Below the pieces are notes generated by a model. The model did no database searches, was not told where the DNA came from, and saw only the letters and a program-made list of their open reading frames with translations. From NCBI GenBank assembly GCA_022841705.1, contig JALHQZ010000005.1, forward strand, positions 33,223 through 97,222: 64,000 nt of DNA. The letters run 5' to 3'. A program made the translations under genes and the position numbers. Positions 1 to 64,000 of the stretch are shown piece after piece; position 1 is the first letter of the stretch; each line of letters opens with the position of its first letter. The DNA comes from Pirellulales bacterium. GTDB lineage: Bacteria; Planctomycetota; Planctomycetia; Pirellulales; Lacipirellulaceae.

Positions 1-67
1 GCGACTGCGCTTTGGCAGCAAGTGCTGAACAGGCTAGCAGCAGAAAGAAAGTGAAAATGTAACGCAT
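1..67 (-). CDS. 5' fragment of a secreted protein; the gene continues beyond the window start
   Basis: The reverse complement of 1-67 reads ATG CGT TAC ATT TTC ... = MRYIFTFFLLLACSALAAKAQS, a signal-peptide-like N-terminus. It is absent from the ORF table because it is truncated. Confidence 0.3.
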   Translation of the reverse strand, partial: MRYIFTFFLLLACSALAAKAQS

Positions 68-244
68 GAAAAGTCTCCGCCGATTTGGGAAAGGAGCCAG
101 ATTTCGCAGTCCGCATTCTAACGCGCCGCCGATCCTCGGCCTACAGCGAGGGAAAAATAAGACTCCCTAGCCCGAACCGGAGTTCCAACCGATAATCGGC
201 GTTTCGCAGTTCAACATTTTTCCAACTCACGGAGACTTTTCGCC

Positions 245-763
245 ATGTCACGCGCCGGCGCCGTCACTTTCAAAGGAACCCCCATGACTCTGGCCGGCTC
301 TGCCGTTAAAGAAGGCCAAGCGGCGCCGGACTTCACCTTGCACTACTTCGAAGGCGGCCTGAAGCCGATCACCAAGGACAGCTTGAAGGGCAAGCCGACG
401 CTGCTGAGCGTGGTGCCGTCGCTCGACACCGGCGTCTGCGCGATTCAAACCAAGAAGTTCAACGAATCGCTCGGCGCCCTGGGCGACAAGATCAACGCGG
501 TGACCGTGAGCCTCGACCTCCCCTTCGCGATGAACCGCTTCTGCGGCGCCGAAGGGATCAAGAACATGAAGGTCGGCAGCGATTACCAAGACCGCAACTT
601 CGGCAACAGCTACGGCACGCTCATCGAAGAGCTCAAGATTCTCAGTCGCGCGACGTTTGTGCTCGATAAGGATGGCAAACTCATCCACGTCGAGTATGTG
701 CCGGAAGTGACCCAAGAGCCGAATTACGACGCCGCCCTAGCGGCGCTCAAGGGTGCGCTGTAA
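245..763 (+). CDS. tpx: thiol peroxidase (atypical 2-Cys peroxiredoxin)
   Basis: 172 aa. It aligns end to end with the E. coli Tpx pattern (VTFKG.P.TL.G, SVVPSLDTGVCA, LPFAMNRFCGAEG, EPNYDAALAALK). Confidence 0.9.
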   Translation: MSRAGAVTFKGTPMTLAGSAVKEGQAAPDFTLHYFEGGLKPITKDSLKGKPTLLSVVPSLDTGVCAIQTKKFNESLGALGDKINAVTVSLDLPFAMNRFCGAEGIKNMKVGSDYQDRNFGNSYGTLIEELKILSRATFVLDKDGKLIHVEYVPEVTQEPNYDAALAALKGAL

Positions 764-766
764 CCG

Positions 767-1675
767 TCAGCCGCGAAGCTCGCTTTCGGCCAGCGCCATA
801 ATCGTGTTCGCATAGATCTCGGCGATATCGCCCACGTTGCGCGCATATCCGCCACCCATGACGGTGACGAGCGGCAGTGCGCGCTCGCGAACCCAGGTGA
901 AGACCCGCCGATCGCGCTCCACGAGGCCCGCTTTGGTGAGCGCCATGCGTCCGTAACGGTCGTCAACATACGGATCGGCGCCGCTGATGTAGAAGACAAA
1001 CGTCGGCGTGAAGCGACGTTCGATCTCGGCGAGCGTTGCATTGAGCAGCGGCAGGTATGTCGCGTCATCGCAGCCATCGTCGAGCGGCAAGTCCAGATCG
1101 CTCACCGCTTTCTTGAGCGGGAAGTTTTTCGCGCCGTGGATTGAGCAGGTGAATACGTTCGCATCGCCGGCGAAGATTTCCGCCGTGCCGTTGCCTTGGT
1201 GAACGTCGCAATCGAGCACAAGAAACTGGTGCTTGTAGTACTGCTGCATCTGGCGAATCGCGACGGCGATATCGTTGAAGACGCAGAATCCCTGGCCGCG
1301 ATCGGCGGAGGCATGATGCGTGCCGCCCGCCAAGTGCGCCGCCCAAGCGTTTTCGTTCGCCGCAAAGTCCGCCGCGGCGATTGTGGCGCCAGTGGAGCGG
1401 AGGGAACGCTCGACGAACCCGGGCGACCACGGAAAGCCAATCGCCCGCTGCTCTTCGGCGGTGAGTTCGCCGGCGTGAACGCGACGGACATAGTCAGCGG
1501 TGTGAACTCGCAGGAGTTGCTCGTCGGTCGCCAGCGGCGCCGGTCGAAGTTCAATCGCCAGTTCTGCGGCAGAAAGTGCGACGAGTTCTCGCGCCAGCCG
1601 ATACTTGTCCCGCGGAAAAACGTGCTTCTCGGGCAGCGGGAGTTCGACGAAATCACTGTAGTAGACGGGGAGCAT
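767..1675 (-). CDS. histone deacetylase-superfamily amidohydrolase (AcuC/AphA-like)
   Basis: 302 aa with the HDAC signatures HHASADRGQGFCVFNDIAVA and GGGY. Confidence 0.85.
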   Translation of the reverse strand: MLPVYYSDFVELPLPEKHVFPRDKYRLARELVALSAAELAIELRPAPLATDEQLLRVHTADYVRRVHAGELTAEEQRAIGFPWSPGFVERSLRSTGATIAAADFAANENAWAAHLAGGTHHASADRGQGFCVFNDIAVAIRQMQQYYKHQFLVLDCDVHQGNGTAEIFAGDANVFTCSIHGAKNFPLKKAVSDLDLPLDDGCDDATYLPLLNATLAEIERRFTPTFVFYISGADPYVDDRYGRMALTKAGLVERDRRVFTWVRERALPLVTVMGGGYARNVGDIAEIYANTIMALAESELRG

Positions 1676-1790
1676 GGCGGAACGGCGACTCGCAGCAGGA
1701 AATCCTCGCCAATCGACGAAGGACTATGCGAATCTTAGTCATTGCGTAGGGCGAATGACCAATGACCAAGCCGAAATGACCAATTCGGTG

Positions 1791-2552
1791 TTACGCGGCC
1801 CGGCGGCCAGCGTCTTGCATCCGGCCTTCGACGAGGGTTACCGTGCGGTGTGCGCGGGCGGCGATGGCGGAGTCGTGCGTGACCATCACAATCGTCAGGC
1901 CCGCTTGCTGGTTAAGCTCGCCGAGCAGGTCGAGGATGCCTTCGCCATTGGCTTGATCGAGATTGCCGGTCGGTTCGTCGGCCAGCAGCAGCTTGGGCGA
2001 GTTCATCAATGCGCGGGCAATGGCGGCCCGCTGCATTTCGCCGCCGGAGAGTTCGCGCGGTTTGTGGTGCAGCCGCTTGCCGAGGCCGACCCGTTCCAAG
2101 ATCGCGGTGGCTTGGGCTTTGAGTTTGCGCGCTTGCGTCCAGTAGCTGAACACGCCGTAACGGATCATTGCCGGCAGCAGCACGTTTTCGAGCGCCGTCA
2201 TTTCGGGCGTGAGGTGATACGCCTGAAAAATCATGCCAAAGTAGCGGTTGCGCAGCAGGTCGCGCCCGCTGGCGGGGAGATTGTCGATGCGGTGGCCTTC
2301 GAAATGCACCTCGCCGGCGTCGGGCTGATCGAGCGTGCCGAGCAGGTGCAATAACGTGCTTTTGCCGCTACCACTTTGGCCGATGATCGCCAGCATCTCG
2401 CCAGCGCGCACGGCGAGGTCCACGCCTTGCAGCACCGGCACACTGACCGGACCCTTGCGATAGGTCTTCAGCAGCCCGCGGCATGCGAGTAGCGTAGGCC
2501 GCTCGGTCGCAGAGCGCGGCATCAGTTCGGCGAGGGTGGGATTCGGTCGCAT
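1791..2552 (-). CDS. ABC transporter ATP-binding protein, LolD/MacB-type
   Basis: Walker [10 protein letters not shown], signature [15 protein letters not shown], Walker [13 protein letters not shown]. It is adjacent to an FtsX/MacB-type permease. Confidence 0.85.
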
Positions 2553-2561
2553 GATTTTTGA

Positions 2562-4097
2562 TTACTCCCAACGCAAAGCCGACACCGGATGCAATCGCGC
2601 CGCGCGCCACGCCGGCAGGATGCTCGCCAGCACGGCGATCGCCATCGCGCCGAGGGCGATCCAGGTGACGGTGAACGGCTCAACGATCGTGGGAATGCGA
2701 TAAAAATAGTAGATCGAAGGATCAAACACTTTTTGGCCGGTGAGTTTGCCCAGGCCGTCGGCGATTTCGTTGATGTACTTCACGAACAAGAGCCCGCCAA
2801 AGAGGCCCACGCCAGAACCCACCACGCCGAGCGTCAGACCGTAGCTGAGAAAGATGCCCATCACGCCGCGCGAGCTGGCGCCCAAGCTTTTGAGGATGCC
2901 AATGTCGCGGGTTTTTTCCACCACAATCATGAAGAAGATCGCCAGGATACCGAAGCCCGCGACGGCGATAATCATGAAGAGCAGCACGTTCAGCACAGCG
3001 GTTTCCATGCTCACCGCGGCCAGCAGCGGTCCCTGCTTGTCCATCCAAGTGCTCACCACGATGTACTCGGGCTGGAAGGTCGCTTGCAGTAGGTCGCGGA
3101 CCATTGCCGGATCGACACCAGGTTTCACTTTGATTTGAATCGAGTTAAAGTTGCCGACCTGCGTGATGGGGTCAATCATCCCCCGGAGCTCTTGCATTTT
3201 CGCGAGCGGCACGAAGACGAACGACGCGTCGTACTCGTTCATTTTGCTTTCGTAAAAGTCGGTGACGGTGAACTTGGCCGACAGCGGCTTTGGCGGGCGA
3301 CCGGCGGAGGGGTAGGTGATCTCCACATCGTCGCCCGGGAGAACCAGGAATTGATCAGCGCCACTCGCCGCGCGGTACGAGCCGATGGAAATCCCGAGCA
3401 CGGCGCCGGTATGCTGTTCGGTTAGTGGATCGAAAACTTCCTGCGTGGCTGGCGTCGTAGCGAGGAATGGATCCGCGCTTGCCAGAGCGTTGGAATTTTC
3501 CGCACTGGGCGTAGTTGCGCCGGGAGGTGTGACCGTCGTGTCGATGGGCTTACGCCACTGCGAAATCTGCCGGCGCCATTTCCAGCCCGCGATTCGCATT
3601 TGCTCGCGCGCGGTCGCGAGCGCCGGATTCTCGGCTTGGTGATCGTACTGATCGTAACCTTGTTCTTTGAGTTTGAAATCGAGTTGTTTGCGGTTCTCAG
3701 GATGTTGGAGATACTGGCCGAAATCACTTACCGAGGAGTAAGTCGCTTCGTCGATGCCGATGAGCGTGATCTGCTTGTTGACATACTGGTCGCCCACTTG
3801 AAAGCCGAGCATCGCGGGGACATTCGCTGTCGGCGTCATGCCGGCGATGTACTGCCCCGCCACTTCACGAATCTTCGCCATGTGGCCGGGAGCGTCGGCG
3901 ATGCCATCGAGACTCCGGCTCTCTACCACCAGGTCCGACAGGATGCCATGAATGCGGTCCTGCATCTCGTGCGCAAAGCCCGCCATCACGGCGTTTACCA
4001 CAATCATCGTCGCCACGCCGAGCATCACGCTCACCACGCTCGCCAGCGCGATGTAGCGCGTGCGCAGATACCGCAGGCAGAGGATCAGCTTGTACAT
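2562..4097 (-). CDS. ABC transporter permease, LolC/E-FtsX family (MacB periplasmic domain plus FtsX C-terminal TM bundle)
   Basis: 511 aa. It has an N-terminal TM helix, a large periplasmic domain, and a C-terminal FtsX-like helix cluster (GILKSLGAS...). It sits 10 bp downstream of the ATPase. Confidence 0.8.
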   Translation of the reverse strand: MYKLILCLRYLRTRYIALASVVSVMLGVATMIVVNAVMAGFAHEMQDRIHGILSDLVVESRSLDGIADAPGHMAKIREVAGQYIAGMTPTANVPAMLGFQVGDQYVNKQITLIGIDEATYSSVSDFGQYLQHPENRKQLDFKLKEQGYDQYDHQAENPALATAREQMRIAGWKWRRQISQWRKPIDTTVTPPGATTPSAENSNALASADPFLATTPATQEVFDPLTEQHTGAVLGISIGSYRAASGADQFLVLPGDDVEITYPSAGRPPKPLSAKFTVTDFYESKMNEYDASFVFVPLAKMQELRGMIDPITQVGNFNSIQIKVKPGVDPAMVRDLLQATFQPEYIVVSTWMDKQGPLLAAVSMETAVLNVLLFMIIAVAGFGILAIFFMIVVEKTRDIGILKSLGASSRGVMGIFLSYGLTLGVVGSGVGLFGGLLFVKYINEIADGLGKLTGQKVFDPSIYYFYRIPTIVEPFTVTWIALGAMAIAVLASILPAWRAARLHPVSALRWE

Positions 4098-4208
4098 AGC
4101 GCGAGGGGGCAGCAGGCTGGAGGCAGAACGCGACCGGGCCGGAAGAATAGCGGGCCGCGCCGCGGGGGGCCAGAGAGAAACGCGGCGCTGGTGCTAGCAG
4201 TCGCCCCT

Positions 4209-5783
4209 CTACTTCTCGGGCCGCAGCAGCGGAAACAGAATCACATCCCGAATCGACTGCGAATTGGTGAGCAACATCACCAGTCGATCGATGCCCAAAC
4301 CCAAGCCGCCGGCGGGGGGCATGCCGTGGCGCAGCGCGCGGATGAAATCGTGGTCCATCTTGGCCATCGAGTCTTCATCGTTGAGACCTTCGAGTTGCGT
4401 TTTGAACAGTTCTTCTTGCAGATCGGGGTCGTTCAGCTCCGTGTAGGCGTTGGCGACTTCCATCCCTTGGATGAACAATTCAAACCGCTCCGCAATCGCG
4501 GGGTTCGTGCGGCTGCGCTTGGTGAGGGGGCAGATACTCGCCGGGTAATCGGTCACGAAGATCGGGCCCACGAGCGAGTCTTCGACGGTCGCTTCAAAGA
4601 CATCGTTCTTCACCACATCAGGATGCCGGCCGGCTGTTTCGATGTGCAGTTTCTTAGCGACTGCGGCGACGGCGGCGGCATCGGTCGGCTCACAACCGGC
4701 GTGCGTGGCGAAGAGCTCGTCGTAGGTTTTTCGTGCAAATGGAGGTGTAAAATTGATGCTCGTTTCGCCCCACGGCAGCACCATGCTCGCGTCGCAAACT
4801 CCGGCCGCTTTGATCGCATCGACAATTATCGCCTCCGTTAAATCCATCATCGAGCGGTAGTCGCCGTACGCTTGGTACGCTTCGAGCATGGTGAACTCGG
4901 GGTTGTGCTTTTGGCTGATCCCCTCGTTGCGATAGACGCGGCCGAGCTCGTAGACGCGCTCGATGCCGCCCACGAGCAGCCGCTTGAGATGCAGCTCGAG
5001 CGCGATCCGCATAAACAGATCGATATCGAGCGCATTGTGGTGCGTTTCGAACGGCCGAGCGGCGGCGCCGCCGGCGATCGAATGGAGCGTGGGGCCTTCC
5101 ACTTCCACGAAGCCGCGCTGTGCGAGCGTTTCGCGCACGCTGCGGACGATGCGCGAGCGGGCAAGGAAGCGCTGCGTGACGCCATCGTTGTACGCCATGT
5201 CAACGTACCGCATCCGCTGCCGCAGTTCGGGGTCGGCGAGGCCGTGGTGCTTCTCCGGCGGCGGCTCAAGACTTTTCGTGAGAAAGTGAATCTTGGTGGC
5301 GAAAATCGACAGCTCACCCGTGTTCGTGAAGCCAAGCGTGCCATCGACGGCGATCAGGTCGCCGAGATCAAGCTGCTCGACCACGGCCCAGGTGTCGCCC
5401 ACTTGTTGCTTGCCGACCATCAATTGCAGTCGGCCCGATTGATCCACGAGGTCAATGAAGACCAGCTTCCCCGCAGTGCGCAGCAGGCGAATGCGCCCCG
5501 CCGCGCGCACGGTGGGGCCGACGACTTCGCCCTTGCCGTTGTCCGCTTTCCACTGGCGGAAGTTGAAATCGGGGATGGAAAAATCGGGCAGCGGCAGTTC
5601 CGCGCCCGTTTCCAGCTTGTAGCGCACCTCGCCCGCGCGAGCCCGCAGCTCGCCGATGGCGGAATGACCGTCGATCCGCTGACCCCACGGGTCGAGCCCC
5701 AACTCGGCCAAGGCGTGCAATTTCTCCCGCCGGGCGACGAGCGGATCGGTGGCGCCAGCAGGGCTATCGGGGTTTTCAGACAT
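4209..5783 (-). CDS. lysS: lysine--tRNA ligase (class II)
   Basis: 524 aa with an OB-fold anticodon-binding N-terminus and class II motifs (FMRIALELHLKRLLVGG, YRNEGIS, GGLGLGIDRLVMLL). Confidence 0.9.
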   Translation of the reverse strand: MSENPDSPAGATDPLVARREKLHALAELGLDPWGQRIDGHSAIGELRARAGEVRYKLETGAELPLPDFSIPDFNFRQWKADNGKGEVVGPTVRAAGRIRLLRTAGKLVFIDLVDQSGRLQLMVGKQQVGDTWAVVEQLDLGDLIAVDGTLGFTNTGELSIFATKIHFLTKSLEPPPEKHHGLADPELRQRMRYVDMAYNDGVTQRFLARSRIVRSVRETLAQRGFVEVEGPTLHSIAGGAAARPFETHHNALDIDLFMRIALELHLKRLLVGGIERVYELGRVYRNEGISQKHNPEFTMLEAYQAYGDYRSMMDLTEAIIVDAIKAAGVCDASMVLPWGETSINFTPPFARKTYDELFATHAGCEPTDAAAVAAVAKKLHIETAGRHPDVVKNDVFEATVEDSLVGPIFVTDYPASICPLTKRSRTNPAIAERFELFIQGMEVANAYTELNDPDLQEELFKTQLEGLNDEDSMAKMDHDFIRALRHGMPPAGGLGLGIDRLVMLLTNSQSIRDVILFPLLRPEK

Positions 5784-5972
5784 GCGGGTTTTAGCCGCGG
5801 GCGTTCCGCCCGCGTTCTTTCGGAACCAAATACTGTACTCCGCCGACTATAAGTCGACAGCTATTGATGCGAACGAACCGCACATTGTGCCGGTCATTGT
5901 GCGGGCGAGTCAAGTTGACGCCGTTCGCGGGGCCGCGTAGCATTCGCTGCCCCAGTGTGAGGAACAGCCGGC

Positions 5973-6680
5973 ATGAAGCGTTTTTACCAAATTGCGTTGC
6001 GTGCCGTTTTGGCGGGAGCGCTGCTGGTGGTACTCGGCCTCGCCGGCATGTACTGGGCGATTCGTTCTACACCGCCGCAGTACGCGGCCGCGGTGGCGGA
6101 GCAAGACCCGGCGAAGCTGGACGAAGATCGCCGCGAGCTCGAAAGCCAACTCGCCATCGCCTACAGCGATTCACAGCGGTCGGCGCCCTGGGCGGTTTGC
6201 GTTTCGGACGATCAGCTCAACGCCTGGCTCGCCACCCAATTGCCGCTTGATTACCCGGAGCTTGCCCAGCGGGGTTTGAGCGAACCGCGGATCATCTTCG
6301 CCCCGCAGTCGGCCCAACTGGCGTTCCGCGCCAAGTTCGGCAGCATCGACACGGTGGTCTCCGTCAACGGCAACGTCTTCGCCACCGAGACGGGTGAACT
6401 AGCGATTGAATTCCAAAACGCGGCGGCCGGCCGCGCGGCGATTCCGCTCACTTTTGTGGTGCAGGGGATCGACGAAGGCATTCGCCTACGGCAGTTGCCG
6501 TTCCACTGGGCGCCGGGCGAAAGCCGGCACGTGCTGCTGGTCGATTTCGAACGGCTGGCCTCTTCGCCCGAGCAAGCTCGGAAGCTGAGCGCGATCGAAG
6601 TGCGCGAGGGCGAAGTGTACGTCGCCGGGGTGACGACCGATCGCGATGAGCCGGAATACAGCACCGCGCAACGGCCGTAG
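5973..6680 (+). CDS. hypothetical membrane-anchored protein
   Basis: 235 aa with one N-terminal TM helix (LAGALLVVLGLAGMYWAI). I recognise no family. Confidence 0.5.
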   Translation: MKRFYQIALRAVLAGALLVVLGLAGMYWAIRSTPPQYAAAVAEQDPAKLDEDRRELESQLAIAYSDSQRSAPWAVCVSDDQLNAWLATQLPLDYPELAQRGLSEPRIIFAPQSAQLAFRAKFGSIDTVVSVNGNVFATETGELAIEFQNAAAGRAAIPLTFVVQGIDEGIRLRQLPFHWAPGESRHVLLVDFERLASSPEQARKLSAIEVREGEVYVAGVTTDRDEPEYSTAQRP

Positions 6681-6756
6681 CTTTTGTACGATGGGCTCCT
6701 AGCCCGTCGCGAATTGAGTACCCGCCGCCCGACGGGCTGAAAGCCCATCGTATAAA

Positions 6757-7152
6757 TTACGCACGCCACAGCAGCCACCACTCGCCGACCGTGCGTACGA
6801 GTTCCAGTTCACCGGTGAGCGGTCCCGAAAGAATCCGCACCACCGCACGTTCTTCTTCACATATGCGCCATTCGAACTCTCCCGCGGCCACACGCTCGAC
6901 ATCACCGCGGTCACCCGAGAGCGGGCCTTCGTAATCGAGATACACAATGCGGTGATCGGCCAACCGATCGACGCTGAGTGTTATCGGCCCCTCCGCAGGC
7001 CATGGATTCTCTGGCAGCGACCATGTGCGCAGCACGCCGTCGCGCTCAAGCATCAAGTCCCAATGCGGACCAGACCGGTAGGTGGCGGGGCAACCGTGGT
7101 GGAGCAAAGCGTAGCGCGGCATGACCGCATTGTAGCAGGCATTCGCGACCAC
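6757..7152 (-). CDS. stand-alone LigD-N-like domain protein (DNA ligase D 3'-phosphoesterase-type)
   Basis: ALLHHGCPATYRSGPHWDLMLERDGVLRTWSLPENPW resembles the HH..H.DLRLE.DGVL.SWAVPKGP motif of LigD phosphoesterase domains. A likelier start is MPRYALL at 7122. Confidence 0.5.
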   Translation of the reverse strand: MVANACYNAVMPRYALLHHGCPATYRSGPHWDLMLERDGVLRTWSLPENPWPAEGPITLSVDRLADHRIVYLDYEGPLSGDRGDVERVAAGEFEWRICEEERAVVRILSGPLTGELELVRTVGEWWLLWRA

Positions 7153-7154
7153 TA

Positions 7155-9491
7155 TCAGCGCGGGGCGATAGAAATGACCTCTTCACGGAACTGTGCCTCC
7201 GGCATCGCTTCCGAGCGATACTCGACTCGCACTCGCGCCTCGCCCGCTTGGGCTGCGGTGACCACGACCACCACGGGAAGCGGTTCGTTCGGGCGGAGTT
7301 CTGCCACCTTGTCAAAAGTTAAGAAATAGCGCGTATCTGTGTTGAACTTGAGGTTCCGGGCGGAATTAGCGGTGGTGGTTGTTTGCAGATCGGGCGTGAA
7401 TTGCGGGGGGATGCCGATGCGAAACTCGACGTTGCGCTCCGGCGTGAGGCCGGTGTTGGTGAGCGTCACGTACAGCGTCGTCCGTTTGCCCTCCTGGACC
7501 GCGGTGGTCGTGATGGCCGCCTGGATATTGCCGGGCGCCGGCGCCACGCCGCCGTCGTTCGGCGAGTTCAGCGGCCCCAGCACTTCCACATCCCAACTGG
7601 CCCGCGCTTCGCGCTGCATGTTGTCGGCCACGGCGGTGACGGAGACCGTCGCCACGGGATCAGGCTGAACGCATTTGAATTGCAATTGCAAGCTGGTTTG
7701 TGCGCCCGCTTCCAATCGACCTGCGGTGTACTGCAACACGCCGGGACGCTGGAGCGATTCCGTATTGACGGGGTCCAACGCGGGATCGTAGTTCACCGTC
7801 ACCAGCATATTCGCGGCGGGGGTCGCGCCCGTGTTGCGAATCACAAAGGGGAACGTGGCAATTTCGCCCACGGTCCGCCGACGCTCGCCTTGAATGGTGA
7901 TCTCGAGTTGCGGCGCCGCGGCCGATGCGGGCGGTATCACATTTACGCAGTAGCGGTCCGTTCCTTGCGTCACGCCGTTCAGGCTGGCCTCGGCCACAAC
8001 GCACTGCTTACCGAGCGCGAGCGTACCGAAGTCGAGCACGGGAAGTGAAATCGATTCGCCCGCGCCCAAGTTGTACGTTTGCTCGGAATCAACTGCATAG
8101 ACGCCCTGCCGCGCCGCGGCTTGCGAAAGCCCGCGGTCGAACTCCGCCCGAACTCTGACGCCTGTTGCCGGGGCATTCCCGGCGTTGCGAACCGTGATGA
8201 GCAGCTTCGCCGGTTTACCGAGCTCGACATCGGGGCTATCGGGCGAGGTGATCCGCACTTCCAAATCGGGCGCGCCGGTGGGCGGCGGCGGGGTGGTTGT
8301 GGGCGGAGTACTGGGCGGCAGGTACTGCGGCGGGATCGTCGTGCCGGTTCCTGGTTCCGGCGTCACCGGCAGCGCGGTGGGGGACCATGTAATCGCCGCA
8401 GCGCCAGTGCCGACTTCCACACGGGGGCTGGCCGCCACGCCCGCTTGTTCGGGGCGAATGACGGTGATCGCGACGTTCGTCGTGCCAGGGCCGTTGTCGG
8501 TGGGTGTGAGCTCCACACTCGCGCGGCCGCGGTTGTCGGTGGTCGCTTCGGTGGTTTGGCCCGCTTCATAGCCCAAACGAGCGCCGCTGCCCCCTTGAAC
8601 CGTGTAACGCACGATCCAGCCGGCGATGGGGGCGCCGTCCGTCTTGCGCGTGATCGTGGTGGTGAGAATATGCTTCTGCCCCGCCGGCACCGTGACCGAC
8701 GGCGGGAATTGCCATTGGGCATCAACCCAGTAGATGGTGGCGATCGCGCGGCGAGCAGGCCAGTTGCCCACGCTCGGTGCATACGCGGTGACGTAGCTGG
8801 TTCCTTCGGCTGCGCTGGTAACGGTGACCCACGCATCGCCAGGGGTGATTTGCAAATCGTCCGAAGTGTCGGCCGTGCCGCGGTCCAAGCACTTGTGAAC
8901 CGGCGTGGAATAACTCACCGCGTAGGTGTTGTCGATCTTCTTCGACTTCTCCCACGGCAAGCGGAAGATATCGCTCTCACCCTCTTCACCGATTTCTACA
9001 AACTGTCCCGAGCCTTGCTGACCGAGCATCCATTCGACGCGGCGATTCGTGCGCGTGTAGCCGTCTTGGTTGCACACACCGGCTCGCAGCACCACTTCGC
9101 TGCCGACGGGCGCGAGCACCTTGCTGGGGGTGAGTGTAAGCCGTTCTTCGGGCACATCCACGACTTGGCCACTAGCTGGATCGACGGCCGTGGTGGAACG
9201 ATCGCCGTGGAAGATTTGATCGAAGAGATCACCGCCACTGCTGGTACTAGCGGCGGGCGCAGTGCCGTCGCTGAAGACCGGGGGCGCAACCACGTTGCCC
9301 GCGCCGCCGGAGAACGTTGGCGCCGGAGCGGTCACCGTTCCCGCAGGAGCAGTGGCCTGTTGGTTCGGGAAAATCAAAAACCGTTCGCCCGAGGGATCAA
9401 TCCGCGGCAGGCCAGCGCACCCGGGCAATAAGCACTGCGCAGCGAGGATCGCGGCGAGCGTGATTCGGGTGTGGGGAGTGGGGCGGAACAT
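7155..9491 (-). CDS. DUF11-repeat (conserved repeat domain) surface lipoprotein
   Basis: The ORF runs 7155-9665, but the first plausible start is MFRPTPHTRITLAAILAAQCLLPGCAG at 9491, a lipobox signal peptide. Repeated DUF11-like beta-sandwich segments follow (VTVRNAGNAPATGVRV, FVIRNTGATPAANMLVTV, VTLTNTGLTPERNVEF) with T/P-rich linkers. Confidence 0.7.
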   Translation of the reverse strand: MFRPTPHTRITLAAILAAQCLLPGCAGLPRIDPSGERFLIFPNQQATAPAGTVTAPAPTFSGGAGNVVAPPVFSDGTAPAASTSSGGDLFDQIFHGDRSTTAVDPASGQVVDVPEERLTLTPSKVLAPVGSEVVLRAGVCNQDGYTRTNRRVEWMLGQQGSGQFVEIGEEGESDIFRLPWEKSKKIDNTYAVSYSTPVHKCLDRGTADTSDDLQITPGDAWVTVTSAAEGTSYVTAYAPSVGNWPARRAIATIYWVDAQWQFPPSVTVPAGQKHILTTTITRKTDGAPIAGWIVRYTVQGGSGARLGYEAGQTTEATTDNRGRASVELTPTDNGPGTTNVAITVIRPEQAGVAASPRVEVGTGAAAITWSPTALPVTPEPGTGTTIPPQYLPPSTPPTTTPPPPTGAPDLEVRITSPDSPDVELGKPAKLLITVRNAGNAPATGVRVRAEFDRGLSQAAARQGVYAVDSEQTYNLGAGESISLPVLDFGTLALGKQCVVAEASLNGVTQGTDRYCVNVIPPASAAAPQLEITIQGERRRTVGEIATFPFVIRNTGATPAANMLVTVNYDPALDPVNTESLQRPGVLQYTAGRLEAGAQTSLQLQFKCVQPDPVATVSVTAVADNMQREARASWDVEVLGPLNSPNDGGVAPAPGNIQAAITTTAVQEGKRTTLYVTLTNTGLTPERNVEFRIGIPPQFTPDLQTTTTANSARNLKFNTDTRYFLTFDKVAELRPNEPLPVVVVVTAAQAGEARVRVEYRSEAMPEAQFREEVISIAPR

Positions 9492-9517
9492 CGACCGGGA
9501 CGGACTTCCTGTCTCTC

Positions 9518-9596
9518 GGGTGCCACTGTCCGGGTTGTCCGGCAGTGGACAACGGGTACACGCTTCCCACTGCCGGACAAGCCGGACAGTGGCACG
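9518..9596. promoter_or_regulatory. two tandem 26-bp palindromes CCACTGYCCGG-N5-CCGGRCAGTGG
   Basis: 9523-9548 is CCACTGTCCGGGTTGTCCGGCAGTGG and 9567-9592 is CCACTGCCGGACAAGCCGGACAGTGG. They lie 27-105 bp upstream of the DUF11 lipoprotein start at 9491 on the minus strand. Confidence 0.8.
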
Positions 9597-9913
9597 CAAG
9601 CGCGCAGCACCGCTAGTCTGGGGAACTCTACCGCCTGGGCAGGGTGGATGAGGCGAAATCGCCACATTCTGGGGTGACTTTTCGCCTCATTCAGACCGGT
9701 CGGGCGGGTTATCCGGATTTGACGGGCGGATCAACGACTTGCGTCGATGGAGAGAGGTCCGATTTCGCCTAACCGCGCTGGTTTTCTTGCTTTACCCAGG
9801 CTGCCCGATTACGATCAGGAATATCCGAGCGCTGCTCGGCTGAACCATTGAGGGTCGATCCTGCGCATTGTGATCGACCTCAGCACACCTGCTGCAACAC
9901 GCGACAACTCCCC

Positions 9914-11359
9914 ATGAAACTCTCCTACCGCTCCGTACTCGTTGCTCTCTTGTTCACCTGGGCCTCGATGGCCCACGCCCAATTTGGCGGCGGTGGGGGC
10001 GGACTCGGCGGGGGGGGCGGCGGACTTGGCGGCGGGGGTGGGGGTCTCGGTGGTGGCCAACAAGGTGGCGCCGGCCCCTCGGGCGTTGCAGTCGACGCCA
10101 ACGGAGTGCTGCGGCGTGTGATGTCGCAAGACGCCACCGGGCAGCTCGCGCGGCAACGTGCGAACGAAGCTTTGCAGCGCCTGGAAGGCAACCTTGCCAA
10201 GCCCAGCAAGCTCCGGAAGGTTTCGCTGACGCGACTCGAAAAATTGTTGGCCCAGAAACTCGCTGCAGGCAGCGGACCAGACGATACGATGAAAGCGCTC
10301 GCCGGGCTCACCCGGATCGATTACGTGTTTTGCTACCCTGACAGTGGTGATGTTGTTTTGGCGGGTCCCGCCGAACCGTGGGGCGAAGCGCCGGACAATC
10401 GGCTGCGTGGGGTGACGAGCGGCCGCCCGGTGCTCGAGCTGCAAGACCTGATCGTTGCGCTCCGGGCATTCGCGCCGGAAGCACGCAACAACAATCCGCT
10501 GATCTACTGCTCGATCGATCCCACGCCGGAAGGTCTGTCGCGCATGCAGCAGTTTCTCATTCAGTTCGGCCGGCAAGCCACGCCGAACGACACCCAATTC
10601 ATTGTGAATGAGCTGCAGGAAAAACTCGGCCCGCAGGTGATTACTGTCGGCGGTGTGTCGCCCAAGACGCACTTCGCCCAAGTTCTAGTGGAAGCCGACT
10701 ACCGGATGAAGCTCATCGGCATTGGCCTCGAACGCCCGCCGGTGCGGCTCACCAGCTACGTCGAACGGGCAAACCCCGCGATGGTCGGCCGCAACGCGCT
10801 GCAGCGGTGGTACTTCGTGCCTGATTACCAATGCCTGAAGGTGAGCGAAGATGGCCTGGCGATGGAAATCCTCGGCGAAGGGGTGAAGCTGATCGGCGAA
10901 GATGAACTGGTGCAACAAGATGGTTCGCGCAAGGGCGCCGGCAACTCCAACCGGGCGAGCCAAGGGTTCGTTGATTCGTTCACCAAGGTGTATCCCAAGC
11001 TGGCGGCCGTTTCGCCGGTGTACGCGCAGCTTCGCAATTGCATCGATCTCGCGGTTGCCGCGGCGTTCATTCAGCACCAAGACTTCTACGCCCAAACGGG
11101 GTGGGATTTGGCCATTTTCGGCGATGAGTCGAAGTACCCTGTGGAAACGCTCAACGCCCCGGAAAAGGTCGCCTCGGCCGTGAACAGCATTTGGAAGGGA
11201 AGCACGCTGATGACGCCCATCGGCGGCGGCGTGCAGATTCAGCCGACCATGGCGCTCGAATCGGCCAACCAGCAGCAGGATGAGGAGGGCGTGGTCACCG
11301 CGACCCGCGAACAGGTGCAGCCCAAAAATCTGGCTGACACCCAATGGTGGTGGGACTAG
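9914..11359 (+). CDS. secreted hypothetical protein with an N-terminal (GGGGGGL)x3 glycine-rich repeat
   Basis: Start trimmed to MKLSYRSVLVALLFTWASMAHA (signal peptide), followed by QFGGGGGGLGGGGGGLGGGGGGLGGGQQGG and then a ~430-aa globular region. It may be a planctomycete DUF, but I cannot name it with confidence. Confidence 0.6.
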   Translation: MKLSYRSVLVALLFTWASMAHAQFGGGGGGLGGGGGGLGGGGGGLGGGQQGGAGPSGVAVDANGVLRRVMSQDATGQLARQRANEALQRLEGNLAKPSKLRKVSLTRLEKLLAQKLAAGSGPDDTMKALAGLTRIDYVFCYPDSGDVVLAGPAEPWGEAPDNRLRGVTSGRPVLELQDLIVALRAFAPEARNNNPLIYCSIDPTPEGLSRMQQFLIQFGRQATPNDTQFIVNELQEKLGPQVITVGGVSPKTHFAQVLVEADYRMKLIGIGLERPPVRLTSYVERANPAMVGRNALQRWYFVPDYQCLKVSEDGLAMEILGEGVKLIGEDELVQQDGSRKGAGNSNRASQGFVDSFTKVYPKLAAVSPVYAQLRNCIDLAVAAAFIQHQDFYAQTGWDLAIFGDESKYPVETLNAPEKVASAVNSIWKGSTLMTPIGGGVQIQPTMALESANQQQDEEGVVTATREQVQPKNLADTQWWWD

Positions 11360-11421
11360 AGGAGGAGGGATTGGTGATCGGTGACTGGTGATCGGTAACT
11401 CGAAGCCTTTCCGATCACCGA

Positions 11422-12768
11422 TCAGTGTTTCCCCACGACAACAACGCGTAAATCACACACGTTGGTTCCCGTCGGCCCCGTCTTCAACAGACCTCCGCAG
11501 TCGTCGAAAAACGTGTAGGCGTCGTTGCGGGCCAAATGGTCTCGAGCACTAAGCCGGGATCTTCGAGCGATTGCGGTGTCCAGAATCGCCCCAGCGGCGT
11601 CAGTGGGGCCGTCTTCGCCATCAGTGCCGGCACTTACGAGGGCGATGTCCTGGCAGTCGCCGAGCACCTCCAGCGCGGCGAGAGCGAGCTGCTGGTTGCG
11701 GCCGCCGCGACCGCGGAGGGCGGGATCAGCGAGTTTGACGGTCGTCTCTCCGCCGGAGATCAGGCAGTTGGGGTTGCCAGAACTGCGCATTCGAAGGGCC
11801 GTCTCAGCCAAATGCCGGCCGACTTCTTCGGCCGGCCCTTCTGTGGCCGTGGCGCAAAGCATCGCGTGGTTGTAGCCGAGGCGCTCCGCTTCGACGCCCG
11901 CCGCATCCACCGCGACGGCATTGTTGCCCAATATGCGATACTCCAGGGCAGCCGTCACCTCGGCTTCGCCCCGCGCTTCGCGACTTAGCGCCCCGATGGC
12001 CCCAGCGCACTCACTCCGCCCGGCCATGGCGTACCGCTGCAAAATCTCCAGCGCTGCGCCTGGCACCGGCGGCGCCGGAACCGTCGGCCCCGACGCGATG
12101 AGATGAACCGGATCGCCCAACACATCCGACAGCGTGAGGGTCACCAGCCGCCCAGCGCGACACGCCCGCGCCAGACCGCCGCGTTTGATGGCGCTGAGAT
12201 TCGAGCGCACGAGATTGAGTTCTTCAATACTCGCGCCGGCGGCGCTGAGCAGCCGCGTGACGGCGATCTTGTCGGCAAGCGTTACGCCCGGCGCGGGCAG
12301 CGGAAGGAGCGCCGAACCGCCGCCGGAGAGGAGGCAGAGGCAGAGGTCGTTCGGTTGAGCGCTGGCCACGAGCTGCATCATCCGCCGGGCGGCGGTTTCG
12401 CCCTCGGGGCGGGGTTCGTTCACTCCGGCGGGGCGGCCGTGGATGAGCTCGATGTGCTCGAGCGGAACTTCGCTACCGGCGGGGATGGAGAGGAGGCCGG
12501 TGAGTTGTGGCGATGCGAAACGTGCGGGGGCCCGTTCAACAGGAGACGGGGCCGCGGCTAACGCCGCTTCGAGGCCGAGGGTCATTGCGGCGCTCGCTTT
12601 TCCGGCGCCGACGACGAGAACGCGGCCGATGGTGCGCAGGTCAAACTGCAAATCATCCACCAGCAGCCAGTGGCCATCAACCACCACCGCTTCCTGCACG
12701 AGCCGCTCTGGATCAACCGCGGCCACGCCGGCACGCCAGATTCGCAGCGCATCATCGCGGAGGGACAT
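11422..12768 (-). CDS. glycerate kinase (MOFRL family, glycerate 2-kinase/TtuD-like)
   Basis: 448 aa with VLVVGAGKASAAM, LSGGGSALL and GTDGEDGPTDAAGA, which are typical of the DUF4147+MOFRL glycerate kinases. Confidence 0.85.
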   Translation of the reverse strand: MSLRDDALRIWRAGVAAVDPERLVQEAVVVDGHWLLVDDLQFDLRTIGRVLVVGAGKASAAMTLGLEAALAAAPSPVERAPARFASPQLTGLLSIPAGSEVPLEHIELIHGRPAGVNEPRPEGETAARRMMQLVASAQPNDLCLCLLSGGGSALLPLPAPGVTLADKIAVTRLLSAAGASIEELNLVRSNLSAIKRGGLARACRAGRLVTLTLSDVLGDPVHLIASGPTVPAPPVPGAALEILQRYAMAGRSECAGAIGALSREARGEAEVTAALEYRILGNNAVAVDAAGVEAERLGYNHAMLCATATEGPAEEVGRHLAETALRMRSSGNPNCLISGGETTVKLADPALRGRGGRNQQLALAALEVLGDCQDIALVSAGTDGEDGPTDAAGAILDTAIARRSRLSARDHLARNDAYTFFDDCGGLLKTGPTGTNVCDLRVVVVGKH

Positions 12769-12788
12769 CTGTATTTCAGAAAAGATGG

Positions 12789-12958
12789 GGGACGCGGATT
12801 AACACGGATGCAGCGGATTAACGCGGATAACAAAAAGGGGAACGCTTATCTACACTAATTCCCACTAATCTGATTAGCGATGATTAGTGGAGATTAGTGT
12901 TCTTCTTTTCTCTCTATTCATCCGCGCGTATCCGCTGCATCCGCGCTCATCCGCGTCC
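12789..12958. repeat. ~170-bp intergenic element: imperfect ~42-bp inverted repeats built from GCGGAT(T) sub-repeats, flanking an AT-rich core containing CTAATC/GATTAG palindromes
   Basis: The left arm is GGACGCGGATTAACACGGATGCAGCGGATTAACGCGGAT. The right arm reverse-complements to GGACGCGGATGAGCGCGGATGCAGCGGATACGCGCGGAT. It lies between the rpiB stop (12973) and the glycerate kinase start (12768). Confidence 0.8.
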
Positions 12959-12972
12959 ACTATCTTCGTTTT

Positions 12973-13425
12973 TCAGCACACGCCGTTTTCGGTTTCGAGC
13001 TGCCCGATCTTTTCGACGCGGCGGGCGTGGCGGCCCCCTTCGAATTCGGTGGTGAGCCACACTTCGACCATCCGTTCGGCAACGCGGGCGCTGAGGAGTT
13101 CCGCGCCGAGGCACAGGACGTTGAGGTTGTTGTGACGGCGGCTGATTTCCGCGGTGACTTCGTCGCTGCACGGGGCGGCGCGGACGCCGCGGAACTTGTT
13201 GGCGGCGATTGACATGCCAATGCCGGTGCCGCAGATGAGGATGCCGCGGTCGATTTGGCCAGTGCTCACTTTGCGGGCGACGATCGACGCGAAGTCGGGG
13301 TAGTCGACGCTTTCGCTGCCGTTCGGGCCGACATCTTCTACGTCGTGCTCCTTACTGCGGAGCACGTTGAGCACAGCTTCTTTCAGGGCGACCCCACGAT
13401 GGTCGCTGGCGACGGCGATACGCAT
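12973..13425 (-). CDS. rpiB: ribose-5-phosphate isomerase B
   Basis: 150 aa with MRIAVASDHRG, ICGTGIGMSIAANK and NVLCLGAELL. Confidence 0.9.
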   Translation of the reverse strand: MRIAVASDHRGVALKEAVLNVLRSKEHDVEDVGPNGSESVDYPDFASIVARKVSTGQIDRGILICGTGIGMSIAANKFRGVRAAPCSDEVTAEISRRHNNLNVLCLGAELLSARVAERMVEVWLTTEFEGGRHARRVEKIGQLETENGVC

Positions 13426-13524
13426 AACTCGATTACTGGCCTGTTGTCGTGACGGTGCCCTCTCTTCCGCTCCGCCATCAATTTAGCGTCACCCGGCCGT
13501 TTGGGATACTGAGCTTAATTCCCC

Positions 13525-14181
13525 TCAGGAAAGCAGCAATTCGTAGCGGCGGGCGAGCACCAATTTCCGCATCCCAGGCAGAATTCCCGCAAACTCGGGT
13601 GGGAGTTCCGGCAAGCTGACCCGTGACAGCACTTGGTTCATCCGGTGGCAGAGCCGGCCATCGTCGGCGTAGTCGGCCAGGAACCGCACGTCCAAAAATC
13701 GGCCGATGAACCACGCCAGCTCGCCCGGCGATTGGCCGCAAAATTCTTCGATGGCTGTCGTGACCTTTGCCGCGTCGATCGTGGCGACCACTGCATAGTA
13801 CCGGTCCAACAGTTCGGGCGAATCAGAAATCAGCGCCCAATCGAGCAGCAGTTCCACCAGCACGTGCCCCACGAACCACGGCCGCATGCCGGTGCTGTCG
13901 CCGAGCGCTTCGCGAATCTGGCGGGCGAACTCCAGCGACAGCTTGTTGAACGCGGGCAGTTCGTGAAATGCGCCGTCGTCGGCATGGTGCTGCCGCACGC
14001 CGCACGCCAAAGCGGCAAGCTGCGGGTCGGCGTGATTGACGTACGGCTCCGCATGACGCGAGCGGCACTTCACCCGCCGCGCGGTTACGCAGAGCCAATC
14101 GGGCGTAGCGAGCCCGGCCAGATAGTAGCCGTCCACTTGCGGCTGCTGGAGCGCGGCGTAAGCGTGAGCGAAGTAGTTCAA
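13525..14181 (-). CDS. ACP phosphodiesterase-like protein (AcpH/DUF479 family)
   Basis: The N-terminus MNYFAHAYAA matches the MNFLAHLHLA start of AcpH, and the length (~200 aa) is similar. Confidence 0.5.
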   Translation of the reverse strand: MNYFAHAYAALQQPQVDGYYLAGLATPDWLCVTARRVKCRSRHAEPYVNHADPQLAALACGVRQHHADDGAFHELPAFNKLSLEFARQIREALGDSTGMRPWFVGHVLVELLLDWALISDSPELLDRYYAVVATIDAAKVTTAIEEFCGQSPGELAWFIGRFLDVRFLADYADDGRLCHRMNQVLSRVSLPELPPEFAGILPGMRKLVLARRYELLLS

Positions 14182-14249
14182 GAGGGTATTAGCTGTTGGC
14201 TGTTGGCGGTGGACAAGAGCCGGCGACCTACGGTCGGCGGAGTCCCGGT

Positions 14250-14456
14250 TCAGTCGGACTGTTTGCGAAGGAACTCCGTCGTCAGCATCCCGGCGTAGCC
14301 CCAGTTTTCGGGGTCGACTTCGTCGATGATGATATGGGTATGCTCCGGACGTTTTCCCAAGACGCGCACCAAGGTGTCGGTGATCTCCGCGACAATTTGC
14401 GATTTTTGCGCGGGGGTCACTCCGGTTTTCGTGATGCGGACGTTAACGTAGGGCAT
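14250..14456 (-). CDS. 4-oxalocrotonate tautomerase-family protein
   Basis: Start trimmed to MPYVNVRITKTGVT with a Pro-1 catalytic N-terminus. It is 68 aa, a typical tautomerase size. Confidence 0.7.
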   Translation of the reverse strand: MPYVNVRITKTGVTPAQKSQIVAEITDTLVRVLGKRPEHTHIIIDEVDPENWGYAGMLTTEFLRKQSD

Positions 14457-14605
14457 CGGTCGAACATCCTCAGCAGGCGAAATCTGCGGGCAGTGAGAGG
14501 TCAATATTAGAGATGGTAACACAATCGCAATTGCTCGTCCCTACGCTGGGGCCGTGCACAATTCCTTCGCCGCTCGCCAACCGGCACGCCAGCAAGCGGC
14601 GGTTC

Positions 14606-15805
14606 ATGGCGGATGATACCCGCGTGCTGTTTGAAGTGGAGTACCGCGCGGGGGCGCCGATCGACGAGCGCTCGCTCGAAAAGTCCGGCCCGCGGGAAAA
14701 GATCTTCTTCGAGCCGGCCAAAACTAAAGCCGCCATTGTTACCTGCGGCGGGCTTTGTCCCGGCATCAACAACGTCATTCGCAATTTGTACTACACGCTC
14801 AAGGCGAATTACGGCGTGCAGTCGGTCATCGGCATTCGCAACGGGTACGAAGGGCTCAACCCGGCGCAGGGCGAGGCGCCCTGCGAACTGACCGATAGCA
14901 TGGTCGAGCACATTCACCATCGCGGCGGGACGGTGCTGGGCACGTCGCGCGGGCCGCAGGACCCGGTGGTGACGGTGAACTTTCTGGAATCGATGGGCGT
15001 GGACATCTTGTTCACCATCGGCGGCGATGGCACGCAGCGCGGCGCCCACGCGATTGCCGCGGAAGTGACCCGCCGCGGCGCCAAAATCGCGGTGGTCGGA
15101 ATCCCCAAGACCATCGATAACGACATCAAGTTCTGCTACCAAACCTTCGGCTTTCTCACCGCGGTGGCGGAAGCGGAGAAGGTGATCGATCGCGCGCACA
15201 TTGAGGCGACCAGCATGGAAAATGGCGTGGGGCTGGTGAAACTGATGGGGCGTGAAGCGGGCTTCATTGCGGCAGCCGCCACCATCGCCAGCGGTGAAGT
15301 GAACTTTACCCTGATCCCTGAAGCGCCGTTTGAGCTGGCTGGACCACGCGGGTTCTTGCCGAAACTTGCGCATCGACTGCGCGAGCGCAAGCACGCAGTA
15401 GTGGTGGTGGCCGAAGGCGCCGGGCAAGAGCATTTGGCTGACGGACAGGAGGAGTATGACGCCTCGGGCAATCGCAAGCTCGACGACATTGGGCCGTTCC
15501 TCAAGGGGAAGATCGAAGCCTATTGCCGCGAGGTTTCACTGCCAGTGGGCGTGAAATACTTCGACCCCAGCTATTTCATTCGTAGCGCCCATGCCGACGC
15601 GGCCGACAGTTTGCTGACCGAGCAACTTTCGCGGCACGCCGTCCACGCGGCGATGGCGGGGAAGACCGATATGTTCGTCGGCCTGTGGCACAACCACACG
15701 GTTCACGTTCCGCTGGCGCTCAACACCGGCGAGAAGAAACGCTTAGAGACCGACCGCGACATGTGGGCGGCGGTGCTGGCGATTACGGGGCAGGAGGATT
15801 GGTAG
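14606..15805 (+). CDS. pfkA: 6-phosphofructokinase (ATP- or PPi-dependent PFK family)
   Basis: Start trimmed to MADDTRV. It has CGGLCPGINNVIRN, FTIGGDGTQRGA, GIPKTIDNDI and MGREAGFIA. Confidence 0.85.
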   Translation: MADDTRVLFEVEYRAGAPIDERSLEKSGPREKIFFEPAKTKAAIVTCGGLCPGINNVIRNLYYTLKANYGVQSVIGIRNGYEGLNPAQGEAPCELTDSMVEHIHHRGGTVLGTSRGPQDPVVTVNFLESMGVDILFTIGGDGTQRGAHAIAAEVTRRGAKIAVVGIPKTIDNDIKFCYQTFGFLTAVAEAEKVIDRAHIEATSMENGVGLVKLMGREAGFIAAAATIASGEVNFTLIPEAPFELAGPRGFLPKLAHRLRERKHAVVVVAEGAGQEHLADGQEEYDASGNRKLDDIGPFLKGKIEAYCREVSLPVGVKYFDPSYFIRSAHADAADSLLTEQLSRHAVHAAMAGKTDMFVGLWHNHTVHVPLALNTGEKKRLETDRDMWAAVLAITGQEDW

Positions 15806-16376
15806 AAGCAGGGGCTAGGGGCTGGGGGCTGGGGGCTAGGGAAAGGTTCACGATCGGCAAGCCCTGCGTGCGGAGTTCTTCTACCGCATTCGCAACGCCC
15901 AGGGGGTCGCGCGGGTCGAGTTGTTTCACCAGCGCGACCACTTCGTTCGCCTTGTCCGGTTGGCCGAGTTTTTCTAAGCACCAGGCGAGGCCCTGGGCGG
16001 CGGCGAAGAAGGGGGTGTTGGCGGGGTGATCGCCCGGCAAGGGGCCGCGGCATTCGGCGCGGCGGATCGCCTTCTCGCCCAGTTGGTACGCATAGCCGAA
16101 GTGGCCGCGAGCCAAGGGAATATCCTGCGAGAGTTCAAGCGCCAGTTCGCCGAGCAGGTTGTGCGCTTCGAGAAAGTCGCTGCAATCGGCCAAGAGCCAG
16201 CGGAGCTCATCGACCGCGATTTCGCCTTCGCCGGCGGCGATCATGGCGCGGACTTCTTCGAGGTCTTCGGCCATTTCCCGCACCGCCTTGGGGTGCGTGA
16301 AGACCCACGCCGACCCGCTGGCATTGCGATGCACCTGCACACTATTGGGTGACGACTTGGCGGGGCGTTTGGGCAT
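15783..16376 (-). CDS. hypothetical protein
   Basis: 197 aa helical-looking ORF convergent with pfkA, with a low-complexity P/A-rich tail. The antisense ORF 16026-16352 looks less protein-like. Confidence 0.4.
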   Translation of the reverse strand: MPKRPAKSSPNSVQVHRNASGSAWVFTHPKAVREMAEDLEEVRAMIAAGEGEIAVDELRWLLADCSDFLEAHNLLGELALELSQDIPLARGHFGYAYQLGEKAIRRAECRGPLPGDHPANTPFFAAAQGLAWCLEKLGQPDKANEVVALVKQLDPRDPLGVANAVEELRTQGLPIVNLSLAPSPQPLAPASTNPPAP

Positions 16377-16381
16377 TGATT

Positions 16382-17242
16382 CTACGAGACCAATTCCTTA
16401 CCAAGCGCGTAGACCTCGGCGGCGTCGAGCAGGGCGTCGTTCCTGGTGAAAAGCTCTTGGATCGCGCGTTTGTGAAGTTTCATCTTCAGGCCGCCCACCG
16501 CTAGGGCGCCGTAGCAAGCGCAGCCGTGGAGCAGCACGCCTTTGTCGAACGAGCCCACGCCGCCGATGCCCACCGGCGGCGCAGCGTTCAAATCAATCGC
16601 CACTTGCGGCCCAACAGCCGACGAACAAGCGGCGGCGAGCACTTCCATCGGCAGCACTTCCACGCCTGCCGGTCCCGCCGCGAAGACCGACTGCACGCCG
16701 TCGAGTAGTTTCGCGAGTTCACTGTGGCCCGACGACCAGCCACTCACGAGGTTCGCATCGATCTCCGCCCCCACCTTGGCCGCTTTTGCCGGTGAACGCG
16801 AAGCCAGCCGCACATCCACCCCTTCGGCCGCCAGCAGCTTTGCGACGCGCCGGCCAACGGGCCCCGTACCGATGATCGCCGCCGTGGCGCCGTTCCACGT
16901 CACATGCTTCCCCGCCGTAAGTACGGCCGCGGCCGCCGTAGTGTTGGCGCCATTGGGATCGAGCAGCACCGAGTTGCGAATCGGCCCGAAGAAGGCCTTG
17001 GGCACTTCGCGAAATAACGCCTCCGCCGCGGTGATGTCCGACCCGCCAATAAAGATCGCCGTGTGCGCAAGCTCCTTTGGCCCCCGCGTGAACATCGCCC
17101 CGTGCACCAGCCCCTGCACATCGGCCGGCGTTACGCCACCGTGCCGGAGCAGATGATCGGCCCCCGCATCAATCGCCACCACCGCGTCGAAGACGCTGGG
17201 CTGCGGATCGGCGTCGAGACAGAGGAGGATTTTCGCGGGCAT
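16382..17242 (-). CDS. mtdA: NAD(P)-dependent methylene-tetrahydromethanopterin/methylene-H4F dehydrogenase
   Basis: Start trimmed to MPAKILLCLD. It has long collinear similarity to Methylobacterium MtdA (FDAVVAIDAGADH, FIGGSD, FFGPIRNSVLLDPNGANTTAAAAV, IIGTGPVGRRVAKLLAAEG, GIGGVGSFDKG, GGLKMKLHK). Confidence 0.85.
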   Translation of the reverse strand: MPAKILLCLDADPQPSVFDAVVAIDAGADHLLRHGGVTPADVQGLVHGAMFTRGPKELAHTAIFIGGSDITAAEALFREVPKAFFGPIRNSVLLDPNGANTTAAAAVLTAGKHVTWNGATAAIIGTGPVGRRVAKLLAAEGVDVRLASRSPAKAAKVGAEIDANLVSGWSSGHSELAKLLDGVQSVFAAGPAGVEVLPMEVLAAACSSAVGPQVAIDLNAAPPVGIGGVGSFDKGVLLHGCACYGALAVGGLKMKLHKRAIQELFTRNDALLDAAEVYALGKELVS

Positions 17243-17371
17243 GGGAGGGGAGTGAGTCGTGAGTGGTGATTCGTGCATCGGCCAAGTGATAAAAAAACGC
17301 GGCGCGGCGAAAACTAGCCACGCCGCGTTCAAAGCCCTTATCTGGCCGACAGCCGATCGCCGACAGCCACT

Positions 17372-17866
17372 TTAGAACCCACGGAACGGATGCACCGAAT
17401 CTTTACCGGCGATCATTTCGTCGGCGCTCGGCTTGTTACCCATTGCATTGGCGATCGCCATCTTGGTGGCGGTGTAGTTGTAGTCGTGAATCTTCTTGTC
17501 GTCGGTAGCGCCCGGGTGAATGAACACGCCGCACACGCAGACCAGGTCTTCCGCCTTGTTCTTCGGAATGACCCCTTCAGCCACAGAGTCGGCCACCGCC
17601 TTGGCGACGGCGGCTTGGGCTGGGCCGAACATTTGCACCGCTTGCTTCATACCCTTGATGGTCACTTTGGTGATCATCACGGTCGCCGGCTTCACGGCTA
17701 GGTTGGGGGTCAGCACGGCCAGCAGATTGGTGTGGCCTTCACTTTGGTTGGAGAGGGCGTTGGCGAAGGCGATGCCCACGGGGCCCGTCTTGTCGCCAAT
17801 CATCAGGTCAATGTGGGCAATTTCGTTGCCGTCGCCCGCTAGGGCTTCGCCAATGTGCATCGACAT
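17372..17866 (-). CDS. fae: formaldehyde-activating enzyme
   Basis: 164 aa, near-collinear with Fae (GEALAGDGNEIAHIDLMIG, LLAVLTPNL, AVQMFGPAQ, GVFIHP, YNYTATK, HPF). Confidence 0.9.
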   Translation of the reverse strand: MSMHIGEALAGDGNEIAHIDLMIGDKTGPVGIAFANALSNQSEGHTNLLAVLTPNLAVKPATVMITKVTIKGMKQAVQMFGPAQAAVAKAVADSVAEGVIPKNKAEDLVCVCGVFIHPGATDDKKIHDYNYTATKMAIANAMGNKPSADEMIAGKDSVHPFRGF

Positions 17867-18012
17867 AACGCTAAAACTCCGTAAAGAGACAGGATTGAAG
17901 GGCGCTTTGAGGCCGAAAGGGCCGCCCCGCGGAAAGCCCCGTGAGAGGAAACGGTCCGGTGGGGAAGATTATTGCCGCCGCCGGACGAAGCTACCAGTGG
18001 CGCTGGCCTTTT

Positions 18013-18098
18013 ATCAGCCGCCGGGCGCTAGCCCCCGGTCGTTCAGATTGAGTTGACCAGTGTTTTGCACGACCGGGGGCTAGCGCCCGGCGGCTGAT
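18013..18098. repeat. REP-like 86-bp hairpin element, family A copy 1 (ATCAGCCGCC...GCTAGC...loop...GCTAGC...GGCGGCTGAT)
   Basis: ~30-bp perfectly complementary arms and a ~27-nt loop, in the divergent region between fae and the DUF1559 gene. Confidence 0.85.
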
Positions 18099-18211
18099 GA
18101 CCAGGCGAAAACAGGGCCTTCAAACCGTTAAGTGGACAAACGCCCGCAATCCTGAGAGAATAAAAGCTCCGGGGCAGTTGCGGTATTATCGCCGTTCATA
18201 AGGACTTATCG

Positions 18212-19333
18212 ATGAGGCACATGCGTACAAATCGGCTGGCGTTCACGCTGGTGGAACTGTTGGTGGTGATCGCGATTATCGGCACGCTGGTGGCGCTGCT
18301 ACTGCCGGCGGTGCAATCCGCACGAGAGACGGCACGCAGCAATACCTGTCGGAACAATATCAAACAGTTCACCACCGCGCTCACCTTGTACGATACCAAC
18401 CAGAAAAAGCTGCCGGGCTACGTGAACTCGATCGTTGATTCTTCAAGTCCCAAGAACTCTTCCAATCAGCAGCCCACCGTCGGTCGGCGGGCCAGTTGGG
18501 TGGTGCTGACTTTCCCCTACATTGAAGAACCAGCGCTATTTGATCGGTGGTCGAAAAACTTCAACACGCCAATTGGCAACGCATCCGCTGATAACCAGGA
18601 CATGCCCGAGCTCTTGGGCGCCCAGTGCCCCAGCGACGCCCCCGATGGTCCGGGTACGCCGGCTCTCAGCTATGTCGTGAATGCCGGTCAGGCGATGCTT
18701 GATACCTCGCGGGGAAACAACAACACCCCGGCTGGCGCCATTGATGCGAATACCGAGTACATCGGTAACGGGGTCTTCTTCGATCTCAATCGCAATCCCA
18801 ACATCAACAACGGCCGCCTCGATCTCCGCGAAAACGCACCTGCTTTGCAGTCCTCGATCAACTACATCAGCTCGGCAGACGGCACCAGCAAGACGATGAT
18901 GGTTTCGGAGAACATCCACCCGCAAGCTTGGTCGTACTTGGGCGATACAGCCCAACAGCGCGATGCCAAACACCACTTCGGCTTCGTCTGGCACAACCAA
19001 GCCTCCGGAGCCGATGCCGCGATTCGAAAAATCAACGGCGCTAACCAAGCGGGCGCCGTTGATGGGACCGTCTTCTGGCCCACTAGTGGTTCAGCTCCCT
19101 TTGCCGATGGCGAATCGTATGGCTACCCTTCCAGCAACCATCCAGGGGGTGTGAACATGTCGTTCTGCGATAGTCATATCGTATTTCTCGCAGAGGATAT
19201 TGATCAGCGGGTCTACGCTCAATCGATGACTTCCAATCGCAAGCGGTCGAAGTACTTCGACGCCTCGATCTCCACCACGAATCCCAACGCGGCAGATCGT
19301 AACTTGCCGCAGCCTTCGGATGCGGACTTCTAG
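18212..19333 (+). CDS. DUF1559 / H-X9-DG protein with an N-terminal type-IV-pilin-like cleavage/methylation domain
   Basis: RLAFTLVELLVVIAIIGTLVALLLPAVQSARE is a prepilin N-methylation motif. SFCDSHIVFLAEDID is the C-terminal H-X9-DG motif. This family is heavily expanded in Planctomycetes. Confidence 0.85.
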   Translation: MRHMRTNRLAFTLVELLVVIAIIGTLVALLLPAVQSARETARSNTCRNNIKQFTTALTLYDTNQKKLPGYVNSIVDSSSPKNSSNQQPTVGRRASWVVLTFPYIEEPALFDRWSKNFNTPIGNASADNQDMPELLGAQCPSDAPDGPGTPALSYVVNAGQAMLDTSRGNNNTPAGAIDANTEYIGNGVFFDLNRNPNINNGRLDLRENAPALQSSINYISSADGTSKTMMVSENIHPQAWSYLGDTAQQRDAKHHFGFVWHNQASGADAAIRKINGANQAGAVDGTVFWPTSGSAPFADGESYGYPSSNHPGGVNMSFCDSHIVFLAEDIDQRVYAQSMTSNRKRSKYFDASISTTNPNAADRNLPQPSDADF

Positions 19334-19393
19334 GATTTTGCTTCGCAACAATCGCTTATCGGGCCGGCGCGATCACGCGCCGGCCCGTGTTAT

Positions 19394-20257
19394 TTGTGCT
19401 CTATGCAGTGGCCCGACTACGAACTCTTGGACTTCGGCGCTGGCCGCCGGCTGGAACGCTTCCGCCAAGTGGTGGTTGATCGCCCGTGCCCCGCCGCGGA
19501 TCATTCCCCGAAACAACGTGCCGCCATGTGGCGTGACGCGGCCGCGCGATATGACGGCGACCGCGCCGCCAGCGGTAAGTGGACCGGCGGCGGTTCCGTC
19601 GAGTGGCCCGACATCGATGTGCCGTTGAGTGAAAACCATCGATTTCGCTTGCGAGTTAGCGCTTCCCCCGCCGGACAGGTCGGCATCTTCCCCGAACAGT
19701 ACCCCAACTGGCGCTGGCTGTGCGAACGCCTCCAACGCTTCACCACGCCACTGAAAATCCTCAACCTCTTCGCCTACACCGGTGGCAGCACGCTCGCCTG
19801 CGCCGTTGCCGGCGCGGAGGTCACGCACGTCGACGCCTCGAAACCGTCGGTCGCCATCGCCCGGCAGAACGCGGAGCTCTCGGGCCTCGCCGCCGCGCCG
19901 ATCCGCTGGATTGTGGAAGACGCCCTGAAATACTGCGAGCGTGAAGTCCGCCGCGGCATGAAGTACGACGGCGTGATTCTCGACCCCCCCAGCTACGGCC
20001 ACGGCCCGAAAGGGGAAGAGTGGAGCGTCCACCGCGACCTGCCGAAGCTGCTGACCCTGTGCGGCCAGCTCACCGGCGGCGCCCCGCGATTGCTGCTGGC
20101 CACCTGCCATACGCCGGGCATTGGCCCCGCAGAACTGTCGGCCCTGGTGAGCGACGGTCTCTTCGGCTCCTGCCGCCAACCACCGACGACCGGCGAGTTG
20201 TTCCTTGCGACCGCGAGTGGCCGCAAGCTGCCGAGCGGCGTCTTCGCGCGGTTGTGA
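19394..20257 (+). CDS. class I SAM-dependent methyltransferase (RlmI/RlmK-like rRNA methyltransferase catalytic domain)
   Basis: LNLFAYTGGSTLACAVAGA (motif I) and VILDPPSYGHG (motif IV). The true start is probably MQWPDY at 19403. Confidence 0.7.
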   Translation: MCSMQWPDYELLDFGAGRRLERFRQVVVDRPCPAADHSPKQRAAMWRDAAARYDGDRAASGKWTGGGSVEWPDIDVPLSENHRFRLRVSASPAGQVGIFPEQYPNWRWLCERLQRFTTPLKILNLFAYTGGSTLACAVAGAEVTHVDASKPSVAIARQNAELSGLAAAPIRWIVEDALKYCEREVRRGMKYDGVILDPPSYGHGPKGEEWSVHRDLPKLLTLCGQLTGGAPRLLLATCHTPGIGPAELSALVSDGLFGSCRQPPTTGELFLATASGRKLPSGVFARL

Positions 20258-20631
20258 TTCGACGGCGGCTGCTTTTTTCCGTAGCATGGCCTCCTTGGCC
20301 GTGTGCGCTGAGGGCAACATGTCGCTAGACCTACCAACCTGAGTTCGGCTTACGTTTCTTGCGCTAAGCCGCAGCTTTGGAAGCCGAAAGGTTGACTTTG
20401 CCGAGAGCGACATTTGCCACAGGCGCCACATTGCCACACAAACCGCTAAAAAGCGCAAGCGATCAAGCCAGTGGGGGTATCTGTTTGCAATTGCTAATCT
20501 GAGCGTTGAACTCGGATGGCCGTCTTGATCAGTCACAACACGAGAATTGGCGACTTTGTCAGTCTGGGAACCAGAAAACAAGTAGGAAACTCGATTCCCT
20601 CTCCAGAACTCAGGTTAGCAGGCCAAGCTAC

Positions 20632-22332
20632 ATGCCCGAACCACGCTGCAACGTTGCCGATCGCCTGACCGCGCTCGCGGCTGCGCGGACGGAGTCGATT
20701 GCGGTGGTTGAAGCAAATCGGGGTGGGTATCGCACGATCACGTTCCGTGAATTGGAGCGAGACGCCACGCTGCTCGCGCGCGGGTTGGTGGCGATGGGCG
20801 TGAAGCCGGGCGACCGGATTGCCCTGCTCGTTCGACCGGGACTTGAGTTCGTGACGCTCGTCTTCGCGCTACTGCGCTCGGGCGCCACGTTGGTGCTGGT
20901 GGATGCGGGGCTCGGGCGGCAGAATATTTTGCGCTGTTTGGCCATGACCGAGCCGCAAGGCTTTGTGGCGATTCCGCTGGCGCATGCGCTGCGCATTGCC
21001 AGCCGCAAGTTTCCGTATGCGAAGCTGAATGTGACCGTTGGCCGGCGGTGGTTTTGGGGCGGGGAGACGCTCGACTCGCTGCGGAAGATAGGCGAACGCG
21101 CGAACGCCGAACTACCGCACACTTCGGCGGACGACCACGCGGCGATTGTCTTCACGTCCGGCAGCACCGGCCCGCCGAAGGGCGTTTTGTATCGGCACGA
21201 GACGTTCGCCACGCAGGCGGATGAGATTCAGCGGCAGTACGGCATCGAGCCCGGCGGCATCGATCTCGCGTGTTTTCCGCTGTTCGGGTTGTTCAACGTC
21301 TCGATGGGCGTCACCACCGTGCTGCCGGAGATGGATTTTAGTCGCCCCGCCGCCGCGGACCCAAAGAAACTGCTTCGGGCCGCCAACGATTGGAAAGTGA
21401 CGCAGGCCTTTGCGTCGCCGGCCGTGTGGCGTAACTTGAGCACCCACTGCGAACGGACCGGCGAACGCATCCCCACGTTGCAAAATGTCTTCAGTTGCGG
21501 CGCCCCCGTGCCGGCGAAGGTCATCCGCCGCACGCTCGCTTGTGTTCATCCCAAAGCAAAGCTTCACACGCCGTACGGCGCCACCGAAGCGCTGCCGGTC
21601 GCCACCATCGAAGCCCAAGAGATTCTCACCGAAACCGCCGCCAAGACCGACCAGGGCGCCGGCGTCTGCGTGGGCCGGAAGTTTGATTCCATCGAGTGGC
21701 GCGTGATCCGCATTCGGGACGATGCGATTGCGACGATGGATGAAGCGGAAGAGTTGCCGACGGGCGAGATTGGCGAGCTCATCGTCCGCGGGCCGCAGGT
21801 GAGCCGCACTTACCTTGGTGACTTCAACAAAGCAGCGAAGATCATCGATGGTGAAACCGTGTGGCACCGTGTCGGCGATGTCGGATACTTCGATGACCAG
21901 CAGCGGTTTTGGTACTGCGGGCGGAAGTCGCAGCGCGTGCGGCATGGCAACGGAGATTTATTCACAGAGAAGGTTGAGAATGTCTTTGCCGACATTCCAG
22001 GTGTAAACCGAGTAGCGTTGGTTGGGGTGCCCGTAAACAATTTGCAACGACCGGCGCTCATTTTTGAGTTGGCGCCATCATCTTCCGCCTCGAATGAGGA
22101 GGAAGTTTGGGAGTTGTGCCGAAGCATCAATCCCAACATTGAAAATGTTTGGTACGGTCAACACGAAATAAAAGGTCAAGAATCGTTTACTGACTGGCCG
22201 TACTTACTCATTCACCCGAAACTTCCCACCGACATCCGCCACAACTCGAAAATTCAGCGCGAGAAGTTGGCGGTGTGGGCGGAGAAACAACTCGCCAAGC
22301 GAAAAACGCGCTCCGCTGCGCGTCGCGGCTAA
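20632..22332 (+). CDS. fatty-acyl-AMP ligase (AMP-dependent synthetase, OleC-like)
   Basis: Start trimmed to MPEPRCNV. It has the adenylation motifs IVFTSGSTGPPKGV, YGATE and GDVGYFD...WYCGRKS. It sits immediately upstream of a 3beta-HSD-family reductase, the oleC-oleD arrangement. Confidence 0.7.
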   Translation: MPEPRCNVADRLTALAAARTESIAVVEANRGGYRTITFRELERDATLLARGLVAMGVKPGDRIALLVRPGLEFVTLVFALLRSGATLVLVDAGLGRQNILRCLAMTEPQGFVAIPLAHALRIASRKFPYAKLNVTVGRRWFWGGETLDSLRKIGERANAELPHTSADDHAAIVFTSGSTGPPKGVLYRHETFATQADEIQRQYGIEPGGIDLACFPLFGLFNVSMGVTTVLPEMDFSRPAAADPKKLLRAANDWKVTQAFASPAVWRNLSTHCERTGERIPTLQNVFSCGAPVPAKVIRRTLACVHPKAKLHTPYGATEALPVATIEAQEILTETAAKTDQGAGVCVGRKFDSIEWRVIRIRDDAIATMDEAEELPTGEIGELIVRGPQVSRTYLGDFNKAAKIIDGETVWHRVGDVGYFDDQQRFWYCGRKSQRVRHGNGDLFTEKVENVFADIPGVNRVALVGVPVNNLQRPALIFELAPSSSASNEEEVWELCRSINPNIENVWYGQHEIKGQESFTDWPYLLIHPKLPTDIRHNSKIQREKLAVWAEKQLAKRKTRSAARRG

Positions 22333-22342
22333 ACGGATACTT

Positions 22343-23380
22343 ATGAAATACTTGGTCACCGGTCCCGGTGGTTTTCTGGGGCGTTACATCGTCGAACAAC
22401 TAATCGCCCGCGGTGATGCGGTGCGCGGGCTCGCGCGCGGGAACTATCCGGAGCTGGCGGCGTTAGGGGTTGAACTGGTGCGGGGTGATCTCGCGGATCG
22501 CAAGACCGTCATGGCGGCTTGTGAAGGCATCGACTGCGTCTTCCATGTCGCGGGCCGGGTTGGAGTGTGGGGGAAGTGGAACGACTACGTGCGCGATAAC
22601 GTGCGCGGGACGCTCAACCTCCTCGCGGGTTGCCAGCAACAAGGCGTCGAGCGGATGGTGTTTACTTCCAGCCCGAGCGTCACCTTCACCGGCGAGGATC
22701 AGTGCAACGTCGCTGAGTCGGCGCCGTACGCCACTAAGTGGCTGGCGCACTATCCGCACTCGAAGGCGCTCGCCGAGCAGTTCGTGCTGGCGATGAATGG
22801 CGAAGAGGTTCATGGCGGCGGCGTATTCCGCTGCTGCTCGCTCCGGCCGCACTTGGTGTGGGGGCCGAGGGATCATCACCTCACCGCGCGGCTGGTGCAG
22901 CGGGCGAAGTCGGGCCAACTGCGGCGCGTCGGCGAGGGGAAAAACTTGGTGGACATGATCTACGTCGAGAACGCGGCGACCGCGCACCTGCAAGCGGCCG
23001 ATGCGCTCGCCGTCGCGCCCTACGCGCCGGCAGGTAAGGCGTACTTCATCAGCCAAGGCGCCCCGGTGAACTGCTGGCAATGGATCGACGAGATTCTCGC
23101 CCTGGTCAACCTGCCGCCGGTCACCAAAAGCATCTCGGCCTCGAGCGCTTACCGGGTCGGCGCCGCCTTGGAGTGGGCCCACCGGCTGACCCGCAACCGC
23201 ACCGAACCCCGGATGACCCGCTTCGTCGCCCGGCAACTGGCGACCAGCCATTATTTCAACATCGCCGCCGCGAAGCGCGATTTCGGGTATGAACCCAAGG
23301 TCCCAACGGCCGAGGGGATGCGGCGGTTGGGTGAATGGCTGAATTCAAATGCGGAAGGCGGAATGCGGAATGCGGAATAA
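22343..23380 (+). CDS. NAD(P)-dependent 3beta-hydroxysteroid dehydrogenase/isomerase-family reductase (OleD-like)
   Basis: MKYLVTGPGGFLGRYIV (Rossmann fold) and a YxxxK-type SDR-extended fold. It follows the acyl-AMP ligase 10 bp downstream. The C-terminal 10 codons are encoded by a GCGGAAT tandem repeat. Confidence 0.7.
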   Translation: MKYLVTGPGGFLGRYIVEQLIARGDAVRGLARGNYPELAALGVELVRGDLADRKTVMAACEGIDCVFHVAGRVGVWGKWNDYVRDNVRGTLNLLAGCQQQGVERMVFTSSPSVTFTGEDQCNVAESAPYATKWLAHYPHSKALAEQFVLAMNGEEVHGGGVFRCCSLRPHLVWGPRDHHLTARLVQRAKSGQLRRVGEGKNLVDMIYVENAATAHLQAADALAVAPYAPAGKAYFISQGAPVNCWQWIDEILALVNLPPVTKSISASSAYRVGAALEWAHRLTRNRTEPRMTRFVARQLATSHYFNIAAAKRDFGYEPKVPTAEGMRRLGEWLNSNAEGGMRNAE

Positions 23381-23537
23381 GATCAGCGAGCCGGCTCATC
23401 TTCTCGATTGTGAGGGGCGCAAGTACAATCCTGGATTCGGTTTACGCCGAAACACGGCGGCCCCACTCAGGATTACTGGCGGCCGGCTAGCAACGCAATT
23501 CCGCATTCCGCATTCCGCACTCCGACATCCGCATTCG
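23349..23537. repeat. ~190-bp intergenic element: (GCGGAAT)n tandem heptamers at the left end and (ATTCCGC)n at the right end, flanking a ~115-bp core
   Basis: The left arm is AATGCGGAAGGCGGAATGCGGAATGCGGAAT, which also encodes the last 10 aa of the upstream reductase. The right arm is ATTCCGCATTCCGCATTCCGCACTCCGACATCCGCATTC and ends 2 bp before the aspS ATG. Confidence 0.8.
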
Positions 23538-23539
23538 CT

Positions 23540-25312
23540 ATGCTTCGCACTCATACTTGTGGTGAACTTCGCTCTTCGCACGCTGGTGGCGTGGTCACGT
23601 TATGCGGGTGGGTCGATAGCTACCGCGACCACGGCGGCGGGCTGTTCGTCGACCTGCGCGACCGCTACGGCATCACCCAAGTGGTCTTCAACCCGCCCGA
23701 CTCGTCGGCGGAACTAATCGAGCAATCGAAGCAACTCCGGGCCGAGTACGTGATTCAGGTCACCGGCAACGTCGCCCTGCGGCCCGAGGGGATGGCGAAC
23801 CCGCGGCTTTCCAGCGGCGAGATTGAACTGCGGGCCACGAGCCTCAAGCTGCTGAACAAATCGCTCACGCCACCGGTCTCGCCGAGTGAAAGCATCACCG
23901 AACTGCCGAGCGAAGAGTTGCGGCTGAAGTACCGCTATCTCGACCTGCGACGGCAGAAGATGCAGAAGGCGCTGCTCTTGCGCGACAAGCTCATTAAGCT
24001 GATGCGGGACTACTTCGCCGAGCTCGATTTTATTGATGTCGAAACGCCGATCCTTGGCCGTAGCACGCCGGAAGGCGCCCGCGATTACTTGGTGCCGAGC
24101 CGCGTCCACCATGGGCACTTCTACGCGCTGCCTCAATCGCCACAGCTCTACAAACAGATTTTGATGATGGCGGGCTACGACCGCTACGTGCAGGTGGCCC
24201 GCTGCTTCCGCGACGAGGACCTGCGGGCGGACCGCCAACCGGAGTTCACGCAGCTCGACGTCGAGATGGCGTTCATCGACCACGAAGACATTATGGGCAT
24301 CATCGATGGGCTAGTGGTTAAACTTGCGAAGGAAGTTCACAACCTTGACGTCAAGTTACCGCTGCCGCGGATGACGTACGACGAAGCGATGCGCCGCTTT
24401 GGCCACGATGCGCCCGACCTGCGGTTCGGGCTCGAGATCGTCGACTGCACCGACCTCGCCGCGAAGAGCGAGTTCCGCGTCTTTCAAACGGTGGCCCAAA
24501 GCGGCGGCTTCGTCCGGGCGATCAACGTCAAGAAAGGGACCGACACCTACAGCCGCCGCGGGATTGATAGCCTCACGGAGTTCGTCGCCAACTACGGCGC
24601 CAAGGGCCTCGCGTGGTTCCGCTGCGAAGAGGACGGTACGCTTGGCAGCACCATCGCCAAAAACTTCACACCCGAAACACTGAAGGAATTCGCCACGCGG
24701 CTGAACGCCGAACCGGGCGACCTAATTCTGTTCTCCGCCGACAAGTGGCCCGTCACCTGCAAAGTGCTGCACGCGCTGCGCACGAAAATCGGCGCCGAGA
24801 TGAAACTGTACGACCCGGCCGCGATGAATTTTTCGTGGATCGTAGAGTTCCCCATGTTCGAGCACGACGCGGAAGAAGGCCGGTGGGTCGCCATGCACCA
24901 TCCCTTCACGGCGCCTCTCGATGAGCACCTGCAGTACCTCGACACCGACCCCGGCCGTTGCCGGGCAAAGGCGTACGACCTAGTGATCAACGGCTACGAA
25001 GCGGGCGGCGGCACCATCCGGATTCACGACAATGTGGTGCAATCAAAAGTCTTTGGCCTGTTGGGTCTCTCTGCCGAGGTGGCCAAAGACCGCTTCGGTT
25101 TTCTGCTCGACGCGTTGCAGTACGGCGCCCCCCCGCACGGCGGCATCGCGCTCGGCATCGACCGCGTGGTGATGCTCTTCGGCGGCCTCGACAACATCCG
25201 CGACGTGATCGCCTTCCCCAAAACCCAGAAAGCAACCGACCTGATGACCGAAGCCCCCGGCACGGTCGACGCGAAGCAGTTGCGCGAGCTGGGCGTTAAA
25301 GTGGTGGAGTAA
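23540..25312 (+). CDS. aspS: aspartate--tRNA ligase
   Basis: 590 aa with an OB anticodon-binding domain, class II motifs (FRDEDLRADRQPEFTQLD, GGGTIRIH, GIALGIDR) and the GAD insertion domain. Confidence 0.9.
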   Translation: MLRTHTCGELRSSHAGGVVTLCGWVDSYRDHGGGLFVDLRDRYGITQVVFNPPDSSAELIEQSKQLRAEYVIQVTGNVALRPEGMANPRLSSGEIELRATSLKLLNKSLTPPVSPSESITELPSEELRLKYRYLDLRRQKMQKALLLRDKLIKLMRDYFAELDFIDVETPILGRSTPEGARDYLVPSRVHHGHFYALPQSPQLYKQILMMAGYDRYVQVARCFRDEDLRADRQPEFTQLDVEMAFIDHEDIMGIIDGLVVKLAKEVHNLDVKLPLPRMTYDEAMRRFGHDAPDLRFGLEIVDCTDLAAKSEFRVFQTVAQSGGFVRAINVKKGTDTYSRRGIDSLTEFVANYGAKGLAWFRCEEDGTLGSTIAKNFTPETLKEFATRLNAEPGDLILFSADKWPVTCKVLHALRTKIGAEMKLYDPAAMNFSWIVEFPMFEHDAEEGRWVAMHHPFTAPLDEHLQYLDTDPGRCRAKAYDLVINGYEAGGGTIRIHDNVVQSKVFGLLGLSAEVAKDRFGFLLDALQYGAPPHGGIALGIDRVVMLFGGLDNIRDVIAFPKTQKATDLMTEAPGTVDAKQLRELGVKVVE

Positions 25313-25479
25313 CGTTAGCCGCGAGGCGATAGCGGAGCGCGTTTCGGGGTCGTCGTCCGAAAATCCCCCCATTTTCTCCATAGCCCTCAACCGCCACTTG
25401 CGGCTATACTCACCCCCACTCACATGGCCGGGTTTTCACGACTTCTGCTGAAAACAGCCCGAGTTTCTGGGGATGAGAC

Positions 25480-26469
25480 ATGCCAGCCGTAATCGACGAA
25501 GAAACCCAAGCCCTTATCGACGGCCCCATCGCCGAGCCCGTTCTCAAGCGGCACGCGATCGAAACGCATGCCCTGCCGCGGCCTGAGACGACCGTTGCGC
25601 CGGTTGCCGTGCGCTGGAAGTACGCCATCGGCATCCCGCTGATTCACCTGCTCGCATGTTTGGCGTTCGTGCCGTACTTCTTCAGTTGGACCGGCGTGGT
25701 GTGCGCGGTGCTGGGGTTTTATGTGTTTGGCACGCTCGGCATCAACTTATGTTATCACCGTCTGCTGACGCATCAGGGACTCACGCTGCCGAAGTGGCTC
25801 GAGCATACCTTCGCGGTGCTCGGGGTCTGCTGCCTACAAGACACGCCGGCGTGCTGGATCGCCATGCACCGAATCCATCATAAGCATTCGGACGAACAGC
25901 CCGACCCGCATAGCCCGCTGGTGAATTTCTTCTGGGGGCATTTTGGCTGGCTGATGGTTCACAATCGCGAGTTCCTCAACGTCAATTACTACCAGCGCTT
26001 CACGCGCGATATTCTCCGCGATCCGTTTTACATGACACTCGAACGCCGCGGCGTGTGGTTAAGGATTTACCTCGCCAGCATGTTGGTCTTCTTCCTCGCG
26101 GGCCTGGCCATCGGTTGGCCGCTGACCGGTTCGTACTGGACCGGCGTGCAGTTTGGGCTAAGCCTGCTGGTGTGGGGCGTGTTTGTCCGCACGGTGCTGG
26201 TGTGGCACATCACTTGGAGTGTGAATTCCATCACCCACATCTGGGGCTACCGCAATTACGAAACCACCGACAGCAGCCGAAATAACTGGCTGGTGGGCCT
26301 ATGGTCGAACGGCGAAGGGTGGCACAACAACCACCACGCCGACCAACGCGCCGCCGCCCACGGGCACACTTGGTGGGAGTTCGATGTGACGTGGATCACC
26401 ATCCGGGCACTCGAAAAACTCGGCCTCGCGACCGATGTGGTGCGTCCTCGCGCGTGGAAAAAGACGTAA
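25480..26469 (+). CDS. acyl-CoA (stearoyl-CoA delta-9-type) fatty acid desaturase
   Basis: Histidine boxes HRLLTH, HRIHHKHSD and HNNHH, with four TM segments. Confidence 0.85.
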   Translation: MPAVIDEETQALIDGPIAEPVLKRHAIETHALPRPETTVAPVAVRWKYAIGIPLIHLLACLAFVPYFFSWTGVVCAVLGFYVFGTLGINLCYHRLLTHQGLTLPKWLEHTFAVLGVCCLQDTPACWIAMHRIHHKHSDEQPDPHSPLVNFFWGHFGWLMVHNREFLNVNYYQRFTRDILRDPFYMTLERRGVWLRIYLASMLVFFLAGLAIGWPLTGSYWTGVQFGLSLLVWGVFVRTVLVWHITWSVNSITHIWGYRNYETTDSSRNNWLVGLWSNGEGWHNNHHADQRAAAHGHTWWEFDVTWITIRALEKLGLATDVVRPRAWKKT

Positions 26470-26493
26470 TCTCGATGGGTGCCACTGTCCGGT

Positions 26494-27429
26494 TTATAGC
26501 TTTCCGCCGTTCGGAACCGTCACTTTTGGCGCTCCGGGGCCATCGAGTTTTTCAAGTTCACCGAGCGGATCAGCGTTCAGGCGCAGAAACTTGAAGCCCA
26601 CCAGCCGCGGCTTGCGAGCGGCGTCCCGCTCGGCGTGATCCGTCTTCATTCGGGCGATGTACGCCGCTAGCGGTTCTTCGCGCACCTTGGGTTCGCTGGA
26701 ATGGATCATGGTGAGCGTGCCATCCTCAGCGCGGCCAATTAAGCCGACATGCCCGACGAACGCCCCCGCCGGCGGCTTGGTGGGGTCGAGCACCACGCCG
26801 CGGACCACATTCACGAAATCACCCGGCTGCAAAGCGGCGTCCGCTCGCGCCAGCTCATCCATCGGCAAATAAATGTCGTCCCATTTCTGCACCGGAATCT
26901 TGGCTTCGATTTTGTACCGATTGCGAAAGAACGCCGCCCGATCGATCGGCTGCGAGAACTTCATCGCTGCATCACCGGCAACCTCCGAAGTGATGTCCGT
27001 CACCAGCCAGCGATTGGAAATGTTCCAATCCGCTTCGGTGTAATGGTTGCGCGTGAGGACGCCGATTTGTCCATCGCGGTAGCGAATGCGCTGCAACAGC
27101 GCCATGAACCGCGGCCAACTGTCGGCCAGCGCCATCGCGTAGGTATGTTCGGCGAACACCACGCAATCGCTTTTGCCCAAGCAGTACAGCGGCTGCGGGT
27201 CGTAAGTTTCAAACGGCGCTTCGCCGAGCAAATACAACTCGTACGGCTGCCCCAAATTGCGGCGGGCGATTCGTACGACCCGCTTGCGCAAATCTGGCTC
27301 AGAGCTGTGGAGCTCGGCCAGGAATGCGCCCACCTCCGCTTCCGTGCATTGATAGAGCGGCTTCTCGGCGCCCACGCACTGTGCGCTCAGCGCGAAGAGT
27401 AAAAGCCAACAGCAGTAGCGATAAAGCAT
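26494..27429 (-). CDS. hypothetical secreted protein
   Basis: Start trimmed to MLYRYCCWLLLFALSAQCVGA (signal peptide) in a 311-aa globular protein. I recognise no family with confidence (possibly DUF1460-like). Confidence 0.5.
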   Translation of the reverse strand: MLYRYCCWLLLFALSAQCVGAEKPLYQCTEAEVGAFLAELHSSEPDLRKRVVRIARRNLGQPYELYLLGEAPFETYDPQPLYCLGKSDCVVFAEHTYAMALADSWPRFMALLQRIRYRDGQIGVLTRNHYTEADWNISNRWLVTDITSEVAGDAAMKFSQPIDRAAFFRNRYKIEAKIPVQKWDDIYLPMDELARADAALQPGDFVNVVRGVVLDPTKPPAGAFVGHVGLIGRAEDGTLTMIHSSEPKVREEPLAAYIARMKTDHAERDAARKPRLVGFKFLRLNADPLGELEKLDGPGAPKVTVPNGGKL

Positions 27430-27454
27430 GACGGGTGATCTCTCGAATTGAAAA

Positions 27455-27940
27455 TTAGCGGTGATTCCAACACCAACTGAACAGCGTCTCCCACTCCGCC
27501 TGCTGCCAATCGAGGCAGCGCTCGAGGTCTCGACCCGTGCGCACGGCGGTTTGGCAATCATCAACAAAGCGGTACGGGTCGAACTCAACACCCAAACGCT
27601 GCGACAGTTCATCGTACACCGGATGTGGCCCCGCTTGGCGGAACCAGTACTTGGCGTTGCCGAAGTCCCCCTCGCGCCGGTGCATGATGCCGTGCCACAA
27701 ACTTCCCTCGGCGGTGTGAATCTCCTGGCTCACCACATGCGAAGCGTCAAGATCATCCACCAACAGCCACAATCCCGCCGCACAACATCGCGCGCAATCG
27801 CTGCTCCCCAAACTTTTCACGGCGCCGGCAATTCGAGCCCGGTCCGGGGTTTGCGCCTTAGCGCCCTCGAGCCCCCGCCGGCGATCCCCGCTGAGAACCG
27901 GCGCCAACTCAGTTCCAAACGACTGCGGATCAAAACTCAT
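27455..27940 (-). CDS. hypothetical protein
   Basis: 161 aa ORF 25 bp upstream of and co-directional with the previous gene. I recognise no motif. Confidence 0.4.
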   Translation of the reverse strand: MSFDPQSFGTELAPVLSGDRRRGLEGAKAQTPDRARIAGAVKSLGSSDCARCCAAGLWLLVDDLDASHVVSQEIHTAEGSLWHGIMHRREGDFGNAKYWFRQAGPHPVYDELSQRLGVEFDPYRFVDDCQTAVRTGRDLERCLDWQQAEWETLFSWCWNHR

Positions 27941-28054
27941 GGCTTAACCAGCGATTCCTACGGCTCGAAGGGCAAACTACAATGAGCACACTCAGCTCGG
28001 CCACCTGCCCGATTGTACGAACCTTTCGCTTCTAATGGAAACAAGTCGCCCGCA

Positions 28055-30262
28055 ATGCAATTTCCTTACCGACTGAAATGGCCCATTCTCGTGCTCAGTC
28101 TCAGCAGCGCAGTCTTTTCCGGGGCCATCGCAGCAACGCCGCCACGGCCCAACATCCTGTACATTTTCGCCGATGACTTGGGTTGGGGCACCGGGCAGTT
28201 CAATAACCCCGATTCGCCGATCGTCACCCCCAACTTGAACGCTCTTGCTCAGCGGGGCCTCAACTTCACGCGGCACTACGCGGCCACGGTCTGCTCGCCG
28301 TCGCGCAGCATGTTGTACACCGGCTTCCACACCGGGCACGGCTCAAACGATCGAAATGCAAACATCAACTCCGGCCTGCGGCCGCAAGAAGTCACGGTGG
28401 GCGAAATCCTCCGCTCGGCTGGTTACGCCACCAGCGTGTGGGGGAAGTGGGGCTGGGGTGGCTCGCAGAGTAACGATCAATCCGACCTGCGTGCAAACCC
28501 GGTCATCCACCTTCCCGCCGCGCTCCCCACGCGCCAGGGGTTTGACACTTTCTATGGTTACTTGAATCACACCCGCGCCCATTCGTACTTCGTTGATTCG
28601 CTGTGGACCACCGTGGAACCTGCCGAGCAGAAAAAATATCACTCTGCGCCCGCCGAAGGGTTGTGGCTCGAACGCACCGGCAACACCGCTGAAACTCCGC
28701 ACGCAGCTTACACCCATGATCTCGTTGCGGCCAAAGCGGAAGCGTACATCGCTTCGCGCGCTGGCCAGCCCGATCCGTTCCTGATGATGGTCTGCTTCAC
28801 CACGCCTCACCAGCGACTCGATCATATCTCGCGCTCGCCAAACGGCCTTGGCCAGTACGCGAACCACCCCACCATGAGCCAACGCGAAAAAGAACACGCG
28901 GCGATGGTCACCCGAATGGATGCGAGCATCGGCGCGCTGATTGCTCGCCTCGCGGACCCCAACGCCGATGGCGATTCGGCCGACAGCCTGCTCGCCAACA
29001 CGCTCATCCTGTTCAGCTCCGATAATGGCCCCACGCCGGAGACGGGCCTCGATAAGTCGGGCCTCATCAATCTCGACCTGACGGGCGGCCTGCGCGGTGG
29101 CAAGCGCGATCTCTACGAAGGGGGCATCCGCACGCCGCTGTTGGTCCGCTGGGATGCAGCGATCACGGCCGAACGTCGCGGGACAAAAATCTCTCGGCCC
29201 ACCGAGCTTACGGACTTCATCTCGACCGCGGCCGACCTTGCAGGCGCTCAGGCGCCGCTTGGCATCGATGGCGTTTCGCTCGCGCCGACCATTACGAGCC
29301 GCGGCATGCAACGCCAGCGGCTCCCCTTGGTGTCCGAGAACTTCGAAATCAGTCAAACAGCTAACCCCAATTCCGATTGGTCTATCGTGGATGGCGACGA
29401 CAAACTCATCAAGTTTCGCTCCGGCAAATTCGAACTGTACGATCTGGTGACCGACCCCGCTGAAAAAGCGCCGCTCGATCTCACGCTGGAAGCGAACCGC
29501 TCACGCCAACAACGGCTTAAAGCGATCGCACTTGCGGAAGGCGTTGGCCAGCCCGATAGCTACTGCGTGGAGTATGCACAGTGGATCGGCGCCGAGGGCG
29601 GCGAGCTGATTGACGCGGCGAATTGGAGTCTCAACGCTTACCCGCAACCGACTTGGATCACCGTGATTAGCAACAGCGCGACGACCCCTTCCACGGTTCA
29701 CACCAACGGGCAAATCTCCACGTTAGCGCTTGAAGTCCGCGGCGAACACGGCTTACAGTCATTGCTAGTTGAAGGACGTGGCGAAGTGAGCGGCCGAAAT
29801 GAAGTCCGCGTGAACCGCGGTGGGCGGATTATGCTTGCCGGTGGGCGCGTTGGCTCCTCACGTTGGATCGATGTCCTCCCCGGTGGTGAACTCCTCGGTA
29901 GCGGAGAGCTTCGCGGGGACGTATTCTGCGCCGGCCTTCTTTCGCCCGGCGACAAATCGCTCGGCGGAATTAGCTTTCGGGACGATGTGCATCTCCTCCC
30001 CGAGTCCATCGTGCAAATTCATCTGGATGACGAGGATAGCGATCGACTCACCGCCACCGGCGACTTGAAACTCGATGGCGAGTTAAAAATCGCGTTGATA
30101 GAGAACACTCGAATACAAGCGGGCCGAACGTTCGATGTGCTCGTCGCCGGAAGCGTAACCGGCAAGTTCCGCAAGGTTGAATTACCGCCGCTCGCCGACA
30201 ATCTGACGCTGCGGCTGCGCTACCTGCCGGATCGCGTGCAATTGCTTGTGGAAACGCGTTAA
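28055..30262 (+). CDS. sulfatase (arylsulfatase-A family) with a ~270-aa C-terminal extension
   Basis: Start trimmed to MQFPYRLKWPILVLSLSSAVFSGAIA (signal peptide). It has the FGly motif CSPSRSMLYTG and the metal-binding motifs IFADDLGWG and GKWGWGG. The C-terminal third is an extra domain. Confidence 0.85.
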   Translation: MQFPYRLKWPILVLSLSSAVFSGAIAATPPRPNILYIFADDLGWGTGQFNNPDSPIVTPNLNALAQRGLNFTRHYAATVCSPSRSMLYTGFHTGHGSNDRNANINSGLRPQEVTVGEILRSAGYATSVWGKWGWGGSQSNDQSDLRANPVIHLPAALPTRQGFDTFYGYLNHTRAHSYFVDSLWTTVEPAEQKKYHSAPAEGLWLERTGNTAETPHAAYTHDLVAAKAEAYIASRAGQPDPFLMMVCFTTPHQRLDHISRSPNGLGQYANHPTMSQREKEHAAMVTRMDASIGALIARLADPNADGDSADSLLANTLILFSSDNGPTPETGLDKSGLINLDLTGGLRGGKRDLYEGGIRTPLLVRWDAAITAERRGTKISRPTELTDFISTAADLAGAQAPLGIDGVSLAPTITSRGMQRQRLPLVSENFEISQTANPNSDWSIVDGDDKLIKFRSGKFELYDLVTDPAEKAPLDLTLEANRSRQQRLKAIALAEGVGQPDSYCVEYAQWIGAEGGELIDAANWSLNAYPQPTWITVISNSATTPSTVHTNGQISTLALEVRGEHGLQSLLVEGRGEVSGRNEVRVNRGGRIMLAGGRVGSSRWIDVLPGGELLGSGELRGDVFCAGLLSPGDKSLGGISFRDDVHLLPESIVQIHLDDEDSDRLTATGDLKLDGELKIALIENTRIQAGRTFDVLVAGSVTGKFRKVELPPLADNLTLRLRYLPDRVQLLVETR

Positions 30263-30429
30263 AATCCAACTACGAAAGAGCAAAGGGCTCACCAAACACG
30301 TAAACTCGCAATTTAGTCCGTTTATCTTTGACTTAGCGGAACTAGGGCAGTTAGAATTAGGGCACGTCGGCGAGCAGCAACGACGAAACGTCTCACGAAG
30401 CCCACACCTTTTGAGAGCTTGAGGTCGCC

Positions 30430-31146
30430 ATGACACGATTCGCAGATTTGCTGTCCGCAGTGATCGGGATGGTCGGTTGCAATTTCGCTCTCGCCGTTTC
30501 GGTCCCGCTGGTCGCGATGGATCCCAGGAACAGCAACTTTGCGGAGCCGCACTCAAATGGTACCTGGGGCTTCACCTTCACGCTCACCTCCCCAGTGGTC
30601 GCCACGCATGTCGGTTGGCACGACGAGGGGCAGAATGGGCTGTCTCATGCTCACCGCATCGGCTTGTGGTACGGTAGCTTTCCGGGGACGCAATTACTTG
30701 GGGAAGTCACCCCGACCGATGGATTGGGTGTTGAAGTTCCCGCTGGTACGAGCGCCGAGCTCGACGGTCCGTGGCGCAAGGTTCCAATCCTCGGTGGGCC
30801 GACCATCCTAGCGCCGGGTGATTACTGTCTCGCCGGTACCGATGCACTTACCTCGACGGACTCCGTCGTGTACACGCCGGCCTTAATCCCCATGCCCCCC
30901 GATTTTCTGGAAGTGATACTTGCGGAAGGTCGAGGAACCATTGGATCACCAGCTTTTTCAGAGGTGCCAGGCTTCAATCGACCTGCCTTTGAAATTCTCG
31001 TTTTCGGTGTCGCCACAGGTCCGATGCTTTTTGTCGAACCGATCCCCGAACCCTCCGCGGTGTTGACGGCGGTGGTGATCGGGGGAGGTCTGCTCGTCGC
31101 GGGCCGGATTCGGTCGACGCGCGCTCCGCTCGCGCGTCGCGGCTAA
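30430..31146 (+). CDS. PEP-CTERM sorting-domain protein
   Basis: The C-terminus IPEPSAVLTAVVIGGGLLVAGRIRSTRAPLARRG is a PEP motif followed by a TM helix and basic tail. An N-terminal signal peptide is present. Confidence 0.7.
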   Translation: MTRFADLLSAVIGMVGCNFALAVSVPLVAMDPRNSNFAEPHSNGTWGFTFTLTSPVVATHVGWHDEGQNGLSHAHRIGLWYGSFPGTQLLGEVTPTDGLGVEVPAGTSAELDGPWRKVPILGGPTILAPGDYCLAGTDALTSTDSVVYTPALIPMPPDFLEVILAEGRGTIGSPAFSEVPGFNRPAFEILVFGVATGPMLFVEPIPEPSAVLTAVVIGGGLLVAGRIRSTRAPLARRG

Positions 31147-31148
31147 CG

Positions 31149-32879
31149 CTACCGCGGCGCCTTCACCGGCCGCAGCGCTTCGCCATTCTCTTCAACCACC
31201 GGCGACTCCTTCGGCCCCGCGTTGCTCATCAGCGACGCTAAGCTCTCGGGGATATCCACGCCACCGATGTCCTTGAGCACCTGCATCATCGGGGGCAGCG
31301 TGCCGGCCATGCCGTGCAGGAAGTCGGCGGTGCTCGAGCGACCATTCTTGCCGCCGTTTTCCCACACCACCACTTTGTCGAACTTGATGTTGCTGATCGC
31401 CTTGGCGCTCGACTCGGCCAGGTTGTCGAGGTGTTCGAGCATCATCAGTTGGAACGCTTCGCGGGCGCCGCCGCACGCTTCGACGATTTGCTTGAGGCCC
31501 TCGCCCTTCTTCGCCAGAATCTCGTACTGGCCCTTCGCTTCGGCGGCCAGCTTGGCGTAGATGGCGGCCGCTTCGCCCTCGGCTTCCAGGCGCCGCTTTT
31601 GGGCTTCGGCTTCCGCTTCGACGATGATCCGCGCCTTGGCCGCTTTGGCCGGGGCTTCGAACTTGGCCCGCTGTTCCGCTTCGATCCGTTCGGCGTCGGC
31701 GAGCGCCGCCTTGGCCATCGCGATGTTCTGCGCTTCAATCACCGCCGCTTCGGCGGCCCGCTTGCGCGTTTCGCCCTTTTCGTACGCTTCGGCCTTTTGC
31801 ACCAACAGCGTCGCTTGCGACTGGGCTACCTTCGCCTCAGCCACGTTTTCGCCATCCACCGCCGCGGCGTTCGCTTCGGCCACGCTCACGCGCTTCGCCT
31901 TCTCGGCTTCCTTCACCTGCACTTCGCGCTCGAAGGCGGCCTGCTGCTCCGCAACGGTTTGTTCCTTGAGCATTTGCGCCATGCGAATCGCTTGATCGCG
32001 CTCCGCTTCACGCTCGCCGAGGGTTTGTTCCTTGTTGAGCTCCGCCACGCGGACCGCTTGTTCGCGAGTTGCTTCCCGCGTGCCGATTTCGCGGAGCTTG
32101 GTGGCGTTGGCGACGCTGACCGTCTTTTCGCGGTCCGCCTCGGCCACGCGGATTTCCCCCTGTTTCACTTCGGTCGCCACATCGCCGCGGGCTTGTTGAA
32201 TCGCTTGCGAAGCGGCCTTCTGGCCAATCGCATCGATGTAGCCGCTTTCGTCGGTGATGTCGGTAATGTTGACGTTAATCAGCACCAGGCCGATCTTCTT
32301 CAGCTCCGGCTCGACCGAGTTTTGAATGTGCTGCAGGAACGTGTCGCGTTCGCGGTTGATCTCCTCGATCTTCATCGAGGCGATTACCTGCCGCAGTTGC
32401 CCGAAGATAATTTCCTCGGCCTGCTTGCGAATGTCCTGGCTGGAAAGGTCGAGCAAACGAATCGCCGCGTTGCTCATTACATCCGGCGTGGTGCCGATGG
32501 CGACCGTGAACACACTCGGCACATTGACGCGGATGTTCTCGCTCGAGAGGGCTCCACGCAGCGGGATTTCGATTTGAATCGGTTCCAGGCTGAGATAGCG
32601 GTAGTCTTGAATGACAGGGAACACGAACGTCCCTCCGCCATGAACCGTCTTCGCCGTCCGATCTTTGCCGGTCATGGCGCCGAAGACCACCAGCACTTGG
32701 TTGCTGCTGCACCGCTTGTAAACGCTTTTGATGAAGCCGAGGATCACGAACAGCAGCAAGGTGCAGGCTACCGCAACGAGTGTCCATAAAACACCCGAAG
32801 GCAAGTCGCGCAGAGAAAATTCTGCCAGGATTCCGATTGGTGTCGTTGACATTGGTTGTCCTTTGACGATTGAAAGCAA
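31149..32879 (-). CDS. flotillin-like SPFH/band-7 protein (YqiK/FloA-like)
   Basis: 576 aa with an N-terminal TM helix, an SPFH domain, and a long EA-rich coiled coil (AEAEAQKRRLEAEGEAAAIYAKLAAEAKG). Confidence 0.85.
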   Translation of the reverse strand: MLSIVKGQPMSTTPIGILAEFSLRDLPSGVLWTLVAVACTLLLFVILGFIKSVYKRCSSNQVLVVFGAMTGKDRTAKTVHGGGTFVFPVIQDYRYLSLEPIQIEIPLRGALSSENIRVNVPSVFTVAIGTTPDVMSNAAIRLLDLSSQDIRKQAEEIIFGQLRQVIASMKIEEINRERDTFLQHIQNSVEPELKKIGLVLINVNITDITDESGYIDAIGQKAASQAIQQARGDVATEVKQGEIRVAEADREKTVSVANATKLREIGTREATREQAVRVAELNKEQTLGEREAERDQAIRMAQMLKEQTVAEQQAAFEREVQVKEAEKAKRVSVAEANAAAVDGENVAEAKVAQSQATLLVQKAEAYEKGETRKRAAEAAVIEAQNIAMAKAALADAERIEAEQRAKFEAPAKAAKARIIVEAEAEAQKRRLEAEGEAAAIYAKLAAEAKGQYEILAKKGEGLKQIVEACGGAREAFQLMMLEHLDNLAESSAKAISNIKFDKVVVWENGGKNGRSSTADFLHGMAGTLPPMMQVLKDIGGVDIPESLASLMSNAGPKESPVVEENGEALRPVKAPR

Positions 32880-33473
32880 CTAACTTATTGAGGATGTTGC
32901 ACGTACAACACGCACGGTGTCACTTGAAATAATTTCGACAACGACGACATCCTCGCCGGACGGCAGTCGCACATCTTCGTCGGTGATCGCTTGGTACTCG
33001 ACAGTTCTTCCTTGCATGGAAAGTTGCACTTTTCCGCTACCCTGCGACTTGGCTGGTATCGCTACGTAGACTTTCGCTGGCTGATCGAGAGCGAGTTGAA
33101 TGTTCTCATTGCCGGATGACTCGAGTCGGCCCAACTGTTTGAAGAGCCAGTAAACGGTGTAAAGCGCTGCGCCCCCGGCCGCTGTCGCGAAAGTCGCCGC
33201 GGTCGTCGAACTGGCGCCGTGCGATAAGGCAACAAGCCCGATCAATCCGAAGAAGGTCGCAGCCGCGCTCAAGGTGCGAATCGAAAGCAATTCATAAAAC
33301 CAACCAAACGAACTGTCACCATCACTCGATAGGTCGGGTACGTCCAAGTCGTCGCTCGCGAAACCCAACAGCATCAGCCCCAACTGCACCACGAGTATCG
33401 TGCCGCCGATGATCGCCGAATACAGAAATAATGTGCTAAGCATGGGACGGGTGTGTCCAAGGACCTTTCGCAA
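32880..33473 (-). CDS. NfeD-like membrane protein (flotillin partner, YqiJ-like)
   Basis: It lies immediately upstream of and 1 bp apart from the flotillin gene. It has two TM helices and a C-terminal OB-fold-like segment VEYQAITDEDVRLPSGEDVVVVEI. Confidence 0.7.
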   Translation of the reverse strand: MRKVLGHTRPMLSTLFLYSAIIGGTILVVQLGLMLLGFASDDLDVPDLSSDGDSSFGWFYELLSIRTLSAAATFFGLIGLVALSHGASSTTAATFATAAGGAALYTVYWLFKQLGRLESSGNENIQLALDQPAKVYVAIPAKSQGSGKVQLSMQGRTVEYQAITDEDVRLPSGEDVVVVEIISSDTVRVVRATSSIS

Positions 33474-33581
33474 GTTTATGCCGCCGAGCGGGCTGTTTCA
33501 GCTACATTTCGTCGGCCAACCGCAATTCTTGGCGAAAATCGCCGGGCCGATTAGTTCGAGAAGGAGGGTTGTGCCGCCATT

Positions 33582-33662
33582 GTAGCAGGCACGGTCCCCG
33601 TGCCGTTGCCCCGAGTTGGAGTCTACCCTCGCAGAAACGGCACGGGGACCGTGCCTGCTACT
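33582..33662. promoter_or_regulatory. 81-nt hairpin with a perfect 26-bp stem (GTAGCAGGCACGGTCCCCGTGCCGTT / AACGGCACGGGGACCGTGCCTGCTAC) and a 29-nt loop
   Basis: Each arm contains the internal palindrome GGCACGG-N3-CCGTGCC. It lies in the divergent region between nfeD (start 33473, minus strand) and the 33741 plus-strand gene. Confidence 0.8.
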
Positions 33663-33740
33663 TTGGGCCGCATTGACGCCAACCGCCATGGCCGGGAAAC
33701 TAAGGGGCGAATCGGACTCGCGTTCCCACGGAAGTTTCCC

Positions 33741-34250
33741 ATGCTGAAGCCGCTGTTTGCCCTCGCCCTGCTCGTCGCCATCGCCCACGCCGCACCGCCG
33801 GCCGTGCAGCTTTCGGACGATCACCAGCAAATGTCCACCGTGAAAGTGGGCGACGCGTGGCCCGCGCTCGCGCTGAAAACCACCGCCGGCGCCGAAGCCA
33901 AGTGGGCCGAGCAGCAAGGCGCCAAAGCAACCGTGGTCGGCGTGACTACAGCGGGCGGCTGGATGTCGAAGGGCCTGCGGAAAGATTTGGCGGCAGACAT
34001 CGCCACGCCGCTGGCCGACGAAGGCGTGAAAGCCGTGGCGATCACGGTTGGCCCCCCCGCGGGTGCGACCGAAGGTCTCACCACGCTTTCCGACACCGAT
34101 GGCTCCGCCTTCGCCAAGCTCGGCACAGGCCGCCTGCCACGCGTCTATGTGCTCGATGCCGCTGGCAAGATCGTGTGGTTCGATCTCGAGTACACGAACT
34201 CCAGCCGCCGGGAACTTAAGGCGACGCTGGATGAGCTGTTGGCGAAGTAG
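33741..34250 (+). CDS. hypothetical secreted protein
   Basis: Start trimmed to MLKPLFALALLVAIAHAA (signal peptide) in a 169-aa protein. It may have a thioredoxin-like fold, but this is unproven. Confidence 0.5.
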   Translation: MLKPLFALALLVAIAHAAPPAVQLSDDHQQMSTVKVGDAWPALALKTTAGAEAKWAEQQGAKATVVGVTTAGGWMSKGLRKDLAADIATPLADEGVKAVAITVGPPAGATEGLTTLSDTDGSAFAKLGTGRLPRVYVLDAAGKIVWFDLEYTNSSRRELKATLDELLAK

Positions 34251-35331
34251 TTGATCCTACGGAGCCCTTCGCCCGGCGCCACAGCGCCGAGAGCTCATTC
34301 CACAGCGACGTGCTCACTGTTTTGCGGTACGGCGAATCACTCGGCAAATCACGCATCAGTCGCCGGTGCGCCTCGGCCATCGCGTGGTACGGCATCGAGG
34401 GGAAGATGTGGTGCAGCGCGTGGAAGCGTAAACCCACCGGCGCCCAGAGCCCTGTGAGCAACGGCCGGCGGTCGTAGGTCACGCTATCGAGCATTTGCTC
34501 AACAAAACTCATCTCGCCGCCGTTGTTGAGCCAACGATGGGCGCCCAGCGTGCGGAGCGCGTTGATCGTCACCACGAACACGCCGGTCGCATACGCGTGC
34601 GGCAGAAACCACGGACCCAATCGGCCGGTGCCATAAGCCAAGCCGCGGAAGACGCCGATGCTCATCACCACGATGAATAAGAAGCACCCCAGCTCTTGCC
34701 AACGGATAATGCGGAGCGTTTGTTTGGTTGGCAGCGGCCGCAAATACATGGGATCGATAATCATGCTCGACGCATGGCGATGAACCCAATCGCGCGTCGG
34801 CGTGCTAAGCCACGTGAGCGGCGTGAGGATGCCAAACCGCACAATCGCGAGAATCGGAATCACAAAACTCTGCGCGAAATACCCAACAATCCACCACGGC
34901 GAACGGTTCGAAAGCGGCAGGTACTCACCATCTTCCTTGGTGCCGTAGTGCTTGCGGCGATGGTGGTCGACGTGAGTGTAGTACACGAAGCTCGGAATGA
35001 GGAACGGAATTCCACAGAGCAGATTCCACACCACCCGAAACGAGCGGAGCTTTTCCTCGGGGATGTGCATCAGCTCGTGGATGAACAACCCGCAGCGGTA
35101 CATGAGGAGACTCGACACCAAAAAGCAGACCACTCGCCAGGGCCAATCGATGCCCGGCCCCCGGACCAACCCGAACGCGATGACGGCGACCGACCAGCTC
35201 ACCAGGAAGTCGGTCCAATAGATCCACTCGACCGGGCGGAAGAACTCGCCGACGATGCTGCGGGCCTGGGCGAGCGAAAACTCGGGCCGGTGGTCGGTGG
35301 CGGCGGCGATTTTGGACGGTGCAATCGGCAT
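34216..35331 (-). CDS. membrane fatty-acid desaturase-family protein
   Basis: Histidine boxes HELMH, HVDHH and HALHHIFP, with multiple TM helices. Confidence 0.8.
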   Translation of the reverse strand: MPIAPSKIAAATDHRPEFSLAQARSIVGEFFRPVEWIYWTDFLVSWSVAVIAFGLVRGPGIDWPWRVVCFLVSSLLMYRCGLFIHELMHIPEEKLRSFRVVWNLLCGIPFLIPSFVYYTHVDHHRRKHYGTKEDGEYLPLSNRSPWWIVGYFAQSFVIPILAIVRFGILTPLTWLSTPTRDWVHRHASSMIIDPMYLRPLPTKQTLRIIRWQELGCFLFIVVMSIGVFRGLAYGTGRLGPWFLPHAYATGVFVVTINALRTLGAHRWLNNGGEMSFVEQMLDSVTYDRRPLLTGLWAPVGLRFHALHHIFPSMPYHAMAEAHRRLMRDLPSDSPYRKTVSTSLWNELSALWRRAKGSVGSTTSPTAHPASP

Positions 35332-35614
35332 GGCTGGCGCGGTTTTACTAACGCGAAATCCTTCACTTATTATTGGCGGCGCGGGGGCCGAATGTAAGTC
35401 GAAGGGGTGTTTCCCGCAAAAATCCCCCTGGGCGACGATTTGAGAACCACCGCCTCCCTAAGTACACTGCCACTGGGGGCATCACATTTGCTGGGCAGAG
35501 CGTACTTATTCCTTCGACTGCGCTCCGCTCGGGGGGCGAGTCGAGGGCCACTTGTAGCGATTAACACAGGCGTGCCTCTGCATCATAACAGGGTCACGGC
35601 GTGGTTGTGCCATC

Positions 35615-36862
35615 ATGAGCGATGTCGTCATCACCGGCCTCGGCATCGTCTCCCCGCTCGGGGTTGGCGCCGATGTTGTGTGGCAGGCGATTCTCGCACG
35701 GCAGAGCGGCGTCCGGCCGATTCCCCGCTTCGCCGAGATGGGCTGGATCGCGCCGTTCGGCGCCGAAGTGCAGGGCTTTGATCCTAAGGAGTACGTCACC
35801 CCGCGCAAAAGCTTGAAGGTGATGGCGCCTGAAATTCAGTTCGCCTTCGCCGCCGCGGAGCAAGCGAGTCGAATGGCGGGGCTGGAAGAAGGCAGCGTGA
35901 CGCCCGAACGTTTTGGCGTGGTCTGCGGCGGCGGGATGATGTACTGCGAGTTCGATGAACTCGAAGCGCCGTTCAAAGCGAGCATCAACGGCAAGGGCTT
36001 TGACATGCGCGCGTGGGGCGCCGAGGGAATGCGGCTCCTGTTCCCGCTGTGGATGCTGAAGTATCTGCCGAATATGTCGGCCTGCCATGTGGGGATTCAT
36101 CGCGACGCGCGCGGACCGACGAACACGATTGCGCATGGCGATGTTTCGAGTCTCTTGAGCATCGGCGAAGCGGCCGACTGCATCCGCCGGGGTCATGCCG
36201 ACGTGATGCTCGCCGGCGGCAGTGGTTCGCGATTGCATTTGACCGATCTGTTGTGGCGGCGTGGGGCCGGCCTCACGCTGGCCGGCGATGAACCCGCTGC
36301 GGCGAGTCGGCCCTTCGAACTTAATCGCCAAGGGATGGTGTGCGGCGAAGGCTGCGCGATGTTCGTGCTGGAAAGCGTTGCGCACGCCGAACGTCGCAAA
36401 GCCAAGCCAATCGCGAAAATTGCCGGATTTGGTTCACGATTTGAGCCGAGCGCTGCTTCGCGTCAACCAACTGGTCAAGCGATTGAAAACGCATTACGCT
36501 TCGCGCTGGAGCAAAGCGGCGAACCAAGGATTGCGTTCGTCAAAGCGCACGGCAACGCGATGCGCCATTCCGATCAGATTGAAGCCCAAGCGATTCACCG
36601 CGTGCTGGGCGACACACCCGTCACCGCGCCCACGAGTTACTTCGGCGAGCTCGGCGCCGGCGGCGGCGCGGTGGAACTTGCCGTTGCGCTGCTCGGTATA
36701 CAGCACAACGTGATTCCACCAACGCTGAACTACGATGAGCCCGATCCGCAATGCCCGGTGAACGTCATCACCGCACCGCAACCGATTGGTGGGAACACGA
36801 TTGTGGCGATTAATCACACGCCGACTGGACAGGCCGCGGCGCTGGTGCTGACGAAAGCATGA
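35615..36862 (+). CDS. fabF: beta-ketoacyl-[ACP] synthase (KAS II-like)
   Basis: MSDVVITGLGIVSPLG is a typical KAS N-terminus. The active-site region ACHVG and a C-terminal Gly-rich region are present. Confidence 0.8.
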   Translation: MSDVVITGLGIVSPLGVGADVVWQAILARQSGVRPIPRFAEMGWIAPFGAEVQGFDPKEYVTPRKSLKVMAPEIQFAFAAAEQASRMAGLEEGSVTPERFGVVCGGGMMYCEFDELEAPFKASINGKGFDMRAWGAEGMRLLFPLWMLKYLPNMSACHVGIHRDARGPTNTIAHGDVSSLLSIGEAADCIRRGHADVMLAGGSGSRLHLTDLLWRRGAGLTLAGDEPAAASRPFELNRQGMVCGEGCAMFVLESVAHAERRKAKPIAKIAGFGSRFEPSAASRQPTGQAIENALRFALEQSGEPRIAFVKAHGNAMRHSDQIEAQAIHRVLGDTPVTAPTSYFGELGAGGGAVELAVALLGIQHNVIPPTLNYDEPDPQCPVNVITAPQPIGGNTIVAINHTPTGQAAALVLTKA

Positions 36863-36866
36863 ATCT

Positions 36867-36952
36867 ATCAGCCGCCACGCTCTAGCGTCCGGTCGTTCAG
36901 AATGCGGCGCAAATCACTACCAGCGACCGGACGCTAGCGCGTGGCGGCTGAT
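36867..36952. repeat. REP-like hairpin element, family A copy 2
   Basis: It shares the termini ATCAGCCGCC/GGCGGCTGAT and the central GCTAGC with copy 1. The arms carry compensatory substitutions that preserve pairing. It starts 5 bp after the fabF stop. Confidence 0.85.
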
Positions 36953-37649
36953 GTCGCGATTCGTCTACGGCAAGAACGGCCGCAGAGTGCGGACTTCGGT
37001 GGCGCCGTTGGCGGAGGCCAGTCGCTCAGCGGTCGCAACGCCGCGCTCGGTGTTGCGCGTTTGCAGCGCCACGACGAGGCCCACGATCCAGGCCAGCACA
37101 AAGCCGACCACTTCGCCACACAAAAACAGTTGCCGCCAGGAAACAGTTCGGAGAGACATTGTCTTACTTCGCCAATCACGCCCGCTTGCCTCTGATGCCC
37201 GAATCCTCCGGACATCCATCACAAGCGCAATTACACTGCAAATCTTCACAGTCGGCAAGGTCACTCGCTTTGCGGCGTGCTAGCGTGAGGCAGACTTTCT
37301 AGTCTGCCGGAAGTGGGTCCCAGCGTGGCCCAAAGATGGCTAGCCGAAATTGGCGGCGACGGCGGAATGTTTCGGGCGGCTGCCGCGTCTCAATTGGCAG
37401 GCTAGAAAGCCTGCCCTCCGGAAGGCCCGCAAAATCGGCCCAAAATGTCCGATCGCCAGGCTTTTCGCCGGAGTCAAAATCTATCCCCCCCGATTGCGGC
37501 ATGGTATGATGCAAGGCTACGGCCCAGCCGCTAGTGCCGGCTAAGTTTGCTAGCACTCGCCGCTGGGTTCCCGCCGAATTGTCGCCCTTCCCCGGTGAAG
37601 CGGCTTTCCAAAAATTGTTCCTAAGTGATTGGTTCTGTTCGAGGTCGCA

Positions 37650-38654
37650 ATGGCTAGTAAGAAACGCGTGGCTTTGGTTGGTGGCGGCGGCGGGTTTATC
37701 GGCGGGCATTTGATCGCCAAACTTCGCGATCTTGGGTACGACCAAATTCGCAGTGTCGACATCAAGCCGCTCGACGAGTGGTATCAAGTTCACGACGATG
37801 TCGAAAACATCCAGGCCGACCTGAAGCTCAAAGAAGCCTGCATGGATGCGGTGTCCGGCGTGACCGAAGTCTACAACCTAGCCGCCGACATGGGTGGCAT
37901 GGGGTTCATCGAGAACAACCGCGCACTGTGCATGCTCAGCGTGCTCATCAACACGCATCTCTTGGAAGCGGCCAAGGAAATTGGCGGCGTCGATAAGTTC
38001 TTCTACGCTTCGAGCGCTTGCGTGTACAACGCCGATAAGCAGAAGTGCGAAGACGTGGTCCCCCTCAAAGAAGAAGACGCCTACCCCGCGATGCCGGAAG
38101 ATGGCTACGGTTGGGAAAAGCTCTTTAGCGAACGGATGTGCCGCCACTTCCGCGAAGACTTTGGCCTGACGACCCGCGTGGCCCGGTTCCATAACGTCTA
38201 CGGCCCTTACGGCACGTGGGATGGCGGCCGCGAAAAGGCGCCCGCCGCGGTTTGCCGGAAGGTCATCACCGCCAAGGAGAGCGGCAAGCACGAAATCGAA
38301 ATCTGGGGCGACGGCAAACAAACCCGCAGCTTCATGTACATCGACGATTGTGTGGAAGGCATTCTGAAGATCACCAACTCGAACATCCTCGAGCCGATCA
38401 ATCTGGGCAGCGACGAAGTGGTGACGATCAACGGGTTGGTCGACATCGTCGAAGAGATCGCCGGCATCAAGCTGAAGCGCAACTACAACCTGTCGGCACC
38501 CAAGGGCGTGAACGGCCGCAACAGCGACAACACCAAGATTCTCGATTACTTGGGTTGGGAACCAGGCATCAGCCTCCGCGAAGGAATGGCCAAAACCTAC
38601 GACTGGATTTACGGCGAGTACAGCAAGACGCACGGGTTGGCTGTGGCGCGGTAA
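37650..38654 (+). CDS. NAD-dependent epimerase, GDP-mannose 3,5-epimerase-like
   Basis: GGGGFIGGHL (Rossmann fold) and a long match to the GME family (GYGWEKL, FHNVYGPYGTWDGGREKAPAAVCRK, IWGDGKQTRSF, IDDCVEG). The ORF opens at TTG 37629, but the first ATG is 37650. Confidence 0.75.
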   Translation: MASKKRVALVGGGGGFIGGHLIAKLRDLGYDQIRSVDIKPLDEWYQVHDDVENIQADLKLKEACMDAVSGVTEVYNLAADMGGMGFIENNRALCMLSVLINTHLLEAAKEIGGVDKFFYASSACVYNADKQKCEDVVPLKEEDAYPAMPEDGYGWEKLFSERMCRHFREDFGLTTRVARFHNVYGPYGTWDGGREKAPAAVCRKVITAKESGKHEIEIWGDGKQTRSFMYIDDCVEGILKITNSNILEPINLGSDEVVTINGLVDIVEEIAGIKLKRNYNLSAPKGVNGRNSDNTKILDYLGWEPGISLREGMAKTYDWIYGEYSKTHGLAVAR

Positions 38655-38689
38655 ACGCTTGCTGGAATTCCACCAGACAAACCACGAAA

Positions 38690-38856
38690 GCGAATGTTTC
38701 ACGTGAAACATTCGCTTTTTCATGCGCCGACTTGAAAAATGTTTCACGTGAAACAATTTGGTCACTCCGCTTCCTGACGGGCGCGGCTCGAAAAAATGTT
38801 TCACGTGAAACAATTTCCCCCTGAGGCCCGCCGTGAATTGTTTCACGTGAAACATT
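38690..38856. promoter_or_regulatory. array of four perfect palindromes sharing the core AATGTTTCACGTGAAACA (copy 1 is a 26-bp perfect palindrome GCGAATGTTTCACGTGAAACATTCGC)
   Basis: Copies lie at 38690-38715, 38738-38758, 38795-38815 and 38836-38856, with centre-to-centre spacing 45, 57 and 42 bp. The region is AT-rich in a GC-rich genome and lies 170-330 bp upstream of the ELWxxDGT giant gene. Confidence 0.85.
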
Positions 38857-38863
38857 CCAAACG

Positions 38864-38916
38864 GGGGGTGGCCACAATTTGGGCTTGACAGGGGGTGGCT
38901 ACAATTTGGGGTTGAC
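38864..38916. repeat. tandem 26-27-bp direct repeat GGGGGTGGCYACAATTTGGGSTTGAC x2
   Basis: The copies are 38864-38889 and 38891-38916. Each contains a TTGAC hexamer. The repeat is immediately downstream of the palindrome array and ~105 bp upstream of the 39023 start. Confidence 0.8.
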
Positions 38917-39022
38917 GGGGCTTTTCCGCGGGCGAATGTTTGCCGCCAACGCGGCCGGCGGGTAGACTCAGAAGCTGTGCCTTCTTGACCGCCCGGCGCC
39001 TCCTTTCTCGCCTGCCAGCTCG

Positions 39023-42000
39023 ATGCCCTCTCGCGATCACCACCACCGGAAGCTGCGCTTTGAGACGCTGGAATCCCGCGCGATGTTAGCGGGGGATTTG
39101 GAGTTGGTGAAGGATATTAACCCCAGTCCAACCGGCACAAGTAGTTCGCCGAGTAACCTGGTCGATGTGAGTGGGGTGCTCTTCTTCGTCGTCAATGATG
39201 GGGCCAACGGCGAAGAGTTGTGGAAGAGCGACGGCACCGAAGCCGGCACTGTGATGGTGAAGGACATTTTCCTGGGCGGACCTTCATCGCCGCGGTATTT
39301 GACTAATGTTGGTGGCATCTTGTACTTTTCCGCTAACGACGGAGTGCATGGGAGTGAACTTTGGAAGAGCGATGGCACGGAAGCCGGGACGGTGATGGTG
39401 AAGGACGTGCGCCCCGGTTTCGTAGGTTCCGGCCCGAGCCAACTAATCAATCTTGCAGGGCAACTCGTTTTCGCCGCCAGCGATGGAAGCGTTGGTCAAG
39501 AGTTATGGCGCTCGGACGGCAGCGAGACTGGTACAGTTCTCGTTCGCGATATTCGTGAAGGCTCATCAAGCAGTAATCCGCGTTATTTTGGTGAGTCGGG
39601 AGGCATCGTCTATTTTCGTGCGAACGATGGTCTAACTGGCGAAGAGCTTTGGAGAAGCGATGGAACTAGCGCTGGCACTGGGCTGGTGAAGGATATTCGC
39701 ACCGGCTCGGCAAGCTCCGATCCCCGGCGATTCACGAGTCATCAAGGTGAAGTCTTTTTTGTCGCGAATGATGGGATGACTGGCGCTGAGCTTTGGAGAA
39801 CCGATGGCACGGCTTCAGGAACGATGCTGGTTCGAGATGTGTTCGTTGGGTCTGGCGGCGCAGACATCACGAGTTTGGCTTCAGTAGGAACCACGTTGTT
39901 TTTTGCGGCTCGCGGGAACGGAACTGCTGGCAAAGAACTTTGGAAAACGGATGGCACTTCGACAGGGACTGTGCTCGTTAAAGACATCCAAAGTTTAGGA
40001 TCTTCGTATCCTTCATCTCTGACGAATGTCTCTGGGGTGTTGTTTTTTCGAGCGACTGATAGCTTCGGAGACGCAGGACTCTGGAAAAGCGACGGCACTG
40101 AGTTGGGAACGCAAATTCTCACTCGCACAGATGCAAGCGCGTTCTTGAACTTCGCAGGTACTCTTTACTTCCGAGGCAATGGCGGTCAAGAAATCTGGAA
40201 ATCTGACGGGACAGTAGCAGGAACAATCATTGTCAAAGCGAACGATGCGAGCTACTTCACAACGGCGCCTCAACCTCTGGTAGCGGTAGGTAGTGCGATA
40301 TTCTTCCGTGCCCACGATGATAGTCATGGAGCAGAACTATGGACCAGCGATACCTCAAATGAGGGAACTAAACTGGTGCGAGATATTCGCACGGCGGGAG
40401 GCTCGGTAGGGACGGGCGTCGGTGACGCAAGTGTTCTCGATGGAGTAGTTTACTTTTTTGCAAATGATGGAGTTTCGGGCGGATTGTGGAGCAGTAATGG
40501 TTTCGAGGCAAACACTCTGAAAATTTCCCCTCCGGGAGTAACGGGCATCGGTGAAATCGAGGTCGCCGGCTCGGTGCTCTATTTTGTGGCGACTGTAGGC
40601 CAAGATTCCCAGTTATGGAAATCGGATGGCACCACTGCAGGCACTGTACTTGTCAAGGACATGACCCCCAGTTTCCGTCCGTCTTCAATCGGCGAGCTAA
40701 CAAACGTCGAAGGTGTGCTCTACTTCACGGCCACTGACGAAGTATCTGGGTACGAATTATGGAAGAGCGATGGTACGACCACCGGTACGGTCCGCGTTCG
40801 GGACATCAATCCAGGATCAGCAGGTTCGTCGCCCCGATACCTCACGAACGTCAACGGAACGTTGTACTTCACAGCGAACAATGGCGTAACCGGCAGTGAG
40901 TTGTGGAGAAGTGATGGAACAGAGGCGGGAACTGCGCTCGTGAAGGAGATCGTTCCTGGCGCCAATGTTTTTGGACCAGCGTGGCTGACGAATCTCGGCG
41001 ATGTGCTTTATTTTGTCGCGAATGATGGGACGAGCGGAACTGAGCTGTGGAAAAGCGATGGGACATCGGCAGGGACCAATATCGTGGTCGATATTCGCCC
41101 GGGGACACAGAGCGCTGTCCCCCAGTTCTTGACTGCTTCGGACCAAGGGCTTTTCTTCTCAGCTGATAATGGCTCACTAGGAGAAGAATTGTGGATCACG
41201 GATGGCACGGCCGTCGGGACACGGATGGTCAAAGATTTAACTCCCGGATTCGGCCGGGGGTTCTTGGGAGGATTGCAAAAAATCGGCAACTTCGTCGTCT
41301 TCCGAGGCCGTGATGGCTCAACGGGAGTTGAATTGTGGAAAAGCGATGGGACGGAAGTTGGAACCACTCTCGTCAAGGATATCTGGCAAGGCCCAGGAAG
41401 CTCGCTCAGCGAATCAGTCGGCATCATCAACGGCATTCCAAGTGACTTGACGCATTATGTAATGGCTAATGAACAGCTCTATTTTCGGGCGAGGAGTAGC
41501 GCGACCGGCACAGAGTTGTGGACCAGTGATGGCACCGAAACAGGCACGGTGATTGTAAGGGATTTGGTCGCGGGCTCTGGCGGCTCATACCCAACGGGAC
41601 TCTTCGCTGCTGGGGACCGACTGTTTCTTGCTGCGCTCACGCCAGAGATCGGATCTGAACTCTACTCCCTCACCACCATCACCCCGCCGGCCCTCCCCGG
41701 CGATTACACCCGCAACAACATCGTCGATCAAGCGGACTACGATCTCTGGCGTTCGACCTTTGGATCGGCAGTGAATCTGGCGGCGGATGGGAATGATGAT
41801 GGCATCATCGATGCCGCGGATTACACCGTGTGGCGAGACGCGCTACCGGCGCCGATTGCGGTGGCGACGACGGCCGTTAGTGCAATCGCCCCGCAGCCGA
41901 TTGCACCGTCGCCGGAGCGGCGGGTGGCGGTGAAGACGGCGCCGACCGAAGCGCTCCCCCCGCTGACGCGAGGGGCTCATGAACGGAATTATGACGCGGC

Positions 42001-42157
42001 GCGGGAGGCGGTGTTTGCGGAGCTGGGTGAGGCGGAAACGGTGGCGCCGTCGCGGATGAGTGCGAATCCGAACAATAGCCGGGGAGCTACGCTCCGCGGA
42101 GCGCGGCTGTTGCTAAAACCGCACATTTCTCTGGAAACCGCACTCCGCGGAGCGTAG
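39023..42157 (+). CDS. giant secreted ELWxxDGT-repeat protein with a planctomycete N-terminal motif and C-terminal dockerin-like repeats
   Basis: 1044 aa. The N-terminus RKLRFETLESRAMLAG is a planctomycete secretion-associated motif. About 17 tandem ~50-aa units of G.ELWKSDGTEAGT..VKDI.PG..SS.P..LTNV.G.LYF.A.DG follow (ELWxxDGT repeat, beta-propeller-like). The C-terminus carries two dockerin-like EF-hand repeats (NNIVDQADYDLWRSTFG, DGNDDGIIDAADYTVWRDAL). Confidence 0.8.
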   Translation: MPSRDHHHRKLRFETLESRAMLAGDLELVKDINPSPTGTSSSPSNLVDVSGVLFFVVNDGANGEELWKSDGTEAGTVMVKDIFLGGPSSPRYLTNVGGILYFSANDGVHGSELWKSDGTEAGTVMVKDVRPGFVGSGPSQLINLAGQLVFAASDGSVGQELWRSDGSETGTVLVRDIREGSSSSNPRYFGESGGIVYFRANDGLTGEELWRSDGTSAGTGLVKDIRTGSASSDPRRFTSHQGEVFFVANDGMTGAELWRTDGTASGTMLVRDVFVGSGGADITSLASVGTTLFFAARGNGTAGKELWKTDGTSTGTVLVKDIQSLGSSYPSSLTNVSGVLFFRATDSFGDAGLWKSDGTELGTQILTRTDASAFLNFAGTLYFRGNGGQEIWKSDGTVAGTIIVKANDASYFTTAPQPLVAVGSAIFFRAHDDSHGAELWTSDTSNEGTKLVRDIRTAGGSVGTGVGDASVLDGVVYFFANDGVSGGLWSSNGFEANTLKISPPGVTGIGEIEVAGSVLYFVATVGQDSQLWKSDGTTAGTVLVKDMTPSFRPSSIGELTNVEGVLYFTATDEVSGYELWKSDGTTTGTVRVRDINPGSAGSSPRYLTNVNGTLYFTANNGVTGSELWRSDGTEAGTALVKEIVPGANVFGPAWLTNLGDVLYFVANDGTSGTELWKSDGTSAGTNIVVDIRPGTQSAVPQFLTASDQGLFFSADNGSLGEELWITDGTAVGTRMVKDLTPGFGRGFLGGLQKIGNFVVFRGRDGSTGVELWKSDGTEVGTTLVKDIWQGPGSSLSESVGIINGIPSDLTHYVMANEQLYFRARSSATGTELWTSDGTETGTVIVRDLVAGSGGSYPTGLFAAGDRLFLAALTPEIGSELYSLTTITPPALPGDYTRNNIVDQADYDLWRSTFGSAVNLAADGNDDGIIDAADYTVWRDALPAPIAVATTAVSAIAPQPIAPSPERRVAVKTAPTEALPPLTRGAHERNYDAAREAVFAELGEAETVAPSRMSANPNNSRGATLRGARLLLKPHISLETALRGA

Positions 42158-42257
42158 CTCCCCGGCTATTTGGCTCATCGCTAGCTTCTTGAGCGCTCTC
42201 GCCGCATTCCGGCAGTTCTTGCTAGAATGGGGGTCTTGCCTCGGAGGGCCTCGCACG

Positions 42258-42434
42258 ATGAACGGACTCGACATTTGGGATACGCTGCTCGCCGTGGCGG
42301 CGGCGGTGATTGCGGTGTCGTCGCTGGTGACGCTCATGCGGCGGCGGCGGGACCAGCTCGTCGGCGAAGTGCAGCAGCAACTCGCGGCGGCGAAACAAAA
42401 AGCGGCGCAAGCTAAGAAGAAGGGCGCTGCTTAA
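42258..42434 (+). CDS. possible small membrane protein
   Basis: 58 aa with one TM helix (LLAVAAAVIAVSSLVTL) followed by a basic/KA-rich tail. It is upstream of miaB. The call is weak. Confidence 0.3.
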   Translation: MNGLDIWDTLLAVAAAVIAVSSLVTLMRRRRDQLVGEVQQQLAAAKQKAAQAKKKGAA

Positions 42435-42562
42435 ACGGGGGTGGAAAGGTCGAAGGGTGAAAAGGTGGAAAGGTATTCTACGGTAACGTCCTGCCTTCAC
42501 GATTCCCCGTCTGCTATCGCCACCTTTCTACCTTTCGACTCTTCCACCTTTTGACCTCTTTC

Positions 42563-44002
42563 ATGCCTAAGCTCTACATCGAAACCGTCGGCTGCCAGAT
42601 GAACTTGCTCGATAGCGAGCTGGTGGTGGCGAGCTTGCGCAAGGAGGGGTACGAGCTGACTTCCAGCAAAGCGGAAGCGGACACGATTCTGTTCAACACG
42701 TGCAGCGTGCGGCAACATGCGGAGGATAAGATCTACAGCGCGCTGGGCCGCCTGAAGGATGCGAAGAAAAAGAATCCGGAGAAGGTGATTGGGGTGATGG
42801 GCTGCATGGCCCAGAAAGACCAGAAGCTGATTTTTGACCGGGCGCCGTTTGTGGATATTGTCGTTGGGCCGGGGCAACTGCAACGCATTCCGGAGCTGAT
42901 TCGCAACGCGCGGGGGAAGAACGAACATCAACTGGCGGTGAGTCTCGGTCGTAAAGAGGGGACGCGGGACACGATCGAGCGGAGCCACGAGAGTTTCGAT
43001 CCGCTGCGCGACCCCACCATGCGACCGACGCCGTTTCAGGCGTATGTGCGGATCATGATTGGCTGCGATAAGTTCTGCACCTACTGCATCGTGCCAAGCG
43101 TGCGCGGGCCGGAGCAAAGTCGGCCGCCGGCGCATATCATCGCCGAGGCGAAGCAATTGGCCGCCGAGGGGTGCAAGGAAATCAACCTGCTCGGCCAAAC
43201 GGTTAACAGCTACAAGGTTCGCGAAGGGGATCGTACGTGGCGGCTGAGCGATTTGCTCACGGCGCTACACGACATTGAAGGGATCGATCGCTTAAAGTTC
43301 GTCACCAGTTATCCGAAGGATATGACGGACGACCTCTTGGCCGCGGTGCGCGATCTGCCGAAGTGCGCGAAGTATCTGCATGTGCCGGTGCAGAGTGGCA
43401 GCGATGCGGTGCTGAAGCGGATGAAGCGCGGCTATACGGTGGCCGAGTATCGGGAGATGCTGGCCCGGGCGTACGAGTGGATTCCCGGCGTGGCGGTCAC
43501 CAGCGATTTCATCGTCGGCTTCTGCGGCGAGACGGAAGAGGAATTCCAACTGACGATGGACATCGTCCGCGAAAGCCGCTTCAAAAACAGCTTTATTTTT
43601 AAGTACAGCGAACGGCCGGGCACGAAAGGCGCCGAGCTGTATCCGGACGATGTGCCGGAGGAAGTGAAGAAGCGGCGCAACAACGAGCTGCTCGCGCTGC
43701 AAAACGAAATCAGCGAGGAAGATAACCACGCATTCTTAGAACGCCGCGTGGAAGTGTTGGTGGAGGGACCGAGCAAGAGTGAAGAGCGCCGCGGCCATGA
43801 CCATGACCACGAAGGCGGTGAAGGGCACACGCTCCAACTCACCGGCCGGACCATGTGCGACCGGATTGTGGTGTTCGACGGCAACCCCCGGCAGATCGGC
43901 CAAACGCTGCCGATCACCATTTACGACGCCAATGCCCACACGCTGTTCGGCGCTGTGGTGACAGAGCACGTGGGGATGGAGCTGTTTTCGCTGGGGGTTT
44001 AG
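42563..44002 (+). CDS. miaB: tRNA-2-methylthio-N6-dimethylallyladenosine synthase (radical SAM methylthiotransferase)
   Basis: MPKLYIETVGCQMN, the CDKFCTYC radical-SAM cluster motif, and a TRAM domain at the C-terminus. Confidence 0.9.
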   Translation: MPKLYIETVGCQMNLLDSELVVASLRKEGYELTSSKAEADTILFNTCSVRQHAEDKIYSALGRLKDAKKKNPEKVIGVMGCMAQKDQKLIFDRAPFVDIVVGPGQLQRIPELIRNARGKNEHQLAVSLGRKEGTRDTIERSHESFDPLRDPTMRPTPFQAYVRIMIGCDKFCTYCIVPSVRGPEQSRPPAHIIAEAKQLAAEGCKEINLLGQTVNSYKVREGDRTWRLSDLLTALHDIEGIDRLKFVTSYPKDMTDDLLAAVRDLPKCAKYLHVPVQSGSDAVLKRMKRGYTVAEYREMLARAYEWIPGVAVTSDFIVGFCGETEEEFQLTMDIVRESRFKNSFIFKYSERPGTKGAELYPDDVPEEVKKRRNNELLALQNEISEEDNHAFLERRVEVLVEGPSKSEERRGHDHDHEGGEGHTLQLTGRTMCDRIVVFDGNPRQIGQTLPITIYDANAHTLFGAVVTEHVGMELFSLGV

Positions 44003-44023
44003 CTCCCCGTACGATGGGCTCTT

Positions 44024-44119
44024 GTAGGATGGGTTATCCGCGCCAGCGGTAACCCATCGGACGCCAGAGTCGATCTCACCGCGTGATGGGTTACCGCCAA
44101 AGCGGATGACCCCTCCTAC
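44024..44119. repeat. ~100-bp nested palindromic element, family B copy 1 (GTAGGATGGGTTATCCGCG...CGGTAACCCAT...ATGGGTTACCG...GCGGATGACCCCTCCTAC)
   Basis: It lies between the miaB stop (44002) and the DUF4832 gene start (44195). Confidence 0.85.
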
Positions 44120-44194
44120 TTTTTGCGTCATCCCTCGCGATCGGCTAACGTAGCCTCTGGGGAGTTCTTGCACCTAGGCACGCGTGGATTGGTG

Positions 44195-45898
44195 ATGCAC
44201 CGGATACTTCGACGGATTTTGGCCGGAATTGTGCTCGCCCTTGCAACCACCGGGGCGTACGGCCAAGGGGCGCCGGTGACAACGAACTTCAACCCCACCA
44301 GCGACAAGATTCTCAACCCCGAGCGGGGGTTTATGCAGTTCAGCTTCCTCACGGATCCCTGGGAGTATGCGAATATCCGCAATCAGGGGCAGACCATGGT
44401 GTATGCGGGAGTGGTCGCCAGTAGCTATCGCAACGCGCCCCTCAGCACCACGTTTCTCAATCAGATTCAGGCGGGCTTTAACGCTGCGCGGACCAACGGT
44501 ATCAAGGTGAAGTTTCGCCTCGCTTACAACAATGACGGCGGGGCGGACGCGCCGAAGAGTGTCATCCTGGGACACATTGCGCAGCTCGCGCCGCTATGGC
44601 AAGCGAACAAGGATGTGCTGTTTCACCTGGACGCGGGGTTCATCGGGGGGTGGGGCGAATGGCACAGCAGCACCAACGGCAACGACACGCCGGCAAACCG
44701 GGCCGAGATTTTGGGCGCCATTCTCGACGCGCTGCCAGTTGACCGGACGGTGGGCATCCGCACGCCGCACTTCAAGCGCGAAATCTTCGGGGGCTCACAA
44801 TCGTCGGACACGGCGGTTATTACGGCGGCCAACGCGTTTGACGGGAGCGATTTGTCGCGGGTCGGACACCTCAACGATTGTTTCCTCTCTTCATCCACGG
44901 ATTTTGGCACGTACATCAATCCTGGCGGCGTGTGGCCGCTCAGTCGAGAACTGGCCTACATTGGTGGCGAGAGCCGCTTCGTGCCGATGGGGGGCGAAAC
45001 GTGCGCACCGCACTCGCGGAACGACGCCACCGCCGCGATCAACGAGATGACCACGCTGCATACTGATTATCTGAATCTTGATTACCATCCCGATGTGATT
45101 CAGAAATGGAAAACCCAGGGGGGCTTTGATGAGATTGATCGCCGGCTCGGCTATCGGCTTCAACTCAACAGCGCTGCGCTACCAACCACGGTGAAGCCGG
45201 GAGGGCTAATGCCAGTTAATATTAACTTGAGCAACGTGGGCTTCGGCGAGTTGTTCAATCCGCGCAATGTCGAGGTGGTGCTGCGCAACAACACCACGGG
45301 CGCGGTGGTCACCGCGGCGCTCGCGGCCGACCCGCGGTTTTGGTCGGGCGGAACCACGCAGACTCTGGCGACGCAACTGGTGCTGCCGAACGGCTTGGCG
45401 GAAGGGACTTACACTGTGGCGCTGTGGATGCCGGACAAGGAAGTCTCGCTCCGAAACGATGTGCGGTACGCGATTCGGTTCGCCAACACGGGGGTGTGGG
45501 AAGCGAGCACCGGGTACAACGTACTGACGAATTCGTTGATCGTCTCGAGCGCGGCGCCCGGGCCGAACATTGTGGGGGTGACAGTGCTGGCAGAAGCGGC
45601 AAACGTGGCGAATCTCACTTTGGCCGGCGACTTCAACCGGGATGGGGCCGTGGATGCGGCCGACTTCACCACCTGGCGAGATGCGTTAGGCGGTTCTGTG
45701 GTCACACCCTATGCCGGCGCCGATGGCAACGGGAATAGCCAAATCGACGCGGGTGATTTGGCGGTGTGGACTGCGAACTTTGGGACGACGATGCCAGCCA
45801 ACTCGGTGGCGGCGAACGCCGTGCCAGAGCCGGCGGGGTTGATGCTGGTGCTTCTTGTAGGATGCGTATGTAAGATGGGGTATCCGCGTGTGCGGTAA
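44195..45898 (+). CDS. secreted DUF4832/DUF4874-like (glycoside-hydrolase-like) protein with dockerin-like repeats and a PEP-CTERM anchor
   Basis: Start trimmed to MHRILRRILAGIVLALATTGAYGQG (signal peptide). The C-terminal region has GDFNRDGAVDAADFTTWRDALG and DGNGNSQIDAGDLAVWTANFG (dockerin-like), then VPEPAGLMLVLLVGCVCKMGYPRVR (PEP-CTERM). The family call for the N-terminal catalytic-like domain is tentative. Confidence 0.6.
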   Translation: MHRILRRILAGIVLALATTGAYGQGAPVTTNFNPTSDKILNPERGFMQFSFLTDPWEYANIRNQGQTMVYAGVVASSYRNAPLSTTFLNQIQAGFNAARTNGIKVKFRLAYNNDGGADAPKSVILGHIAQLAPLWQANKDVLFHLDAGFIGGWGEWHSSTNGNDTPANRAEILGAILDALPVDRTVGIRTPHFKREIFGGSQSSDTAVITAANAFDGSDLSRVGHLNDCFLSSSTDFGTYINPGGVWPLSRELAYIGGESRFVPMGGETCAPHSRNDATAAINEMTTLHTDYLNLDYHPDVIQKWKTQGGFDEIDRRLGYRLQLNSAALPTTVKPGGLMPVNINLSNVGFGELFNPRNVEVVLRNNTTGAVVTAALAADPRFWSGGTTQTLATQLVLPNGLAEGTYTVALWMPDKEVSLRNDVRYAIRFANTGVWEASTGYNVLTNSLIVSSAAPGPNIVGVTVLAEAANVANLTLAGDFNRDGAVDAADFTTWRDALGGSVVTPYAGADGNGNSQIDAGDLAVWTANFGTTMPANSVAANAVPEPAGLMLVLLVGCVCKMGYPRVR

Positions 45899-45963
45899 CC
45901 CATTGAACGCGACGCTTGACTCCACCGCCGATGGGTTACCGCTCCGCGGATAACCCATCCTAC
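45857..45963. repeat. nested palindromic element, family B copy 2
   Basis: It has the same arm set as copy 1, plus a 14-bp internal duplication. Its first 42 bp encode the last 13 codons and the stop (LVGCVCKMGYPRVR*) of the DUF4832/PEP-CTERM gene. Confidence 0.85.
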
Positions 45964-46058
45964 AAATCGAATCGCGGGCTGCTATACTAAAGCTATCGGT
46001 TACGCAGGCGATTCCTTCGGTTCTTCTCGGCCCTTCTTTCGGGCGCCGCTCCGCGCAC

Positions 46059-49000
46059 ATGGAACTCGACCTGCTGAAGCGTTACCTCGACGAGCCCACG
46101 GTGGCGACGCCGTGGCTGCAAACTCTGCGGCTCACCAAGACCAAGAGCGGGCACGACAACCTGCGCCGCATTGCGGAAGCGGGGGTCTCGCTCGATTTGG
46201 TCGATACGCTGTGCGAACAGTTTAAGGCCGCCGCGCCGACGCTCGCCGACGCCGACATGGCGTGGAACAATTTGGAGCGGTTCATCGTGGCGGCGCGGAG
46301 TCCCCTGGCCACGGTGGCGCTGTTCGAGCGCGATCGCTCGGCGCTGCCCAACTTGCTCTCCCTGTTTGCGTCGAGTCAGTACCTGAGCGATTTGTTGGTG
46401 CGCGATCAGGAATGTTACGACCTGCTGCGGATGACAGAGGGTCGGCCGGTGGCCCGCGACGTGCTGGTCGAAGAGATCACCGGCGAAGTTCTAGTGCATC
46501 ACGATATCAACCAAGCGAGTCGCACACTGCGGCGTTGCAAGCGGCGCGAGACGCTGCGGATTGCCTATGGCGATATCGTGCGCGGGCAGGTGGTGAGCAC
46601 GGTCGCGCGGCAGATCTCGTTTCTGGCGGACGCGCTGATCGAGGCGGCGCTCGCGTTTTTGCGGCGGCAACTGGTGGCCAGGTATGGCGAACCGCGCGAC
46701 GCCAAGGGCGACCCCGTGCGATACTGCGTGCTGGCGCTCGGCAAATTGGGCGGGATCGAGCTGAACTACTCGAGCGATATCGATCTGGTATTGCTCTACG
46801 ATCACGACGGTCAAACCTCCGGCCCGCGACCGATTGAGAATCGCGAGTTCTTTGATCGGCTGAGTCGCGAGCTGGTGAAGCTGCTCTCGGAACAAACCGA
46901 GTTCGGCGCCGTCTATCGGGTGGACTTGCGGCTACGGCCCGAGGGAACCCGCGGACCGCTCTGCCCGAATCTCGAGCAGATGATCGCCTACTACGACGTG
47001 AAGGGGCGCACTTGGGAGCGGCAAGCGTATGTGAAAGCGCGGGCCGTGGCGGGGGACATTTCGCTCGGCGATGAACTCTTGCGGCGATTGGAGCCGTGGG
47101 TGTATCGCCGGTACTTGAGTCTCGCGGATATCACGGGGATCAAATCGCTGAAGGCCCGCATCGAACATCGCACGCTGCTAGAAGAAGGGGGTGAACGGAA
47201 TGTCAAGAACGGCCCCGGCGGGATTCGCGACATCGAGTTCGTGATCCAGTTCCTGCAACTGCTGAACGGTGGCACGCTGCCCGAGGTGCGCACCGGCAAC
47301 ACGCTGGAAGCGGTCGAGCGGCTCGCGAAGGCGGGGTGTCTCACGCATCAGGAGGCAACTCTGCTAAGCGATAACTACAGTTTTCTGCGAAAGGTCGAAC
47401 ACCGGCTGCAGATTATGTTCGATCTACAAACGCACACGCTCCCCGCTGAGCCGGACGAGCTGCGCAAGCTGGCCGTGCGGATGGGGTACGTCGGCACGCC
47501 GCACCGGCTGCCGCTGGATATGTTCCGCGGCGAATTGCGCGAGCGGACTGAAACGAACCGCAAGATGCTCGATCACCTGCTGAGCGATGCGTTCGGCGGC
47601 GACCCCACGGCGGAGCCCGAAGTTGACTTGGTGAATGATCCGAGCCCCAGCTTCGAGCGGATTGAAGAGGTCCTCGGCAAGTACCAGTTTGAAGACGCGC
47701 AAAATGCGTACGACAATCTGATGGAACTGGCGACCGAGCGGATTCGATTCCTCTCGACGCGGCGATGCCGGCATTTTTTGGCCTCGATCGCCCCGCGGCT
47801 GCTCACGGCGATTTCACGAACACCAGACCCCGACGGCACGCTGGTGAGTCTGTGTCGGGTGAGCGATTCGCTCGGCGGCAAAGCGGCGCTGTGGGAGCTG
47901 TTTAGTTCCAGCCAGGCGTCGCTGCAATTTTATGTGAAGCTGTGCGCGGCGTGTCCGTATCTTTCCAGCATCCTCACCAGCAACCCGGGGATGATCGACG
48001 AGTTGATGGACAGCCTGCTGGTGGAAAACCTGCCGACACTAGCGATGCTGGAAACCTCGCTGGCGGAACTGGTGCGCGGGGCGGAGGACTTATCACCAAT
48101 TCTGCTCAGTTTCAAAAGCGCCCAGCATTTGCGTGTGGGCGTGCGGGACATTGTGGGCAAGGACGACATCCGCGACACGCATGCGGCGCTGTCGGACATA
48201 GCCGAGTGTTGCCTCAAGGCGATCATCGAGCGGGAGTACCAATGGCTGGTGGACAAGTTTGGCGAGCCGACGATTGGTGAAATGCCCGAACCGACCGCGG
48301 AGAACATGGCGTATCGCAGCCGATTTGCGGAGCGCGTTGGCGAACGCTCGGAACTGGTGGTGCTGGCGCTCGGCAAGCTGGGCGGGCGGGAACCGAACTA
48401 TCACAGCGATCTCGATTTGATTTTTCTATACGAAGCGGAGGGGCAAACGTTCCATCGCAAGCGGGGAAAAACTTCGGGGCTCACCACCACCAACGGCCAC
48501 TTCTTCAGCGAGCTCGGCCAGCGCATCATCAAGGTCGCCAACCAAATCGGCCCGCTCGGCCGGCTGTACGAAGTCGACATGCGGTTGCGTCCCGCCGGCA
48601 AGAGCAGTCCGCTGGCGGCGCCGATTGATAGTTTGGCCCGCTACTTCGCCAGTGGCCGCGGGCAGTTGTGGGAACGGCAAACGCTATGCAAAGCGCGGGT
48701 GATCTTCGGCGCCCACCGCGCGGCGGCATACGCGATGCACACGGTAGTCGAAGCAGCCTACGGCCCCGCGTGGAAGCCGGAAATGGCCCGCGAGATTCGT
48801 GAGATGCGCGCACGACTCGAAGAGTCCGCCACGCCAGCGAACCTGAAGCGTGGCCCCGGCGGCGCGGTGGATACCGAGTTCCTGGTGCAGATGCTGCAAC
48901 TCAAACACGGTCACGAAAACCCCGCAGTGCGTGTGCCGGGGACGCTCGATGCGCTCACTGCACTCGAAGAACACAATTACCTCTCCAGCGGCGACGCCCA

Positions 49001-49226
49001 ATTCTTTCGCCAAGCGTACCGCTTCCAGCGCAGCGTCGAAGCGCGCATCCGCCTGATGAACGCCGCCGGCCGGCATGAATTTCCGAGCGACCCCGCGGAA
49101 CTGGCGAAGCTGGCGTACCTGCTGCGCGGGATTGACCCGACGCTGCTGCAGACCGAGGCGCTCGAGATCTTTGCGGAGACGCGGGAGCGGTTTGAGCGAT
49201 TGTTCGCCGCAGCGGCGGAAAGCTAA
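46059..49226 (+). CDS. glnE: bifunctional glutamine synthetase adenylyltransferase/adenylyl-removing enzyme
   Basis: 1055 aa with two GlnE nucleotidyltransferase repeats (GKLGGIELNYSSDIDLVLLYD and GKLGGREPNYHSDLDLIFLYE), each followed by GlnE-C helical domains (VDLRLRPEG / VDMRLRPAG). Confidence 0.9.
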   Translation: MELDLLKRYLDEPTVATPWLQTLRLTKTKSGHDNLRRIAEAGVSLDLVDTLCEQFKAAAPTLADADMAWNNLERFIVAARSPLATVALFERDRSALPNLLSLFASSQYLSDLLVRDQECYDLLRMTEGRPVARDVLVEEITGEVLVHHDINQASRTLRRCKRRETLRIAYGDIVRGQVVSTVARQISFLADALIEAALAFLRRQLVARYGEPRDAKGDPVRYCVLALGKLGGIELNYSSDIDLVLLYDHDGQTSGPRPIENREFFDRLSRELVKLLSEQTEFGAVYRVDLRLRPEGTRGPLCPNLEQMIAYYDVKGRTWERQAYVKARAVAGDISLGDELLRRLEPWVYRRYLSLADITGIKSLKARIEHRTLLEEGGERNVKNGPGGIRDIEFVIQFLQLLNGGTLPEVRTGNTLEAVERLAKAGCLTHQEATLLSDNYSFLRKVEHRLQIMFDLQTHTLPAEPDELRKLAVRMGYVGTPHRLPLDMFRGELRERTETNRKMLDHLLSDAFGGDPTAEPEVDLVNDPSPSFERIEEVLGKYQFEDAQNAYDNLMELATERIRFLSTRRCRHFLASIAPRLLTAISRTPDPDGTLVSLCRVSDSLGGKAALWELFSSSQASLQFYVKLCAACPYLSSILTSNPGMIDELMDSLLVENLPTLAMLETSLAELVRGAEDLSPILLSFKSAQHLRVGVRDIVGKDDIRDTHAALSDIAECCLKAIIEREYQWLVDKFGEPTIGEMPEPTAENMAYRSRFAERVGERSELVVLALGKLGGREPNYHSDLDLIFLYEAEGQTFHRKRGKTSGLTTTNGHFFSELGQRIIKVANQIGPLGRLYEVDMRLRPAGKSSPLAAPIDSLARYFASGRGQLWERQTLCKARVIFGAHRAAAYAMHTVVEAAYGPAWKPEMAREIREMRARLEESATPANLKRGPGGAVDTEFLVQMLQLKHGHENPAVRVPGTLDALTALEEHNYLSSGDAQFFRQAYRFQRSVEARIRLMNAAGRHEFPSDPAELAKLAYLLRGIDPTLLQTEALEIFAETRERFERLFAAAAES

Positions 49227-49239
49227 TCCCTTAAGAAAA

Positions 49240-49408
49240 GAAGCTTAACCACAGAGAAGACACAGAGAAAGGAAAAAGAGAAGGAAGGAAAAATTGGCAG
49301 ATGCCTATTCTACCGTTCGATCGCTGGTAAGTTGGAAAGAAACTGCCCAAGGAGACCATCCCTCTCTTTCCCTCTGTCCGTCCTCCGTGATCTCTGTGGT
49401 TAAGCTTC
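49240..49408. repeat. ~170-bp intergenic purine-rich element with an 18-bp perfect terminal inverted repeat (GAAGCTTAACCACAGAGA) extended by degenerate AG-rich/CT-rich arms
   Basis: It lies between the glnE stop (49226) and the bamA start (49537) in a low-GC patch. Confidence 0.8.
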
Positions 49409-49536
49409 TCTTTGGTCATTATCGCCGGTAAGTGCTAGCACCTCACGGCGGCTTCTCTTGTAACTTTCACCCGCTTCCGCTAAATCTCTCCCCGCTTGCG
49501 GGTGCGCGGATTTTGTGCGCCGGCTTGCCGACCTTG

Positions 49537-52500
49537 ATGGGCCACTTTCCGAGAGATTTTGTGCCGCAAACTCTTCACAGACTGCTCTTCAGCTTAAGCC
49601 TGGTAGCACTTGTGCTTGCGCCGGCCGCGGGGCAAGCGCCGACGCCGGGGACTCCCTCGGCCCGGTCGCTCTTTGGCGATGAGGAACGGAAACCCATTGT
49701 GCCGGGGCCTTCGGAATTCGCCACCAACGAGCCGGTGATCGATGTGGTGATTGAAGGGAACAAAAGCGTTCCCACCAATCGCATTACAGCCCAGATGGGC
49801 ACCCGCATCGGCCGGCCGTATGACCCCAAAATGGTGCAGCGCGACGTGCGGCTGCTCGCGGGGCTACCGTACTTTGTAAGCGTTCACCCCTTCACGCAGC
49901 AAACCAGCGAAGGGTGGATCGTCACGCTTCGAGTGGTCGAACGGCCCACCATTAAGTACGTCGAGTACCTCGGCAACAAGAAGGTCCGCAACAGTAAGCT
50001 CGCTAAGGAGACGGGCCTACAAGTCGGCGGGGCGGTGGATCCGTTTGCAGTGGAAGAGGGCCGGCGCAAAATCCAAGAGCTATACGAAAACAAGGGCTTC
50101 GCCCGCGTGCAGGTGGAGATTCTCGAAGGCCAAAAACCCCAGGACCAAGGGGTGGTCTATGTGATTAACGAAGGGGGCAAGCAAAAAGTTTGGGGCGTGG
50201 AGTTCGAAGGGAACGAGTTCGCCAGCGACGGCCAGCTTGAAACCAAAATCGAATCGAAACCCGGCTGGACGTGGCCCCTCTTCCCCGGCAAGTTCATTCG
50301 CGAAACGCTGGACGAAGACACCAACAAGCTAATTTCCTACTACCGCTCCTACGGTTTCTTCCAAGCGAAGGTGGGCCGCACGGTGGAATTCGGCGAGAGC
50401 GGCACATGGGCGACCATCAAGTTCGTCATTCACGAAGGGCCGCGCTACAACGTGCGGAATGTTACTTTCCAAGGCAACACAAAATTCGCCAGCGAGTCGA
50501 TCGCCATGGGGATCGAACTCCCCGGCGGCAAGCCGTTCGAACAAGCGGTGATGAATGGCGACACCGAATGGATCAAGCAGCTTTACGGCAGCCAAGGGTA
50601 CGTGTTTGCCGACATCCGCGCGGAGCCCGTCTTTTTGGAAGAGCCAGGGCAACTTGACCTGGTGTACCACATTGAAGAGGGCAAGCGCTGGCGCGTGGGC
50701 CGCATCTTCGTGAACATCAATGGCGAAAATCCTCACACGCGGATTCAAACCGTCTTGAATCGGCTTTCAATCACGCCGGGCGAGATTGTTGACACCCGCG
50801 AATTCCTGGCGAGCGAACGCCGGTTGCGCGCGAGCAGTCTGTTCCTTAGCGATCCGCAGCGCGGGGTGATGCCCAAAATCACGTACCGCATCCCGGAACT
50901 CAGCGACACCGAATTCACGGCCGACAGCGGCGGCTCGCCTAACTTCCGCGGCCAAAGCCCCGACCAAACGCCACAGGTACGACAACTGGCGGCCGGGCAG
51001 TACGAAGTCCATCGGCCGACGACGGAGAATATCGCCGACACCGCCGATCCGAACGACGAGTACGTGGACATCTATTTGGAAGATGCGCCGGGTGTGAATG
51101 CCGCGTCCGCTGCGCCAATCAACAGTGTGTATGCGGCGCTGCCTGTTCCGCCGGTTGATGCGCCGGCGCCGACAGTGCTCGACCGCATCCAGCGCGCGTT
51201 CTTTGGCGATGCCCCCGCGCCGCCGAGCGATCCGTTTCTGCAAACCGCCGCCGAAGGCGCCGCGCTGCAAGCGGCGCCGATCGCAACTACGAACACGCCC
51301 GCGGAACAACAGCGGTACATCGTCTACTATCCCCCAGCGGCGGGGGGAACGGGGTGGCAATCGGCGCCCCCTTCTCAACAGACGCTGGCGCAACAACCCA
51401 CGTCGCAGCAACCGGTTCAACCGCAGCAACCATTCGTTCAGCAGCAACCGGTTCAACAACAGCCCGTGCAGCAATCGATCTACGGTGGCTTGCCGGTCGG
51501 AGCCGCTGGTCCGGGTGAAGGTTCCGCTCCGGTGCAGCCAGTGCAGTTCGCGGAACCGCTGCCTGTGCCGCCGGCCGGCGCCTATCCGGCAGCGCCCCCC
51601 ACTTACGGCACGCCCTACAATCAACCTCCGCCGCAAATGATTCCAGCGCCGATGCCCAATGCCGGCGCGCCGCCAATCGCCAATTCAGGCGAACTGTTCC
51701 CCGGCCCGCAGTTTGGTTCGGCCGGCACGTACAACGATGACGCAGTGGACGTGATTGTCGATGTGGAAGAAACCCAAACCGGCCGCTTTATGGTGGGCGT
51801 GGGGGTGAACTCCAACGCCGGGGTGGTGGGGCAGATCGTGCTCGACGAACGGAACTTCGATTGGCGCCGCCCACCGACCAGTTTTCAAGAAGTGCTTGAT
51901 GGCACCGCGTGGCGCGGCAACGGCGAAGGCTTTCGCTTGGAAGCGGCGCCCGGGACGCAAGTACAGCGGTACCTCGCGAGCTGGCAGAATCCGTACTTCC
52001 TCGATACACCCACCAGCTTAAGCCTGAGCGGTTCGTACTTCGACCGCATTTACGAAGATTGGAACGAAACCCGCGTCGGCGGCCGCGTGGGCTGGGGGTA
52101 CCAGTGGACGGAGAACGATGTGAGCGGCTCGCTCACTTACCGCGGTGAGCAGGTTGAGATTCGCAACATCGATCAATCGCTCCCCGGCGCCCCGCAAGAA
52201 CTGCTCGACACCGAAGGTTACAACGCGGTTCACGGCTTCGGCATCCGCGTGGCGAACGACACGCGCGACAACCCGTTCCTGGCGACCGAAGGTCATTTGC
52301 TCGACTTCACCGTTGAACAAGTGGTCGGCAGCTTCACCTATCCCCGCGCGACGATCGACGCCCACAAATACTTCCTCTTGCGTGAACGGCCCGACCACTC
52401 CGGCCGCCATGTGCTCACGCTCCGCTCGATGGTGGGTGTCACTGGCTCCAACACGCCGGTGTACGACAACTTCTTCGCCGGGGGCTTTAGCACGCTCCGC

Positions 52501-52818
52501 GGCTTCGACTTCCGCGGCGCCTCGCCCGTGAAAGGGAACTCCACCATCGGGGGCCAGTTCATGTGGATCAACACCGTCGAATACATGTTCCCGCTCACGG
52601 CGGACGACATGATTCACGGGGTGACGTTTGTCGACTTCGGCACCGTAGAAGAAAACGTGACGATTAACGATTTCCGCGTGGCGCCGGGGGTCGGTCTCCG
52701 CATCACCATCCCCGCGATGGGCCCCGCCCCGATCGCGCTGGACTTCGCGTGGCCCGTGCAAGACGCCGATTTCGACGACAATCAGGTGTTCACGTTTAAC
52801 ATCGGGTTTATGCGGTAG
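49537..52818 (+). CDS. bamA: outer membrane protein assembly factor (Omp85/D15 family) with a large P/Q-rich insertion
   Basis: Start trimmed to MGHFPRDFVPQTLHRLLFSLSLVALVLAPAAGQA (signal peptide). POTRA repeats (VIEGNKSVPTNRI, VEFEGNEFASDGQL, VTFQGNTKFAS) precede a C-terminal 16-strand barrel region ending ...QVFTFNIGF. A ~270-aa low-complexity P/Q/A-rich segment (nt ~50900-51710) lies between the POTRA domains and the barrel. Confidence 0.85.
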   Translation: MGHFPRDFVPQTLHRLLFSLSLVALVLAPAAGQAPTPGTPSARSLFGDEERKPIVPGPSEFATNEPVIDVVIEGNKSVPTNRITAQMGTRIGRPYDPKMVQRDVRLLAGLPYFVSVHPFTQQTSEGWIVTLRVVERPTIKYVEYLGNKKVRNSKLAKETGLQVGGAVDPFAVEEGRRKIQELYENKGFARVQVEILEGQKPQDQGVVYVINEGGKQKVWGVEFEGNEFASDGQLETKIESKPGWTWPLFPGKFIRETLDEDTNKLISYYRSYGFFQAKVGRTVEFGESGTWATIKFVIHEGPRYNVRNVTFQGNTKFASESIAMGIELPGGKPFEQAVMNGDTEWIKQLYGSQGYVFADIRAEPVFLEEPGQLDLVYHIEEGKRWRVGRIFVNINGENPHTRIQTVLNRLSITPGEIVDTREFLASERRLRASSLFLSDPQRGVMPKITYRIPELSDTEFTADSGGSPNFRGQSPDQTPQVRQLAAGQYEVHRPTTENIADTADPNDEYVDIYLEDAPGVNAASAAPINSVYAALPVPPVDAPAPTVLDRIQRAFFGDAPAPPSDPFLQTAAEGAALQAAPIATTNTPAEQQRYIVYYPPAAGGTGWQSAPPSQQTLAQQPTSQQPVQPQQPFVQQQPVQQQPVQQSIYGGLPVGAAGPGEGSAPVQPVQFAEPLPVPPAGAYPAAPPTYGTPYNQPPPQMIPAPMPNAGAPPIANSGELFPGPQFGSAGTYNDDAVDVIVDVEETQTGRFMVGVGVNSNAGVVGQIVLDERNFDWRRPPTSFQEVLDGTAWRGNGEGFRLEAAPGTQVQRYLASWQNPYFLDTPTSLSLSGSYFDRIYEDWNETRVGGRVGWGYQWTENDVSGSLTYRGEQVEIRNIDQSLPGAPQELLDTEGYNAVHGFGIRVANDTRDNPFLATEGHLLDFTVEQVVGSFTYPRATIDAHKYFLLRERPDHSGRHVLTLRSMVGVTGSNTPVYDNFFAGGFSTLRGFDFRGASPVKGNSTIGGQFMWINTVEYMFPLTADDMIHGVTFVDFGTVEENVTINDFRVAPGVGLRITIPAMGPAPIALDFAWPVQDADFDDNQVFTFNIGFMR

Positions 52819-53192
52819 CTGTGGAGTTATGAATAGCGAGGTGCAAGGTGTGAGGACTTTACCTTCCGCTCACATCTAGCCGTTTTCACACTTCACCTTC
52901 TCGAGCACGACTTGCCGCTTACCACGGGGCTTGGCTCCGGAGCGAATCAGGGAGTGGCAAACGGGGGTTCCCAGGTTTCACGTCGGTGCGGATCACAAAT
53001 TTGACAATCGATGGCGAAGCGGCAGGCCTCCATTCCTCACTCTCGGAGGCGCAAGGGACCGTTGAAAAACGTCAAGCAACTCTGCTGGCGCTTGACACAT
53101 GAGATAAGCAGCGAGTCCAATAAATCGTACTCTCAGCTTGGATCGGTTCTAGGCTCCTTTCCTACGCGTTCTATCGGCCAAAGTGCTCCGTC

Positions 53193-54536
53193 ATGGTGCT
53201 CTCTCTTTGTCGTGGGCGACTGTTGCTCGCCGCGCTGACTCTTCTCGCCGATGTTCACGCTTTGGCGGAATCGCCCCCGAGCGAGATCCGGCTGTCGCGA
53301 TCTGCTTATCGCGAGCGACTTGCCGGGTTCTGGTTGGGCCAAACCATTGCCAACTGGACGGGGCTGGTGACCGAAAACAAACGGACCGATGCGCCGTTCT
53401 TCACCGACGCCGATTGGGGTGGCTACGCCACGTGGGAACGAGGGGCCTCGACCGAGGGCGCTCCTCGCATTGAGCTCGTCTTGGTCGGGCGCGGCAAGCC
53501 CTGGGGCGCTGATGACGACACCGACATCGAATACATGTACCAGCACCTGGTCGAGCATTCGCCGACCTTGGTTCTCTCGCCCGAGCAAATTCGCGCCGGT
53601 TGGCTTAAGCACATCTACTCGAACGATGACGCCCCGATTCCGCCTGGCGGTCAACAGCGCGAGAATTTCTTGTGGGTCTCGAACGAAAGCGCCTACGACC
53701 TGATGCGGGTCGACGGAATGCTGCCGCCTGAGACAAGCGAGCCCGCGAATAATCCCAACTACGACCAGATCGATGCGCAGTTGACGACCGAGATGTTTGG
53801 ACTCCTCGCCCCCGGTCGGCCGGACGTGGCGCTGCGGTTAGGACATTTGCCCGTTCGCACCACCGCCAAGGACGACGCCGAGTGGATCGCCAAGTTCTAC
53901 ATCGAGATGCACTCGATCATCGCCAACAGCGACCCCGCCAAGCCGCTGGGCCCGCGCATGCGCGCTGCGGCAGAGCAGGCCCGCCGTCGGCTACCGCAGG
54001 GAAGCTATGCCGCGGCGATGTACGACTTCGTCAAGGAGTCGTACGACGCGAATCCTGACCACGAGAACTGGGAGTTGACCCGCGATGCGGTGTATGAACG
54101 GTACCAGCTCGCAGCGAGCGATGGCTACAAGTACCGCAATCCGTGGGACGCGGGCATCAACTTCGCGTCAAGTCTCATCAGCCTGTTCTATGGTGACGGC
54201 GACTACTTGCGAACAATCCAGATCGGCTCGCTGGCCGGATGGGATTCAGATAATCCCACCGCTACTTGGGGCGGATTGATTGGATTTGCGATCGGTCCGG
54301 ACGGAATCGCACGCGCTGTCGGACGCAGCGATTTGTCGGGATCTTACTGGATCCATCGCACTCGCCGAGCATTCCCCGATCAAACTCCCGACGTAGAGGG
54401 TGAGGATACTTTCCCGCAAATGGCGGAGCGCGGCGTCTCAATCGTAGACCGAGTTGTCGTTGAGCTCGCCGGCGGCGCTATCGACCAGGCGACTGACGAG
54501 TGGCGGATTCCGACGTATGCCGAACGCCTCCCCTAG
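53193..54536 (+). CDS. secreted ADP-ribosylglycohydrolase-family-like protein
   Basis: It has a signal peptide. LAGFWLGQTIANWTGL resembles the N-terminal ADPRH motif and GWDSDNPTATWGGLIGFAIG the C-terminal GGDTD..AAI.GAL.G motif. The call is tentative. Confidence 0.4.
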   Translation: MVLSLCRGRLLLAALTLLADVHALAESPPSEIRLSRSAYRERLAGFWLGQTIANWTGLVTENKRTDAPFFTDADWGGYATWERGASTEGAPRIELVLVGRGKPWGADDDTDIEYMYQHLVEHSPTLVLSPEQIRAGWLKHIYSNDDAPIPPGGQQRENFLWVSNESAYDLMRVDGMLPPETSEPANNPNYDQIDAQLTTEMFGLLAPGRPDVALRLGHLPVRTTAKDDAEWIAKFYIEMHSIIANSDPAKPLGPRMRAAAEQARRRLPQGSYAAAMYDFVKESYDANPDHENWELTRDAVYERYQLAASDGYKYRNPWDAGINFASSLISLFYGDGDYLRTIQIGSLAGWDSDNPTATWGGLIGFAIGPDGIARAVGRSDLSGSYWIHRTRRAFPDQTPDVEGEDTFPQMAERGVSIVDRVVVELAGGAIDQATDEWRIPTYAERLP

Positions 54537-54796
54537 TATCGCCGCTGGCGATCCCAGCGGATCGTGTCGCCGTTGATGTCGCGGTGCCACTGGACCGTGG
54601 GATAGAAGTGCTCGGCGCCAAACCAACCCCAGCGGTACTGCGGGTTCACTTGCGCGTAGTTGGGCCAACCGGCAAAGGGCGCTGTTGCTTGTGTTGGTTG
54701 CTGCACCGGGAAGGGCCCGTTGGAGTACGGACCGGCGGAGAGCATGCTCGAAGCGGCGAGTAAACAACCGAGCGTCAGTGCGGTGCGAGTGATCAT
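54533..54796 (-). CDS. small secreted hypothetical protein
   Basis: Start trimmed to MITRTALTLGCLLAASSMLSAG (signal peptide) in an 87-aa W/Y/Q-rich mature peptide. Confidence 0.4.
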   Translation of the reverse strand: MITRTALTLGCLLAASSMLSAGPYSNGPFPVQQPTQATAPFAGWPNYAQVNPQYRWGWFGAEHFYPTVQWHRDINGDTIRWDRQRRY

Positions 54797-54820
54797 CTTT
54801 CGCTTCCTTGCGATCTGTTT

Positions 54821-54906
54821 ATCAGCCGGCACGCGCTAGCGTCCGGTCGATGCGAGTTGGGTCAAACCCGCTTTGAACGACCGGGGGCTAGCGCCCGGCG
54901 GCTGAT
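54821..54906. repeat. REP-like hairpin element, family A copy 3 (chimeric arms)
   Basis: The right arm is 31/31 identical to the copy-1 right arm. The left arm is of the copy-2 type, so the stem has ~5 mismatches. It lies between two minus-strand secreted-protein genes. Confidence 0.8.
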
Positions 54907-54917
54907 GAGGTGATTAG

Positions 54918-55478
54918 TTAATTCGCCAGCGCCTCGGCGGCGTTGAACATCGCTCCGCAGTGGGGACACTTCACTTGTTGGTTGGGCAGTTCGTACTGCA
55001 ACGGCGGGCCATTCGGTTGCGGTGGAGCTTGTTGCGCCACATCGGGTGGCGCCGCGCCGTAAAACTGCGAAGCCACCGCCCCCGGCGTGCCATATAAGTT
55101 GCCGAAGTACGGGGCGTAACCGCCCCCGTACCGCATGCGGTAATAATCGAGGTGATACGGATAAGGTCTTTGGAATGAACCGGCCTGAACGTTCGGCGCC
55201 GGCCCGTTCCACACGTTGATTTGATTACCGCCCCAGCCGTTATTCCAACCGGGGCCCCAACCTTGGTTCCAGCCCGGACCCCAGTTGTTAGCCCAACCAG
55301 GCCCCCAACCAGCGCCCGCGTGCATCTGGTACACCGGTGCTTGGCCCCAAGCCACAGTCGCTAGCACGAAAAATGCTGGCGCAATCCACAACTTGGTAAA
55401 CCCACTTCGTTTGGTAAACACTGTCGGTCCCGCAAAGAGTATCGAAGAGGTAAGTACCGTAACTTTCAGAATAGCCAC
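54918..55478 (-). CDS. secreted GW-repeat protein with a C-terminal CPHC zinc-ribbon-like motif
   Basis: It contains the repeat GWGPGWANNWGPGWNQGWGPGWNNGWGG and a Y/G-rich segment. Confidence 0.45.
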   Translation of the reverse strand: MAILKVTVLTSSILFAGPTVFTKRSGFTKLWIAPAFFVLATVAWGQAPVYQMHAGAGWGPGWANNWGPGWNQGWGPGWNNGWGGNQINVWNGPAPNVQAGSFQRPYPYHLDYYRMRYGGGYAPYFGNLYGTPGAVASQFYGAAPPDVAQQAPPQPNGPPLQYELPNQQVKCPHCGAMFNAAEALAN

Positions 55479-55689
55479 GGCAATCGGGAAATGGGACAGC
55501 TAGCAGTGGAAACTCGGGCAGAGTGGGTGGGCCGGGGGGCCGGTTGTAGGGGTGGCCGGGGTCGGCGCGTCAGCCGCCCCCAGCCGGGGTGGAATGGCCC
55601 CTTGCGAATTCACGGTCACGAACCCGTTGCAGGGGACGCTCAGTCGGCACGGCTGAGGGCGGCGAAAGCGCCGACCCCAGCCACCCACC

Positions 55690-56031
55690 CTACTTCCTGA
55701 ACGCGAAGTACACCGCGCCGCACAAGCAGAGCCCGGCCCACAAGAAATTCAGCCGCACCGACTGCTTCATAACCAAAATCGCGAACGGCACAAACACGGA
55801 GAGCGTGATGACTTCCTGCAGCACTTTGAGCTGCGTCAGATCGAGCCGCGAACTGCCCAAGCGGTTCGCCGGGACCATCAGCATGTATTCGAAAAACGCG
55901 ATGCCCCAACTCACCAGCACCGCAACCCATAGCGGTCGGCCGTGTAAATACCTTAAATGCCCATACCACGCGAACGTCATGAACAAGTTCGATGCGACGA
56001 GCAGCAGAATTGTTTGCAACGCAATCGGCAT
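55690..56031 (-). CDS. DMT-superfamily small membrane protein (DUF486-like)
   Basis: Start trimmed to MPIALQTILLLVASNLFMTFAWYGHLRY, which matches the conserved DUF486 N-terminus. Four TM segments are present. Confidence 0.55.
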   Translation of the reverse strand: MPIALQTILLLVASNLFMTFAWYGHLRYLHGRPLWVAVLVSWGIAFFEYMLMVPANRLGSSRLDLTQLKVLQEVITLSVFVPFAILVMKQSVRLNFLWAGLCLCGAVYFAFRK

Positions 56032-56074
56032 GGCGAACGTTCGACCTCCCGTTAAGAGTTGGCGGGGATCATTT

Positions 56075-56845
56075 TCACGCAAAGTACTCCACCGCATTGC
56101 GAAAGACTTGCAGCCCGGCCCCTTCCTTACGCTCGGGCCCGCGGGTCCAACTGGGGTGCTGTTGCGGCGAGATAAAGCGTTCGGGGTGTGGCATCAAGCC
56201 GAAGATGCGGCCGGTCGAATCGCACAACCCGGCAAGGGCCGCTATTGAGCCGTTCGGATTCGCAGGAAACTGCGTCGCCACCTCACCGCGCTCGTTGACG
56301 TACTTAAGCACGCCGCGACCTGCGCCGAGAATCTGGTCTTGGGCCGCCGCGTCGCGGAACATGATCTTCCCTTCGGCGTGGGCGATCGGCAGTTCAAACT
56401 GCTCCATCCCCCGCAGGAACACGCACGCACTCGGCGCCGTGGAGACGCGCACCCAACGCGCTTCGTAGCGGCCGTGATCGTTCCAGGTGAGGGTCGCCTG
56501 CGGACCGCCCGCATCATCCACATCCAACAGCCCCGTCTTCATCAGCACTTGAAATCCGTTGCAAATGCCGAGCACCAGTTTGCCGGCAGCGCGAAATTCC
56601 TCAAGGGCATCGGTCAGCTTAAGCCGCAATTGGTTGCCGAGCACCCGGCCCGAGGCAATGTCATCGCCGTAGCTGAACCCGCCGGGGAGGCACAGGATTT
56701 GGAACCCGCCGAGCCGCGCCGGATGCGCAAGCAGTTCCTGCACATGCAGCCGCAGCGGCGTGGCGCCAGCCTGCGCGAACGCATACGCGGTCTCTTCATC
56801 GCAGTTCACGCCCGGAGCGCGAAGAACTAAAACTTTCGGCGACAT
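56075..56845 (-). CDS. purQ: phosphoribosylformylglycinamidine synthase subunit PurQ (glutaminase)
   Basis: Start trimmed to MSPKVLVLRAPGVNCD. It has the class I GATase triad region GICNGFQ and ...HPER. The start coordinate is good to about 1 nt. Confidence 0.85.
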   Translation of the reverse strand: MSPKVLVLRAPGVNCDEETAYAFAQAGATPLRLHVQELLAHPARLGGFQILCLPGGFSYGDDIASGRVLGNQLRLKLTDALEEFRAAGKLVLGICNGFQVLMKTGLLDVDDAGGPQATLTWNDHGRYEARWVRVSTAPSACVFLRGMEQFELPIAHAEGKIMFRDAAAQDQILGAGRGVLKYVNERGEVATQFPANPNGSIAALAGLCDSTGRIFGLMPHPERFISPQQHPSWTRGPERKEGAGLQVFRNAVEYFA

Positions 56846-56931
56846 GGTTTTCGTAAGTGGCACGCGACCGAAGTCCCGTGCGCAAAATTGTGCTCGCACG
56901 GGACTTCGGTCCCGTGCTACAAACGACTTCA

Positions 56932-59841
56932 TCACGCAAACTTTAGCGGCGCCTGCCACGCTACTTTCGCGGCGGCGATGTTCACATCAATCACTTGCTT
57001 TCCTTCCGCGACGATTTGCAGGAGCGGTGATTCACTCACTACGCCAAGTTTGGCGTGCGGCGTGTCGACCATCCGCGCTTCGAACTCATCCACCAACTCG
57101 CGCGGCACTTCGCACACGAAGCGGCTGTTCGATTCACTGAACAGCTGCGTGGCGACGGTGAGCGAAGATTCGGGCAAATCGATCTCGGCGCCCCACCCGC
57201 CAGCGAAACACATCTCCGCCAGCGCCACCGCGAGGCCCCCTTCACTCAAGTCGTGGCAGGCGCGAATCTGGCCGGCTTGAATAGCGCCGTGCAGGGTGGT
57301 GAAGATTTGCTTTGCCGCTTCGGCTCGCACTTTCGGCGCAGCGCCGCCGGGTTGCCGATGGAGCAAAGCTAATTGCGAGCCGCCGAACTCCGCGTGGGTT
57401 TCACCAATCAGATACAGCACGTTGCCCGGCGTCTTGAGGTCCATCGTGACGCACTGCGTTACGTCCGCCACCTGGCCGAGCGCGGAGATCAATAGCGTCG
57501 GCGGAATGGCGATCGCCCGGCGTTCACCACTCGCGTCCGTGTATTTGAACTCGTTGTTGAGAGAATCCTTGCCGCTAATGAATGGCGTGCCAAGCACCAG
57601 CGCGACATCGTGGCACGCCAGCGCCGCGCGCACCAGCGAACCGAGTGTGGCCGGTTGCTCGCAGTCGCCCCAGCAGAAGTTATCCAAGACGGCGATACGG
57701 CTGGGGTCCGCGCCCACCGCCACACAATTGCGCACCGCTTCGTCGATGGCGCTCGCCGCCATGTCGTAGGGATCGGCATCGCCATAGCAAGGGTTGATGC
57801 CGCACGAAATCACCAGCCCCTGCGGCGAACCAAGCACAGGTTGCACCACGGCGGCGTCGCTCGGTCCATCATGCGCGAGGCCCACCAGCGGCTTCACCAC
57901 ACTGCCGCCCTGCACTTCATGATCGTACTGACGAATGATCCACTCCTTGCTGGCGACGTTCAGCGCGCCGAGAATCGCCAGTAATTCGGCCGTGTGATCG
58001 TCTTTCTTCGGCGGCGTGAAGGCTGGCGCCGGTCGCGGTTCGTAGGAGGCTTGCCGCACGACCGGCGGGCGACCGTTGTGCAGTAAATCCATCGGCAAAT
58101 CGCCGACCGTTTGGCCATCGTAGGTGAGTGTTAGCCGGCCCGTCGGCGTAAACTTGCCGAGGACCGTCGCTTCGACTTCTTCTGCCGCGCACAACGCCTC
58201 GAGTTCCGGCCAGTGCTGCTCGGGCACAGAGAGCACCATCCGCTCTTGCGCTTCGGAAATCCAGATCTCCGTGTAGCTGAGTCCCGCGTACTTCAGCGGC
58301 GCCTTCTCCAGCCACACTTCGGCGCCAATCTTCTCGCCCATCTCGCCGACGGCTGAAGAAAATCCACCAGCCCCGCAGTCGGTCACCGCGCTGAAGAGTC
58401 CGCGGTCGCGCGCCTGCAAGAGCACATCTTGAACCTTCTTTTCTTCGATGGCGTTACCAATTTGCACAGCGCCGCCGCTGGCGGTTTCGCTTTCGCTGGT
58501 CAGTTCCGCGCTCGAGAACGTGGCGCCGTGGATGCCGTCACGGCCGGTGCGGCCGCCGATCGCCACGATGAAATCGTTCGGCTGAGGCTCTTTGAACGCT
58601 TTGTCCGGCGGGATGATCCCCACGTTCCCGCAGAAGACCAGCGGGTTGCCCAGGTACCGCTCGTCGAAACAAACGGCGCCATTGACGGTGGGAATGCCCA
58701 TCCGATTGCCGTAGTCGCGGACCCCTTCGACCACCCCTTGTAGCACGCGCCGCGGATGCAAGACACCTTGTGGCAACGCATCGGCGGACGTGTTCGGCGG
58801 CGCGAAGCAGAAAACATCCGTGCTGCAGACCGGTTTGGCGCCGAGACCCGTGCCGAGCGTGTCGCGAATCACCCCGCCGAGACCCGTGTTGGCGCCGCCG
58901 TACGGTTCAAGCGCTGACGGGTGATTGTGCGTTTCCACCTTAAACGCCGCGTGAAACTCCGGGTGAAACTTCACCACCCCAGCGTTGTCTTTAAAGACGC
59001 TGACACACCAATCGTCGGCGCCCCATTGCTTGCGCAGCGTTTGCGTGGCGGCGAAGATGGTTTCTTTGAGCATGTTCTCGAACCGCCGCTCGCCGTGTTC
59101 ATCGCGATATGCAATCCGTCCCGCGAGCGTTTTGTGGCTGCAATGCTCGCTCCACGTTTGGGCGATGGTTTCAAGTTCGATATCCGTGGGCTCGCGACCG
59201 AGATCGCCAAAATACTTTTGGATCGTTTGCATCTCGGCCAGTTGCAGGTAAAACTGCCCGCTCTTGCTCAGGTGCATCAGCCCCGCGTCATCCAGCCCAG
59301 CGAGTGGCGTGGTGCGGAGCTTGAGCGTGTACGGCGTACCAGCATCGAGCGATTTGATTGTGAGCGGCCCGAACTGCACTTGCTCGATGGCGTCGTTTGC
59401 CAGCAATTGCTTGGCGATGTTTTTCGCGGTAGCGACATCGATTCCGCCCAGCCAGTACTTGTGCAGTGTTCGCACCAGCGGCTTGGCGAGCCCGAGATCG
59501 GCAATCGCCCGCTCGGCGCTCAGGGCAACCGGGTCCATCACGCCCGTCTTCGGCAGCACCTGAACGAGGTGCGATTCGCCAAATCCTGCAGGCGGATTCG
59601 TCAGCACCGGATCATCGACTGGCGCAACAACGAAGCCTTCGACGACCCGATCGCAGAGCACTTCGGCGGCGATGCGCTCGACGGCAGCGCGATCAAAGCT
59701 GGCCGACTCGATTAAAAACCCGCGCGCCGTGGCCGCGGTGAGATTGGGCGTCAGCCCGCGTTCGCAGGCCGTCTGCGCGAGTCGTTCGGCAGCGCGATCG
59801 GCGTGCCCCGGTCGAGGCGTGATATCAACTTCCCACAGCAT
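56932..59841 (-). CDS. purL: phosphoribosylformylglycinamidine synthase, fused PurS-PurL
   Basis: Start trimmed to [16 protein letters not shown] ~80-aa PurS-like N-terminal domain is followed by PurL AIR-synthase-like repeats ([41 protein letters not shown]). Confidence 0.85.
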
Positions 59842-60751
59842 CGCGGCGTTCTTTCCCGGTTCGCAAAAGTTGTTCGAGCACTGGTCCCTCATTCGCCACG
59901 AGCGCCGCCCGGTACTCAGCCAGTTTCGCTTCGAGTTCATCAAGCGCCATCAACACTTCAGCGCTGTTTGCTAGGTAAATGTCTCGCCACAGCGCGGCGT
60001 CTCCGGCGGCGACACGGGTGGTGTCAGCCCAACCGGTCGCGGTCAGCGGCAAGAGTTCCGGCGGAGTGGCAGCAGCGAGCGCGGCAGCCACCAGATGGGG
60101 CAGATGACTGGTGCGGGCTAGCGCAGCATCATGTTCCGTGGGGCTCATCCGCCGTGTTTTAGCGCCCACGGTTTGCCACATTCGTTCGACGGTTTCCAGT
60201 GCGTGAGCCGACGTACTTGCGGTGGGCGTGATCACCACCGTCCGGCCGGCGAACAAATCGGCCCGCGCAGCTTCGGGTCCCCGGCGGTGATCCCCGGCCA
60301 GCGGATGGGCGCCAACAAAGTTCGCCGCGCCGCCAGGATCTTTCGCAAGCGCGGCTTCAATTGTGGCCACCAAGCTTGCCTTCGTGCTACCGGCGTCGGT
60401 AATGACGGCGCCCGGTTGCAGGTTGGCTAAAGATTTCGCCAACCCGTCCGCAATTTCGCCGACCGGCGTGCAGAAGACCATCACGTCGGCCCACCCGGCG
60501 GCTTCGGCCAAGTCGGTTGTGGCCCGCTCAACGACCGCCGATTTGATCACCCGCTGGACCGATTCCGCCGATCGGCACACGCCCAGCACTTCAAATCCTC
60601 CCCGCTTTCGCAGCGCCAAGCCTAGCGAACCGCCAATCAGGCCGACGCCGACAATTGCGATTCGCTGCTGGCGAGGTGGGTTCAAAGGACTGCGATGTTG
60701 AAGGCGAGATTCGTTCGGCGAACTGGCCAGTCTAGCAAACGGCCGCCCCAT
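59825..60751 (-). CDS. tyrA: prephenate/arogenate dehydrogenase
   Basis: [17 protein letters not shown] (Rossmann fold), then the HPLAG catalytic region and a C-terminal dimerisation helix bundle. It overlaps the purSL start by ~16 bp. Confidence 0.8.
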
Positions 60752-61021
60752 TGTGGCGGGGGCCGATTGGGACGACTATTCCATGCCCGTCAAAAAAAGT
60801 TGGCGCCAATTTGCCAGCAGCGCCGTGAGCAATTGGCGATAAATATCCGATACTTTCCAGACCCGCCCCCCACGCTTGCCGCGCGGGAAAGGTCGCTGTA
60901 ACCGGAATCCTTCACCAAATTTCGGCGCAGGACTTCCCCAATTGACGGCCTAACGGCAACAATACAGTTAGGCCAAACCAGGGTTTGTTCCGCCCTTAGC
61001 TCTCTCGCTGACTCGACGACG

Positions 61022-62092
61022 ATGACACGTTTTCTCGCCCCGCAAACCGGTTGGATTCTCTGCGCCTTGCTCTGCTGCTGGGTGCCGGCTGCTGATGCGC
61101 AGCAATGGGCGCTGAAGATGCTCAACAAAACCGACCATGATTTCGGCTTGGTGGCCCGTGGTTCGGACACGGTTTACAAGTTCGAAGTGAAGAACATCTA
61201 CAAAGAAGACATCGTGCTGGACAGCGTCCGCTCGAGCTGCGGTTGCACTTCGCCCTCGATTGAAGGCAATGTCCTGAAGACGTACGAAAAAGGGTATATC
61301 GTCGCCAAGTTCAACACCCGCACGTTCACCGGGATTCATAGCGCCACGCTCACCTTGACAATTTCCAAGCCGTATCCCGCGCAGGTTCAGCTTCGCGTGC
61401 ATGGCAACATCCGCGGCGATGTGGTGTTTGAACCGGGCATGATTGACTTCGGCACAGTCAAGCAAGGCGAAGCGCAGCAAAAGTCGGTTAACGTCGCCTA
61501 TGCCGGCCGGAGCGATTGGCGCATTGACGATGTGCGCAGCGAAAGCAAAGCGCTGGCCGTGGAGCTTATCGAACGGGGCCGCACTGGCGGCAAGGTGAAC
61601 TACGAACTGGCCGTGAAGCTGCTTCCCGATGCGCCGGCCGGATTTTTGAAGGAGCAACTCTTCCTGGTGACCGGCGATCTGAATGCGCAGCGGATTTCAC
61701 TGGATGTCGCGGGGCGAGTGCTACCGGAAGTTTCGGTGCAGCCAGAGAATCTGGTGCTGGGCGAAGTTGCTTACAACCAACCGGTCACCAAGCGACTGAT
61801 GGTGAAGGCGAGCAAACCGTTCAAGATTCTGTCCGTCGAATGTGCGGACAAGAGCTTCACTTTCAAGCACGATGACACGGAAAAGGCCCGGCACATTGTG
61901 ACCGTCACCTTTGATGGCCAGCGGGATCTCGGTGCGTTCAAATCGCCAATTCTCATCAAGACGAGTTTGGGCGAAACCTTCACCGCCACGTGCAATTGCT
62001 ACGCCACGGTGGTGAAAACACCAACGGAACCCGCCACCGCGGATGGCAGCTCGACCGCCGCGGGCGAAGAAAAGACGGCCCAGGTGCCGTAA
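61022..62092 (+). CDS. DUF1573 domain-containing secreted protein
   Basis: It has a signal peptide and the conserved DUF1573 SCGCT motif (SVRSSCGCTSP), with repeated Ig-like beta modules. Confidence 0.7.
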   Translation: MTRFLAPQTGWILCALLCCWVPAADAQQWALKMLNKTDHDFGLVARGSDTVYKFEVKNIYKEDIVLDSVRSSCGCTSPSIEGNVLKTYEKGYIVAKFNTRTFTGIHSATLTLTISKPYPAQVQLRVHGNIRGDVVFEPGMIDFGTVKQGEAQQKSVNVAYAGRSDWRIDDVRSESKALAVELIERGRTGGKVNYELAVKLLPDAPAGFLKEQLFLVTGDLNAQRISLDVAGRVLPEVSVQPENLVLGEVAYNQPVTKRLMVKASKPFKILSVECADKSFTFKHDDTEKARHIVTVTFDGQRDLGAFKSPILIKTSLGETFTATCNCYATVVKTPTEPATADGSSTAAGEEKTAQVP

Positions 62093-62496
62093 GTCGAGGG
62101 GGGCGTCAGGCGGGGCGCTCAAGAAAGTTGCTAAGTCCCGGGTGACTATCTTTAACTAGCATCGTACTTGATGCGGCGCAATCGCTCTTCCAACGCTGTC
62201 GGCGATCAATGTCGGCAGAGGCGCAGAAGTCGTTGAAGGCGCTGATACTTTGGAGGGTGGGGGAGAAATCGGGACTTTGCAGTTCCCTCACTTCTAACCC
62301 TTCAAGCATCGCCCCAGATGTGGCAATGTGGCGCCTGCGGCAAATGTCCTCTCCCAAAAGTAGCCACCCCCTGGCGCAAAAACCTGCGGAGTTGCGCAAC
62401 TTTTAGCCACTTCGCCCGCACGCTGCGTCGCCCGCGCCGTTTTGCTACGATGGCTGCGTACCGCCGCATTCAGCACTCCGCCGTCCGCATTCCCCT

Positions 62497-64000
62497 ATGT
62501 CCGCCGTCATCGAAGTCACCAATCTCCGCACGCAGTTCCGCACCGAGGACGAAGTGGTCCGGGCGGTGGACGATATTTCGTTCCGCATCGAGCCCGGCCG
62601 CGTGCTGGGGATCGTCGGCGAAAGCGGTTCGGGCAAAAGCGTCACGTCGCTGTCGATCATGCGGCTGCTCGCGTCCACGGCAAAAATCGAAACCGGCAAG
62701 ATCGCGCTATTTGGCAAGGACCTGGTCAGCCTGCCCGAACCCGAACTGCGCAAAATCCGCGGCTCGCAGATCAGCATGATCTTCCAGGAGCCGATGACTT
62801 CGCTCAACCCGGTCTTCACCTGCGGCGAACAGGTGATGGAAGCACTCATCCTTCATCAAAAAATGTCGCGGGCCGACGCGCGCAATCGCACCATTGAGCT
62901 CTTCCGCGAAGTCGGCATCCCCAACCCGGAACAGCGCGTCGACCAGTACCCGCACCAAATGTCGGGCGGACAGAAGCAGCGGGTGATGATCGCGATGGCC
63001 TTGTCGTGCGATCCGGAACTCCTCATCGCCGACGAACCAACCACCGCGCTCGACGTCACCATCCAAGCGCAGATTCTCGACATCCTCCGCAAGCTACGCG
63101 ACACGCGCGGGATGGCGATCATGTTCATCACGCACGATCTGGGCGTGATTGCCGAGATCGCCGACGAAGTGTTGGTGATGTACCGCGGCAAAATGGTCGA
63201 GTACGGACCGGTGCTCGACATCTTCGCCGCACCAAAGCACCCGTACACCAAAGGTCTCTTGGCTTGCCGGCCGCGGCTCGATACGCCCTACCGCCTGCTG
63301 CCGACCGTGCAAGATTTTATGGAGGAGCGTACGGTCAACGGAACGGTGGAGATCATCGAGAAGAAACTCGATGACGTGCGACTTAAGGCGCTGCGCGAAA
63401 CGGGCCGGGGACGGCTGTTGCATCCAAAATCCGAACTCGCCGCGATGGGCCACCCGTGGGAGCAAGGCAACCAACAGGCCGACGCCCAGGCCGTGCCGGA
63501 AGGTACGGCGCCGCTGCTCGCCGTGAAGGAGTTGAAAGTCTATTTCCCCGTGCGCCGCGGCGTCTTCGCGCGCGTTCACGATTACGTGAAAGCGGTGGAT
63601 GGCGTTTCGTTCAACGTCTATCGCGGCCAAACGCTGGGCCTCGTGGGCGAGAGCGGCTGCGGCAAAACCACGGCCGGGCGCGCGATCCTCCGGCTCATCG
63701 AACCCACCGATGGCCAAGTGATCTACAACAACGTCGATCTCGCAAAGCTCGGCGATCACGATCTCCGCAAGATGCGCAGGCATTTGCAGATCATCTTCCA
63801 AGACCCTTACGGTTCGCTCAACCCGCGGATGACGGTCGAATCAACGCTGCTCGAACCGATGAACATCCATCGCATCGGCAGCAGCGCCCAACAACGCCGC
63901 GACCGCGCCGCTGCGCTACTGACCGAAGTCGGCCTCGGCCCCGAACACCTGCGCCGCTACCCCCATGAGTTCTCCGGCGGCCAGCGCCAACGCATCTGCA
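62497..64000 (+). CDS. ABC transporter ATP-binding protein with two fused ATPase domains (DppD/DppF- or GsiA-type); 3' end lies beyond the window
   Basis: It is not in the ORF table because no stop occurs before 64000. I translated it by hand from ATG 62497: [14 protein letters not shown]...[18 protein letters not shown]...[14 protein letters not shown]...ADEPTTALD; second domain GESGCGKTT...FSGGQRQRI. The antisense ORFs listed across 62445-63801 are shadows of this gene. Confidence 0.8.

What the first reader, a model, noticed from the sequence alone, without database searches (positions are those of the whole stretch)
38690..38916. Four-copy perfect-palindrome array plus tandem direct repeat upstream of the giant ELWxxDGT surface-protein gene
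Four copies of AATGTTTCACGTGAAACA(TT) sit in a 167-bp AT-rich stretch of a GC-rich genome. Copy 1 is a perfect 26-bp palindrome, and the other three conserve an additional 2-4 flanking bases. Two tandem 26-27-bp direct repeats (GGGGGTGGCYACAATTTGGGSTTGAC) follow, about 105 bp from the 39023 start. Zero-spacer perfect palindromes of this length are characteristic of dimeric transcription-factor operators rather than terminators, because there is no loop or U-tract. Four phased sites suggest cooperative binding or looping control of the 3.1-kb surface-protein gene. The core TCACGTGA does not match the CRP, FNR, Fur or LexA consensus sites I know, so the regulator is unidentified.
Basis: seen in the sequence. 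Interest (0 to 1): 0.75.

Follow-up and report, generated by a model that had tools for sequence, protein, structure and literature searches.

The report
Four-copy parS chromosome centromere array
The four palindromes are exact copies of parS, the well-known bacterial "centromere" sequence bound by the chromosome-partitioning protein ParB, so this is most likely an ordinary chromosome-segregation site in a planctomycete genome and not a new gene switch.

Summary
Four perfect copies of TGTTTCACGTGAAACA lie at 38695, 38740, 38797 and 38839, where chance predicts none, and two tandem 27-bp repeats follow at 38861-38914. The interpretation needs replacing, because the 16-mer is letter for letter the canonical chromosomal parS consensus, the site bound by ParB/Spo0J. 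A metagenome scan for dense arrays of this exact 16-mer returned at least 120 loci, and most carry parA-parB next to the array (median distance 97 bp). Of the 16 loci with at least 4 kb on both sides, 15 have parA/parB within 4 kb. The array is therefore best read as a ParB loading site for chromosome partitioning, not an operator of the ELWxxDGT surface-protein gene. Three details are unusual. No parA or parB lies anywhere in the 64-kb window. Copy 1 sits inside a 32-bp perfect palindrome followed by T5, which looks like the intrinsic terminator of the upstream epimerase gene. The region is rearranged relative to five relatives, none of which has parS at the corresponding miaB locus. The tandem 27-bp repeat remains unexplained. 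This is a new member of a known kind, of low to moderate interest. Its main use is as a centromere landmark in planctomycetes, whose chromosome segregation I found no study of.

The parts
38695..38710 (.). parS copy 1 (TGTTTCACGTGAAACA), the centre of a 32-bp perfect palindrome
   Evidence: Exact match. Identical to the published parS consensus.
38740..38755 (.). parS copy 2
   Evidence: Exact match. Its 25-mer AAAAATGTTTCACGTGAAACAATTT is identical to that of copy 3.
38797..38812 (.). parS copy 3
   Evidence: Exact match.
38839..38854 (.). parS copy 4, with flanks that are the reverse complement of those of copies 2 and 3
   Evidence: Exact match. Inverted-repeat pairs I2 and I3.
38687..38720 (+). 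A 32-bp perfect palindrome (38687-38718) running into a T5 tract (38716-38720). It is a likely intrinsic terminator of the upstream epimerase gene and overlaps parS copy 1.
   Evidence: RNA hairpin of -19.9 kcal/mol, z = -5.7, with 0 of 200 shuffles folding as well. The palindrome begins 33 nt after the epimerase stop codon at 38654. The terminator scan also flagged it on the minus strand.
38861..38914 (+). Two tandem 27-bp direct repeats (ACGGGGGGTGGCCACAATTTGGGCTTG and ACAGGGGGTGGCTACAATTTGGGGTTG). Function unknown, and membership in the parS element is not shown.
   Evidence: unique in the window. They contain TTGAC(A/G) and (C/T)ACAAT hexamers at a non-sigma-70 spacing of 9 nt, and the promoter scan found no sigma-70-like site.
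37629..38654 (+). Upstream flanking gene, an NAD-dependent sugar epimerase/dehydratase. The start codon is uncertain.
   Evidence: Pfam Epimerase 1.3e-40; NCBIfam.
39023..42157 (+). Downstream flanking gene, an ELWxxDGT-repeat protein of 1044 aa with a planctomycete extracellular N-terminal motif
   Evidence: TIGR04534 at 901 bits with 16 repeats; PF07595 at residues 9-25.

Best explanation
The four palindromes are chromosomal parS sites, the centromere-like loading sites of the ParABS partition system. By homology with characterised systems, a ParB dimer would recognise each 16-bp palindrome through its helix-turn-helix domains. ParB would then bind CTP, close into a sliding clamp and spread over several kilobases of flanking DNA. 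Four sites within 160 bp would give a high local loading rate and build one partition complex. ParA would move that complex, and it would load SMC condensin. Copy 1 additionally sits in a 32-bp palindrome followed by T5, which probably terminates the upstream epimerase transcript. Shown here: the sequence identity to parS, the statistical non-randomness, the association of such arrays with parAB elsewhere, and the hairpin energetics. Inferred: ParB binding in this organism, spreading, and the segregation role.
For: (1) All four copies match the perfect consensus TGTTTCACGTGAAACA, with 0 expected by chance. (2) Published chromosomal parS sites are the same sequence: B. subtilis TGTTNCACGTGAAACA, Hyphomonas neptunium TGTTTCACGTGAAACA, Caulobacter and Burkholderia chrI variants (PMC7022226 Table 1), and S. 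pneumoniae tGTTTCACGtGAAACa (PMC4488948). (3) A metagenome scan for at least 3 perfect copies separated by 20-50 nt stopped at its 120-locus limit. Of these loci, 82 encode a Soj/ParA homologue and 69 a Spo0J/ParB homologue in the DNA held. The median distance from array to gene is 97 bp, and 15 of the 16 loci with at least 4 kb on both sides have parA/parB within 4 kb. Pfam confirmed that sampled hits are ParB_N + HTH_ParB (+ ParB_C) proteins and ParA-type ATPases. (4) Two arrays without adjacent parAB lie next to gidA/mnmE, which are classic origin-region genes (L121 and L179; neighbourhood described in PMC10653881). (5) The spacings here (42-57 bp) fall inside the range seen in those arrays (22-66 bp). 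(6) The motif is not dispersed. The rest of the 64-kb window has no further copy within 2 mismatches of the perfect 16-mer (one 3-mismatch site at 32895). The 1.31 Mb of DNA around epimerase homologues from other genomes has none within 1 mismatch and one 2-mismatch site. (7) The window is chromosomal planctomycete DNA with housekeeping genes (aspS, lysS, purL, bamA, glnE, miaB, pfk) and planctomycete-specific families. (8) The array is reproduced in an independent assembly.
Against: No parA or parB lies in the 64-kb window. This rests on Pfam scans of the longest non-overlapping ORFs of at least 200 aa and on tblastn of the whole window with Spo0J and Soj at E<=1e-5. In the metagenome sample only 1 of the 16 well-flanked arrays was similarly isolated. 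I could not check whether this genome encodes ParB. Proximity to the origin is not shown: there is no dnaA and no intergenic DnaA-box cluster, and GC skew within the window is noisy. Five relatives at about 77-80% MiaB identity have no parS within 10 kb of miaB, although gene order there also differs. Phages also carry such arrays, so a parS array is not by itself proof of a host centromere.
Confidence: 0.9

Rival explanations
1. The four palindromes are operators of an unidentified dimeric transcription factor that cooperatively controls the downstream ELWxxDGT surface-protein gene.
For: The sites lie 169-328 bp upstream of the 39023 start codon, in the only intergenic region before that gene. 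ParB-family proteins can affect transcription. ParB spreading from one parS represses comCDE in S. pneumoniae (PMC4488948), and VirB is a regulator of the ParB family (PMC10653881).
Against: The sequence is the exact parS consensus. Arrays of it lie next to parAB in other genomes, not next to ELWxxDGT genes. No other gene in the window carries the motif upstream. The spacing is not helically phased. The promoter scan found no sigma-70-like promoter overlapping the sites. In S. pneumoniae, genes near parS were generally unaffected by ParB.
Confidence: 0.05
2. The palindromes act at the RNA level only, as transcription terminators or attenuators between the epimerase and ELWxxDGT genes, and their match to parS is coincidental.
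For: Copy 1 forms a 15-bp hairpin (-19.9 kcal/mol, z = -5.7) that runs into a T5 tract, with the palindrome beginning 33 nt after the epimerase stop codon. The terminator scan flags it.
Against: Copies 2-4 fold weakly (-6.8 to -12 kcal/mol, z = -1.3 to -1.7) and have no U-tract. Four independent exact matches to a 16-mer consensus cannot be coincidence (0 expected). Rfam gave only sub-threshold hits. The terminator role of copy 1 is compatible with the parS explanation and does not compete with it.
Confidence: 0.03
3. The array is the partition site of an integrated or degraded mobile element (plasmid or phage), or the target of a ParB paralogue, and is not the chromosome's own centromere.
For: Sixty-one viral contigs carry pairs or arrays of the identical 16-mer. 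Examples are a phi29-like podovirus and an HK97-like phage. The block carrying the array is rearranged relative to five relatives, and the ELWxxDGT gene has lower G+C (56%) than its surroundings. ParABS genes are common on planctomycete plasmids (PMC13315336).
Against: No phage, plasmid, integrase or transposase gene flanks the array. The neighbours are fatty-acid synthesis, sugar epimerase, surface protein and miaB genes. No parA, parB or rep gene lies within 25-38 kb.
Confidence: 0.05

Closest known systems
Chromosomal parS sites of the ParABS system (B. subtilis Spo0J/ParB sites; consensus tGTTNCACGTGAAACa)
   Same: The 16-bp palindrome is identical in all four copies. It is rare in the DNA examined and intergenic.
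   Different: There are four perfect copies within 160 bp, whereas B. subtilis has 10 sites, 8 in the ori domain (PMC7022226 Table 1). No parAB lies within the 64-kb window. ParB binding is untested in any planctomycete as far as the searched library shows.
Dense parS arrays immediately upstream of parA-parB, as found here in metagenomic contigs. Multi-site clusters are also reported in Myxococcus xanthus (22 sites) and Streptomyces coelicolor (21 sites) (PMC7022226 Table 1).
   Same: Several perfect copies lie 22-66 bp apart in an intergenic stretch. The spacings here (45, 57, 42 bp) fall within that range.
   Different: Those arrays sit a median of 97 bp from parA or parB. This one sits between a sugar epimerase gene and an ELWxxDGT surface-protein gene. 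Only 1 of the 16 well-flanked metagenomic arrays (L199, between nusA and a Mur ligase gene) is comparably isolated.
F-plasmid sopC centromere: 12 tandem 43-bp repeats, each holding a 16-bp inverted repeat bound by SopB (from my own knowledge, not tested here)
   Same: The architecture matches: a short array of 16-bp palindromes spaced about 40-60 bp apart serves as a ParB-family loading platform.
   Different: The palindrome sequence differs, and sopC is a plasmid centromere. In sopC the repeat units are regular, whereas here the spacers are unrelated and of unequal length.
parS(-1.6 deg)-comCDE in Streptococcus pneumoniae (PMC4488948)
   Same: A canonical parS lies close to a non-partition gene over which ParB can spread for more than 5 kb. 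This is the best precedent for any regulatory side effect on the ELWxxDGT gene.
   Different: That effect was an exception tied to an autocatalytic circuit, and other genes near parS were unaffected. No expression data exist here.
parS sites in phage phi29, bound by host Spo0J to carry the phage genome into the spore (from my own knowledge: Meijer et al. 2005, EMBO J)
   Same: Arrays of the identical 16-mer occur without a cognate parB gene nearby. L225 is a phi29-like contig with four sites at 26-bp spacing.
   Different: That is a phage genome. The window is chromosomal, with housekeeping genes and no phage genes.

Membership tests
Chromosomal parS (ParABS centromere) | A 16-bp palindrome matching the consensus tGTTNCACGTGAAACa | tested here: met
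   Four perfect matches. Consensus taken from PMC7022226 Table 1 and PMC4488948.
Chromosomal parS (ParABS centromere) | Few copies per genome, not a dispersed repeat | tested here: inconclusive
   The remaining 64 kb has no other copy within 2 mismatches of the perfect 16-mer, and 1.31 Mb of loci from other genomes has none within 1 mismatch. The rest of this genome could not be read.
Chromosomal parS (ParABS centromere) | The same genome encodes a ParB (ParB_N + HTH_ParB) and usually a ParA | not testable with these tools
   None is present in the 64-kb window (Pfam; tblastn).
Chromosomal parS (ParABS centromere) | Located in the origin-proximal domain of the chromosome | tested here: inconclusive
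   The window has no dnaA, dnaN, gidA or mnmE. DnaA-box-like hits are mostly coding-repeat artefacts. GC skew is noisy, with a shallow cumulative minimum near 32-34 kb.
Chromosomal parS (ParABS centromere) | The exact motif is associated with parAB operons in other genomes | tested here: met
   Of the 120 array loci, 82 have ParA and 69 have ParB. Of the 16 well-flanked arrays, 15 have parA or parB within 4 kb. Pfam confirmed the proteins.
Chromosomal parS (ParABS centromere) | Specific ParB binding and CTP-dependent spreading from the site | not testable with these tools
   This needs ChIP-seq or in vitro binding.
Transcription-factor operator of the downstream gene | Sites overlap or adjoin the promoter of the regulated gene | tested here: inconclusive
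   The sites lie 169-328 bp upstream of the ATG. The scan found no sigma-70-type promoter in 38400-39300. Planctomycete promoters are poorly defined, and the transcription start is unknown.
Transcription-factor operator of the downstream gene | The motif recurs upstream of other genes (a regulon) or upstream of orthologues | tested here: not met
   No other copy lies in the window. The ELWxxDGT gene has no close orthologue (at most 48-50% identity, repeat-driven). Elsewhere the motif accompanies parAB, not surface-protein genes.
Rho-independent (intrinsic) terminator | A stable hairpin immediately followed by a U-tract, downstream of a stop codon | tested here: met
   Met for copy 1 only: -19.9 kcal/mol, z = -5.7, T5 at 38716-38720, palindrome beginning 33 nt after the stop codon. 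Copies 2-4 do not meet it (z = -1.3 to -1.7, no U-tract).

The most novel reading that the evidence does not exclude
In this FtsZ-less, budding-type planctomycete lineage the chromosome's centromere has been uncoupled from parAB and moved into a rearranged block directly upstream of a giant secreted ELWxxDGT protein gene. One parS copy has fused with the terminator of the upstream gene. ParB loading and spreading from the array would then couple expression of the surface protein, or insulation of the two transcription units, to the chromosome-segregation cycle. The unexplained 27-bp tandem repeat would be part of that control region.
Probability: 0.07. Interest if true: 0.55.

Novelty: new member of a known kind. 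Interest (0 to 1): 0.2.

Why it matters
The finding reclassifies an apparently novel operator array as the best-known bacterial centromere sequence, which removes a false lead. Its positive value is modest but real. I found no study of chromosome segregation in Planctomycetota, which lack FtsZ and often divide by budding. Five full-text searches combining parS or ParB terms with planctomycete terms returned no study of chromosomal parS in the phylum. A compact four-site array gives a precise landmark for ParB ChIP or fluorescent tagging and for locating the origin-proximal domain in this lineage. The overlap of one parS with a terminator hairpin is a small example of a dual-use sequence. The absence of parAB nearby is worth checking against the complete genome.

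Tried and rejected
(1) Synteny through the upstream epimerase. Eighty genome loci at 68-83% identity shared none of the window's real neighbouring genes (only a short match from a spurious ORF that overlaps the epimerase gene) and contained no parS. The enzyme is too conserved across phyla to mark orthologous regions, so the single genome-contig scan gave only a negative control.
(2) Synteny through miaB. Relatives at 77-80% identity (L082, L083, L266, L267/L268) keep fmt-small ORF-miaB-glnE but lack the epimerase-parS-ELWxxDGT block, parS and the 27-bp repeat. This says nothing about conservation of the array itself.
(3) Orthologues of the ELWxxDGT protein. There are none closer than about 48-50% identity, and the similarity is repeat-driven.
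(4) Exact-protein look-ups for the epimerase and ELWxxDGT proteins failed. The only public copy found is a frameshifted older assembly.
(5) Origin evidence. DnaA-box and GC-skew scans were inconclusive.
(6) Rfam gave only sub-threshold chance hits.
(7) The sigma-70 promoter scan of the region found nothing. By eye, TTGCCG-17 nt-TAGACT (38940-38968) is a weak candidate at 8 of 12 matches.
(8) The literature searches found no study of planctomycete chromosomal ParB or parS. Livny et al. 2007 is not held, and the assembly accession appears in no paper.
(9) I ran no further search on guessing a planctomycete ParB, because the tool cannot tie a hit to this genome.
They were validated only indirectly, by strong adjacent hits and by Pfam confirmation of three ParB and three ParA hits.

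Full report
OBSERVATION. The sequence is as described. The 16-mer TGTTTCACGTGAAACA occurs four times, at 38695, 38740, 38797 and 38839. Start-to-start spacing is 45, 57 and 42 bp. Copy 1 is the centre of a perfect 32-bp palindrome (38687-38718), longer than the 26 bp reported. Copies 2 and 3 share an identical 25-mer, and copy 4 has the same flanks in reverse complement. Two tandem 27-bp repeats follow at 38861-38914. They are 89% identical and unique in the window. G+C drops to 44-52% here, against about 60% for the window. An independent, indel-rich public assembly of the same organism (GCA_001464525.1, LNDY01000380.1) carries the same four sites and both repeats, so this is not an assembly artefact.

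CONTEXT. The array lies in the 368-bp spacer between two + strand genes. Upstream is an NAD-dependent sugar epimerase/dehydratase (37629-38654). Downstream is a 1044-aa ELWxxDGT-repeat protein (39023-42157; TIGR04534 at 901 bits with 16 repeats; planctomycete extracellular N-terminal motif). The window is chromosomal planctomycete DNA. It holds DUF1559, DUF1573, DUF1598 and Planc_extracel families together with aspS, lysS, purL, bamA, glnE, miaB and pfk. MiaB's closest named relatives are Pirellulales and Lacipirellulaceae MAGs.

WHAT IT IS. TGTTTCACGTGAAACA is letter for letter the canonical chromosomal parS site, the centromere-like sequence bound by ParB/Spo0J. Table 1 of Kawalek et al. 2020 (PMC7022226) lists B. 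subtilis TGTTNCACGTGAAACA, Hyphomonas neptunium TGTTTCACGTGAAACA, and near-identical consensus sequences for Caulobacter and Burkholderia chromosome I. Attaiech et al. 2015 (PMC4488948) give tGTTTCACGtGAAACa for S. pneumoniae.

I tested the identification empirically instead of relying on recall. A metagenome scan for at least three perfect copies separated by 20-50 nt hit its 120-locus limit. In the DNA held for those loci, tblastn found a Soj/ParA homologue in 82 and a Spo0J/ParB homologue in 69. The median distance from the array to the nearest such gene is 97 bp. Of the 16 loci with at least 4 kb on both sides of the array, 15 have parA or parB within 4 kb. Pfam confirmed the sampled hits as ParB_N + HTH_ParB (+ ParB_C) proteins and ParA-type ATPases. 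Two arrays without adjacent parAB sit beside gidA or mnmE. This is the classic neighbourhood of chromosomal parB (PMC10653881). Spacings in these arrays range from 22 to 66 bp, so 42-57 bp is ordinary. The motif is also not a dispersed repeat in the DNA I could read. The other 64 kb of the window holds only one 3-mismatch site, at 32895. The 1.31 Mb around epimerase homologues from other genomes holds no site within 1 mismatch and one 2-mismatch site.

HOW IT MOST LIKELY WORKS (inferred by homology). ParB dimers would nucleate on each palindrome. After binding CTP they would close into clamps and slide onto neighbouring DNA. In S. pneumoniae, spreading of more than 5 kb is documented. Four sites within 160 bp would concentrate loading into one partition complex, which ParA segregates and which recruits SMC. 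Confidence that these are functional ParB sites is about 0.9.

WHAT IS UNUSUAL.
(a) No parA or parB lies anywhere in the window, that is within 38 kb to the left or 25 kb to the right (Pfam on the longest non-overlapping ORFs of at least 200 aa; tblastn of the whole window). In the metagenome sample only one well-flanked array (L199, between nusA and a Mur ligase gene) was similarly isolated. That sample is dominated by a few clades, so the 1-in-16 figure is only indicative.
(b) Copy 1 doubles as a likely intrinsic terminator. The RNA hairpin has -19.9 kcal/mol and z = -5.7, with 0 of 200 shuffles folding as well. A core GCGAAUGUUUCA/UGAAACAUUCGC stem is followed by U5, and the palindrome begins 33 nt after the epimerase stop codon. 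Copies 2-4 fold no better than shuffled sequence (z = -1.3 to -1.7).
(c) The block is rearranged. Five relatives at 77-80% MiaB identity conserve fmt-small ORF (56-63 aa)-miaB-glnE. The window instead has epimerase-parS-ELWxxDGT-small ORF-miaB-DUF4832-glnE. None of the relatives has parS or the 27-bp repeat within 10 kb of miaB. Because gene order differs, this says nothing about conservation of the array itself.

The inference of a dimeric DNA-binding protein site is right. The proposed function, an operator of the surface-protein gene with an unknown regulator, is not supported.
- The motif accompanies parAB elsewhere and not ELWxxDGT genes.
- It is absent upstream of every other gene in the window.
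- The spacings equal 4.3, 5.4 and 4.0 helical turns and are not phased.
- The scan found no sigma-70-like promoter overlapping the sites.
- In S. pneumoniae, ParB at parS left neighbouring transcription generally unchanged, with comCDE the exception.
A mild side effect of ParB spreading on the adjacent gene cannot be excluded. I give the pure-operator model about 0.05.

OTHER RIVALS. An RNA-only (terminator) reading fails for copies 2-4, and Rfam gives nothing above threshold. A relic of a mobile element is conceivable, because phages carry the same arrays and the block is rearranged. However, no phage, plasmid, integrase or rep gene is nearby.

UNEXPLAINED. The tandem 27-bp repeat (38861-38914) carries TTGAC(A/G) and (C/T)ACAAT hexamers, but 9 nt apart, which does not fit a sigma-70 promoter. 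It is unique in the window and absent from the relatives' miaB loci. It may belong to the promoter region of the ELWxxDGT gene or bind another factor. I could not test either idea.

LIMITS. I could not read the rest of the genome. The presence of ParB, the total number of parS sites and the distance to oriC are therefore untested. GC skew and DnaA-box scans within the window are inconclusive. Five full-text searches combining parS or ParB terms with planctomycete terms found no study of chromosomal parS or ParB in planctomycetes. Livny et al. 2007, which surveyed parS across phyla, is not held.

VERDICT. This is a real feature with a well-known identity: a compact four-site parS array. It is a new member of a known kind. 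Interest is about 0.2. The array is useful as a centromere landmark for a lineage whose chromosome segregation has not been studied in the literature I could search. It has two minor curiosities, the absence of parAB nearby and the overlap of one parS with a terminator.

Noticed in passing
L225:5982-6075 (IMGVR_UViG_3300045988_104522); also L222, L262, L207, L236, L244: Phage contigs carry tight arrays of the identical host-type parS 16-mer with no ParB gene detected. L225 is a phi29-like podovirus (DNA polymerase B, Gp16 packaging ATPase, lysins) with four sites at 26-bp spacing just after gp16. This fits the known use of host Spo0J by phi29 for spore entrapment (from my own knowledge, Meijer et al. 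2005)..
   Followed up: partly
L215:1806-4196 and about 12 near-identical human-microbiome viral contigs (L205, L208, L209, L217, L224, L237, L238, L242, L250, L251, L253): An HK97-like phage or prophage (53% G+C) has four perfect parS sites inside or around its portal-protease-capsid module. Sites at 1806, 1848 and 2085 lie at the end of the portal gene, and one at 4181 lies after the capsid gene. No ParB or ParA was detected by tblastn. Why structural genes would carry host centromere sites is unexplained..
   Followed up: partly
window:38932-38941: GCGAATGTTT repeats the left flank plus part of the half-site of parS copy 1 (GCGAATGTTTCAC), 80 bp upstream of the ELWxxDGT start codon. It may be a degenerate half-parS or a duplication remnant (seen).
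   Followed up: no
window:32895-32910: TGTTGCACGTACAACA is a near-palindromic parS-like sequence. It has 2 mismatches to TGTTNCACGTGAAACA and 3 to the perfect site, and lies 16 bp upstream of the start of the Band 7/SPFH gene (31149-32879, minus strand). It is probably chance but is the only other parS-like site in the window.
   Followed up: no
window:40902-41342: Four DnaA-box-like matches (TTNTCCACA) lie exactly 144 bp apart on the minus strand. They are not origin elements. They reflect the 48-aa ELWxxDGT coding repeats.
   Followed up: yes
window:42258-42434 (+): A small ORF of 58 aa lies immediately upstream of miaB and is conserved in five Pirellulales relatives (56-63 aa; 36-48% identity to the window's copy; invariant D8, L11, A15, A19, L26, M27, R30, R31). 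It has a hydrophobic N-terminal half and a basic tail, which suggests a small membrane protein. It marks the synteny breakpoint to the right of the parS block.
   Followed up: partly
L081 (GCA_001464525.1, LNDY01000380.1) versus window:32380-42127: The older public assembly of the same organism has 99 gapped positions over about 9.7 kb relative to the window (98.9% identity), then 11.8 kb of perfect identity. The indels split the epimerase and ELWxxDGT genes into two called genes each, so exact-protein look-ups for them fail.
   Followed up: yes
window:49245-49253 and 49395-49403: Two TTAACCACA DnaA-box-like 9-mers in inverted orientation lie in the 205-bp spacer between glnE and bamA. Two sites are too few to call an origin.
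   Followed up: no
L199:5815-5964: A low-G+C (38%) metagenomic contig has four perfect parS sites at 40, 51 and 43-bp spacing between a nusA-like gene and a Mur ligase gene, with no parAB within 5.8 kb on the left or about 9 kb on the right. It is the only other isolated array among the 16 well-flanked loci and the closest architectural twin of the window's array.
   Followed up: partly

Follow-up and report, generated by a model that had tools for sequence, protein, structure and literature searches.

The gene at positions 44195–45898 (forward strand) of the DNA analysed here, a stretch of 64 000 nucleotides hereafter referred to as the window, is bracketed by two copies of a palindromic repeat, element B. 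We judge element B to be REPIN-like, consisting of two GTAG-tagged REPs placed head to head, and to belong to a multi-copy family that settles at gene ends in an uncultured member of the Lacipirellulaceae and would be spread by a RAYT-type enzyme (probability about 0.8). The element is a unit of 94–96 nt, located at 44024–44119 and 45870–45963, and each copy consists of two inverted modules. Each module comprises GTAG and a 13-bp hairpin, GATGGGTTA(T)CCGC / GCGGTAACCCATC, with one bulged T and a loop of 3–4 nt. The two halves face each other over a spacer of ~26 nt, and the whole unit can also be folded as a single hairpin of ~40 bp.

The bracketing of the gene by two copies, first noticed in a sequence-only reading of this DNA, was borne out by pattern, repeat and profile matches. 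Searching the window with GTAGGATGGGTTATCCGCG (up to 3 mismatches) gave four matches, at 44024, 44119 (minus strand), 45870 and 45963 (minus strand), with none in shuffled sequences; GCGGTAACCCAT (up to 1 mismatch) also matched four times, at 44046, 44097 (minus strand), 45892 and 45942 (minus strand), with 0.36 matches expected. The repeat search delimited arms of 35 nt in copy 1 (44024–44058 / 44085–44119, 83% complementary) and a direct match of 60 nt (75%) between copy 1 and copy 2. A 95-position profile made from 18 copies of the family matched at full length at 44024–44119 (78 bits) and 45870–45963 (70 bits), and gave no match anywhere else in the 64-kb window. The left REP of copy 1 (44024–44058, plus strand) carries the GTAG tag and then the hairpin given above with a 4-nt loop; it is followed by a 26-nt spacer (44059–44084) that is partly conserved in the family (..GCGCCA..TTCAC..CAT) and by the inverted right REP (44085–44119, minus strand), which is more diverged, reading GTAGGAGGGGTCATCCGC on the minus strand, and runs directly into TTTTTG. 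In copy 2, the left REP (45870–45904, plus strand) has the sequence GTAAGATGGGGTATCCGCG TGT GCGGTAACCCATT and codes for (C)KMGYPRVR and for the bracketed gene's stop; beyond a 25-nt spacer (45905–45929) lies the inverted right REP (45930–45963, minus strand), whose outer arm is, over 21 nt and without a mismatch, reverse-complementary to the left end of copy 1.

Element B represents a multi-copy family rather than a local duplication. A further 17 copies, whose flanks are unrelated, were identified on 16 metagenome contigs (LNFM01), confirming the earlier suggestion of a dispersed REP-like family, and the family thus has at least 19 copies (18 dimers with spacers of about 25–31 nt and one lone REP half-unit, L014 1539–1578), which is a lower bound and modest in comparison with classic REP families. 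These contigs have a GC content of 0.611 (window, 0.610) and a tetranucleotide correlation with the window of 0.98, equal to that between the two halves of the window, and they also contain further palindrome families of the window. Similarity is not restricted to the arms of ~20 bp and extends over the whole 95 nt, including the partly conserved spacer. None of the outcomes that the sequence-only reading had named as refuting a dispersed family was observed. GTAG (GTAAG in copy 2) begins 34 of 36 half-ends of the family, the tag always being on the outer side, and in every copy the ATGGGTTA(T)CCGC units follow the order plus, minus, spacer, plus, minus. The sequence-only reading had described the family as 'MITE/REP-like', of which the REP-like part is supported and the MITE part is not, as no direct repeat that could represent a target-site duplication flanks any of the 18 dimers; the flanks are A/T-rich at positions −1 and −2. 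An Rfam scan of 43500–46500 returned no relevant family and two weak chance matches, the inner hairpin pattern had only three chance matches, in unrelated bacteria, in a genome collection that lacks the source genome, and no match to the element was found among viral contigs. A string search of the literature for the element sequence returned only unrelated primers and aptamers.

The full hairpin of element B is very stable on either strand. With short flanks, the hairpins of both copies had folding energies of −60 to −66 kcal/mol as RNA (z = −6.8 to −8.1), while the full hairpin of the element alone gave −55 to −63 kcal/mol as RNA and −33 to −34 kcal/mol as DNA, and a single REP stem-loop −15 to −22 kcal/mol as RNA and −7 to −13.5 kcal/mol as DNA. 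Across the family sample, the small REP hairpins are better backed by compensatory changes than the long hairpin: 96% of their cells are paired and six cells in three pairs are compensatory, a count matched by none of 500 shuffles, in contrast to just one compensatory cell for the long REPIN hairpin. The pattern used for the metagenome search demanded one consensus half, which biases the copies and the variation seen, inflating conservation of the right half and concentrating variation in the left half. In this biased sample, the same T-to-C change was present in both outer arms in L015 only.

By analogy with known REP systems, element B would spread as single-stranded DNA by means of an HUH/Y1 transposase (RAYT/TnpA-REP) that would recognise the GTAG together with the hairpin and insert the element without a target-site duplication. 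Copies would persist at sites of low harm, chiefly just past the 3′ ends of genes or slightly within them. No RAYT/Y1 gene was detected in the window or in ~150 kb of the loci compared with it, either by tblastn with an E. coli RayT sequence as query or by a scan for HUH and Y..NP motifs in all open frames of at least 90 aa, and the mobilising enzyme is therefore one that we purely infer. The gene between the two copies of L014 encodes a DUF3891 protein and not a transposase; the L007 locus contains PII, folP and a sigma factor, and no transposase.

Nearly all copies of the family are intergenic or overlap gene ends only, and they typically lie 0–34 nt past a stop codon, a credible gene stop being located at most 34 nt upstream of, or inside, the element in at least 13 of the 19. 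The terminal GTAG itself provides the gene stop, through its TAG, in five to six cases (L006 on the minus strand, folP in L007, L008 on the minus strand and both convergent genes of L013). A second PEP-CTERM gene, in L018, reads into a copy for 27 codons. An open frame through the copy of L012 was dismissed as a gene, having a low-complexity translation and being apparently out of frame. Use by the host, as transcription terminators, as stabilisers of 3′ ends or as brakes on translation termination near the stop codon, might keep the elements where they are; the strong concentration of the family at gene 3′ ends, the stability of the hairpins on either strand and the TTTTTG immediately after copy 1 favour this, and such roles have been reported for E. 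coli REPs. Expression is reportedly reduced by an E. coli REP that lies no more than about 15 nt from the stop codon (Liang, Rudd and Deutscher, 2015). General roles of REPs are listed in PMC8266576. We nevertheless consider this explanation unlikely: a T-run follows only a few copies, copy 2 and most members having none, a terminator consensus scan flagged neither copy in the window, some copies lie between divergent genes (L009 and L016), and unrelated repeat families occupy the same sites in sister genomes, which argues against a sequence-specific function. If element B is a mobile REP dimer, effects on transcript 3′ ends or translation termination would probably be a by-product.

The product of the bracketed gene has a signal peptide, DUF4874 and DUF4832 domains, a dockerin-like repeat and a PEP-CTERM-like tail made up of VPEP, 13 hydrophobic residues and KMGYPRVR; it ends in LLVGCVCKMGYPRVR followed by the stop. 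This TAA stop (45896–45898, plus strand) lies within the inner arm of copy 2 (GCGG-TAA-CCCAT). Copy 2 had been thought to supply the last 13 codons and the stop, of which the stop is correct but not the 13 codons, because the profile match starts at 45870 and not at 45857; the contribution of copy 2 consists of two nucleotides of a Cys codon, KMGYPRVR and the stop. Tail and stop are thus read straight from element B, as the proposal of a C-terminal tail donor had it, and copy 1 read in the same frame as copy 2 encodes RMGYPRQR and a stop, in agreement with the MGYPRQR predicted before. Upstream of copy 2, the 12-mer GTAGGATGCGTA (45857–45868, plus strand) encodes VGCV of the hydrophobic tail and resembles the 5′ end of the REP at 10 of 12 positions (background 2e-5 per position), the orthologous segments agreeing with that REP end at 8 and 7 of 12. 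The 12-mer is collinear with the orthologue codons AACV (L023) and VGLF (L022), and the '14-bp internal duplication' once seen here makes the gene no longer than its two orthologues. As it nevertheless matches the REP end so closely, GTAGGATGCGTA is more likely to be an old relic of a REP end than a recent duplication. Copy 2, or an ancestor common to the L023 lineage, would have landed within the PEP-CTERM hydrophobic tail and was probably tolerated because the frame of the element restores a basic residue and a stop eight codons on.

It appears quite unlikely that the REP ends are more than tolerated passengers, acting either as ends of PEP-CTERM sorting signals or, in pairs, as the left and the right end on which a Y1 transposase acts. 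According to the first option, the open frames VGWVIR... and (K/R)MGYPR.. plus stop may be reused as the hydrophobic and the basic end of PEP-CTERM signals; behind it are two unrelated PEP-CTERM genes with REP-derived ends (the DUF4832 gene and that of L018), an insertion at the same codon in the 86%-identical orthologue and the older REP-like relic encoding VGCV. According to the second, REP pairs flanking a gene may serve a Y1 transposase in moving whole genes, which, if true, could explain the presence of the DUF4832 gene between miaB and glnE and the bracketing of the DUF3891 gene in L014.

Comparison with related genomes bears on how the gene came to be bracketed. The close relatives L022 and L023 have the same miaB-DUF4832-glnE order as the window, with DUF4832 orthologues of 91% and 86% amino-acid identity, respectively, to the window gene. 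L022 carries another palindromic family (family 2) at both junctions, and L023 carries family 2 upstream and the element B family downstream, at the same codon position as copy 2 in the window, so that the junction repeats (upstream/downstream, element B being family 1) are 1/1 in the window, 2/2 in L022 and 2/1 in L023. With another palindromic family in their place in close relatives, the two sites look like repeat hot spots with turnover rather than composite-transposon ends. Just left of copy 1 lies GTACGATGGGCTC (44007–44019, plus strand), a piece of another palindromic family (full copy at 6683–6756) that points to earlier repeat occupancy of the copy 1 site. Element B copies in the window would be understood as separate occupants of neighbouring gene-end sites, one after miaB and one at the end of the DUF4832 gene. 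In the more distant relatives L026 and L027 (MiaB 78–80% identical), glnE follows miaB directly, and, judging from this gene order, the DUF4832 gene arrived at the window locus as an insertion in the window's clade, an arrival to which nothing links the element B family.

That the two copies mark the ends of a mobile unit, the DUF4832 gene having been moved into the miaB-glnE spacer by a RAYT-type enzyme or by recombination between REPs, is consistent with this insertion, with palindromic repeats at both junctions in all three syntenic genomes and with the similarly bracketed single DUF3891 gene of L014. The spacing is also in its favour, as the window copies are only 1.8 kb apart with none elsewhere in the 64 kb, which is unexpected at a density of two copies per window; the proximity of paired copies, here and in L014, is non-random and not explained by simple independent settling. 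We regard this history as decidedly unlikely, however, since each of the three syntenic genomes has its own combination of junction repeats and no single family marks the insertion, which also speaks against the earlier view that the copies mediated insertion of the gene. In addition, distant DUF4832 homologues in other neighbourhoods, of which the nearest non-syntenic ones have 68% identity, showed no palindrome at either junction, no second unit of gene plus flanks was found, and the miaB-glnE spacer of L027 contains a long palindrome although the gene is absent, so that this spacer attracts repeats regardless of the gene.

The long terminal inverted repeats, the length of ~95 nt and the many copies in unrelated flanks would also fit a MITE, which would derive by deletion from a DDE-type insertion sequence and move by means of its 35-nt terminal inverted repeats, and element B resembles bacterial MITEs in being short, non-autonomous and multi-copy with inverted ends. 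A MITE is very improbable, though, given that none of the 18 insertions has a target-site duplication, that each 'terminal inverted repeat' is itself a GTAG-tagged hairpin, an independent module kept by compensatory changes, and that L014 has a lone half-unit, all of which is to be expected of REPs but not of MITEs. Duplication in place of a palindrome confined to this locus, as the presence of only two copies in the 64-kb window might have suggested, is refuted by the 17 copies on 16 contigs of matching composition and by the occurrence of the family at the orthologous L023 site, and its probability is close to nil. There is likewise next to no chance that the two copies are attC sites of an integron on either side of a gene cassette: an imperfect palindrome of ~100 nt lies over an ORF stop and one stands on each side of a single gene, but the ends are GTAGG / CCTAC and lack RYYYAAC / GTTRRRY core sites, the copies are dispersed among housekeeping genes (folP, miaB, glnE) with no array, and no integrase gene is nearby.

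Element B, as a REPIN-like dimer, represents a new sequence family of a known kind. Several of its features are known from earlier work on GTAG REPs (Di Nocera, De Gregorio and Rocco, 2013; PMC3733652), including GTAG outside a short stem-loop, head-to-head dimers of inverted units 20–100 bp apart with partly conserved spacers, several families per genome, termini that donate TAG stops and copies at ORF ends. Their hosts also include Planctomycetes, R. baltica having multiple REP families (among them GTAG-20 and GTAG-21) and tyrosine transposases (PMC3733652). The element B stem, GATGGGTTATCCGC, does not occur in the PMC3733652 text or the supplements searched, and element B differs from the repeats described there in its host, an uncultured member of the Lacipirellulaceae, with at least 19 copies and no transposase gene located. 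With the REPINs and RAYT of Pseudomonas fluorescens (Bertels and Rainey, 2011) it shares the dominance of the inverted REP pair (here 18 dimers to one singlet), a possible long hairpin, extragenic location and the lack of a target-site duplication; unlike in those REPINs, the compensatory changes in the present sample of element B favour the small hairpins over the long one. As in E. coli REP/BIME and TnpA-REP (Ton-Hoang, 2012; Messing, 2012; Corneloup, 2021, PMC8266576), GTAG stands before an imperfect palindrome whose stem is irregular (in element B, through the bulged T), and a linker joins REP and inverted REP; GTAG and the stem bulges are recognition determinants of TnpA-REP (PMC8266576). 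The sequences, however, are unrelated, and there are no tandem BIME arrays at the window locus. Rickettsia palindromic elements (RPEs) are reported to insert in frame into genes (Ogata et al., 2000), and element B is like them in being a palindromic repeat partly translated within a host protein; unlike them, it is GTAG-tagged and alters the extreme C-terminus only (8–27 codons), not internal segments. RPEs are discussed in PMC3733652. Replacement of the last codons and the stop of a surface-protein gene by a REP-type repeat is a well-documented but ordinary case, gene ends being frequent sites of such repeats, and the element B family leaves the current understanding of REPs unchanged. It provides a clearly defined GTAG-REP/REPIN family from the Lacipirellulaceae, a lineage in which REPs have scarcely been described, an example, from three genomes, in which two repeat families replace one another at one pair of gene-end sites, and a case in which the C-terminal sorting signals of surface proteins are rewritten by repeat DNA. 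In practical terms, the family explains why contigs break, and why annotated proteins have odd C-terminal tails, in MAGs of this group.

Two copies of element B, a nested palindrome of about 95 nt, lie at 44024–44119 and 45870–45963. The 19-mer GTAGGATGGGTTATCCGCG, allowing up to 3 mismatches, gave four matches in the 64-kb window, at 44024(+), 44119(−), 45870(+) and 45963(−), and none in shuffled sequence, while the inner 12-mer GCGGTAACCCAT gave four matches at the nested positions expected. Repeat searches recovered 35-nt arms with 83% complementarity for copy 1 and a direct match over 60 nt between the copies, and both folded on either strand at −60 to −66 kcal/mol (z −6.8 to −8.1). These results agree with the sequence-only reading in which two nested palindromic copies bracket one gene. 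Each element contains the unit ATGGGTTA(T)CCGC four times, arranged + − spacer + −; each half is therefore a hairpin itself, consisting of GATGGGTTA-T-CCGC, a loop of 3–4 nt and GCGG-TAACCCATC, with a 13-bp stem, one bulged T and GTAG on its outer side. The halves face each other across a spacer of about 26 nt, and the element has two possible folds, a pair of small hairpins or a single hairpin of about 40 bp.

A metagenome scan with a pattern fitting all four half-units of the window identified 17 more copies on 16 further contigs (LNFM01), with unrelated flanks and with similarity limited exactly to GTAGG...CCTAC, bearing out the proposal of a dispersed REP-like family (REP, repetitive extragenic palindrome). 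A profile built from 18 copies matched the window at full length at 44024–44119 and 45870–45963, with no other match there and none in the relatives' loci L022 and L024–L027. The GC content of the LNFM01 contigs (0.611, against 0.610 for the window), their tetranucleotide correlation with the window (r = 0.98, equal to that of one window half with the other) and the presence on them of other window palindromic families argue that they very probably come from the same organism or a very close one. The DUF4832 protein itself had exact matches in GCA_001464525.1 (contig LNDY01000380.1) and one JGI metagenome contig. Judging from named homologues, the organism belongs to Lacipirellulaceae (order Pirellulales).

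In the 18-copy alignment, the model of two small hairpins paired 96% of cells with 6 compensatory cells in 3 pairs, a number reached by 0 of 500 shuffles; the single long hairpin gave only 1 compensatory cell. The search pattern fixed one half per copy and thus shifted most of the variation to the other; the small GTAG-tagged hairpin is nevertheless kept as a module. Bases adjoining GTAG were A/T-rich: of 36 ends, 18 had T at −1 and 28 had A or T at −2.

An integron attC site was ruled out because the ends lack its core sites. The suggested MITE label was abandoned because target-site duplications were absent from all 18 dimer insertions, and, of the two window copies, only copy 1, which abuts TTTTTG, shows the T-run of an intrinsic terminator. 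REPs often occur as pairs of a REP and an inverted REP associated with a TnpA-REP/RAYT gene, and in E. coli cleavage by this transposase needs GTAG and a stem bulge (PMC8266576). GTAG REPs are known from several phyla including Planctomycetes, form head-to-head dimers with GTAG outside and conserved spacers, coexist as several families within one genome and are found at ORF ends; R. baltica carries families GTAG-20 and GTAG-21 and many tyrosine transposase genes (Di Nocera et al. 2013, PMC3733652). The element B stem was absent from the text and supplementary material searched of that study, which makes element B a family new in sequence but of a kind already described. It is very probably a REPIN-like family of GTAG-REP dimers whose copies settle at gene ends. 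Such copies would have spread by RAYT-driven single-strand transposition, may be retained through tolerance and could affect transcript 3′ ends or translation termination. No Y1 transposase was found in the window or in the fetched loci.

When credible genes (at least 200 codons, GC3 at least 0.70) reading into each element end were considered, at least 13 of 19 copies had a gene stop inside the element or no more than 34 nt before it. The TAG of the terminal GTAG serves as the stop at the LNFM01 loci L006 (1663, minus strand), L007 (6324, folP) and L008 (986, minus strand), and for both convergent genes at L013 (828–922). At L018, a PEP-CTERM/dockerin-like protein unrelated to that of the window (minus-strand ORF 3296–4489) takes its last 27 codons (VGWVIRAAVTHQTPSSTPHHDGLPPRG, then stop) from a full element B copy (3286–3379), with VPEPSSVMVATALL running directly into VGWVIRAAVTHQ at the junction. 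Just upstream in the window, gene 39023–42157 runs 28 codons into a palindromic element other than B (42074–42170) before it stops. Copy 2, with its coding part, is therefore no special case but lies at the deeper end of a general gene-end habit. The L018 copy directly follows ..ALL (GCTCCTC/GTAGG), resembling GCTTCTT/GTAGG in the window. The product of 39023–42157 is a 1044-aa 'Planctomycete extracellular' protein with the tail NNSRGATLRGARLLLKPHISLETALRGA, its TAG stop lying in the right arm of the element.

The bracketed gene (44195–45898) encodes DUF4874, DUF4832 and a dockerin repeat, and its protein ends in VPEPAGLMLVLLVGCVCKMGYPRVR. Its TAA stop (45896–45898) lies within the inner arm of copy 2, which, as originally noted, supplies the last codons and the stop; one element B copy thus rewrites the end of a PEP-CTERM surface protein. 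A 14-bp internal duplication had also been described, but at the segment concerned, 45857–45868 (GTAGGATGCGTA, read as VGCV), the window gene is no longer than its L022 and L023 counterparts. The segment agrees with the REP 5′ end at 10 of 12 positions (background 2e-5 per position), the orthologous segments at 8/12 and 7/12 (L022 12/19); most economically, though with low confidence, it is read as the end of an old REP that has become fixed in the coding sequence. Between copy 1 and the start codon, 75 nt (44120–44194; TTTTTGCGTCATCC..GGCTAACGTAGC..GGGGAGTTCT..) show good conservation across L022 and L023 and are the probable location of the promoter and ribosome-binding site. On the 3′ side of copy 2, the sequence TATACT (about 45985–45990) resembles a −10 box for glnE.

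The order miaB–DUF4832–glnE is kept in two close relatives, L022 and L023 (91% and 86% protein identity), and flanks align up to the element boundaries in all three. In L022 a second palindromic family, GGGTGGCTGGGGTCGGCGCG (window example 55550–55686), occupies both junctions (9497–9590 and 11340–11510, tandemly reiterated downstream) and encodes most of the tail GRGGGWGRRVSRPQPW. In L023 it lies upstream (1–75), and the GTAGGATGGGTTATCCGCG family occurs downstream at the same codon as in the window, giving the tail ...AACVSRMGYPR. The upstream/downstream occupants, by family, are 1/1 (window), 2/2 (L022) and 2/1 (L023), which suggests that the junctions are hot spots where repeats turn over. 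All three proteins have exactly 13 residues after PEP and then a basic residue, which fits a filter that lets an insertion persist only if it re-creates a hydrophobic-plus-basic end. Both ends of the L023 contig break inside repeats. In L022, miaB, glnE and other genes are each called as several short ORFs, suggesting long-read assembly frameshift errors rather than real pseudogenes, and the 462-aa L022 protein P0002 is therefore a truncated call.

In the more distant Lacipirellulaceae loci L026 and L027 (MiaB 78–80% identical), glnE directly follows miaB across spacers at 8423–8634 and 8450–8817, the latter holding a palindrome of about 165 nt of yet another family. The DUF4832 gene is therefore a lineage-specific insertion that entered this spacer in an ancestor of the window's clade. 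The sequence-only reading had suggested, as one of several possibilities, that the element mediated insertion of the gene; the insertion stands, but nothing ties the element B family to the event. The closest non-syntenic homologues, at 68% identity, have different gene neighbourhoods and canonical ...GRRR tails, and neither of their junctions carries a palindrome.

Besides element B, the window contains at least eight long palindromic elements of several distinct families in intergenic positions, at 6683–6756, 9515–9600, 12782–12966, 18013–18098 and 36867–36952 (one common family), 33577–33666 and 56851–56926 (both with GTAG-like or GTAA-like starts), 42074–42170 and 55550–55686; L022 and the LNFM01 contigs carry members of several of these families too. 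At 38687–38856 the perfect palindrome AATGTTTCACGTGAAACATT is present four times at intervals of about 40–57 nt, and this array resembles a set of operators or binding sites more than a REP. LNFM01 locus L014 provides a second single gene enclosed by element B family copies, a DUF3891 gene (756–1493) bracketed by a degenerate dimer (640–738) and the one lone half-unit (1539–1578). Same-family copies are non-randomly close around single genes in the window and L014. A hairpin (GGGTGCCACTGGCG..) related to window element 9515–9600 adjoins the lone REP of L014.
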